Shown: in pieces, positions 1-32,000 of the stretch
How the letters are laid out: every line of letters starts with the position of its first letter
How positions within the stretch are numbered: position 1 is the stretch's first letter
DNA from: Okeania sp.
Lineage (GTDB): Bacteria; Cyanobacteriota; Cyanobacteriia; Cyanobacteriales; Microcoleaceae
NCBI RefSeq assembly: GCF_035285525.1
Contig: NZ_JAYKGW010000176.1
Location: 1-32,000, forward strand
Length of the DNA: 32,000 bases
Direction of reading: 5' to 3'
Position numbers and translations under genes: made by a program
Notes under the pieces: model-generated
What the model was told of the DNA's origin: nothing
The model's database searches: none
Seen by the model: only the letters and a program-made list of their open reading frames with translations

Positions 1-120
1 GGAGAAAATTTTACTCAGTATTATCAGGATTTACAGTCTAAAACTCAAGGTCTTCCCAGTACGGTTTTTGTTCTAGCAGCTCCAGGTTTTTCTTATGGTG
101 AAGTTCTGAGCGATCGTTAA
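1..120 (+). CDS. 3' end of an unidentified CDS entering from upstream of the window (...FVLAAPGFSYGEVLSDR*)
   Basis: Frame 1 is open from base 1 to TAA at 118-120. Only 39 aa are visible and no family is recognisable. Confidence 0.3.
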   Translation, partial: GENFTQYYQDLQSKTQGLPSTVFVLAAPGFSYGEVLSDR

Positions 121-476
121 TTGATTAGTGAAGAATTAGGGTTTGTGCTTCTTCAGTATTTTTGTGAAAGTAGGGAAGGGAGTAGGAAATAGAGAGTTAA
201 CAGACTTCTAATCTCTGCCAGGAGGGGAGAGCTGTTTCATTCTTGATAGACAGGGGGATAGAGGCTTTGAATTTATGACTTTTCGCGATTTTAGCCAGAC
301 CAAAAGGGAGGCTGATTCGCTGAAAAATCGGTAAATTTTGGGAAATTTTACTGTTCCACGATCTGGTAATCTCTGGTTCTTCCTAAATTGTTAAATTATG
401 AGACTTTGAAACAGCCCTATTCCCAAAAGGGGAAGTCAAGATATATAGCAATATAAAATGATTTGTGCCAAAAAAC

Positions 477-533
477 TGTAGGGGTTTGGTCTCCCAACTC
501 CAGTTTCAAGGGATGTGGAAACCAAACCCCGTT
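477..533. repeat. Dispersed hairpin repeat, GGGGTTTGG(T/A)...CCAAACCCC family, copy 1
   Basis: Arms ggggtttggt (481-490) and accaaacccc (521-530) are inverted. The same arms recur at 8705-8729, 10651-10671 and 16364-16419. Confidence 0.8.
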
Positions 534-651
534 ATATAAAATCCGGTTTAATACTCGTTATATGGTTGTGGGAGATGGGGAGATGGGGAGATGGGGAGAT
601 GGAAGTGTAGATAAAATTATGAACATATAAACTTGTAACCGGATTTTATAT
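534..651. repeat. Small element bounded by perfect 15-bp inverted repeats, enclosing a (GGGGAGAT)x4 octamer tandem repeat
   Basis: atataaaatccggtt (534-548) and aaccggattttatat (637-651) are inverted repeats. Tandem GGGGAGAT units lie at about 570-602. Confidence 0.75.
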
Positions 652-765
652 TACAGGACTTCCGCTTCTTAAGTCTTTTAGCTGCGGTAGGGAACACTTA
701 ACTAAGAACAAGAAACAGTTTAGACATTCTGCTACAGCCAAATTTTATGATAATTAGAGTCAAAA

Positions 766-901
766 CTATACCATTTTGAGACAAAAATAGTCATAAATGA
801 TCAGGACTTACGCCAAGGTGCTATATATAGTGTGTCGGTGCGTTACGCTATCGCTAACACACCCTACTAATAGCTCTACCATTTTGAGACAAAAATAGTC
901 A
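766..901. repeat. 28-bp direct repeats flanking an ~80-bp CAGGACTTACGC-type mini-element
   Basis: ctataccattttgagacaaaaatagtca (766-793) matches ctctaccattttgagacaaaaatagtca (874-901) with 1 mismatch. The interior begins caggacttacgcc and carries ggtgcgttacgc...acaccctac, as in the 18102-18432 element. Confidence 0.7.
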
Positions 902-1100
902 AAAATTATATCATGTCCGTTAGCATAGTTTGTGTATAAAATCAAGGTAGAAATGGCATAAAAGCTTCAGCATAGCTGCCTTCCTTCCACCAAAGTCTAA
1001 TTATTCAACCGGAGATGATATTAGGTACTTTTTCAGGAATTAATTTGATGTTTAATCAGTAAACCTTAAGTAAACCATAAAGTAGGGATGTTGTATCCAA

Positions 1101-1213
1101 TAGACATCTCCAAAAATTAAAAATATAATCAATTATTATCCAGAAATCATCAATTACTCCCCCCCTTTTCCCTGTCTTCTGTTCCCTCCATACCTCTTTT
1201 CTAGAGATGTCTA
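1101..1213. mobile_element. MITE-like element, TAGACATCTCCAAAAA...TTTTCTAGAGATGTCTA family, copy 1
   Basis: Terminal inverted repeats are tagacatctccaaaaa (1101-1116) and ttttctagagatgtcta (1197-1213). The interior (atcaattattatc.agaaatcat...actccccc) is shared with copies at 21727-21824 and 26196-26284. Confidence 0.8.
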
Positions 1214-1220
1214 TTATTAA

Positions 1221-1619
1221 TCAATCTTCATTTAAAAATGACTTAATGTCACTAACGAACTTTTGATGATCGACTACTGGTTTAGAAATATAACCATCAG
1301 CACCACTTTGACTCAAAAAATTTTCTCGATCGCCTGACATAGCATGAGCTGTCACTAATATAATTGGTATTTTATTTGTTTGAGGGTCAGATTTCAGAAT
1401 TTGGGTAATTTTAATGCCATCAACAGCTTTGCCTTCGTAAACGCTACGAGCTAGAGAAACATCCATCAGAATTAAGTCTGCTTCCTTTGATCTAGCAATT
1501 TGCACTACTTCTTCAACATCTTCTGTATGCTTAACAGCTAAACCACCTCTTTTGGTTAAAATCTTGGAAAAAACTCTGGCATTTACTTGATCGTCTTCTA
1601 CAATTAAAATAGTTTTCAT
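1221..1619 (-). CDS. Single-domain CheY-like response regulator (receiver only)
   Basis: 132 aa with MKTILIVEDD acidic pocket, phospho-acceptor context ADLILMDVSL, VTAH and KPV motifs. No output domain. Confidence 0.85.
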   Translation of the reverse strand: MKTILIVEDDQVNARVFSKILTKRGGLAVKHTEDVEEVVQIARSKEADLILMDVSLARSVYEGKAVDGIKITQILKSDPQTNKIPIILVTAHAMSGDRENFLSQSGADGYISKPVVDHQKFVSDIKSFLNED

Positions 1620-2293
1620 GTTAATTCTCCTGCTAAATACCTGTCATATCAATTATCAGTTAACAGTACCTCTGACTGAAGCCAAAGGCTGGAAATACTG
1701 AATTGAAACTTTTTTATCCCCTTTCCAGGGGAGGTTTGAGACCTTATTTTTTGGTCAATGTAAAGAATGTTATCATAGAGTTTAGACTAAATTCTATAGG
1801 AAAAGCCAGTAATGGTTAATTTGTTTCAACTAAAATAAATTAACTACTCAAAAAAGGATTTTTCAAAAAAAAAGCAGCTATTGTCTGCCATTTTTTAATA
1901 ATTCAGTGTTAATAACTAAACTTATTTACACCTACTCAAAAGCAGAAAAGTTAGTTTTTTTCTACTTTCTTTTTTTTCCTTCAAAGGAAAAGCTTTAAAT
2001 TCCTGATGATTAATTATCAATTCAATTATCCATTGGTAGGTAATAAAGATAATAAGGCTTGTCTTCTTAACTAGACACACAACAAATTATTATGCAGTTT
2101 AAATGCAGAACTGCTTACATTGGTTGTGACAATTTTTATAATAGTTAATTTGAAATGAAAAAAACCTAAATAATTGGGTCTAAAATCCCACCTTTTAAGG
2201 TGAAACGTTTTTGGAGCGTTCCTCTAATCCCCGTTACCAAAACAACTTCTAACTTCTAACTTCGTTAAACCTCCTAATCTAAATACACTCCTC

Positions 2294-4915
2294 ATGGCCA
2301 AACAATTAAAATTACTTTCTGGACAAGTCATTTCTACACCACTCCATATCGAAATGCAGCAATCATATCTTGAATATGCCATGAGTGTGATTGTTGGCCG
2401 CGCTCTACCAGATGTTAGAGATGGACAAAAACCAGTTCACCGCAGAATATTATACGCTATGCACGAACTTGGTCTCACTCCAGATAGACCATTTCGGAAA
2501 TGTGCCAGGGTAGTTGGAGATGTTCTGGGAAAATATCATCCCCACGGTGACCAAGCTGTTTATGATGCTATGGTGCGGATGATTCAAAATTTTTCTACTC
2601 GTTATCCATTGCTTGATGGCCACGGTAATTTTGGCTCCATTGATAATGACCCCGCTGCGGCCATGCGTTACACAGAAAGTCGTTTGGCATCTATTGGCAA
2701 TGAAGGTTTATTGACCCAAATTGGTGAAGCTACTGTTGACTTTACTAATAACTTTGATGGCTCCCAACAAGAACCGAAAGTATTACCTGCACAGTTACCA
2801 TTTTTATTACTCAATGGTTCTTCCGGAATTGCCGTAGGAATGGCCACTAATATTCCCCCGCATAATTTGGGTGAGATGGTAGATGGCCTCATTGCTTTAA
2901 TTGATAATCCTAATCTTTCTAATGAAAAGTTATTTCAATTAATTCCTGGACCAGATTTTCCTACTGGGGGTGAAATTGTCGGTAGAGATGGAATTATTGA
3001 TGCTTATACTAAGGGTCGTGGTAGTATACCTATCAGGGGTATAGCTACTATTGAGAAAGTTCCTACCAGTCGCGGACGACGGACAAAAACGGCTATTGTG
3101 GTGACAGAGTTACCATTCCAAGTGAATAAAGCAGGTTGGATTGAAAAAACGGCAGATTTGGTTAATGCTGGGAAAATAGAAGGTATTGCGGATTTGCGGG
3201 ATGAGAGCGATCGCTCTGGTATTAGGGTTGTGATTGAGTTAAAACGTGAAACTGATCCGAGTGTTGTACTGCACCATCTTTACCAACAGACTGATTTACT
3301 TTCTAAGTTTGGTGCAATTATGTTAGCTTTGGTTGATGGACAACCACGACAATTATCTTTGAGGGAGCTTTTACAAGAATTTCTGAATTTTAGGGAACAG
3401 ACTCTCACTCGTCGCTACACTTATGAGTTGGAAATAGCTAGAGCGAGATGTCATATTGTGGAGGGTTTGCTGACTGCTTTGACAGAGTTGGATGGAGTGA
3501 TTGATATTTTGAGAAATGCACCTGATGGTAGCACTGCTAAAGTAAGTTTTCAGGAAAGGTTGGGTTTAAGTGAAAATCAAGCTGATGCTATTTTAGCAAT
3601 GCCAATGCGTAGACTAACTGGTTTGGAGAAACAAAAATTAGAAGAAGAATATGAAGAGTTAATCCAGAAAATACAAGAGTTAGAAAATTTATTGAGCGAT
3701 CGCCATCAACTCCTGAAAGGGCTAAAAAAAGAACTGCGCACTCTCAAACGTAAATATAATGATCCCAGACGGACTCGAATTATTGAGCACACAGAATCAA
3801 AAATTGGAGAGAATTTTGGTTCTATTTCCCAACAGAAAAGTCAACTAAAAGTTGAGAATAAAGAAATAGTTTCAGCAACCAAAGGTAGAGGTAGAAAATC
3901 AAAAAAATTGGCTGTTGAATCACAGATTATGACTTTGGAAGCTACACCGCCACCGACAGAAAAAGTTGTCATAGAATTTACTCACCGAGGATATGTGAGG
4001 CGACTTCCAGCTAAAGGATTTGAAAAGCATAAAATTGAGAAAAAATCTGATGTTACTATCGAAAATCATGAGGATTTTACTACTAAAATAATTGAGACAA
4101 CTACCGATCGAACTTTAGTATTATTAACTCGTACTGGTAAAGCATTTCCTCTGAAAGTAAATGATATTCCTGCTATTTCTAATCGTTCGACAATAAGAAA
4201 TGACAATAAAGGCGCACCTTTAGTCAGTTTATTACCTCCATCAGCAACCAAAGAAATGACAGATACTCGTAAAGAAATTATTGTCGCTCAATTTGTTTTA
4301 CATGAAGTAGAGGAAAATAAAGACTTAATTATGTTGACTCAAAATGGCAAAATTAAACGTTTATCTTTGTCTGATTTGAGTGAACTAACAAATCGTGGGG
4401 TGACAGTAATTAAACTGAAAGAAGATGATGAATTACGTTATGCTAATTTGGGTAAAATAGGAGAAAAAGTAGTTTTAGCAACTTCCTTTGGGCGATTATT
4501 AAAATTAGAAATAAATGATGAACAATTACCACTAATGGGTCGTGCTGCTCAAGGTTCTCAAGCAACTAGATTAAGGAAACAAGAAGAGTTAATTGGTTGT
4601 GTAACTTTGGATGGAGAAAGTAATTTATTATTAGTTTCTGAACAGAGTTATGGTAAACAAATTCCTGTTACTAATTTGCGAATAGCTAATCGTGGTGGTA
4701 TTGGTCAAAATGTTTTTCAGTTTACTAAAGAAAATGATACTTTGATAGGGATGGTTGTTGGTGGTGCAAATGTTCTGGTTCAGATGTTGACAACTGATAG
4801 TAGAGTTTTAGGAATGATTGCTGATAAAGTGAAAGTTTATGGACATGACGAGCGGGGCGATCGCTTGTTGAAGTTGGGTGCGAAGGAAAAAATTATTAAG
4901 GTGGTTGGATATTAG
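2294..4915 (+). CDS. Type IIA topoisomerase A subunit (DNA gyrase / topoisomerase IV subunit A family); canonical GyrA-box not detectable
   Basis: 873 aa with [41 protein letters not shown] and [11 protein letters not shown] (catalytic Tyr context), a coiled-coil region, then a beta-pinwheel-like CTD with repeated ..RG..../GRAAQG blade motifs. Confidence 0.9.
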
Positions 4916-6058
4916 TAAGCTGATTTGGTGGGATAACGAACTTCCCACTTTAACCCCTGGTATCACCAAAATATAGTAATCCTGATTCATTTGAGTTCCA
5001 GGTTCACAGATAGTCGTAACACCTTTGGAAATCAAATACTTTCTTAGCATATCGACTCCGTTATTGATTCGCTCTTCACTCAAAAAGTCTCCGACGATAT
5101 TGCCCAAAATTACTTCGAGTCCTTTTTCAAAGAAATGTCCATTCTCCAAATCTGCTTGACTCTGGGCTAACTCGTTTGCATTGTCAATAAGACCCTGGTC
5201 TATCCCGTATTTATTTAATGCCGCCGTATTAAAAATGAACTCGTGGCAGGAACGATGCCAAATAACTATGGGGCGATAGTCTTCTGGGGGGGTCTTTTGT
5301 TCTTCCTCCTCCAGGATCCTGTGTTGGTACAAATCATCTAGTTCCTTGCGATAAAGGGGCTGCTCGCCACTATGGAAATACTGGTGATACCCCCAGGTGA
5401 AAAGTGTTTCGTCCCGCTGTGGATTATTCTCATCCATATTTTGAAGAGCTTGTACCAAACGATTTTGATAATCCTCTTCATTATGTGCGGCTTTAGACTC
5501 TTTCCCAGGCAATGTCCAGTCTTCGATAGAGATAATTTCTACCGCCATAGTCATGGCACCCAATAATGGATGAAGGTGATGCTCCACAAATCCAGGTAGG
5601 ATGACTTTATTTTCAAAGGTATCATCAATACTGTATTCTTTGTTAAGTTCCTTTAATGTCCTTTGTACCTGTTCTAGAGTACCCACTGCTAAGATAGTGT
5701 CCCCTTCTACTGCTACTGCTGGCAGGATGGTGTTGCCTTCGGGAGTTTTGGATGGCTTTATTTCCGGTTGAGCTGCTTCCATCGTCATAATCTTCTGGGC
5801 TGTATAGATTATTACTTCCCCAGAGTTGGGGATGGGAGAAATATCTGGGTTTGCAGTATCAGAGAGTGTCGGAGTTCGATTGTCTACTCCTGCACCTGAA
5901 GTTTTATCTACCTGAATTTTAGATGCCTGCAAATTACTTCTCATAATAGCTTCAGAGAAGTTTTTAGTCCCCTCTAAGAATTTGCGACGGAGAATTTGGA
6001 ACAGAAAGTGATTGAAAATTGGACTACAGCAACTGCAGTTTCCATAAGTGATGTACAT
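4808..6058 (-). pseudogene. Amidohydrolase-3 (YtcJ-like metal-dependent hydrolase) fragment, apparently truncated at the 3' end
   Basis: N-terminal module IIYTAQKIMTME...AVAVEGDTILAVG...VILPGFVEHHLHP (HxH metal motif) is present. The homologous part ends about 215 aa after HxH, where full-length members continue for more than 400 aa. The last 108 nt of the ORF are antisense to the gyrA-like 3' end (4808-4915). Confidence 0.5.
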
Positions 6059-6463
6059 TTTTGTTAACTAATTTGTTAATTTCAGCATTAGACACATTAA
6101 TCTTGCTAATTTCAAGATAGAGTTAAATATACCAGGTCTGTTAGAGGCGATCGCTTGTGGCTTAATATTATTTTACATATCTCTATCTTCTCTCTAGTTT
6201 GTCAAATTAAGGGTCGTCTATTATAACAAGTGTTTGATATCAAACAGATTTATTGGTAGATAACAAAAACAAAAATTTTAATAAAACTGAATTTTTATAT
6301 ACTTAATTTAAGTTTATATGGACTAATCCAAAGCAGCCAAGAAACCGGGTTTATTGCCATGATATTTTTGTTAAAGCCAAGAAATTTAGGCACAAAAACC
6401 CGGTTTATGGGTAAGTCCTATTTATGTTAACAATAGTTCTCTAACTCCCAAGCTTTCCTTTAT

Positions 6464-7324
6464 TTATTCTTTGTAAACCACAAACCCAATAATTGCATCT
6501 AAAAGTGCTTCTAGTTCATCAACCCGAATTAAATGACCACTATTTTCAAAGATTCTTAAATCTGCATTAGGAATAGCTGTAGCAATTTCTGCTGATAATT
6601 CTGGGGGACAAATCCAATCATGTTTTCCTGCTATTACTAAAGTAGGAGCAGTAATTTTATGTAGTTTGTCTAACACATTATAAGAGCGTAAAAAGCCACC
6701 AAAAGCAACATTAATAGCATCGGGAGATAATATAGTTTGGCTCTGACTTTTTCCTGGTATTTCTGATTTATAGGTCATAGAATACATAGGCATCATTATT
6801 TGAAAATATTCTTTTAGTTGTGCCTCATTTTTAAAGTTACCATCCCATAAAAATTGAGCGATCGCTTGTTGTTCTGGTGTTCCTTTTTCCGCTAAATTAA
6901 CTTTAGCTAATTCCAAAAAACGAGAACTTCCAGCAGTAGCAATGACAATTAAAGATTGAACATTTTCGGGATAACGAACTGCATAACTAAGGGCAACCAT
7001 TCCTCCGTAAGAAGTGCCAATAATTACTATTTTTTCTAGTCCTAAATATTGGCGTAATGCCTCCATATCTTCTACATTATTTTCTAGGGTATAAGTTTCT
7101 TTCGGTCCCCTTGCCGAGCGCCCTTGTCCCCGGTGGTCAAAATAAACTAATTGTAATTTTTGACTGAGACGAGAAAAGGAAGGTTTATAGGAAGTATGGT
7201 CTGCACCCGGACCACCGTGAATCACAAAAGCAATGGGTTTTTCTTCCATGACATCACTATTATAAACTAGGCCAGCACCTTCAATATCAAAATAGATTTC
7301 TGTATCTCGTATTTGCGCACGCAT
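6464..7324 (-). CDS. Alpha/beta hydrolase, proline iminopeptidase-like (S33 family)
   Basis: 286 aa with HGGPG oxyanion motif, GTSYGG nucleophile elbow, GKHDW (Asp) and SGHL (His). Confidence 0.8.
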   Translation of the reverse strand: MRAQIRDTEIYFDIEGAGLVYNSDVMEEKPIAFVIHGGPGADHTSYKPSFSRLSQKLQLVYFDHRGQGRSARGPKETYTLENNVEDMEALRQYLGLEKIVIIGTSYGGMVALSYAVRYPENVQSLIVIATAGSSRFLELAKVNLAEKGTPEQQAIAQFLWDGNFKNEAQLKEYFQIMMPMYSMTYKSEIPGKSQSQTILSPDAINVAFGGFLRSYNVLDKLHKITAPTLVIAGKHDWICPPELSAEIATAIPNADLRIFENSGHLIRVDELEALLDAIIGFVVYKE

Positions 7325-7347
7325 TTTTTTTAAGAAATTAATAAACT

Positions 7348-7453
7348 AATTTTGGTAGCACAAGCATCTTGCTTGTTACAGCCTAGAAGGCTGTGTTACA
7401 AATTTTGGTAGCACCAGTATCTTGGTTGTTACAGCCTAGAAGGCTGTGTTACA
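7348..7453. repeat. Tandem 2 x 53-bp repeat, each unit carrying two hairpins
   Basis: Unit 1 (7348-7400) and unit 2 (7401-7453) read aattttggtagcac(a/c)ag(c/t)atcttg(c/g)ttgttacagcctagaaggctgtgttaca. A partial third unit follows. A solo copy acagcctagaaggctgtgttacaaa lies at about 23696-23722. Confidence 0.85.
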
Positions 7454-7498
7454 AATTTGTTAAAAGTTTCTTCCTTCTTCCTTCCTCCTTCTTCCCTC

Positions 7499-8524
7499 TT
7501 ACTTCTTCCTTCTTACTTCTACTAAAGCAAATGGAATGAGACATAGAAACCACATAAAATATTGCAAAAACAATACAGAATTAAAATACAAAAATGTCAT
7601 CATAATCATGGTAGAAGATAAAAAGATGTTTACCTTTTCTTTGAGGAAACTTAAGTAAATCATACCCATCAAAAATAACATGAGTAACTTGGCTCTAAAA
7701 CCTATAATCCAGGTAAATTCTTGAGAAAAAATAACATCAACAGAAGGTGCATTTTCTATGTGGGAAGTTCCTAATCTTGTTGCTGAAAAAAAGATAGATT
7801 TAAAGAAACCCTCAGCATTCCAAATTATAAAGGATAATGATGTAAAAAAAGGAATGCTTAATATAATACAAATTCCCAAAATTACCTCTTTAATAGGTCT
7901 TTTTTTAGTTCCATTTTTCCACAGGTATATGAGATATAAAGGCAGCAAAAATATTCCTATTTGCTTAATTCCTAAAGAAATACTAAACATCAGTAAAGAA
8001 AGTTTTTTATTGTCTTTCAAAATAACTAAAGAAAACAACAAAAAAAAGATAGCTACAAATTCCAAATGATGAACACGGATTATATAGATACTCCAGCGAC
8101 TTAATAGGATAATTATAGAAACTACAAAGCCCAATATCCATAAACCTTGCTTCTGAAATTGTCTCAGAGTTAAAGCAATTATACCAGTATGAAAGGCAAA
8201 AGAAATAGGTCGCCACAAATACAACCAATCACTAAATTCTCGAAAACCTAACTTTTGAACTAATGCAGAAAAAAGGTAAGCCAGGGGAAAATAAGTCGCA
8301 TATTTATCATTGACTCTCATATCACTCATTAAAACTCTGCCATAGGGATTTTCTCCAGTAATAATTCTTTTGCCTTCCAACCAAATATAGTAGATATCTT
8401 CGTTTTCTAAATAATTAGAAGGTGTGAGCCAAAAATGAATATGTATAAACAAACTTAGAGAAACTAAAACGATCAAGAGAAACCAATATTTTTTATCCCA
8501 TCCACATTTATATAAATTTGACAT
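7499..8524 (-). CDS. Polytopic integral membrane protein, possibly a GT-C-fold / DUF2029-like glycosyltransferase
   Basis: 341 aa with about 9-10 hydrophobic helices, an acidic first loop (ENEDIYYIW) and a YATYFPLAYL motif. The family assignment is by eye only. Confidence 0.55.
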   Translation of the reverse strand: MSNLYKCGWDKKYWFLLIVLVSLSLFIHIHFWLTPSNYLENEDIYYIWLEGKRIITGENPYGRVLMSDMRVNDKYATYFPLAYLFSALVQKLGFREFSDWLYLWRPISFAFHTGIIALTLRQFQKQGLWILGFVVSIIILLSRWSIYIIRVHHLEFVAIFFLLFSLVILKDNKKLSLLMFSISLGIKQIGIFLLPLYLIYLWKNGTKKRPIKEVILGICIILSIPFFTSLSFIIWNAEGFFKSIFFSATRLGTSHIENAPSVDVIFSQEFTWIIGFRAKLLMLFLMGMIYLSFLKEKVNIFLSSTMIMMTFLYFNSVLFLQYFMWFLCLIPFALVEVRRKK

Positions 8525-8704
8525 AATAGCTAAAAAATACCTAATATTATATAGAACTTTATTATTCCTAAATCGGTTTTGCTAAACACAATTTTATGTT
8601 GAACTTAATTTCCTGATAATAATCTAAAAAAATAATTAAATTAATACTTACAGCACTTTTGAGGATGGTATTCTAAGGGTTTAATCTGCAAATGCAAGCG
8701 AAAA

Positions 8705-8729
8705 GGGATTTGGAAACCAAACCCCTACA
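8705..8729. repeat. Half copy of the GGGGTTTGG/CCAAACCCC hairpin repeat
   Basis: gggatttggaaaccaaacccctaca matches the right arm of the 477-533 copy. Confidence 0.6.
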
Positions 8730-8903
8730 ATAAAATCTGACAACCTAGTCTAGGATTGTTATAGTTTTTATTATTCCAGGACTAAAGCCATGTGAACCCA
8801 GAAACCCGGTACGAGGGTAGATTATTACTGCTCAAAACAACGATTTATCCTAGAAACCGGATTCCTCCCGTGTAAATCCTATATTCATTATTCATTATTT
8901 TCT

Positions 8904-10613
8904 ATGCCTTATAAAATGAACCGTCGTGCCTACGCCGAAACTTATGGCCCAACAGTAGGCGATCGCATCCGTCTAGCAGATACAGAATTATTTATAGAAG
9001 TTGAACAAGACTACACCAGTTATGGCGATGAAGTAAAATTTGGAGGAGGTAAAGTCATCCGGGATGGTATGGGGCAATCTCCTATTTCCAACGCTGATGG
9101 CGCAGTCGATTTAGTTATCACCAATGCTCTGATTCTCGACTGGTGGGGTATCATTAAAGCAGACATCGGCATCAAAGAGGGAAAAATATTTAAAATTGGT
9201 AAAGCAGGCAACCCCTATATCCAAGACAACGTAGATATAATCATTGGTCCAGGTACTGAAGCGGTAGCAGGAGAAGGCATGATTTTAACTGCCGGTGGTA
9301 TTGATTCTCATATCCATTTTATTTGCCCCCAACAAATAGAAACAGCGATCGCTTCTGGTATCACAACTATGCTGGGGGGTGGCACTGGTCCAGCAACAGG
9401 CACTAATGCCACCACCTGCACTCCTGGTCCCTGGAATATTCATCGGATGTTACAAAGTGCAGAAGCTTTCCCAGTAAATTTAGGTTTCCTGGGTAAAGGC
9501 AATAGTAGTCAACCCCAAGGATTAGTGGAACAAGTATTAGCTGGAGCAATGGGATTAAAACTCCATGAAGACTGGGGAACAACACCTGCTACCATTGACA
9601 CTTGTTTAAATGTTGCGGATGAATATGATGTGCAAGTTGCTATCCACACAGACACCTTGAACGAAGCTGGGTTTGTAGAAACCACCCTAGCAGCTTTTAA
9701 AAACCGGGCGATTCACACTTACCACACTGAAGGCGCTGGAGGCGGTCATGCTCCTGATATTATCAAAGTATGTGGTCAAGCAAATGTGTTACCTTCTTCT
9801 ACTAACCCGACTCGTCCCTATACTGTTAATACTTTGGAAGAACATTTGGATATGTTGATGGTGTGTCATCACCTAGACCGCAATATTCCTGAAGATGTGG
9901 CTTTTGCTGAATCTCGGATTCGTCGGGAAACTATTGCTGCCGAGGATATTTTACATGATTTAGGAGCATTTAGCATGATTGCTTCTGACTCTCAGGCCAT
10001 GGGGCGAGTCGGAGAGGTGATTATGAGAACTTGGCAAACTGGTCATAAAATGAAAGTTCAGCGCGGACCTTTGAGTGGGGAGTCTGGAGAAAATGATAAT
10101 TTACGAGCTAAACGTTATGTGGCAAAATATACGATTAATCCAGCTATAACTCATGGTATTGCTGAGTATGTGGGTTCTGTAGAAGTGGGAAAATTGGCAG
10201 ATTTATGTTTGTGGCGACCTGCTATGTTTGGGGTGAAACCAGAAATTGTAATTAAGGGAGGAGTTATTGCTTATGCTCAAATGGGAGATGCAAATGCTAG
10301 TATTCCGACTCCGCAACCAGTCATAATGCAGCCAATGTTTGGTAGTTTTGGAGGAGCGATCGCTGCTACTTCTTTGACTTTTGTTTCTCAAGCTGCCCAG
10401 GAAACTGATATTGCTAGTCAACTGAAGTTAAGTAAGTCAGTAGTGGCGGTAGCAAATACTCGAAACATTGGGAAACGGGATATGAAATTAAATGATGCTT
10501 TGCTAGAAATAGAGGTTAACCCGGAAACTTATGAAGTTAGAGCGGATGGTGAGTTGTTGACTTGCGAACCTGCAACAGTTTTACCGATGGCACAGCGATA
10601 TTTTCTGTTTTAA
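8904..10613 (+). CDS. ureC: Urease alpha subunit
   Basis: 569 aa with [73 protein letters not shown] and [11 protein letters not shown]. Confidence 0.97.
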
Positions 10614-10650
10614 GAAGGAAGAGGGAAGAAGGAAGAAAATTGCTGTCAAA

Positions 10651-10671
10651 GGGGTTTGGAGACCAAACCCC
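10651..10671. repeat. Compact GGGGTTTGG-AGA-CCAAACCCC hairpin just downstream of ureC (possible terminator-like structure)
   Basis: 9-bp perfect stem located 38 nt after the ureC stop. No clear T-run follows. Confidence 0.5.
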
Positions 10672-10860
10672 TACAAGGTTAAATTGTACTAATGCTATCA
10701 GGACTAAAGCCACGGGAACCCAGACACCGGGTTTCTTTGCGTTTGGGGGGATACTTTCCGCTAACTTCCTTTGAAACTCCGTGGAAGGAAGTAATTTGAT
10801 TGGTTTCAGGAGATTGCTTCCTATCGTCGCAATGACCGTTTTTAAGGGGATTTTATATTA

Positions 10861-11535
10861 CTAATTTCTTGCTCGTATCATTTGTATTTGTTGACGAAGT
10901 TGCTCTTTTTGTTCTTGAGTTAAAATATCTGCTATTTTTGGGCGTGATGACTCGATGACTTCACGGATTTGAGTTTTTTCGTCTTCAGACACATTTAACT
11001 GCTTAATTACTTCTAGCTTTGGTTGACCTTGTGCAGTCAAAGTTTGGAACTGTTCCTGCTGTTCGGGAGTGAGAATATTTTTAATTTGAGCTTTGATTTC
11101 TCCCTTGACTGACTCCAACTGAGTTTTTTGTTCGGGAGTCATATTAAAATTTTCAACTTCGGCAACAATGATGTGCAGAAGTTGCTCTTTTTGTTCTTCA
11201 GTTAAAATATTTGCCATTCGTTGGCGTAATGACTGCATGATTTTGCGCATTTGAGTTTTTTGCTGTTCAGAGAGATTTAACTGTTGGATTGCTTCTAGTT
11301 TTGCTTCACCTTGTGAAGTCAAAGTTTGAAACTCTTCCTGCTGTTCGGCAGTGAGAACGTTTTTAAATTCAGCTTTGGTTTCTAGCCTGACTTCCTCTAA
11401 CTGAGTTTTTTGTGCGGGAGTCAGATGCAAACTTTGAGGTTGGGCAAGAGCTATCAAAGGATTAGCAAAAAGAACGGTAGCAATAACTCCAAATAATATA
11501 GCCAAAAAACGACGTTTCATTGTGTTTGTTCCCAA
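10861..11535 (-). CDS. Secreted LTXXQ-repeat protein (Spy/CpxP-like periplasmic family), paralog A
   Basis: 224 aa with signal peptide KRRFLAILFGVIATVLFANPLIALA. Two ~95-aa half-repeats each carry four L(T/S)xxQ motifs (LTPAQ, LTAEQ, LSEQQ, LTEEQ / MTPEQ, LTPEQ, ..., LTQEQ). Confidence 0.8.
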   Translation of the reverse strand: MGTNTMKRRFLAILFGVIATVLFANPLIALAQPQSLHLTPAQKTQLEEVRLETKAEFKNVLTAEQQEEFQTLTSQGEAKLEAIQQLNLSEQQKTQMRKIMQSLRQRMANILTEEQKEQLLHIIVAEVENFNMTPEQKTQLESVKGEIKAQIKNILTPEQQEQFQTLTAQGQPKLEVIKQLNVSEDEKTQIREVIESSRPKIADILTQEQKEQLRQQIQMIRARN

Positions 11536-11605
11536 TTAATTTTTTTGATTGAGTGTTTACTTATGTTCTATCCTACGAGTTGCTATCCTCAGATAACCAG
11601 AGATA

Positions 11606-11631
11606 AAAGTCCTAAATTTTTCTGGGACTTT
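11606..11631. promoter_or_regulatory. Inverted repeat AAAGTCC-N12-GGACTTT about 70-95 nt upstream of LTXXQ paralog A (candidate operator)
   Basis: aaagtcctaaatttttctgggacttt. A near-identical site occupies the same position upstream of paralog B (13978-14003). Confidence 0.4.
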
Positions 11632-11640
11632 AGTCTTATT

Positions 11641-11850
11641 TCAGGAGTAGGGGAGTAGGGGAGTAGGGGAGTAGGAAGACAAGGAAGAGGGGGTAGACAA
11701 GGAGGACAAGGGAGACAGGGGAGACAAGGAAGAAAATCTAATGCAAAGTTTTAGATCGAACAGTCTACTACGATAACAGTAGGGACGTTGCATAGCAAAA
11801 ATACTTTTCATGTCGCGCAGCGATACTTCCCTACTGTAGTTCACTAAAAT
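11641..11850. repeat. STRR-like octamer/nonamer tandem repeats plus a fragment of the CAGGACTTACGC-family element
   Basis: (GGGGAGTA)x3-4 at about 11645-11675. GACAAGG-type repeats are the reverse complement of the CTTGTCTTC repeats at 18333-18360. tgtcgcgcagcgatac and agtctactac match the interior of 18102-18432. Confidence 0.7.
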
Positions 11851-11867
11851 GAAAATTGCTATAAAAG

Positions 11868-13109
11868 TTAACTATTCAAACGCACAGGTGAAATCCCAAA
11901 GGCAATCAACCGTGGCGGAATATCCCGCACTACAGGCAACCGCAAAAAAGCAGGAATAGTAAACTGCTGATTTTCATTCAGCGCACGAGCAATAATCCGT
12001 TTTTGAACTAACCCCTGAAACCACTGAATAACTCTGGTGGGAAACTCCCGTTGGCGCTGGACTTCTGCTAAATCCCACAAATGCCAACTTCCACGTTTTA
12101 GGGGCTCACTAAGAATATTTGTTGCTACAACTGCATCTTGAATAGCATAGTTAATACCCACCCCACCCACAGGCGACATGACATGAGCAGCATCGCCAAT
12201 AAGTAATAAACCAGGTCGATACCACTGGGGAAGACGACTAGACTCTACAGACAAAAAAGCAATCTGAGACCAATCTTCTAGTAGATGGGAGCGATGTAGC
12301 TGCCGCTAGGCTCCGCCAACGCTAAATTCTGGGACTAACTCAACCAAAGACTTTCGTAAAAAATCTATACCAGCAGTACGCAGTTTGGCGAAAGCACCCT
12401 TAGAAATCATATAAGCTACTTGCCAGAAATCTGAGCGATCGAGCAAAACTACCATCTTACCATAACCCACACGACCTGATAAACCATCAGCTTCCTCTGG
12501 CTTCTTTGGTAAACGAAACCACATGACATCCATGGGTGGAGAAGTTTTAACGGGATTAAACCCTGCTAACTGACGCATTCGGGAGAAACGACCATCTGCT
12601 CCGACTGTTAATAATGCTCGAACTTCGTGCCAACTTCCATGACTCCGATAACGTACTCCACGCACTACGCCATCTTCTTCGATAATTTCCTGGACGTTTG
12701 CACCCATGATTAAATTAAAATTGGGATACTTTTGTGCCTCAGTGGCAATAAAATCTAAAAATTTAGCTTGTGGCAGGATAGTAATATAAGGATATGGAGT
12801 TTTTAACCGACTGAAGTTAGTGAGAGCAATGTCACCAGTGGGAGAATTTAACTTCAGTGTGCGAGCTTTGGAATGGGGTAACTCTAACAAACGGTCAGCT
12901 AAACCTATTTGTGCCATTATTTCCATGACAGAGGGATGAATAGTATCACCACGAAAGTCGCGGTCAAAGTCTTGATGTAATTCTAACAGAGTAACTTGAA
13001 TACCTTGACGCGCTAACAATAATCCTAATACAACTCCTGCTGGACCAGCACCAACTATACAACAGGTTGTTTGTTGTATATCAATAATTTCATGGGTATG
13101 ATTAGTCAT
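11868..13109 (-). pseudogene. FAD-dependent monooxygenase (UbiH/PHBH-type), interrupted by a single in-frame TAG
   Basis: The N-terminal part has the dinucleotide fold CCIVGAGPAGVVLGLLLARQG and the C-terminal part has LLIGDAAHVMSPVGGVGINYAIQDA. The two ORFs (12306-13109 and 11868-12254) are in the same frame, separated by TAG (12306-12308) plus 17 sense codons. Confidence 0.8.
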
Positions 13110-13238
13110 TTTATTTGAGTATAAAGAGGGAACAGGTAACAGGCAAAAAGAATTGATAATTTATGGATGATAATTGATTTTTGGAAATGTCTAAGTAGGT
13201 AGGTTAAAAATGGATACCAGGCATGAATCTTACTGATA

Positions 13239-13910
13239 CTAACGGTTTCCTCGTCTCATTCCTCTGTGTTTACGAAGTTGCTCTTTTTGTTCTTCAGTTA
13301 AAATATTTGCCATTTGTTGGTGTGATGACTGCATGATTTCCCGCATTTGAGTTTTTTGGTCTTCAGAGAGATTTAACTGCTGCATCAGTTTTCGTCCTCG
13401 TTGACCTTGTGCAGTCAATGTTTGGAACTTTTCCTGCTGTTCGGCAGTGAGAATATTTTCAATTTCAGCTTTGGTTTGTGCCTTGATTTCTTCCCACTGA
13501 GTTTTCTGTTCGGGAGTCAGATTCAAATTTTCAAGTCTTGCATGACCATGACCTCTCTGACGAAACTGCTCTCGTTGTTCTTCAGTTAAAAAACCTTCTA
13601 TTTGTTCGTGCGATGACTCCATTATTTGACGCACTTGGGTTTTTTGTTCTTCAGAGAGATTTAACTGCCAAATTGCTCGTTCTATTCCTTTTCCTTGATT
13701 TTCTGAAGTTAAATTTTGGAACTGTTGCTGTTGTTCTGGAGTCAGAATATTTTGAATTTTAGCTTTGGTTTCGGTTCTGATTTCTTCCCACTGAGTTTCC
13801 TGTTCGGGAGTCAAATTAAAATTTTTAGGATGGGCAATAACTTTCAAAGGATTAGCCAAAATCAGGGTAGCAGCAATGCCAAATAAAAGAGCTAAAGGAG
13901 AACGTTTCAT
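13239..13910 (-). CDS. Secreted LTXXQ-repeat protein (Spy/CpxP-like), paralog B
   Basis: 223 aa with signal peptide LALLFGIAATLILANPLKVIA and eight L(T/S)xxQ motifs in two half-repeats joined by an RGHGHAR linker. A 41-nt stretch is identical to paralog A (13274-13314 = 11178-11218). Confidence 0.8.
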   Translation of the reverse strand: MKRSPLALLFGIAATLILANPLKVIAHPKNFNLTPEQETQWEEIRTETKAKIQNILTPEQQQQFQNLTSENQGKGIERAIWQLNLSEEQKTQVRQIMESSHEQIEGFLTEEQREQFRQRGHGHARLENLNLTPEQKTQWEEIKAQTKAEIENILTAEQQEKFQTLTAQGQRGRKLMQQLNLSEDQKTQMREIMQSSHQQMANILTEEQKEQLRKHRGMRRGNR

Positions 13911-13977
13911 TTTTTATTTGATTAAATATTTACTTAAATCTATCCTACAAATTACCCCTTTCAAATAACTAGAGAAA

Positions 13978-14003
13978 AAAGTCCTAAATTTTTATAGGAC
14001 TTT
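13978..14003. promoter_or_regulatory. Inverted repeat AAAGTCCTA-N8-TAGGACTTT in the divergent region between LTXXQ paralog B and the histidine kinase (candidate operator)
   Basis: aaagtcctaaatttttataggacttt has 9-bp perfect arms and lies 68-93 nt upstream of the 13910 start codon. Confidence 0.4.
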
Positions 14004-14165
14004 AGTCCTATAGTAAGCATTCAGCCCTCAGCTATTAGCTTTCAGCTATTTATTTTAGTTTTAAATAAAGAGCTTATTAATTAAGTTAAAGTTAAATCTT
14101 TAAGGTTGATATATTCTTGCTAATAGCTGTTTTCGCAGCATTATGTAGGAAATAATTACAATTTT

Positions 14166-15455
14166 ATGGTGATGGTTTATACTAAAATTGCGCCCAAATT
14201 AATTCTCTACAAACTTATGATTACTTTCCCAAAAATAGCTAAACATCCTATTCGTTTTTTACTGTATTTAGAATGGATTTTATTGGTAATTATTGCTCTC
14301 AGTCAAATTTTTAAATTTCCTCTATATGGTCATGGTCGCCGAAGACATTTTTTTCATATATTAGAAACATCAAATCTACTCCCTTTCAATCTTTTTCTCC
14401 TGACATTATTTAGCATAATGGGAATATTTTTACCAATGAATAAATCCCGTTACTATAAAATTATTTACACTACTATCGAAATTATTTTAATAATCATTAT
14501 GTCATTCTTGGGGGGTTTGCAATTATCCCCAATTTTATGTGTGATTTTGGTAATTCGGGATTGTTTTATTTTTGTCGGGAAGCAAAATATAATTATTAAT
14601 ATTTTTGTTTTTTCTTTATTTACAGTTATCCAAATTCAAAGATTACAAAAACTGACTAGACTGCCATTATTTGCTAGAGAGAAATTTATCCTAGTTTTAT
14701 TCAGTTCAATAATTATGTTTGGATTATTAATAATTTTTCTCCAGCTATTAGTAAAAGCGGTAATGTCAGAACGAAAAAGTAGAGAAGAATTAGCAATTGC
14801 CAATGAAAAACTAAGACAATATGCTAGAAAAATAGAAAATATTGCTGCTTTAGAAGAACGAAATCGAATTGCTAGAGAAATCCATGATTCTTTAGGGCAT
14901 TATTTAACAGTTTTAAATGTTAATTTAGAGGCAGCTTGGAAACTAAGAAAATCAGAACCAGAAGAATCAATAGAATTTTTGGCAGATGCTAAACAACTAG
15001 GTTCAAAAGCTTTAAATGAAGTGCGTCAGTCAGTAGCAGCTTTACGAGATAATTGCTGGCTAAATCAATCTTTAGAATCAGCGATCGCTAATTTAACAGC
15101 AGATTTTTATAAGTCTACTGGAATTTTACCGACCAGCAATATAACTATTAATTATTCTCTAAATTATGAAGTAAAAATTGCTATTTATCGTATAGTACAA
15201 GAAGCATTAACTAATATTTATAAATATGCCTCAGCTACCACAGTAGAAATTAATATTTTTGCTACTAAAAATTTACATCTAATTGTTCAAGATAATGGCA
15301 AAGGATTCAACTTAAAACAAAATACTACTGGATTTGGTTTACAGGGAATGAGAGAACGTACTTTAGCATTAGGGGGTGAATTGGAAATTTTGACTAATCC
15401 TGGCGCCGGATGTAAAATAATCGCCACTTTTCCATTAGAAGTTGTAAACTCATAA
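14166..15455 (+). CDS. Membrane-embedded sensor histidine kinase, HisKA_3 (NarL/LiaS/DesK-type)
   Basis: 429 aa with about 6 N-terminal TM helices and no obvious periplasmic domain. H-box EERNRIAREIHDSLGH; ATPase motifs QEALTNIYKYA, QDNGKGF, GFGLQGMRER. Confidence 0.9.
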   Translation: MVMVYTKIAPKLILYKLMITFPKIAKHPIRFLLYLEWILLVIIALSQIFKFPLYGHGRRRHFFHILETSNLLPFNLFLLTLFSIMGIFLPMNKSRYYKIIYTTIEIILIIIMSFLGGLQLSPILCVILVIRDCFIFVGKQNIIINIFVFSLFTVIQIQRLQKLTRLPLFAREKFILVLFSSIIMFGLLIIFLQLLVKAVMSERKSREELAIANEKLRQYARKIENIAALEERNRIAREIHDSLGHYLTVLNVNLEAAWKLRKSEPEESIEFLADAKQLGSKALNEVRQSVAALRDNCWLNQSLESAIANLTADFYKSTGILPTSNITINYSLNYEVKIAIYRIVQEALTNIYKYASATTVEINIFATKNLHLIVQDNGKGFNLKQNTTGFGLQGMRERTLALGGELEILTNPGAGCKIIATFPLEVVNS

Positions 15456-15462
15456 TATTAAA

Positions 15463-15666
15463 GCAAGCATTCAGCTATTAGCATTCAGCTATCAGCTTTT
15501 GAATGTGGGAAGTAACAATTAAGGTTAGGTTATTGCCAATTTCATTTCCTAAAGTAAGCATTCAGCTATTAGCTTTTGAATCTGGGAAGTAACAATTAAG
15601 GTGTTGATAATTCTCCTCTAGTGTAATAATGAGTAAATGATAAATAGCTGATGGCTAAATGCTTAC
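15463..15666. repeat. GTAAGCATTCAGCTAT-type repeat cluster filling the kinase-regulator intergenic gap
   Basis: Direct copies lie at 15463-15525 and 15554-15602 (...agcattcagctat.agcttttgaat.tgggaagtaacaattaaggt). An inverted terminus agctgatggctaaatgcttac is at 15646-15666, and a further copy at 14013-14049 is upstream of the kinase. Confidence 0.75.
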
Positions 15667-15675
15667 AAATAAACT

Positions 15676-16326
15676 ATGATTAAAGTCTTATTAGTTGATG
15701 ATGAAAATTTAATCCGCCGTGGATTAAAAGCTTTATTAAAGTTAGAAAATAATTTAGAAATAGTAGGAGAAGCGGACAATGGAGAAACTGCAATAAGTCA
15801 AATAGAAAATCTACAACCAGATGTAGTTTTAATGGATGTCCGAATGCCTATTATGGATGGAGTCGCAGCTACTAAAGAAATTTGTCAGCGTTTTCCAGAA
15901 ATAAAAGTATTAATATTAACCACATTTGATGATGGTGAATATGTTACTCAAGCATTGAGACATGGAGCAGCAGGATACTTATTAAAAGATACACCTTCAG
16001 AAGAATTAGCTCAAGCAATTCAATCTGTATATAAAGGCTATACACAATTAGGACCAGGTATAGGTAAAAAAGTGATTTCTCAGATATCAATTCCTGTTAA
16101 TAACCCTCCTCAAAATTGGCAAAATTTAACACCAAGAGAAATAGAAATTTTACAGTTAATTGCTTCTGGTGCAAATAACCGAGAAATAGCTCAAAATCTC
16201 TACATTTCTGAGAAGACTGTCAAAAATCATATTACTAATATTTTGAGGAGGTTAAATTTGCGCGATCGCACTCAAGCTGCTATTTTTGCCTATTCAATTT
16301 ACAATGGTAAAGTTAGTGATTTATAA
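15676..16326 (+). CDS. NarL/FixJ-family response regulator (receiver + LuxR-type HTH)
   Basis: 216 aa with VLLVDDE, PDVVLMDVRMP, ILTTFDD and LLKD. C-terminal HTH is LTPREIEILQLIASGANNREIAQNLYISEKTVKNHITNILRRL. Confidence 0.92.
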   Translation: MIKVLLVDDENLIRRGLKALLKLENNLEIVGEADNGETAISQIENLQPDVVLMDVRMPIMDGVAATKEICQRFPEIKVLILTTFDDGEYVTQALRHGAAGYLLKDTPSEELAQAIQSVYKGYTQLGPGIGKKVISQISIPVNNPPQNWQNLTPREIEILQLIASGANNREIAQNLYISEKTVKNHITNILRRLNLRDRTQAAIFAYSIYNGKVSDL

Positions 16327-16363
16327 GTATAGCAATACCTAATATAGATTGTCAAATTTTATG

Positions 16364-16428
16364 GTAGGGGTTTGGTCTCCAAATCCCTGATAATTTGGCT
16401 TTTGAGACCAAACCCCTACAGTTTTTTT
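16364..16428 (+). terminator. Long hairpin (GTAGGGGTTTGGTCTC...GAGACCAAACCCCTAC) followed by a T7 run; likely intrinsic terminator of the kinase/regulator unit, built from the dispersed hairpin repeat
   Basis: 16-bp perfect arms (16364-16379 and 16404-16419), then agttttttt (16420-16428). The structure starts 38 nt after the regulator stop. Confidence 0.6.
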
Positions 16429-16520
16429 ACGAATGATTTCTTACTGCTGTAGTTTGATAAAAATTATAGGAATAAGAAAAATTGCTAATTAATTATTAAT
16501 TGTTAATTGTTAATTGTTAA

Positions 16521-17936
16521 TTATTTATTTACCTTTCTTTCTCTCAACTGCAACAATATTTGATCGTGTACTTCCCGCGTAATTGGATATAAATAAGCTA
16601 ACAATAATCCAACTACTAAAAATATAGTAGGTAAAGGACCGATCGCTACCCGAATGGCGAAAAGTGCTGACTCTGGTTGAGTAGGTGTAGGTTGCCCAGG
16701 AATATTTTCAATAAATCCAGCAATATCTAAAGCTATTCCCACTAAAAATAAACCAATAGCTAATCCTATTTTCTGTAAAAAAACCATAAAAGAATAAAAA
16801 ATTCCTTCTCTTCTTTGCCCTGTATTTAATTCATCTAAATCAATAACATCTGGTATCATTGACCAAGGAACTAAATAAGCAGTTGAGATACCAAAACCTG
16901 CTATTACTGCCAAAAAATACATTAAACCAACTTGTCCTGGCTGGATAAAAAATAATCCAATTTGAGCAATTATCCATAAACAAACCCCCATAAAATAAAC
17001 TGCTTTTTTACCTACTTTTTTACTCAGTAAACTCCAGACAAATAACATAATTAAAGCAGTACCTTGAACAGTGATCGCTACTTGGGGAAAAGTCGCTTCT
17101 GGGAGTTTCATCCAGTTAACAACAAAGTAAGGCAAAATCGAAGCTGTTAATTGAACTCCTAACCAAGAACAAAGATAAATTCCGATGACAAATAGAAACG
17201 GACCATTACTAAAAGCCACACGAATTTGTTCAACAATTGGTAAATTAGTATTATTATCTTCTTCTGGTTTTTTATTATTAGAAAGTGTCCGTTTCCGAGT
17301 ACCAAAAAAACACCAATATATAGGTAAAACTGCAATTATGGCACAGACTATACCTAATACTAAATATTGTTGAATAGGATTACCTTTGAAAAGAGAAAAA
17401 ATTAATTGAGCAATAACTAAAGAAAGAATACTACCACCAATAGAAAATGCAAACCTAAAACTATTTAAACTGGTACGTTCATTGTACTCTTGAGTTAGTT
17501 CAGGAGTTAGAGCAGCGTAAGGCAAATTAACAACAGTATAAGCAATATTAAATAGAACACCAATTATGACATAATACCCAAATAAAAAAGACTGATTTGT
17601 GCTAGGAACTATCCATTGTAAAAAAAACAAAATACCAAAAGGAATAGCACCAAAAACCATCCAAGGGTAACGTCTTCCCCAAGGATGAACCGTGCGATCG
17701 CTCATCACTCCAATTATTGGGTCATTAATCGCATCAGAAATTTTTCCAATCATCAAAATACTACCTGCAATACCGGCAGGTAAACCAGCAACATTAGTGA
17801 AGAAATATAGCAAAAAAAATACTTGAACATTAGCACAAATAGCTGGACCTAAGTCCCCAGCACCATAGGCTAATTTTGTCCAAAAACTTAGTTTTTGAGC
17901 TTGCATAGAAGGATTATTCATTGTTCTTGGAAACAA
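16521..17936 (-). CDS. MFS transporter of the glycoside-pentoside-hexuronide (GPH):cation symporter family
   Basis: 471 aa with 12 predicted TM helices. N-terminal signature is YGAGDLGPAI...ISDAINDPIIGVMSDRT...GRRYPW. Confidence 0.85.
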   Translation of the reverse strand: MFPRTMNNPSMQAQKLSFWTKLAYGAGDLGPAICANVQVFFLLYFFTNVAGLPAGIAGSILMIGKISDAINDPIIGVMSDRTVHPWGRRYPWMVFGAIPFGILFFLQWIVPSTNQSFLFGYYVIIGVLFNIAYTVVNLPYAALTPELTQEYNERTSLNSFRFAFSIGGSILSLVIAQLIFSLFKGNPIQQYLVLGIVCAIIAVLPIYWCFFGTRKRTLSNNKKPEEDNNTNLPIVEQIRVAFSNGPFLFVIGIYLCSWLGVQLTASILPYFVVNWMKLPEATFPQVAITVQGTALIMLFVWSLLSKKVGKKAVYFMGVCLWIIAQIGLFFIQPGQVGLMYFLAVIAGFGISTAYLVPWSMIPDVIDLDELNTGQRREGIFYSFMVFLQKIGLAIGLFLVGIALDIAGFIENIPGQPTPTQPESALFAIRVAIGPLPTIFLVVGLLLAYLYPITREVHDQILLQLRERKVNK

Positions 17937-18101
17937 ACCACAAATACATCATACAATTAAACTCAAAAAATGGGGAATAAAAGGAGAATAACTTATAAAA
18001 ATTGCTAAGTATTTAGATGGTAAAATACAGCAAATACTTTAATACTTTTTGCTCATTCCCCATTATTGTATCACCCCATTACCCCATCACCCTGAAAGTA
18101 T

Positions 18102-18432
18102 CAGGACTTCAGCAAAGGTACTAATATATAGATTAAAAAAACTATTGCGCAATAGTTTATATATAGATTATTGGTGCGTTACTCAGTGCGCTTTTTCGTA
18201 TAGAGAATGTTCCGCAAATATGTCGCGTAGCGTTTCGCTGACATATAAAGGGGAGCTTTGCGGAACGCAAAACGCACCCTACTGGATCGACACACCTAAA
18301 ACTATGCAGAGGGATTTTTTCTCCCTTACCACCTTGTCTTCCTTGTCTTCCTTGTCTACCCATAACCAAAAAGTAACGCACCATTTAAGGTGTGTCAGTC
18401 TACTACCAATAGGGTTGATGCGTAAGTCCTAT
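18102..18432. mobile_element. ~330-bp composite MITE-like element with CAGGACTT(A/C)...GCGTAAGTCCT termini
   Basis: Termini are caggacttcagca (18102-) and tgcgtaagtcctat (-18432). The interior holds a 20-bp perfect palindrome (18139-18158), ggtgcgttac/acgcaccctac inverted motifs and (CTTGTCTTC)x3. Related fragments lie at 802-872, 11641-11850, 21571-21715, 23561-23580, about 26121-26192 and 31827-31870. Confidence 0.7.
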
Positions 18433-18963
18433 AAATAATTACTTCGCAACAAAACCCCTTTTTTGAAATTATGAAATTCCTTAATTTTTTGTAATAACTA
18501 CCTATAACCTATTCCTGACGTTTTTTTTTACTTTTAGTAACTAAGGTGTATACCTAAGAAAAGTTGTCGCTTTTCCGGAAAATAATTACTATAGAAATAT
18601 AAGAAAAAAACTCTTTTAATAAAATTATTTTGACAAAAACCATGAAGCAGAAAAAGCGAAAAAATAGCTCATAAATATTAGGAATAAATATACAGTAGAT
18701 TCCACCAGGTGTGAGGTAAAACCATCGGGGGCTTTCCGGCCTGCTACTTGTGACATTTAATTCTGAATACCTGTACTTCATATACCTGGAATAAGCTGTA
18801 TTTGAGATTCCTGGGTATCAAAAAAACTTGATAAAAAAAAGGATTTACATACAACATATTTCTGACAAATGATGTACAACTTTGGATAGTAAAAGTTTTA
18901 TATTGTCCGTATATTGCAAGCTAAATGTTGTACCTCATCACAGTGGAAAGTGCTGTTTGATTT

Positions 18964-19100
18964 ACCAAAAAATGAGGTATAAAACCTCCCCTTGTTCCGG
19001 GATGAAAAAAATTTAACACGGTTGCCGATAAATCAGTATTTCAAGTCTCCAACTCAAGTCGGAGGTTCACTCCCTAGTGATAACTGATAACTGATAACTA
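18964..19100. repeat. ~130-bp repeat with a conserved hairpin and (GATAACT)n heptamer tail, copy 1 (ends 40 nt upstream of ppsA)
   Basis: Aligns along its length with 29138-29256: accaaaaaat.agg.tat...gatgaaaaaaat.tttaac...ctcc.a.t..agtcggaggtt.c.ctc..t.gataactgataactga. Confidence 0.75.
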
Positions 19101-19140
19101 AAATGATTCCTTCTTACTTCTTCTAGGAGAAATAAAAACC

Positions 19141-21570
19141 ATGACAAACATATTAGCAATTCAACAAAGAACCGCTTCTGTTAAAGAAAAATCTTTAATA
19201 TTATGGTTTGATGAACTTAGTATTAATGACATCCCATTAGTAGGAGGTAAAAACGCCTCCCTAGGGGAAATGCTCCAACAACTTACCCCCAAAGGTATCA
19301 ATATTCCCAACGGTTTTGCTACCACTGCTTATGCTTACCGTTACTTCATCGAAACAGCAGGTCTAGAAACCAAACTGCGTCAACTATTTGCCGATCTTGA
19401 TGTAGAAGATATCAAAAACTTGCAACAACGGGGCAAAAAAGCACGAGCATTAATAATGAATACACCCTTTCCAGCAGAACTGGAACAAGCGATCGCTATC
19501 AGTTATGAAGCTCTCTGTTACCTATATGATCAAGACACAGATGTAGCAGTCCGTTCCAGTGCAACTGCCGAAGATCTACCCGATGCCAGTTTTGCCGGAC
19601 AACAAGAAACCTACCTGAATATTCACGGGATTAAAAGTGTTCTCAAAGCAGCTCATAAATGTTTTGCTTCCATATTCACAGACCGTGCTATCTCCTACCG
19701 TACTACCAGAAACTTCGACCATTTTGATGTTGCTCTCTCGGTTGGCATTCAAAAAATGGTGCGTTCCGATCTCGCAACATCCGGTGTCATGTTTTCCATC
19801 GACACCGAAACTGGATTTAAAAATGCTGCCTTAATCACAGCAGCTTATGGTTTAGGAGAAAACGTTGTGCAAGGTGCAGTCAACCCCGATGAATATCTAG
19901 TATTTAAACCCACACTCCGGGAAGGTTTCCGCACTATTCTTAATAAACGCCTCGGCAGCAAAGCAGTCAAAATGGTTTACGATGGCGGTAACTCTACCAA
20001 AAATGTACCCGTACCCGAACGAAAGCAACAACAGTTTGCCTTAACTGATGAGGAAATTTTACAACTTGCTCAGTGGACCGTAGTTATCGAAGATCACTAT
20101 TCCCAAGTGCGGGGGAGTTATACCCCAATGGATATTGAGTGGGCAAAAGATGGTATCAATGACACTTTATACATTGTGCAAGCGCGACCAGAAACTGTGC
20201 AATCTCAAAAATCTGGGAATGTGCTGCGTACTTATCAGTTGCAGAAGCAGGGAGAAATTTTGGTTACAGGTCGTGCTGTCGGGGAAGCGATCGCTCAAGG
20301 TAAGGTTCGGGTGATTCTGGATACCGATAAAATTCACGAGTTTCAAGCAGGGGAAGTATTGGTGACAAACAAAACTGACCCCGACTGGGAACCTATTATG
20401 AAAAAAGCGAGGGCGATAGTTACTAACCAAGGTGGTCGTACTTGTCATGCTGCTATTATTGCGCGGGAGATGGGTATTCCAGCGATCGTTGGTTGTGAAA
20501 ATGCGACTAAACTATTGCGCAATAGTTTTGAAGTAACTATTTCTTGTGCGGAGGGAGAAGTCGGAACAGTTTATCAAGGTTTGCTCCCGTTTGAGGTTGT
20601 GGAAACTGTGTTGGATGATATTCCCAAAACTCGCACTGGTATTTTGATGAATGTGGGCAACCCAGAAGAGGCGTTGCGGTTATCGGCAGTTCCTTGTGAT
20701 GGTGTAGGTTTAGCACGGTTAGAATTTGTAATTGCTAATCATATCGGGGTGCATCCGTTAGCATTACTAAATTTTGACCAAGTGGCAGATGAGGTGGAAA
20801 AGATAAAAATTGCTGAGTTAACCAGAGGATATGAATGTAAGGCAGATTTCTTTATTGATCGCCTAGCTTATGGTATGGGAGCGATCGCTGCTGCTTTTTA
20901 TCCGAAACCTGTGATTGTCCGGATGAGTGATTTTAAGAGTAATGAATACGCTAACTTATTGGGAGGAAAACAGTTTGAACCCGATGAAGAAAATCCCATG
21001 ATTGGTTGGCGGGGTGCATCTCGTTATTATCATCCCAAATATCGGTCAGCTTTTGGTTTAGAATGTTTGGCGCTGAAGCGAGTCCGGGATGAAATGGGAT
21101 TGGCAAATGTGATTCCGATGATTCCGTTTTGTCGCACGCCCCAGGAAGGAATTAAGGTATTGGAGGAGATGAGTAAACATGGTTTGGCAAGGGGTAAGAA
21201 TAGTTTGCAGGTTTATGTGATGTGTGAGTTACCCAGTAATGTGATGTTGATGGAACAGTTTGCTCAAATATTTGATGGGTTTTCCATTGGGTCGAATGAT
21301 TTGACTCAGTTGGTATTGGGTTTAGACCGAGATTCTGCATTGGTGGCAGATGTTTTTGATGAACGCAATGATGCTGTGCGTAAGATGATTCGGATGGCGA
21401 TTACTGTTGCTCACGAATGGGGGCGTAAAATTGGTATTTGTGGTCAAGCGCCGAGTGATTATCCTGAGTTTGCCGAATTTTTGGTAGAGTTGGGGATTGA
21501 TTCGATTAGCTTAAATCCTGATTCTGTTTTGAAGACTCGATTTGAGGTAGCTAGGTTGGAAGGATTATAG
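19141..21570 (+). CDS. ppsA: Phosphoenolpyruvate synthase (pyruvate, water dikinase)
   Basis: 809 aa with VGGKNASLGEM, VAVRSSATAEDLPDASFAGQQETYLN, catalytic His context GGRTCHAAIIAREMGIPA and a C-terminal PEP-utilising TIM domain (GFSIGSNDLTQ). Confidence 0.97.
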   Translation: MTNILAIQQRTASVKEKSLILWFDELSINDIPLVGGKNASLGEMLQQLTPKGINIPNGFATTAYAYRYFIETAGLETKLRQLFADLDVEDIKNLQQRGKKARALIMNTPFPAELEQAIAISYEALCYLYDQDTDVAVRSSATAEDLPDASFAGQQETYLNIHGIKSVLKAAHKCFASIFTDRAISYRTTRNFDHFDVALSVGIQKMVRSDLATSGVMFSIDTETGFKNAALITAAYGLGENVVQGAVNPDEYLVFKPTLREGFRTILNKRLGSKAVKMVYDGGNSTKNVPVPERKQQQFALTDEEILQLAQWTVVIEDHYSQVRGSYTPMDIEWAKDGINDTLYIVQARPETVQSQKSGNVLRTYQLQKQGEILVTGRAVGEAIAQGKVRVILDTDKIHEFQAGEVLVTNKTDPDWEPIMKKARAIVTNQGGRTCHAAIIAREMGIPAIVGCENATKLLRNSFEVTISCAEGEVGTVYQGLLPFEVVETVLDDIPKTRTGILMNVGNPEEALRLSAVPCDGVGLARLEFVIANHIGVHPLALLNFDQVADEVEKIKIAELTRGYECKADFFIDRLAYGMGAIAAAFYPKPVIVRMSDFKSNEYANLLGGKQFEPDEENPMIGWRGASRYYHPKYRSAFGLECLALKRVRDEMGLANVIPMIPFCRTPQEGIKVLEEMSKHGLARGKNSLQVYVMCELPSNVMLMEQFAQIFDGFSIGSNDLTQLVLGLDRDSALVADVFDERNDAVRKMIRMAITVAHEWGRKIGICGQAPSDYPEFAEFLVELGIDSISLNPDSVLKTRFEVARLEGL

Positions 21571-21715
21571 AAGCCCCTAACCATATCTATAAAATTAGGT
21601 AGGGTGATAGGGTGATGGGGGGTTATTTTTCTTCCCCCTCTTCCCCCTCTTCCTTGTCTTCCCCTTCTTTTTTTCTCTAGTGACAAATAGTACCTTTGCC
21701 TAAGTCCTGTAAAAT
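21571..21715. repeat. Inverted fragment of the CAGGACTT-family element with C/T-rich tandem repeats
   Basis: ggtagggtgatagggtgatgggg and agtacctttgcctaagtcctg are reverse complements of the left end of 18071-18122. cttccccctcttccccctcttccttgtcttcc repeats are also present. Confidence 0.65.
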
Positions 21716-21726
21716 TAAGATCACAA

Positions 21727-21824
21727 TAGACATCTCCAAAAATAAAAAATTAAATCAATTATCGGACAGAAATCATCTATTCTTTTCCCCTACTTCCTAC
21801 TCCCTCTTTTCTGGAGATGGCAAT
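21727..21824. mobile_element. TAGACATCTCCA MITE family, copy 2 (right terminus degenerate)
   Basis: tagacatctccaaaaataaaaaattaaatcaattatcggacagaaatcat...ttttctggagatggcaat. Confidence 0.7.
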
Positions 21825-22046
21825 GAGAGAAAACCTTCTTTCTACCTCCTGTATCAGTGCCGTTTCTTCTGACTCCTGACTCTAAAATCTAACTTGTAAA
21901 TATTTAATTCCATTAAGATTTTAACCAGAGGTAATTATCAATTATCCATTAATAAACTTCTTCCCACTTCCGGTATAGTTATATATGAATTATTAAATTA
22001 TTCGGTAGATTGCCGTTAAAAGCCCTTAAAGGAAAATATCTATAAA

Positions 22047-23546
22047 ATGCTCAATGGTCTCATATTAATTCCACTTATAGGTGCAACCATTATTAGTTTT
22101 TGGCCAAGCACCCTTTCACCAAAATTAGCCCGTCAATTAGCCCTAATAGTGGCCATAATTACTTTAATATGGTCTGTCGTCCTACTTGTCCAATTTAATC
22201 CCCAAGATTCCCATCAACAATTCGTTTTTATACTTCCCTGGATAGACTCTCTGGGTTTAAGCTACTCCCTCGGAATAGACGGTTTATCCTTACCATTAGT
22301 AGTATTAAATGCTCTACTAACGGCTATTGCCATTTACGCTACAGATAAATCAATTAACAGACCTCGTTTTTATTACTCCCTCATTCTATTATTATCACTG
22401 AGCGTATTTGGAGCCTTTCTGGCTCAAGACCTACTACTATTTTTCATCTTCTACGAACTAGAATTAATTCCCTTATACCTATTAATAGCCATCTGGGGAG
22501 GACCAAGACGAGGTTACGCATCGACAAAATTTCTGATCTATACAGCCATTTCGGGAGTTTTAGTCTTAGCTGGATTTTTGGGAGTAGTCTGGTTCAGCGG
22601 TTCGTCCAATTTTGCCTACGACCAAGCAGTTGCTAATACCCTACCTTTAGGAACTCAACTATTATTATTAGGGGCAATAGTCATCGGGTTTGGCATTAAA
22701 ATTCCTTTAGTTCCTTTCCACACATGGTTGCCGGATGCTCACGTTGAAGCTTCTACACCAATTTCTGTACTTTTAGCAGGAGTTCTGTTAAAATTGGGAA
22801 CTTATGGTTTGCTGAGATTTGGATTAAATATGCTTCCGGAAGCTTGGGGTTATATTTCTCCTTGGTTAGCAATATGGGCGGTAGTTAGTGTGCTGTATGC
22901 TTCATTAATTGCTATTGCCCAAAAAGACATGAAAAAAATGGTCGCCTATAGTTCAGTTGGTCACATGGGTTACATTTTATTAGCTAGTGCTGCAGGAACT
23001 CCCCTCAGTATTTTAGGTACAGTATTCCAAATGGTAAGCCACGGTCTCATTTCTGCTTTACTATTTTTATTAGTGGGAGTAGTCTACAAAAAAGCTGGTA
23101 CTAGAGATATAGATGTCTTGCGTGGTTTATTAAATCCAGAACAAGGTTTACCAATGATTGGTAGTTTGATGATTTTGGGAGTAATGGCAAGTGCTGGTAT
23201 TCCGGGAATGGCTGGATTTATTTCCGAATTTTTAGTATTTAGAGGCAGTTTCAATGTTTTTACAGTTCCGACGCTTCTTTGTATGATTGGAACAGGATTA
23301 ACATCGGCGTATTTCTTGCTTTTAGCTAACCGAGTATTTTTTGGCAGGTTATCTCCAGTAGTTATTAATTTACCTTCTGTGCAATGGTCTGATAGAATAC
23401 CAGCAATTATTTTAGCAGTTTTGATTGTGATTTTAGGACTACAACCTAATTGGGTGGTGCGTTGGACTGAAACTGAAGCTAATAGCATGAGTATTGTCTC
23501 GCAGGTTGTTGAGAGGTCAGCGATCGCCTCAATAATTGATAATTAG
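22047..23546 (+). CDS. ndhD: NAD(P)H-quinone oxidoreductase chain 4 (NdhD family); likely the D4-type CO2-uptake paralog, given cupB downstream
   Basis: 499 aa with about 14 TM helices and conserved PLVPFHTWLPDAHVEASTPISVLLAGVLLKLGTYG and KKMVAYSSVGHMG. Confidence 0.9.
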   Translation: MLNGLILIPLIGATIISFWPSTLSPKLARQLALIVAIITLIWSVVLLVQFNPQDSHQQFVFILPWIDSLGLSYSLGIDGLSLPLVVLNALLTAIAIYATDKSINRPRFYYSLILLLSLSVFGAFLAQDLLLFFIFYELELIPLYLLIAIWGGPRRGYASTKFLIYTAISGVLVLAGFLGVVWFSGSSNFAYDQAVANTLPLGTQLLLLGAIVIGFGIKIPLVPFHTWLPDAHVEASTPISVLLAGVLLKLGTYGLLRFGLNMLPEAWGYISPWLAIWAVVSVLYASLIAIAQKDMKKMVAYSSVGHMGYILLASAAGTPLSILGTVFQMVSHGLISALLFLLVGVVYKKAGTRDIDVLRGLLNPEQGLPMIGSLMILGVMASAGIPGMAGFISEFLVFRGSFNVFTVPTLLCMIGTGLTSAYFLLLANRVFFGRLSPVVINLPSVQWSDRIPAIILAVLIVILGLQPNWVVRWTETEANSMSIVSQVVERSAIASIIDN

Positions 23547-23704
23547 GGTTTTCTGATTAAATCAGGACTTAGGCAAATTAGTAGAGGGCGAATACCATTC
23601 GCCCCTACAGATTATGTATATTTTCTTGTTGCTTAAATCCTAATAAATACCGCGATATTATACAGCAGATTTCATATCAGTGAAGCAAACATAAGACAGC
23701 CTAG

Positions 23705-23885
23705 AAGGCTGTGTTACAAAAGATGCAGAAATATGGAAAAAATTAGCTAGTTCTTGAATTTGATTTTCTGACAGTTAAGATTTGCCATTCAATACTTCAT
23801 AATAGGATAAATTAATTGCCTAAAAAAGGAACTGAATCTTGAAGAAAAAGTAGAGATTCTTCTTATAAAGCTTTCAGAAATTCGA
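23705..23885 (-). pseudogene. Relic of an XRE-family HTH gene (stops and frameshift)
   Basis: Minus-strand frames read FLKAL*EESLLFLQDS.. and then, in another frame, AINLSYYEVLNGKS*LSENQIQELANFFHISASF, a typical HTH_XRE layout. Confidence 0.35.
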
Positions 23886-24059
23886 CACCACAAATATTAG
23901 GAATTAGTTCCTATTTTTATTCATAGTTTATAAACTATAGCAATACTAAATAGGTTGCGATAATAAATCAAAAAGTCAATAAAACAACTGATTTATCGGG
24001 AACCGTAACTTTTACCTATTTCCTGTTCCCTATTCCCTAGCGCGTAGCGCCATAAAAAA

Positions 24060-24339
24060 ATGAGTGTTAATGTGAAATTTCCAGAATAATTGTTGATTGC
24101 TTGTCGTGAAGAAAAAGAAGTTTTTCAGCGACGAGTAATGGTTTTAACTTTGGGTAAACTTTATGAGGAAGGAAAAATTTCATCAGGAGTTGGTTCGGAG
24201 ATTTTGGGATGCGATCGCGCTCGAGTTTTATCGTCTAATTAGCGAACCAGGTTTTGGTGTTATTAACTAGAGCTTCTGCTGAGTTTGAGGAAGAAGCAAA
24301 GACGAGTCGGGATTTAGGTGAGAAATTGTCTGGTCTATG
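24060..24339 (+). pseudogene. Decayed UPF0175-family antitoxin
   Basis: Reads MSVNVKFPE*LLIACREEKEVFQRRVMVLTLGKLYEEGKISSGVGSEILGCDRA, then frame changes to EFYRLISEPGFGVIN* and AEFEEEAKTSRDLGEKLSGL*. The terminal TGA overlaps the next ATG (ATGA at 24337-24340). Confidence 0.65.
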
Positions 24340-24809
24340 AAAGTTGTTGTTAATGCTATCTAATTGCTTTGGCTATCTTACAACGTTTGGAACTTTTGCC
24401 CCAGTTATTTCAGGAAGTTTTTGTCCCTCCTATTGTTTTTCAAGAAGTGGCCATTCAGGGTGCTAATAGACCAGGTAGGGGGAATATTGCTAGTCAGACA
24501 CAGATGATTATCCAAGCTCCCGAAGCTAATTCAACTATCGAACCTCTGCTTCTAGGATTAGATGCTGGAAAATTTCAGGTCATTTTGTGAGGCCGTGAAC
24601 TCGAAGCTGATTGGGTATTAATTGATGAGCGTTTGGGAAGGCGTGTTGCTCTAAATTTAGGTTTGCCAGTGAAGGGAACTTTGGGAGTTTTGCTGGTAGC
24701 TTTTCATGCAGGTATGATTTCTAAGATAGAAGCAAAAGAATCAGTACAGGAATTAGTTAGAAATGGGCTTCGTCTTAGTTCCCAACTAATAGAAATGTTT
24801 GCATCATAG
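24337..24809 (+). pseudogene. Decayed DUF3368 (PIN-like) toxin
   Basis: Reads MKVVVNAI* then, after a frameshift, IALAILQRLELLPQLFQEVFVPPIVFQEV...LDAGKFQVIL*(TGA 24588-24590)GRELEADWVLIDERLGRRVALNLGLPVKGTLGVLLVAFHAGMI... Confidence 0.7.
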
Positions 24810-24987
24810 TTGGACAAATTTTAGAAGAGGCGTTCATTAATTGATATATGATTATGTTATAATAAGGCGCTACAAATTTATGATGTAGAAGTTCCTAATA
24901 ATCTCGACTCAGCTATATTTTAATTTTACTAAATATGAGTCTTATTTTATAAACAGATAATAACCAACTAATTTAGGGAAAAACAGT

Positions 24988-26118
24988 ATGACAAACACAA
25001 TTTTAAAATCTCAAAAACATCCACTTTCAGAATATATTAATCGCTTAAAATCTGGTCAAGCTCTATTAAAAGATAGCCCAGAAAATGTCTTAGAAGTTGT
25101 GGGAATTTTGAAAAGTTATGGCATTGTTTTAGATGCTTATTCTAAAAATCTTAATTACATTGCCGAATATCAATTTTTAGAAATGTTTCCCTTCTTTAAA
25201 TACTTTAATGGGGAAATTTCAGTAGATAAATATTTCAAGTTTATGTGGCATGACAGAATTAATTTTGAATATGCAGAATATTGCATGAAAGGAATGTTAT
25301 GGCATGGAGGTGGAGGTCTAGATAAATATTTAGATTCAGACCAATTTAAACAATTAGCAAAAGCAGCAATAGATGCCAAAGCTATAGGGAATTTAGTCTT
25401 AATGCCACTTAATAAATTATTTCCAGATTTTTTACCAGATTTGGTACGTCAACAAGCTTACTATAGTGGTTTAGGTCAATTTTGGCGGGTAATGAGTGAT
25501 ATTTTTATGACCTTATCTGATAAATATGACCAAGGTAGAATGACATCTATTCCTCAAGTAGTAGAGCATATTTTATCAGGGTTAGTTGCAGCAGCAAATT
25601 TACCAATTACTTTTGCTGTAAATATTAAAGGTAAACATTATGAAATAATTCCTAAATCAGTAGGTTTAACATTTTTAATGGATACAGCAGTTCCTTATGT
25701 TGAAGCAATTTTTTTCCGAGGAACTCCATTTTTAGGAACAGTTTCTTATAATGCTCAAGCTCAACAAATCAACCCCGATCAAAGTCAATTTACTTATGGT
25801 GCTTTATATGCCGATCCTTTACCTATTGGTGGTGCTGGTATTCCACCTACATTATTAATGCAAGATATGCGACATTTTTTACCAGATTATCTTCTAGAAG
25901 TTTATTACAAAACTAACCGAGGTACAGATAATTTACGAGTGAAAATTTGTGAGACTTTTCAAAAGTCAATGTTCTGTGTCACAACCGCAGCAGTTTTGGG
26001 TTTAGCACCTCATCCTTTAGATACAGAAAACCCAGAGGAACAAGCAGCAAATCAAAGTTATTTAGAATATTGGATGGATAGATTTTTAACATCAAGATTA
26101 CAAGTTGTGAATAGTTAG
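24988..26118 (+). CDS. cupB: CO2 hydration protein of the NDH-1 CO2-uptake complex (CupB/ChpX-type by length and ndhD linkage)
   Basis: 376 aa. The N-terminal LSEYINRLKSGQALLKDSPENVLEVVGILKSYG and the rest match my memory of the ChpX/ChpY family. It is shorter than typical CupA. Confidence 0.8.
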   Translation: MTNTILKSQKHPLSEYINRLKSGQALLKDSPENVLEVVGILKSYGIVLDAYSKNLNYIAEYQFLEMFPFFKYFNGEISVDKYFKFMWHDRINFEYAEYCMKGMLWHGGGGLDKYLDSDQFKQLAKAAIDAKAIGNLVLMPLNKLFPDFLPDLVRQQAYYSGLGQFWRVMSDIFMTLSDKYDQGRMTSIPQVVEHILSGLVAAANLPITFAVNIKGKHYEIIPKSVGLTFLMDTAVPYVEAIFFRGTPFLGTVSYNAQAQQINPDQSQFTYGALYADPLPIGGAGIPPTLLMQDMRHFLPDYLLEVYYKTNRGTDNLRVKICETFQKSMFCVTTAAVLGLAPHPLDTENPEEQAANQSYLEYWMDRFLTSRLQVVNS

Positions 26119-26195
26119 TTATTAGAACTTACGCAAATAAACCCGGTTTATAGGAGAAACCGGGTTTCTAGTTTCCCCTAGCGAAGTCCTGTTAT

Positions 26196-26284
26196 TAGAC
26201 ATCTCCAAAAATTAAAAAGATCATCAATTATTATCTGGAAATAATTAATTACTCCCCCTGTTTCCTCTTTTATGGAGATGTCTA
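26196..26284. mobile_element. TAGACATCTCCA MITE family, copy 3
   Basis: tagacatctccaaaaattaaaaagatcatcaattattatctggaaataattaattactccccc...ttttatggagatgtcta. Confidence 0.8.
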
Positions 26285-26639
26285 TTTGATAATTTCTAAC
26301 AATTATAACTACTTTAGCAATCCTATTTCAAAGGAAGAAGAAAGAAGAAGGAAAAAACCTTTAATAACAAGGAATAAATAATAGAGATAACTATCTAAAA
26401 TTAATGAGAGCAGCTATCTTTTAAAAATTTATGATCGACATCTACCTTTTGTAGCATTCTTTTTTCAAAATGGTATTATGGAGAAACCGAGTTTATGAAC
26501 TATTTTTTTTGGTTTTAACCAAAATATCACGGCAATAAACCCGGTTTCAGTCAAATTAACCATTATCAAAATTCTCACAAATAATTTAGAATTGCTATTC
26601 TATATTTGTCTACCATTCTATTCATAAATAATCAGAAGA

Positions 26640-27671
26640 ATGAATAAGTTAGTCCATTACTTTGAAAGAAATGCTAAATTCATAATAGTCCTGATATTAT
26701 TTCTCTTTTCAGTTGCTTTAATATTCCTTCCTAAACCACCTAAAAATCTAAATGACTGGATATTAATTTTGAATAATATTGGATTTAACCTCTTAGGTGC
26801 TGTAATCGCCTTTTTGGTTTTTCAAGTAATTGTTGAAGGAATAAATAAATTAGGTGAACAACGTGGGGTTAAAATTGATGCTCTAAACAAAGATGATTTT
26901 ATTAAAAAAGTAATCAAGTCTAAGAATACGGTGAGAATTATGGAAACCTGGACTGATTTACTTAGTTCTAATCAATTTTTAACGACTTTTAGTGATGCTA
27001 TAGAAGCATCAGTCAGGAACAATAATACTATATTTGAAATTTTATTACTAAATCCAGAAGATACTTATTTAGTGAAAAGACGTCAAGAAGATTTATCCAA
27101 TAATGAAGATGTTGAAATAAACATTTATCGAAGCATAAGTACAATTCAAAAAATACTCCAAAACTTGGGGAATATGGGTAAAAATTTTCAAGTCAAACTG
27201 TACAGTAGAAATCCATCTCTAGCTATTTACATGAATGACGACGATCTCTTTTTAACTTTTTTTAGAGCTAATCTTAACACTTCTCAGGGAGAGCAGTTAA
27301 AGCTTCCTAGAAACTCAACTATTGGAACGTTTATTATTGAGGAGATGTTTTATGAAATATGGGAAGATACAAAGAATACGAAAGACCTTAACAATATAGT
27401 TTTTTACTGTATTAATATTAACAATAAACTCTATGATGTAAAATATATTTTTCAAGAAAATGTTTTCTATATTCAGAGTTCAGATTTAACAACTGATAGT
27501 ATCAACAACAATATTTTCCAGGACACTATTATTGAGGTAGATGATCAACAATACAAATTAACACCAGAAGCAAAAAGGAAAGAAGATTTACCTCTTAGGG
27601 TTCAAGAACTTTTTGATAATAAATATCCGACAACAGAAGATATTTTCTTTGAATTAATTAAGTTGAGATAG
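26640..27671 (+). CDS. Hypothetical 2-TM membrane protein with a large unassigned cytoplasmic domain
   Basis: 343 aa. Two N-terminal helices (FIIVLILFLFSVALIFL; ILILNNIGFNLLGAVIAFLVFQVIV). The soluble part has alternating beta/alpha-like segments (VRIMETW.., FEILLLNPE.., VKLYSRNPSLAIYMNDDDLFLTFF). The gene is very A+T rich by eye. Confidence 0.7.
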   Translation: MNKLVHYFERNAKFIIVLILFLFSVALIFLPKPPKNLNDWILILNNIGFNLLGAVIAFLVFQVIVEGINKLGEQRGVKIDALNKDDFIKKVIKSKNTVRIMETWTDLLSSNQFLTTFSDAIEASVRNNNTIFEILLLNPEDTYLVKRRQEDLSNNEDVEINIYRSISTIQKILQNLGNMGKNFQVKLYSRNPSLAIYMNDDDLFLTFFRANLNTSQGEQLKLPRNSTIGTFIIEEMFYEIWEDTKNTKDLNNIVFYCININNKLYDVKYIFQENVFYIQSSDLTTDSINNNIFQDTIIEVDDQQYKLTPEAKRKEDLPLRVQELFDNKYPTTEDIFFELIKLR

Positions 27672-27678
27672 ATGAACT

Positions 27679-28986
27679 TCAGCTATCAAGTTCAATTTTT
27701 GAAATATTAATCATCCTTCTAAAATTATCATAGGATTTACCTGAATTAATCAGATAATTTACCTTAGATATACATTCTTGAATCTGTTCTATCAAGTCTT
27801 TTTCTTTTAGTAAAAAAGCATTATTTGCTACAAGTATAGATGCTGCATTGGCAAGAATAAAATCTCTTTTACCTTGGATTTCATAAGTATTTTCATTGGT
27901 TAAAATTCTATAAAATAAATCCCTTTCAGTTTCAATTTCTTTCTGTTCCTCTATTTGGTTTATTGGTACTCTTTTAAGCGAGATATCTTCAGGAGAAAAT
28001 TCCAGTATTTTGATGCTATCTAAATCAATTTTAATCAATAGGTTATTTGGTCTTTCTTCTTGAACATCTCGATAAGCATTTGATATCTCATCTATTCCTT
28101 CGTATGAGTGAACAATTATGCCTGTACTTCCTAGTTCTAAATATATGCCAATCACATAAGGCAGCATCCCTATATGAGATATACCAGTTGTATGGTTAAC
28201 TGGATTTAATAACTGTGCATTTGGAGCTATAATTTTAAATATATCTATTGAAATAGGCAAATCTAAATTTCTCACAGTTGAATGCCAATTATTTTGCTGA
28301 TTCTGATAATTATATTCTAAAGTTTTTAAGTTTTCTTCCCATAATTCTATTCTGGCTTGCTTAAGATTATTGGAGTAAGGAAAACCAAGCTCGCTTAAAG
28401 TAATATATGCAAAATTATACTTTTCTAAACTTTCATTTATAGCCTTGATATCTATCCCTTTTTCATTATACCCAAATGCTTTAATTGCTTGATAGCTTCC
28501 ATGCAAAGAAGTAACATTACCTGTACCAGTTTTACAAATTCTGATTAAAGGTGAAACTATAATTGAAGCCATAGTTGTTGCATGAATTGTTTTGATTAAA
28601 TCTCCTCCACTTCCAAAAGCATGATCGTGTAGTAACAACTTGAGATTATTATTGTTTTTATGAATATGACTTAAGGTCTTATTTCTAACATAATTAGTCA
28701 AAAAGTTTACTTGTCTGAAGCCAACCTTACCATTGCCTGGTGCTATTTCCAAAAGAGTATTTTTTATGCTTTCTACTTCTTCATTTGGATTGATACATTT
28801 CTCAAAATAATTAATCAGCTTTTTGTCACTTATCGGACTAATTATTGCTTCATTTTCTAAGAATTTCCTAAAAACATCTGCTATTGAACCAAGTTTATTT
28901 ATGACTTCATTATTTTTAAGGTTTAATTGCTGAGAATAAAGTAAACGAAAATCTTCTTTTTTTATTGTAATAGTCCGAGGTGTCAT
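27679..28986 (-). CDS. Highly divergent glycosyltransferase-family-3 fold protein (TrpD / thymidine phosphorylase / YbiB-like), orphan
   Basis: 435 aa. HAFGSGGDLIKTIHATTMASIIV..ICKTGTGNVTSLHGSYQAIKAFG parallels TrpD GTGGDG..NISTAAA...KHGNR..SS..GSADVLEALG. FKIIAPNAQLLNP parallels FN.LGPL.NP, IVHSYEGIDEIS parallels VVHG.DGLDEIS, and DFILANAASIL parallels D.VLLNAAAAL. Confidence 0.75.
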   Translation of the reverse strand: MTPRTITIKKEDFRLLYSQQLNLKNNEVINKLGSIADVFRKFLENEAIISPISDKKLINYFEKCINPNEEVESIKNTLLEIAPGNGKVGFRQVNFLTNYVRNKTLSHIHKNNNNLKLLLHDHAFGSGGDLIKTIHATTMASIIVSPLIRICKTGTGNVTSLHGSYQAIKAFGYNEKGIDIKAINESLEKYNFAYITLSELGFPYSNNLKQARIELWEENLKTLEYNYQNQQNNWHSTVRNLDLPISIDIFKIIAPNAQLLNPVNHTTGISHIGMLPYVIGIYLELGSTGIIVHSYEGIDEISNAYRDVQEERPNNLLIKIDLDSIKILEFSPEDISLKRVPINQIEEQKEIETERDLFYRILTNENTYEIQGKRDFILANAASILVANNAFLLKEKDLIEQIQECISKVNYLINSGKSYDNFRRMINISKIELDS

Positions 28987-29137
28987 ATCAACAAATTAAG
29001 TTTAAAGTATTTGATGAAATCTTTATTAAGAGCCACTACAGTGGGAGCATCTTCCTCCAGCACTAGATATTTCTTGTTTCCTGTATACCATTAAGTATGA
29101 AAGTATAATTAACAGAACTTGCCCAAAATATTAAATC

Positions 29138-29256
29138 ACCAAAAAATTAGGGTATGTGCTTCCCCTTTTAAGGAGATGAAAAAAATATTTAACTTCAGCA
29201 TTTTCAACCTCCGAGTTTAGTCGGAGGTTCCCTCTCTACTGATAACTGATAACTGA
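29138..29256. repeat. ~130-bp hairpin + (GATAACT)n repeat, copy 2
   Basis: Aligns with 18964-19100. It contains a perfect 9-bp stem, aacctccga-gtttag-tcggaggtt (29206-29229). Confidence 0.75.
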
Positions 29257-29680
29257 AATAACACACTACTTGTAAAAGTTAACAGTCGTTAACCCCTGCT
29301 AGATATGCTTGTTTTAGGTCAGTCCTGGTTAATTTTATATACAGCTATTTCAGACTAATGATGTACAAGTTTAAAAAGTGAAATTATTGTAGCATAGGCA
29401 TCTTGCCTGTTAGCTGTGTACCTAATAGCAACGGGAAATACTCTAATTATTTAGGGACGGACAAAAAATTATTTAAATATATCTGGAATAACTAACCACC
29501 ATTTAGAAAAATATGTGATAATATGTGCCTCTAGTTATACTCATCATTATAAAAGTGGCCATTAGGATGTATAAATATAATGGTTATAGGTTAGTAATAT
29601 TCTATTCACCAATAACCACACAGGGTACATAGATATATCTGTCTTAATTTAGAGGATTCAATTAAAGTGTTAGGGTTGAT

Positions 29681-31795
29681 ATGAAAAATATATATTCAGA
29701 AAATCGTTTGTTCTTTCTCAAAGGTACCCAAATGGGAAAAAATCTTATGTTGCGTTGGTTACTACCCAGTATACTCAGCGTTTTTGTCTTAGGAGTTCCT
29801 TCTGAAGCAACAACTCTAGAATCTTGGCGCTTTGAACAGGATCGGAACCAATTGTCCTTTACCACACAAGGTGGTGTTCAGCCAAAAGCCCAATTAGTTA
29901 ATAACCCAACTCGATTAATTATAGACTTGCCAGGAACAACTTTAGGTGGTGTCCAGACTTCCCAAGTTGTCGGTGGGGCAATTAAAGCAATTAGAGTAGG
30001 ACAATTTAATCCGGAAACAGCTCGAATAGTAGTAGAACTAAATAATGGTTATACTATTGACCCAAAAGAAGTAGAATTTCAGGGGATTTCTTCTAGCAGA
30101 TGGAATGTACAAATACCAACACCTAAACTAATTACTTCCACTACAAATATTGATATTGCACCTCAGTCTTCTCCCTCACCATCTCAAAATTCCCAACCTT
30201 TACGTCGTCCACCATCTCAAAATTCCCAATCTTCAATTCTACTGCCTCCACGTTCACCCTCTCCTCCTCGCAGAATAGAAAGGTCAATCAATCAAAATAG
30301 ACCAAAACCTAATAATACTCTTTCCTCCAATTCAACTGCTACTAATGGGACATCTACTCTTGTACAAGATATCGAAGTAACAAAAGAGGGAATAGTTCTC
30401 AAAACAAGTGGTAAATTACCAGAAATTGAGCTGAAGCAGAGCAAAGACCGCAACTGGATGACCATTGATGTTCTTAATGCTACTTTAACTATCAAAAATT
30501 TCCAGCAAAATCAAAAGTTTGATGAGTTTGGATTAACAATTACTCGACTAACTCAACATTCAACTTCACCAGCAGTAGTTCGTTTAACAATAAAGTTCCC
30601 AGATAAAAAGACTAAATGGCAAGCTCGTGCTTATATGGGAGGAATAGCATTATGGCCTGAAGGAGAAGCACCACCGACAATTAATCAAGGTACTGGTTTT
30701 GCTCTAATTAACTCTCTGGAATTAAAAAATGGTAATGAATTAGTTATTACTGGAGATAAACCCCTAAATTATACCACTGGTTGGGATTCTGAAACAGATG
30801 CTTATGGAATTACTATATACAATGCTAAGGTAGATAGGCGATTTAGATTACCACCCCAAGAAGTTGGCAGTCCTTTAGTCTGGACAAAAATACGTCAGGA
30901 AGGTCCAGAAACAGTTTCAATTCTGGTTAAACCTGCTACTAACGTTAAAATTGCAGAAGTAACTCAGATTACTCCAGAAAAGTTATCTCTGGCAATGGGT
31001 TGGGGTAGTATCGGGAATGCACCTCCGGGTTGGAAGCCAAATCCTAGACCAGAATCTTCTAATACGAGACCTTCACCATTTCCCAGGAGAGAAAATTCAC
31101 CGCCTCAAAATTCTCGTGGAAACACTACTACAACGAGAAGATGGCCTTTCCCTCCCCCTCGTCGCAATACTCAACAGCCTAATACTAATAATAGTAGTTC
31201 TAATTCTCGTTTTGCCTTGCCTAATCAACTACCTCGACGTAATGGACGATTATTGATAGTGATAGACCCCGGACATGGGGGACCGACTGATTTGGGTGGG
31301 GTTGGTTTTAATGGTATACGGGAAAAGGATATTGTGTTGCCTATTTCATTAGAGGTAGCTAAAATTCTGGAGCAGAATAATATACAGGTGCTTCTGACTC
31401 GGGAGACAGACCGGGATTTGGATTTGCCACCACGAGCAGAATTTGCTAATCGGGTAGGAGCAGATTTATTTGTGAGTATTCATGCTAATGCTATTAGTAT
31501 GAGTCGTCCTGATGTAAATGGTTTAGAGACTTTTTATTATGAAAGTGGACTTGTTTTAGCACAGTATATTCAGAATAGTATGTTGCAAGCTTTTCCGACT
31601 ATGAATAATCGTGGTGTGAAGCAAGCCCGTTTTTATGTATTAAGAAAGACTGAGATGACTGCTGCTTTGGTAGAGGTCGGTTTTGTTACTGGTAATTATG
31701 ATTGGAGGATACTTGCAGATCCTGCTCAACGTAGTCGGATGGCGCAGGCGATCGCTCGTGGCATATTAGAATATGTTAAAGCTTATTCTCGATAA
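29681..31795 (+). CDS. amiC: N-acetylmuramoyl-L-alanine amidase, AmiC-type, with N-terminal AMIN domains (cell-wall/septal amidase)
   Basis: The C-terminal Amidase_3 domain has LIVIDPGHGG, FVSIHANA and ALVEVGFVTG. N-terminal AMIN modules (e.g. LESWRFEQDRNQLSFTT...RLIIDLPG...IKAIRVGQF...ARIVVEL) are separated by Pro/Ser/Asn/Gln-rich linkers. The real start is more likely the ATG at 29732 (MGKNLMLRWLLPSILSVFVLGVPSEA signal peptide). Confidence 0.88.
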   Translation: MKNIYSENRLFFLKGTQMGKNLMLRWLLPSILSVFVLGVPSEATTLESWRFEQDRNQLSFTTQGGVQPKAQLVNNPTRLIIDLPGTTLGGVQTSQVVGGAIKAIRVGQFNPETARIVVELNNGYTIDPKEVEFQGISSSRWNVQIPTPKLITSTTNIDIAPQSSPSPSQNSQPLRRPPSQNSQSSILLPPRSPSPPRRIERSINQNRPKPNNTLSSNSTATNGTSTLVQDIEVTKEGIVLKTSGKLPEIELKQSKDRNWMTIDVLNATLTIKNFQQNQKFDEFGLTITRLTQHSTSPAVVRLTIKFPDKKTKWQARAYMGGIALWPEGEAPPTINQGTGFALINSLELKNGNELVITGDKPLNYTTGWDSETDAYGITIYNAKVDRRFRLPPQEVGSPLVWTKIRQEGPETVSILVKPATNVKIAEVTQITPEKLSLAMGWGSIGNAPPGWKPNPRPESSNTRPSPFPRRENSPPQNSRGNTTTTRRWPFPPPRRNTQQPNTNNSSSNSRFALPNQLPRRNGRLLIVIDPGHGGPTDLGGVGFNGIREKDIVLPISLEVAKILEQNNIQVLLTRETDRDLDLPPRAEFANRVGADLFVSIHANAISMSRPDVNGLETFYYESGLVLAQYIQNSMLQAFPTMNNRGVKQARFYVLRKTEMTAALVEVGFVTGNYDWRILADPAQRSRMAQAIARGILEYVKAYSR

Positions 31796-31799
31796 TTTA

Positions 31800-31826
31800 G
31801 GGAGTAGGGAGTAGGGAGTAGGGAGT
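31800..31826. repeat. STRR-like heptamer tandem repeat (GGGAGTA)x~4
   Basis: gggagtagggagtagggagtagggagt lies directly after the amiC stop. Confidence 0.85.
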
Positions 31827-32000
31827 TCAGTAGTAGACTGACACACCTAGAATGGTGCATGAGGGTAGGGGCTGGTTTGAGCAGAAATTTTCATGGCGAA
31901 TCTAAGATTTAGATAAACCTGCCCCCGTTATATCAAATTCGCTGGTTTTGGAAAATAAGGTTCTACCATCAGAAAAGAGCTAAAACTCTTAGTTTGTAGA

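Follow-up and report, generated by a model that had tools for sequence, protein, structure and literature searches.

The window analysed here, a stretch of 32,000 nt, comes from Okeania sp. (contig NZ_JAYKGW010000176.1, assembly GCF_035285525.1); the preliminary description of this DNA had assumed a Nostocales host. Two intact open reading frames converge in it, one on the forward strand encoding a protein of 343 residues and one on the reverse strand encoding a protein of 435 residues, with exactly the coordinates given in that description (Table 1). Seven nucleotides separate their stop codons, TAG at 27669-27671 for the forward gene and TGA at 27679-27681 for the reverse-strand gene. The gap between the convergent genes is 18 nt in Dolichospermum, 151 nt in Scytonema and 170 nt in Mastigocladopsis. 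A terminator scan found no terminator-like site between the two genes, and both the promoter and the terminator scans of the region are uninformative in DNA this rich in A+T. The convergent orientation rules out co-transcription of the pair in cyanobacteria. As described, the upstream gene is cupB (ChpXY/CupB, Pfam E 1e-188) and the downstream gene encodes an AmiC-type amidase with AMIN and Amidase_3 domains, so that the pair is surrounded by housekeeping genes.

Table 1. Features of the convergent gene pair and its immediate surroundings (window positions)
Feature	Position	Strand	Basis or remark
MITE-like dispersed repeat upstream of the partner gene	26196..26284	.	generic; outside the module
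Partner gene, 343 aa: 2-TM hairpin, PLD-fold DUF5919-like domain, beta-rich C-domain	26640..27671	+	ORF, AF2 model
N-terminal membrane hairpin, TM1 about aa 12-29, TM2 about aa 38-65	26673..26834	+	model helices, hydropathy
PLD-fold alpha/beta domain without HKD motif, DUF5919-like, aa 77-245	26868..27374	+	Foldseek, Pfam matches of the family
Beta-rich C-terminal domain, aa 247-343, ending in conserved K-Y-P	27378..27668	+	model strands 247-341
7-nt spacer between the convergent stop codons	27672..27678	.	sequence read; no room for a terminator
Enzyme gene, 435 aa, TrpD fold (Glycos_transf_3)	27679..28986	-	ORF, Pfam, AF2, Foldseek
Codons D299-E300, equivalent of the TrpD Mg2+-binding D251/E252	28087..28092	-	invariant in the family alignment; aligned to the AnPRT GMDE motif
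Codons K152-T-G-T-x-N-V-T-S-x-H-G-S-x-Q166, equivalent of the TrpD KHGN..SS.SGS loop, H and N replaced by T	28489..28533	-	
Codons G125-S-G-G-D129, equivalent of the TrpD GTGGD PRPP loop	28600..28614	-	family alignment, PDB profile alignment
Dispersed repeat upstream of the enzyme gene, generic	29219..29256	.	92% match to 19057-19094

No other coding DNA in the window is as rich in A+T as the two genes, whose GC content is 0.284 and 0.290 against 0.361 for the whole; their contrast with ppsA, ureC and ndhD (0.43, 0.434 and 0.389) had been judged by eye. Their GC3 values of 0.24 and 0.195 lie within what the remaining genes of the window show (0.166-0.42, with cupB at 0.17), and the low GC content therefore reflects amino-acid content and not foreign codon usage. 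Once GC and codon usage were computed against the flanks, the idea of a foreign composition weakened accordingly. HIP1 is absent from the pair, but its absence is not significant, since only about 1.25 copies would be expected in 2.35 kb and none occurs anywhere across 24212-31747. Short dispersed repeats do flank the pair, as described. They do not mark its boundaries, because the same repeats occur in other intergenic regions of the window. The MITE-like repeat has 16-nt inverted ends (26196-26211 and 26269-26284); its first 63 nt (26196-26258) match 1101-1163 at 90%, and 23 nt of it match 21727-21749. A further repeat at 26509-26548 matches 6341-6380. We rejected a foreign-island signature: GC3 is within the range of the window, the HIP1-free 7.5 kb includes cupB and amiC, and the repeats are generic.

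The reverse-strand gene encodes a protein with the TrpD (glycosyltransferase family 3) fold proposed for it. A Pfam scan matched PF00591 (E 1.8e-12) and gave no match to PF02885. The AF2 model (pLDDT 88.7, pTM 0.91), which ends in helices, found its best Foldseek matches in the AnPRT/TrpD structures of Mtu, Tko and Sso at an E value of about 1e-13, with TMt values of 0.73-0.81 at a sequence identity of only 14-19%. The protein thus shares the two-domain fold of TrpD/AnPRT (PF00591/PF02885, TIGR01245). Its GSGGD sequence is invariant in an alignment of 26 family members and aligns to GTGGD of solved AnPRTs, the PRPP loop motif of TrpD (PMC9835598). Profile matches to the PDB align the K152-Q166 loop to AKHGNKAVSSKSGSA of solved AnPRTs. 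K152, T153, G154, T155, T159, G163, S164 and Q166 are invariant in the family, and T159/S160 and G163 also align to PRPP/Mg2+ residues of AnPRT. In the M. tuberculosis enzyme, K135 binds pyrophosphate and N138 binds anthranilate; the D-E pair of TrpD binds Mg2+ (PMC9835598). The family is invariant at its counterparts of the GTGGD loop, pyrophosphate lysine, Ser/Thr-rich loop and D-E pair, and also at R212, which by motif reading, and not as an aligned position, corresponds to the carboxylate-binding R193 of AnPRT. In the HMM alignments to solved AnPRTs, a block of about 35-50 residues that follows the conserved AR motif (family profile positions about 200-250) is left unmatched.

Three known TrpD-fold groups were considered for this protein and rejected. 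Against a bona fide TrpD stand the replacement of KHGN by an invariant KTGT, with loss of the anthranilate-contacting Asn, a TIGR01245 score of 76.1 bits that is below the curated equivalog cutoff of 199.05, and the genomic context: the enzyme was never found in a trp operon, and neither the window nor the related loci contain trp genes. TrpD2/YbiB DNA-binding proteins are likewise TrpD-fold paralogues outside tryptophan synthesis, but they lack the PRPP motif (PMC9835598), which is invariant here, and no YbiB structure was among the profile matches at E<=1e-3. For a thymidine or pyrimidine-nucleoside phosphorylase (NP-II) we found PF00591 only, no C-terminal alpha/beta hammerhead, and no NP-II chain among 25 PDB profile matches. 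The family is rare and isolated (31 matches at E<=6e-66, the next at 1e-4). Profile scores, this isolation and the PDB alignment together place it outside TrpD, YbiB and thymidine phosphorylase, as had been suspected. The protein is predicted to be an active PRPP- and Mg2+-dependent phosphoribosyltransferase. Given that its acceptor site is changed, it would make or consume a ribose-phosphate compound other than phosphoribosyl-anthranilate.

The forward-strand gene encodes the partner protein, whose AF2 model (pLDDT 92.6, pTM 0.80) has the proposed two-helix membrane hairpin at its N-terminus. Hydropathy agrees, with segments at 8-35 and 40-72. TM2 carries a conserved N-x-G-x-N-L-L-G, in which close homologues never vary at N46, G48, N50 and G53. 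Since homologues conserve TM1, the 343-residue start is supported; the 300-residue call by NCBI would remove TM1. The soluble part is probably cytoplasmic, given the K/R residues on either side of the hairpin, ahead of TM1 and behind TM2. It begins with a PLD-fold domain, whose best match among solved folds is TrmBL2, a member of the TrmB family (Foldseek E 1.7e-5). Phospholipase D, vaccinia F13, PssA, PLD3 and Nuc follow with E values of 3e-5 to 5e-4. Across the partner family, the HKD positions show no conserved His, Lys or Asp of the catalytic HxK(x)4D motif. T103, L135, L137, P139, R148, Y188, P192, F207, F231, F237, W241, K328 and Y329 are invariant or nearly so, the last two lying in the C-terminal domain.

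The partner family comprises 422 representatives at E<=1e-3 among 1.84 billion proteins. DUF5919 (PF19319) is matched by 26 of the 43 aligned members, at best with E 6.1e-7, and PLDc_2 weakly by two. The window partner itself is under every Pfam threshold; at E<=1 it has no DUF5919 match, only a chance one to DUF5347. One relative (locus L042) scores above the DUF5919 gathering threshold (25.3 against 23.5). A search of PDB sequences with the partner profile returned only chance matches to TM helices, and no mention of DUF5919 was found in the library of papers searched. The preliminary description had likened the protein to SLATT-type effectors, for which we found no match (Pfam at E<=1; PADLOC); Pfam and profile searches also place it outside any housekeeping family, as expected there. 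Both DUF5919 and the TrmB effector-binding domain (PF11495) are PLD-fold ligand sensors of one-component regulators. The partner shares their order of a PLD-like sheet domain and then a beta-rich subdomain, and we infer that the layout of its C-terminal domain resembles that of the two-subdomain TrmB effector-binding domain. It differs in carrying a 2-TM hairpin where those regulators have an HTH.

A membrane protein with this fold could also belong to an envelope or lipid-modification pair, as a divergent catalytic transferase of the same build as cardiolipin or phosphatidylserine synthases that acts on a lipid, with the enzyme supplying the phosphoribosyl donor or acceptor. PssA and phospholipase D are among the Foldseek matches, and the order of two N-terminal TM helices and then a PLD domain recalls ClsA. 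Given a single PLD-like domain without the conserved HKD residues, a closest solved fold that is non-catalytic, and the existence of soluble forms of this domain fused to HTH or TIR, we consider lipid modification very improbable.

The two genes recur as neighbours. The convergent pair is present in Okeania (the window and a relative), Scytonema, Mastigocladopsis, Waterburya and Dolichospermum, with different, unrelated flanks in each of these five cyanobacterial genera, and the pairwise identities of the two proteins correlate (r=0.92), indicating co-divergence. The enzyme was found in 19 loci among 185,579 species genomes, patchily distributed and confined to filamentous cyanobacteria, Ktedonobacteria and Polyangiales. 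Beyond the cyanobacterial pair, its family adjoins DUF5919-like proteins in three other gene arrangements: the DUF5919-like gene lies downstream and codirectional with a 4-nt gap (loci L035 and L042), upstream and codirectional (L020 and L040), or 2.2 kb away (L017). Pairs in other phyla have codirectional genes and a partner free of TM helices. The DUF5919-like domain immediately upstream of the enzyme in L040 is fused to HTH_XRE, and in L042 DUF5919 is fused to LuxR; the N-terminal modules of such versions beside the enzyme are HTH, or TIR plus LuxR. With the exception of L017, no DUF5919-like neighbour was found within 5 kb of the enzyme in twelve Ktedonobacteria loci, in Sorangium, in a Polyangiales MAG or in Fortiea. 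Conversely, one short contig (L031) carries a close partner homologue and no enzyme.

Could the two genes simply be unrelated neighbours that share a variable intergenic slot? Convergent orientation does imply separate transcripts, and the flanks in the window are housekeeping genes and repeats. Adjacency of two rare families in five genera with unrelated flanks, three further arrangements in other phyla and the co-divergence of the proteins speak against chance, which is extremely improbable and, given the neighbourhood data, close to refuted. The two genes are probably one functional module not described before.

That this module is accessory, as the preliminary description had proposed, is borne out by its patchy distribution and by repeated decayed copies. 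Close relatives carry such copies. In the nearest relative (84% nucleotide identity, the only close one found), a broken pair occupies the same site between cupB and amiC, and a recent indel there is not supported. The partner is split in two in Dolichospermum, reduced to a 67-residue remnant at the same position in Dulcicalothrix and absent in Fortiea, each time beside an intact enzyme gene.

Loss or breakage of the partner alone is what might be seen if the 2-TM protein were a membrane toxin restrained by the TrpD-like protein, through binding or ligand removal, and the convergent orientation with short gaps (7-170 nt), conserved across cyanobacteria, could tune expression by transcriptional interference. 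We nevertheless regard a toxin-antitoxin-like pair as improbable, in view of the full catalytic motif set of the enzyme, needless for a mere binding antitoxin, the codirectional genes and TM-less partners of other phyla, and the partner homologue on the contig without the enzyme.

We tentatively favour an accessory module of an enzyme and a ligand sensor or effector, in which the partner is a membrane receptor either for the compound handled by the TrpD-fold PRPP enzyme or for the enzyme itself. The hairpin would anchor the partner in the membrane, with the non-catalytic PLD-fold and beta domains facing the cytoplasm. These domains, of DUF5919 type and built like the sugar-binding effector domain of TrmB, would bind the compound or the enzyme, and binding may alter the state of the hairpin, for example through oligomerisation or membrane permeabilisation. 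In other lineages the same putative receptor domain is wired to a DNA-binding HTH or to TIR; the HTH-fused variants would equally fit ordinary one-component regulation of a metabolic enzyme. Folds, motifs and linkage are established here; enzyme activity, the relation of ligand and receptor and the membrane output are predictions. Actinobacterial members of the partner family are paired with a KamA-like radical-SAM enzyme, and therefore no ligand can be common to the whole partner family. This protein, encoded downstream of the actinobacterial homologues, was considered as a hidden TrpD-like enzyme and rejected (hhalign probability 0.05).

The most speculative part of the sensor-effector reading is what the module would do in multicellular bacteria: conflict, abortive infection or signalling. 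The preliminary description had compared the pair to conflict systems that combine an enzyme with a small-TM protein. The fusion of the same sensor-like domain to TIR or HTH supports this logic. Neither protein matched any PADLOC-DB 2.0 model at E<=1. The TIR-DUF5919 relative, the KamA-like protein and the Ktedonobacterial neighbour had no PADLOC match either, and a patatin protein was the one tested neighbour that had. Phage and plasmid collections contained no match to either protein by tblastn, and a literature search for TrpD together with conflict systems found nothing. The pair adjoins a caspase(CHAT)/ECF-sigma/DUF1822 locus in Scytonema, and the enzyme gene adjoins such loci in two genomes with a remnant of the partner or none, Dulcicalothrix and Calothrix PCC 7103. 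Such loci are predicted conflict systems (PMC8195603). In Waterburya the pair is near a CHASE2 protein; neighbours at other loci include STAND-WD40 proteins, transposases and patatin. A defence role is plausible, on circumstantial grounds.

In specialised metabolism, the enzyme would instead salvage or build a niche ribosylated metabolite, and the DUF5919-type protein would be its ligand-responsive regulator, as a transcription factor in the HTH fusions and as a membrane-tethered sensor or transport accessory in the 2-TM form. The HTH_XRE and LuxR fusions fit such a role, as do the match to TrmB-family sugar-sensing regulators and the lack of any PADLOC, phage or plasmid signal. The Sorangium enzyme gene is part of a codirectional cluster that includes an FAD oxidoreductase, with LodA, a halogenase-like gene and YcaO close by, and the host lineages of the family are rich in secondary metabolism. 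However, no biosynthetic or transport genes are common to the loci, and a TIR fusion or a 2-TM hairpin would be uncommon in a metabolic regulator. Pseudogenes arise often, and the gene surroundings vary or abound in mobile elements. On balance, a purely metabolic role seems rather unlikely.

Among known systems, the sensor-effector module can be compared with those of the CBASS, Pycsar and Thoeris type, in which an enzyme that makes a small molecule is combined with a receptor fused to 2TM, TIR or other effectors. Common to both are a single enzyme gene with a constant receptor-like domain and interchangeable 2TM, TIR and HTH parts, a patchy distribution and frequent decay of copies. The pair differs in having no CD-NTase, cyclase or ThsB-type enzyme and no SAVED, STING, cNMP-binding or SLOG receptor; moreover, it is convergent in cyanobacteria, not operonic. 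The bolder proposal of a cyanobacterial form of a small-molecule immune or signalling pathway, with a PRPP-derived messenger from the TrpD-fold enzyme, a DUF5919 PLD-fold receptor, swappable outputs (pore-forming 2-TM, TIR, HTH) and KamA-like enzymes making another messenger in Actinobacteria, we regard as distinctly unlikely. The EACC2-caspase/ECF sigma/DUF1822 systems (Kaur, Iyer, Burroughs and Aravind 2021, PMC8195603) share with the pair their hosts, filamentous cyanobacteria and other multicellular bacteria. The Okeania window has no caspase, DUF1822 or ECF-sigma gene, and their description mentions no TrpD-like or phosphoribosyltransferase components (PMC8195603). Adjacency to these loci may be inherited synteny within Nostocales. 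The label 'sigma-like' for genes in Scytonema comes from reading their sequences by eye. A small Ktedonobacterial protein upstream of the enzyme was considered as a related sigma factor and discarded (no Pfam match, hhalign <1%).

If the linkage is functional, it gives a first clue to the function of DUF5919, as a ligand receptor of TrmB type. The enzyme would represent a fourth TrpD-fold branch beside TrpD, TrpD2 and the nucleoside phosphorylases, with PRPP chemistry kept and a new acceptor, and the two proteins a candidate enzyme and receptor module with swappable outputs. The immune and signalling systems of filamentous cyanobacteria, Ktedonobacteria and myxobacteria are poorly explored experimentally, and the module hypothesis is testable with two small genes.

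The preliminary description placed two tail-to-tail genes, 7 nt apart, between cupB and amiC, and this observation is confirmed exactly by the reading frames and stop codons. The first frame ends in TAG at 27669-27671 and the second, on the reverse strand, in TGA at 27679-27681. The upstream gene encodes a ChpXY/CupB CO2-hydration protein and the downstream one an AmiC-type amidase (AMIN and Amidase_3 domains). Elsewhere in the window the DNA is ordinary chromosome, with gyrA and genes for an alpha/beta hydrolase, an LTXXQ protein and its putative paralogue, a two-component system, an MFS_2 transporter and an NdhD-type subunit; we take genes named earlier as ureC and ppsA to be present as well. 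The organism had been treated as one of the Nostocales; the host, Okeania sp., lies outside that group.

Features of the pair, of its homologous loci (L-handles, contigs of other genomes) and of the window
Feature	Position	Strand	Description
Partner ORF	26640-27671	+	343 aa, intact
Enzyme ORF	27679-28986	-	435 aa, intact
Repeats flanking the pair	26196-26284, 26509-26548, 29219-29256		short, dispersed
Further repeat copies	1101, 6341, 19057, 21727		other intergenic regions
HIP1-free stretch	24212-31747		
Second low-GC stretch	14166-17936		GC 0.30-0.33
Extra DNA, ndhD-cupB	23493-24969		~1.25 kb more than in L026
Small ORF in extra DNA	24369-24590		73 aa
Repeated 25-nt stretch	23696-23720		recurs twice near 7378-7455
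Hairpin after cupB	26139-26167		halves recur at 26480-26547
Secreted-protein region	10861-13910		
First secreted protein	10861-11535		224 aa
FAD-binding oxidoreductase gene	12306-13109		
Second secreted protein	13239-13910		223 aa
Region affected by deposited partner start	26640-26768		
Dolichospermum split partner	L002:9321-10620		also L003, L004
TIR_2 + DUF5919 + LuxR-HTH protein	L042:500-1768, L035:2605-3681		codirectional, 4 nt downstream of enzyme
HTH_XRE + DUF5919-like protein	L040		immediately upstream of enzyme
Soluble DUF5919-like protein	L020		immediately upstream of enzyme
2-TM DUF5919-like protein	L017		2.2 kb from enzyme
Ktedonobacteria enzyme loci	L008-L011, L013-L018, L021, L023		e.g. 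L013:5163-11745
Actinobacterial partner + KamA-like loci	L024:6001-8409, L025:6001-8355, L044:3662-6048, L045:2419-4766		

The TrpD/glycosyltransferase family 3 fold proposed for the 435-aa protein is borne out. The protein matches Pfam Glycos_transf_3 (E 1.8e-12), and AlphaFold2, run with 26 family members, gave a confident model (pLDDT 88.7, pTM 0.91). The closest structures are anthranilate phosphoribosyltransferases (AnPRT, or TrpD; E ~1e-13, target TM 0.73-0.81, identity 14-19%). Four motifs are invariant in the family alignment: H-D-H-x-F-G-S-G-G-D, C-K-T-G-T-x-N-V-T-S-x-H-G-S-x-Q, A-R and G-I-D-E. In a profile alignment with solved AnPRTs, the first, second and last fall on GTGGD (the PRPP 5'-phosphate loop), AKHGN..SS.SGS (the pyrophosphate-binding lysine and loop) and GMDE (whose Asp and Glu hold two Mg2+ ions) 
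(PMC9835598). The family thus shares the PRPP/Mg2+ machinery of AnPRT. Anthranilate binding in AnPRT involves N138 and R193 (PMC9835598); an invariant arginine of the family can be equated with R193 by motif reading, whereas the His and Asn of KHGN are replaced by Thr. Retention of the PRPP/Mg2+ motifs together with loss of the KHGN His and Asn suggests that the enzyme is an active phosphoribosyltransferase whose acceptor is not anthranilate. We rejected membership of TrpD, given a score of 76 bits against the NCBIfam TrpD model (cutoff 199) and the Thr substitutions, and of TrpD2, since TrpD2/YbiB proteins, unlike this family, are without the PRPP motif (PMC9835598). NP-II phosphorylases were also rejected. 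The family is isolated (31 matches at E<=6e-66, the next protein at E 1e-4) and rare, with 19 loci across scans of 185,579 species, each represented by one genome. Its hosts are filamentous or complex cyanobacteria, Ktedonobacteria and other Chloroflexota, Sorangium and one Polyangiales MAG.

The 343-aa partner has no match in Pfam, NCBIfam or PADLOC. A word-seeded search returned two homologues, both from Scytonema; exhaustive profile searching returned 422 representatives at E<=1e-3, among which are Streptomyces hypothetical proteins and many sequences of full length (~350 aa). The AlphaFold2 model (pLDDT 92.6, pTM 0.80) opens with a helical hairpin (residues 12-29 and 38-75), continues with an alpha/beta domain (77-245) and ends in a beta-rich domain (247-343); hydropathy likewise predicts two transmembrane segments, in line with the two-helix hairpin of the preliminary description. 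Positive charges before TM1 and after TM2 suggest that the soluble part is cytoplasmic. The public NCBI annotation is a 300-aa protein starting at residue 44, which would remove TM1 and part of TM2; as homologues conserve the longer N-terminus, this start is likely to be incorrect.

The soluble part of the partner has a phospholipase-D (PLD) fold according to Foldseek, with TrmBL2 as the best match (E 1.7e-5), followed by PLD, vaccinia F13, PssA, PLD3 and Nuc. DUF5919 is matched by 26 of 43 family members (best E 6e-7) and PLDc_2, weakly, by two. No HKD motif is conserved in the family alignments, and we therefore rejected a catalytic PLD. In TrmB, the effector-binding domain pairs a sheet subdomain with a beta-barrel, and the sugar sits in the cleft that separates the two (PMC4158304). 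Given the analogous layout of the partner, we read it as a membrane-anchored, cytoplasm-facing ligand receptor rather than an enzyme. Membership of the SLATT-type 2-TM effectors was rejected, as the partner has no match in Pfam or PADLOC.

The two genes are linked, on several independent grounds. The tail-to-tail pair recurs in five genomes besides the window: Scytonema hofmannii (neighbouring locus tags WA1_20660/20665), Mastigocladopsis repens, Waterburya, Dolichospermum, where two ORFs (293 and 129 aa) replace an intact partner gene, and a close relative of the window organism. The flanks are wholly different: where the window has cupB and amiC, Dolichospermum has psbA-like and MBOAT genes, Mastigocladopsis has Tn3 and IS66 transposases, an integrase and a patatin, and Scytonema has CHAT/STAND/WD40, DUF1822 and sigma-like genes. 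Pairwise identities of enzyme and partner co-vary (r=0.92), the Okeania pair being an outlier for both proteins (~50% and ~41%, against ~70% and 54-71% for the others). Outside cyanobacteria the enzyme adjoins DUF5919-like proteins in different gene orders (see table). Both families are rare yet repeatedly adjacent in shuffled orders, which would not be expected of a chance meeting, and functional coupling is very probable. In L035 and L042, metagenomic contigs whose neighbouring genes look Chloroflexota-like by impression, the same single protein carries TIR_2, DUF5919 and a LuxR-type HTH.

The association has limits. The 12 Ktedonobacteria enzyme loci instead share a different conserved neighbourhood, with an upstream protein of 216-260 aa (12/12; no Pfam match, sigma-like by eye only), a divergent HTH_XRE-NB-ARC/STAND-WD40 protein of ~1200 aa (12/12) and, usually, a convergent AhpC/TSA gene downstream (at least 6/12). 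The Sorangium enzyme copy has an AhpC gene 3.4 kb away. No DUF5919-like neighbour was found at the Sorangium, Polyangiales MAG and Fortiea loci, and on one 3-kb contig a close partner homologue stands with no enzyme gene. At all four loci from Actinobacteria (Streptomyces and relatives), the partner-family gene is directly followed, codirectionally, by a KamA-like radical-SAM gene; a TrpD-like assignment for this enzyme was rejected. The KamA-like genes are 64-71% identical between loci, carry a CxxxCxxC motif and have unrelated flanks. The enzyme that accompanies the 2-TM receptor family thus varies between phyla, and the actinobacterial arrangement resembles a further conserved 'receptor plus enzyme' pair, which appears undescribed.

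The accessory nature of the pair is supported by repeated decay. A recent presence/absence indel is not supported, as the only close relative found has the pair in the same cupB-amiC slot, in broken form. Nucleotide identity to this relative, MAG GCA_905169125.1, is 84% for the pair, 88% for cupB and ~81% for amiC. Its enzyme gene is frameshifted near residue 280 and its partner cut into three ORFs, as seen in three assemblies that are probably one sample, the frameshifts being putative. Together with the split Dolichospermum partner, a 67-aa C-terminal partner remnant at the same position in Dulcicalothrix and a truncated enzyme gene in Calothrix PCC 7103, this points to a dispensable module that is frequently lost, the partner more commonly than the enzyme. 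In Dolichospermum the break in the partner gene falls precisely between the conserved residues 'GKQLK' and 'LPVDSP', with non-homologous sequence on either side, as though a short element had inserted; the split is identical in a complete genome and two metagenome assemblies.

Composition says less than had been supposed. At 0.284 and 0.290, GC in the pair is indeed the lowest among the window genes (0.361 overall). Third-position GC (0.24 and 0.195) lies inside the 0.166-0.42 span of the other genes (cupB 0.17), so the A+T richness stems from Lys/Asn/Ile-rich proteins, not foreign codon usage. Nor is the pair the only low-GC DNA in the window: a second such stretch encodes a HisKA_3 histidine kinase, a LuxR-type response regulator and an MFS_2 sugar-type transporter. 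None of the 17 HIP1 sites in the window lies in the pair, but the HIP1-free stretch also spans cupB and most of amiC, making this absence uninformative. Repeats do occur on both sides; given their copies in other intergenic regions, they do not delimit the pair.

We conclude that the two genes form a genuine and conserved module, so far undescribed, and that the earlier interpretation is supported in part; the conflict or defence role suggested for the module is plausible but unproven, the support being circumstantial. Kaur et al. (PMC8195603) predicted caspase(CHAT) + DUF1822 + sigma-like clusters as conflict systems of multicellular bacteria, and the host range of the pair matches theirs. 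In Scytonema the pair lies between two such clusters, and the enzyme gene adjoins similar caspase-type loci in Dulcicalothrix and Calothrix PCC 7103; this adjacency may be inherited synteny within Nostocales. A CHASE2 protein is encoded near the pair in Waterburya. One receptor-protein variant has a TIR domain above the Pfam threshold, and a constant receptor with swappable 2TM, TIR and HTH modules resembles the effectors of CBASS, Pycsar and Thoeris. Against defence, the genes around the pair in the window are housekeeping ones, and 50,697 phage and 72,556 plasmid records contain no homologues. Neither the pair nor its variants match a PADLOC model, and membership of a PADLOC system was rejected; among tested neighbours only a patatin matched. 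Ordinary regulation in response to a metabolite would also explain the HTH-fused variants just as well as a defence role.

As the likeliest mechanism we tentatively propose, with confidence just short of evenly balanced, that a PRPP-dependent TrpD-fold enzyme would be coupled to a PLD-fold/DUF5919 receptor held by a 2-TM anchor. The main rival, a ligand-regulated specialised-metabolism module, is less likely. Extending the coupled enzyme and receptor to a full 'new messenger pathway' is improbable.

Other observations concern the surrounding DNA. Where the window has extra DNA between ndhD and cupB, L026, the close relative, has ~234 nt of unaligned sequence. The small ORF there resembles a PIN-like/DUF3368 fragment by eye, with no Pfam match, and a 25-nt stretch recurs elsewhere in the window. 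Directly 3' of the cupB stop codon lies a GC-rich hairpin, AAACCCGGTTT...AAACCGGGTTT, both halves of which recur ~330-400 nt downstream. This hairpin may act as a terminator or may be a repeat unit. Finally, two secreted proteins are encoded either side of the FAD-binding oxidoreductase gene; the first matches Pfam LTXXQ, and the second is a putative paralogue, judging by its similar N-terminus.

Follow-up and report, generated by a model that had tools for sequence, protein, structure and literature searches.

To our knowledge, only three activities are associated with the TrpD/NP-II fold: phosphoribosyl transfer to anthranilate, phosphorolysis of nucleosides or nucleotides, and the nucleic-acid binding of YbiB. 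The closest described proteins are the anthranilate phosphoribosyltransferases (TrpD or AnPRT, TIGR01245; e.g. M. tuberculosis, 4OWO/1ZVW, and S. solfataricus, 1ZYK), the NP-II family (thymidine and pyrimidine-nucleoside phosphorylases, archaeal AMP phosphorylase) and TrpD2/YbiB, the E. coli gene for which lies with dinG and is under LexA. The PRPP and Mg2+ contacts of AnPRT, including the role of GTGGD, are listed in a review (PMC9835598), which gives N138 (anthranilate/ribose) and R193 on helix alpha8 of the M. tuberculosis (Mtb) enzyme as anthranilate contacts and describes TrpD2 proteins as lacking the PRPP motif. Here we present a further protein of this fold, P0001, and its partner P0002, encoded on a 32,000-nucleotide stretch of Okeania sp. 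DNA (the window), together with their sequence relationships, predicted structures and genomic neighborhood. The features of the locus are summarized in Table 1.

Table 1. Features of the P0001/P0002 locus, in window coordinates
Feature	Position	Strand	Basis
Segment without counterpart in a same-genus relative (cassette and flanks), GC 0.29 vs. 0.36 in the window	26124-29462		Genome comparison
P0002, 343-aa partner: 2 TM helices, coiled coil, non-catalytic PLD/TrmB-like (DUF5919-like) domain, small barrel	26640-27671	+	ORF, context, fold
Two predicted membrane helices of P0002 (about residues 14-30 and 40-64)	26676-26831	+	Hydrophobic stretches; model helices, low pLDDT
PLD-like alpha/beta domain of P0002 (residues 76-253), without HKD	26865-27398	+	Fold comparison, His count
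C-terminal beta-rich domain of P0002 (residues 254-343), split-barrel-like fold	27399-27668	+	Fold comparison; moderate-confidence model
Spacer between the convergent stop codons, 7 nt	27672-27678		No terminator found
P0001, 435-aa TrpD-fold (Glycos_transf_3) enzyme, uncharacterised clade	27679-28986	-	ORF, PF00591, model, family alignment
I298-D299-E300, predicted Mg2+ ligands (Mtb D251/E252), invariant	28087-28095	-	Alignments
D248-K251 (DIFK), in place of TrpD (R/P)TxFN	28234-28245	-	Alignments
Family-specific 26-aa insertion (residues 221-246) adjoining the acceptor channel, conserved W234	28249-28326	-	Alignment gap
R212, invariant, aligned with the anthranilate-carboxylate Arg (Mtb R193)	28351-28353	-	Alignments
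CKTGTGNVTS, residues 151-160	28507-28536	-	Alignments
KTIHATT, residues 132-138, predicted pyrophosphate/Mg1 helix end	28573-28593	-	Alignments
HDHAFGSGGD, residues 120-129, predicted PRPP 5'-phosphate loop (TrpD GTGGD)	28600-28629	-	Alignments
N-terminal extension of P0001, residues 1-44 (one strand, three helices), before the TrpD-like helical domain	28855-28986	-	Structural alignment, secondary structure

The reading frame of P0001 is open throughout, and its product matches Pfam model PF00591 above the gathering score (47.9 bits, cut-off 27, E 1.8e-12). The AlphaFold model (pLDDT 88.8, pTM 0.91) consists of an N-terminal helical and a C-terminal alpha/beta domain, as in the solved Glycos_transf_3 members, and thus has the two-domain fold of TrpD and the alpha plus alpha/beta core of the NP-II family. 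Structural alignment with M. tuberculosis TrpD covers 333 residues (Z 34.9, rmsd 3.3 Å), and more than 40 TrpD entries superpose on residues 44-434 with Z 30-35. Membership of P0001 in the Glycos_transf_3 (TrpD/NP-II) superfamily is confirmed, far beyond chance. The C-terminus of P0001 coincides with the last TrpD helix (residue 434 of the model), whereas E. coli DeoA runs about 100 residues further (alignment A3); the C-terminal alpha/beta 'hammerhead' domain of the NP-II family is absent from P0001, and the Asp-Glu Mg2+ ligands are kept. None of the NP-II models (TIGR02644, NF004490 and others) matches P0001 at E<=1. At the other end, the match to TrpD begins at residues 44-48 of the model, and GSGGD starts at residue 125, as compared to 91 for GTGGD in the TrpD of the same genome. 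The N-terminal region is therefore longer than usual, as was noticed in a preliminary description of this DNA, by an extension of about 35-45 aa. The isoelectric points of P0001 (6.1), YbiB (6.4) and the genome's own TrpD (6.3) do not discriminate as an indicator of a YbiB-like protein.

Judged by its sequence, P0001 is a member of an uncharacterised clade and not a tryptophan enzyme, as the preliminary description had proposed. It reaches 76.1 bits with the TrpD equivalog model TIGR01245 (cut-off 199 bits) and shares 14-22% identity with the solved TrpDs. The genome has a canonical trpD elsewhere (C171), which reaches 395 bits with this model, and no trp genes were found near P0001 in the window. 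A quick IQ-TREE phylogeny (LG+G4, with SH-aLRT support) places P0001 in a clade of 47 rows (about 47 clusters at 50% identity; SH-aLRT 99), apart from the genome's own TrpD and that of E. coli; the support for the P0001 family itself is 100. YbiB is found on a long branch outside the supported clade, its own placement being unsure. Several proteins of the clade carry the source label 'anthranilate phosphoribosyltransferase', which is very likely wrong and should be read with caution in annotation.

Correspondences between motifs were taken from HMMER alignments to solved TrpDs and from MAFFT alignments that included the E. coli TrpD and the one of this genome; conservation was judged over 26 family members (alignment A1), in which the motifs are invariant or nearly so. 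The residues mapped to PRPP and Mg2+ are G125-D129, T137, T138, K152, T159/S160 and D299/E300, so that the beta2 Lys, the alpha5 Ser/Thr pair, the Ser/Thr pair of the beta2-alpha6 loop and the Asp-Glu Mg2+ ligands of TrpD, together with the alpha8 Arg (R212), all have their counterparts in P0001. These alignments bear out the motif correspondences of the preliminary description: GTGGD is kept as GSGGD and GLDE(IS) as GIDEIS (residues 297-302), KHGNR is replaced by KTGTGN (CKTGTGN at residues 151-157) and N-x-ST by H-A-TT. With respect to Mtb TrpD, H135 of KTIHATT corresponds to N117, T137 to S119 and T138 to T120. K152 of CKTGTGNVTS corresponds to the kept K135 and T159/S160 to S142/S143, whereas T153 stands for H136 and T155, which is invariant in the family, for N138; KHGN of TrpD thus reads KTGT. 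Directly before the GSGGD loop the family has two specific, invariant histidines, H120 and H122, the latter aligned with the His of DeoA KHSTGG (alignment A3); the additional invariant His/Cys residues, absent from TrpD, further include C151 and H265.

The surroundings of the acceptor differ more strongly from TrpD. The RTxFN segment had been taken as the anthranilate/base pocket and was said to be replaced by SIDIFK (residues 246-251). The replacement holds, as the family has (I/L)DxxK at this position with D248 and K251 conserved throughout the 47-row clade, but the role does not, since the anthranilate-carboxylate Arg aligns with the retained R212. R212 occupies the position of the leading Arg in the VRR/LRR stretch of TrpD proteins, and an Arg is also found there in YbiB and DeoA (alignment A3). 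The insertion is 26-29 aa long across the family, whereas every TrpD and the sister subclades show a gap here. The Asn/Gln-rich segment mentioned in the preliminary description, LEYNYQNQQNNWHSTVRNL, was located within it at residues 223-241, its richness in Asn and Gln being confined to this AT-rich genome and not family-wide; at residues 240-260 the pLDDT of the model is about 70. Of the PRPP and Mg2+ contacts listed in PMC9835598, all are kept or conservatively replaced in P0001, while N138 and H136 are replaced, which would fit an enzyme that is active on PRPP but uses another acceptor. The alignments and the phylogeny support the earlier reading of P0001 as a phosphoribosyl/ribosyl-transfer or phosphorolysis enzyme with a non-canonical substrate. 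The retention of R212 would leave room for a carboxylate-bearing, anthranilate-like acceptor.

The gene for P0002 converges with that of P0001. For the model of P0002, which is of moderate quality (pLDDT 70), the fold matches obtained with VIA-align were TrmBL2 (Z 12.6), SauUSI (12.1), FAM83 DUF1669 (11.8-12.1), NucT (11.8) and TrmB (11.0-11.1); the match to the fold of PLD/HKD phosphodiesterases has Z 10-12. The HxK(x)4D catalytic motif is absent, because the sole His of the protein is at position 6, outside the PLD-like domain. The C-terminal domain gave matches to FMN-binding split-barrel proteins, with Z 8.8 for HutZ and Z 6-7 for others. In its PLD-like alpha/beta domain, P0002 accordingly resembles the effector-binding domain of TrmB and FAM83 DUF1669, and TrmB also in the barrel that follows, whereas its N-terminus consists of two TM helices where TrmB and most DUF5919 proteins carry an HTH.

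Pfam gave no match to P0002, DUF5919 included. Three of its homologues, P0122 (22.8 bits), the protein of locus L050 (21.1 bits) and P0121 (17.1 bits), match DUF5919 (PF19319) but stay below its gathering score of 23.5 bits. In the Atlas clusters nearest to P0002, about 20% of the members have DUF5919 (structure TM 0.81), and among the Atlas relatives are DUF5919 clusters with HTH or TIR-like domains fused to them. PDB sequences were searched with two HMM profiles, that of the DUF5919-like proteins (A7) and that of a different, 245-aa partner (A8); neither gave a significant match. A complex prediction for P0001 with the soluble part of P0002 returned 'no answer' (score 0.00), which weighs neither for nor against binding.

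P0001-type genes occur in 3 of the 401 cyanobacterial genomes sampled, and a strong homologue of the partner is present in exactly these three, adjacent and convergent (Fisher p = 9e-8 for co-occurrence, the related genomes not being independent). The same adjacent and convergent arrangement is found in seven cyanobacterial loci and in G201 and G272; P0002 homologues adjoin the enzyme gene in this way in Scytonema, Waterburya and Mastigocladopsis. The partner gene is broken in Dolichospermum, and only a remnant is left in Dulcicalothrix. Two loci of Chloroflexota have DUF5919-like proteins flanking the enzyme gene, with N-termini different from that of P0002. Four other cyanobacteria pair the conserved 245-aa protein with DUF5919-like proteins whose N-terminus is either 2TM or soluble. 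Enzyme genes of the sister subclade overlap the gene that follows downstream, the product of which has 2 TM helices or a TIR domain at its N-terminus and a shared C-terminal domain. In the 401-genome sample the coupling is strict (3 of 3) between the enzyme gene and one whose product combines a putative ligand-binding domain with a membrane module; in the sister subclade this module is 2TM or TIR. The likeness between the two kinds of partner is architectural only, because their domains are not detectably homologous (hhalign probability <1% for the P0002-type profile A2, or the wider A7, against the sister C-terminal domain A6). The sister-clade representatives P0046, P0050, P0056 and P0051 are on short contigs with little readable context.

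The flanking genes of the cassette vary from locus to locus; those in the window, Dolichospermum and Scytonema are housekeeping, signalling or toxin-antitoxin genes. No P0001-type gene was found in 40 relatives, 11 of them of the same genus, and the chpX-amiC site of a congener holds a GAF-GGDEF gene instead of the cassette. Mobile-element genes adjoin the copy of Mastigocladopsis. A tblastn search of a plasmid collection with P0001 and P0125 gave no match, and none was found among viral contigs with the sister-clade profile. As part of our best reading, the cassette would be a rare, horizontally moving accessory module. Low GC content is weak evidence for transfer, the GC3 of both genes (0.20-0.24) being close to that of chpX/amiC (0.17-0.24). 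An imperfect 20-nt direct repeat on either side of the cassette (26615-26634 and 29599-29618; 85%) was not taken as an insertion scar, because four other chance-level repeats in this AT-rich stretch are equal in quality. An Rfam scan of positions 26000-29800 (E<=1) gave a chance-level match only, with no riboswitch upstream of either gene, and a promoter and terminator scan, with many AT-rich consensus matches and no terminator between the convergent genes, was not informative.

Our preferred reading, held tentatively and at somewhat less than an even chance, is that a PRPP-dependent enzyme makes a small ligand and a partner receptor reads it, possibly in a defence-type role. P0001 would be a catalytically competent phosphoribosyltransferase using Mg2+ and PRPP, derived from the TrpD lineage, and would supply the small molecule within a rigid cassette of two genes. 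With its donor site for ribose phosphate intact and its acceptor pocket rebuilt, as the alignments suggest, it should move phosphoribose to an acceptor other than anthranilate. The PLD/TrmB-like domain of the membrane-anchored P0002 may bind the product of the enzyme, or less likely its substrate, and P0002 would turn this binding into a membrane output. The role of the cassette would most likely lie in conflict, defence-type or stress signalling, judged by analogy with synthase-plus-effector systems.

The main rival, on balance unlikely but to be taken seriously, is regulated salvage or detoxification, in which P0001 would phosphoribosylate a heterocyclic base taken up by the cell, such as a nucleobase analogue or a pyridine, and the neighbors (2TM-DUF5919, RHH-like-DUF5919, sigma-like factor, LysR) would be substrate sensors or regulators with no immune role. 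Contexts outside the cyanobacteria favor it and in part count against the preferred reading. About 12 orthologues from Ktedonobacteria are without the partner; a sigma70_r2-like gene is directly upstream in 12 loci, and an NCS1 cytosine/purine/uracil/allantoin-type permease directly downstream and co-directional in three loci of Ktedonobacterales, a context that looks metabolic or regulatory. Copies in Polyangiales are found beside LysR (divergent in one locus) and RidA or beside a DAO oxidase, and one Chloroflexota locus has a soluble DUF5919-like protein directly upstream. Salvage would likewise agree with the intact PRPP site, the kept R212 and the resemblance of the P0002 fold to the sugar-binding effector domain of TrmB regulators. 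The cyanobacterial cassette itself fits it less well: there is no permease, the partner has neither a DNA-binding domain nor a transporter-like membrane part but two TM helices only, and the gene is extremely sporadic in the sampled genomes; the TIR-fused partners of the sister subclade are also a poor fit. If base salvage were true, P0001 would still represent a new PRTase specificity.

The roles of the two proteins could also be reversed, with P0001 as an effector that degrades a nucleotide or NAD-like compound by pyrophosphorolysis or phosphorolysis and depletes an essential metabolite, and P0002 as its sensor or inhibitor. Thymidine and AMP phosphorylases of the same superfamily cleave N-glycosidic bonds, defence effectors that deplete nucleotides exist, and the tight co-occurrence of P0001 and P0002 would be explained as well. 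We consider such a reversal improbable: the invariant Mg/PPi ligands favor PRPP over phosphate chemistry, no phage-sensing module is recognisable in P0002, and a second effector would be redundant next to the killing-type modules (TIR, 2TM) which the sister-subclade partners have of their own. Still less probable is a tailoring enzyme that N- or C-ribosylates a secondary metabolite. Nostocales, Ktedonobacteria and Sorangium are rich in natural products, the Sorangium copy is near YcaO, halogenase-like and LodA-like genes, and the gene of a related representative, P0053, shares its operon with genes for an SDR, a SET protein and a GHMP kinase; conserved biosynthetic core genes are, however, absent next to the family, and the flanks in the window, Dolichospermum and Scytonema are of the other kinds given above.

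The preliminary description had offered a nucleic-acid-binding TrpD2/YbiB-like protein as its alternative; such a protein would be non-catalytic. The shared fold superfamily and the low TrpD score speak for it, and YbiB is likewise not a tryptophan enzyme. We regard it as highly improbable, because the PRPP motif absent from TrpD2 (PMC9835598) is invariant in the P0001 family (GSGGD, K152, D299/E300) and the YbiB model NF006005 gave no match to P0001 at E<=1. YbiB has SYNGAR at the position of the family FGSGGD (alignment A3), the supported clade excludes it, and its genomic context, with the adjacency of dinG and ybiB confirmed, differs from that of P0001. A second anthranilate phosphoribosyltransferase that serves tryptophan synthesis as a divergent isozyme, to which the retained R212 and PRPP site would point, can practically be discounted in view of the low TIGR01245 score next to a canonical trpD, the lost N138 equivalent, the separate clade, the lack of trp genes nearby and the restriction to 3 of 401 sampled cyanobacterial genomes. 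Unlike TrpD, P0001 is encoded by a rare accessory gene with a dedicated partner and without a link to trp genes.

The analysis defines a fourth, well-separated clade of the TrpD/NP-II fold with an apparently intact PRPP site and a putatively rebuilt acceptor site. New here is the tie of its cyanobacterial branch to a membrane-anchored, non-catalytic PLD-like protein and of other branches to TIR- or 2TM-fused proteins. P0001 and its membrane-anchored partner suggest an undescribed two-gene small-molecule module, and provide a concrete, testable candidate for a new signalling pair of enzyme and receptor, as well as a first functional handle on DUF5919. A messenger derived from PRPP, if this is what the enzyme of the preferred reading makes, would represent a new chemical class of bacterial signal.

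The more far-reaching proposal, that the cassette and the TIR/2TM sister operons form a novel class of immune or abortive-infection systems based on signalling, with a phosphoribosylated messenger made from PRPP, a PLD-like receptor of the DUF5919 type and a membrane or NADase effector, is doubtful. Literature searches found no paper that mentions DUF5919, none that ties TrpD-like proteins to phage defence or TIR, and nothing relevant on Glycos_transf_3 or iHKD. No PADLOC-DB 2.0 family matched P0001, P0002, P0035, P0122 or the sister-clade enzymes; matches were confined to a ThsA-like neighbor and, in P0126, to the TIR portion. No known defence gene is next to the cassette in the window; one locus of the sister subclade is beside a ThsA-like fragment. 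The convergent gene order is unusual in defence operons and counts against a defence role. If the immune reading were true, PRPP chemistry and a new sensor fold would join the nucleotide-derived immune signals.

Compared with Pycsar (PycC with PycTM or PycTIR), CBASS and Thoeris, the cassette differs in its enzyme, which has the TrpD fold and not that of a cyclase, CD-NTase or TIR, in its presumed sensor, which is PLD-like/DUF5919-like and not a cNMP-binding, SAVED, SLOG or Macro domain, and in the convergent orientation of its genes in cyanobacteria. The two-gene logic is alike: an enzyme that would act on a nucleotide-type precursor is combined with a 2TM partner carrying a putative ligand-binding domain, and, as in Pycsar and CBASS, the partners of the sister subclade are fused to TIR or 2TM modules and the distribution is sporadic and accessory-like.

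P0001, the TrpD-fold protein encoded in the window, contains all motif strings quoted in the preliminary description, each at its expected position (see table). It is assigned to Pfam Glycos_transf_3 above the gathering score (E 1.8e-12). An AlphaFold model, built with an alignment of 26 sequences of the P0001 family, is confident (pLDDT 88.8, pTM 0.91). Solved TrpDs superpose on model residues 44-434 with Z of 30-35, among them 4OWO with an rmsd of 3.3 A over 333 residues. The TrpD-like resemblance is confirmed and is beyond chance.

The active site was mapped by HMMER alignments to solved TrpDs and by MAFFT alignments with the genome's own TrpD, E. coli TrpD, YbiB and DeoA, with residue roles in M. 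tuberculosis numbering from the AnPRT review PMC9835598. This residue-by-residue map shows the PRPP/Mg donor site of P0001 to be essentially intact. RTxFN had initially been taken as the segment with the anthranilate arginine, which is wrong: in TrpD the functional Arg precedes this segment by six residues, and P0001 retains it as R212. RTxFN itself is replaced by (I/L)-D248-x-x-K251 in the family. Directly after R212 the alignments place an insertion of 26-29 residues that the whole family shares and that contains a conserved Trp (position 234). The N-terminus carries about 35-45 additional residues, so that GSGGD begins at 125 whereas GTGGD of the genome's own TrpD is at 91. Both features agree with the long N-terminal region and Asn/Gln-rich insertion noted earlier. 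H120, H122, H135, C151 and H265 are invariant in the family, absent from TrpD and the sister subclades, and located on or beside strands bearing active-site loops; together they might bind a metal.

Features of P0001, its neighbourhood and related loci (plain numbers, window positions; Mtb, M. tuberculosis)
Location	Feature	Mtb TrpD	State
27679-28986 (-)	P0001 ORF, 435 aa		uninterrupted
26640-27671 (+)	P0002 gene, 343 aa
28192-28629	P0001 H120, H122, H135, C151, H265
26124-29462	no counterpart in same-genus relative (L049)
26615-26634, 29599-29618	20-nt direct repeat		imperfect (85 %)
P0001 120-129	HDHAFGSGGD
P0001 132-138	KTIHATT
P0001 151-157	CKTGTGN
P0001 223-241	Asn/Gln-rich stretch
P0001 246-251	SIDIFK
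P0001 297-302	GIDEIS
P0001 G125-D129	5'-phosphate loop	G107-D111	kept
P0001 H135		N117	changed
P0001 T137	Mg1 ligand	S119	conservative
P0001 T138		T120	kept
P0001 K152		K135	kept
P0001 T153		H136	changed
P0001 T155	anthranilate/ribose contact	N138	changed
P0001 T159/S160		S142/S143	kept
P0001 R212	anthranilate carboxylate	R193	kept, invariant
P0001 D299/E300	Mg ligands	D251/E252	kept, invariant
L049:2819-6632	chpX-amiC interval of congener, with GAF-GGDEF diguanylate cyclase gene
L033:3145-4912	Mastigocladopsis phage-integrase, Tn3-transposase fragment, DUF4158 genes
L002:9321-10620	Dolichospermum partner, two ORFs (293 aa, 129 aa)
L010:9324-9500	Dulcicalothrix partner, 59-aa C-terminal remnant
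L026:7144-7911	Calothrix PCC 7103 enzyme gene, ~255 aa		shortened
L041:967-3570 (metagenome contig JAAUYB010071136.1)	TrpD-like gene overlapping gene for TIR + conserved unknown C-terminal domain
L040:2118-3979, L039:259-2120, L038:401-1917	TrpD-like gene overlapping gene for 2 TM + coiled coil + C-terminal domain
L050:5607-7536, L052:5603-7354, L051:5137-6809, L053:5698-7352	DUF5919-like + ~245-aa protein gene pairs
L012-L022, L025, L027, L035	Ktedonobacteria/Chloroflexia: divergent STAND gene, sigma70-region-2-like gene, TrpD-like gene
L043:286-1611, 4775-5929	P0061, representative with N-terminal extension, then TM-anchored all-helical 384-aa protein

P0001 is neither a tryptophan enzyme, nor YbiB, nor an NP-II enzyme. 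It scores 76 bits against the TrpD equivalog model (curated cut-off 199). Maximum-likelihood analysis of 84 superfamily members recovers the family as a clade (support 100) within a larger clade of 47 rows (SH-aLRT 99, branch length 0.52), to which neither the genome's own TrpD nor that of E. coli belongs. Both results bear out the earlier view that this is not the tryptophan-pathway enzyme. The derived motifs K-x-G-T and D-x-x-K are common to the 47-row clade. A canonical trpD (395 bits) is present in one copy on a different contig, and no other PF00591 gene was found in the host genome (6.5 Mb, 97 % complete). The PRPP motif is missing in YbiB-type proteins (PMC9835598) but retained in the P0001 family, and the YbiB model did not match P0001; the TrpD2/YbiB-like alternative raised at the outset is therefore disfavoured. 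P0001 also lacks the additional C-terminal domain of NP-II enzymes. The label 'anthranilate phosphoribosyltransferase', given to family members by several sources, is very likely wrong.

The family is sparse: full-length matches form about 30 clusters at 90 % identity among 5.8 billion clustered proteins, and only 10 matches below 1e-30 occur among 1.84 billion 50 %-identity representatives. Where hosts are named, they belong to the filamentous or pleurocapsalean cyanobacteria, to Ktedonobacteria and further Chloroflexota, or to Polyangiales including Sorangium. A search of 40 relatives of the host, 11 congeners among them, did not detect the P0001 gene. What lies between chpX and amiC varies: a GAF-GGDEF diguanylate cyclase gene in a congener, and in the window the cassette of P0001 and its neighbour P0002. 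The direct repeat bracketing both cassette genes equals in quality other chance repeats of the same AT-rich stretch and was not counted as an insertion scar. P0004, a 300-aa protein from another assembly, is 83 % identical to P0001 residues 1-283 and probably represents a close relative's gene that has been shortened or disrupted. In Mastigocladopsis, the integrase, transposase and DUF4158 genes just upstream of the cassette suggest a mobile context; a patatin gene lies beyond them and a DUF3854 gene downstream of the cassette.

P0002 is convergent with P0001, with 7 nt between the stop codons. Homologues hold the same position and orientation beside the enzyme gene in Scytonema, Waterburya, Mastigocladopsis, Dolichospermum and Dulcicalothrix, and the surrounding genes differ at each such cyanobacterial locus. 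Among 401 sampled cyanobacterial genomes the enzyme gene occurs in three. The same three, and no others, match P0002 strongly (E below 1e-120), and in all of them the two genes are adjacent and convergent (Fisher p 9e-8, related genomes being non-independent). The Dolichospermum, Dulcicalothrix and Calothrix PCC 7103 loci show signs of cassette decay. In two Chloroflexota loci the enzyme gene has a distant relative of the P0002 domain beside it, in one case soluble, immediately upstream and co-directional, in the other TM-anchored and 2 kb downstream.

P0002 consists of two hydrophobic helices, a long helix, a PLD-like domain and a small split-barrel-like domain (Z up to 8.8). The PLD-like domain matches TrmBL2/TrmB effector-binding domains, SauUSI, FAM83 DUF1669, NucT and Nuc with Z of 10-12.6. 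Because its only His is at position 6, P0002 cannot be an HKD enzyme. In the ESM Atlas it neighbours DUF5919 clusters (structure TM 0.81), in a list that also holds HTH-fused or TIR-like-fused proteins, and its homologues score slightly below the Pfam threshold for DUF5919. Helices, fold matches, lack of HKD and DUF5919 affinity combined, P0002 looks like a membrane-tethered ligand-binding protein.

Presumed small-molecule enzymes of at least two kinds accompany this receptor-like domain: in four other cyanobacteria, the gene for a DUF5919-like protein, either fused to 2TM or bearing a soluble N-domain, precedes one for an unannotated protein of about 245 aa. These 245-aa proteins are homologous to one another and have Glu and His residues that are invariant. 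They had no match in Pfam, NCBIfam or PDB sequences and may resemble heme-oxygenase-like di-iron enzymes. About 12 Ktedonobacteria/Chloroflexia loci contain the enzyme without a P0002-type partner. There the divergent gene encodes an XRE-HTH/NB-ARC/WD40 STAND protein of about 1200 aa, and a sigma70-region-2-like protein of about 220-230 aa is encoded just before the enzyme; in three loci (L013, L014, L027) an NCS1 nucleobase-type permease gene follows. Polyangiales copies adjoin LysR and RidA, or a DAO-type oxidase. P0061 is flanked by a DUF3644 / EC042_2821 restriction-endonuclease-like gene. What these loci have in common is an enzyme whose PRPP/Mg site is intact and whose acceptor pocket is new, coupled to receptor- or regulator-like proteins.

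We tentatively prefer, at not quite an even chance, the reading that the P0001 product is read by P0002 at the membrane. On this view a phosphoribosylated small molecule generated by P0001 would be bound by the DUF5919-like domain of P0002, which would act at the membrane, and the cassette would be a mobile accessory signalling module, possibly of defence type. The strongest rival, in which an imported heterocyclic base is salvaged or detoxified under regulation, is favoured by the NCS1, sigma and LysR contexts and is somewhat unlikely. A nucleotide-depleting effector is improbable and a natural-product tailoring enzyme more so; a YbiB-like binder is very improbable given the retained PRPP motif, and a TrpD isozyme, with the family outside the TrpD branches, scarcely credible.

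P0001 represents a TrpD-derived subfamily that is so far uncharacterised and has a receptor-like partner dedicated to it. The literature search returned no paper that mentions DUF5919, nor any in which TrpD-like proteins are connected with defence or with TIR partners; neither P0001 nor P0002 is covered by a PADLOC model. It is a speculative and rather unlikely proposal that the cassette is the first example of a new class of signalling immunity based on PRPP. In a sister subclade the enzyme gene overlaps a downstream gene in four metagenomic loci, whose product carries a conserved C-terminal domain (motifs NAP..YE and YYPIFS) after two TM helices or, in L041, a TIR domain. The next ORF in L041 (123 aa) matches the N-terminus of Macro-type ThsA (PADLOC), which makes L041 a candidate operon for defence; the partner gene of L040 is followed by one for an EEP-family nuclease/phosphatase. 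No homology between this partner domain and that of P0002 was detectable, so the parallel is to be regarded as architectural only. The sister-subclade partners are modular in the manner of Pycsar and CBASS effectors.
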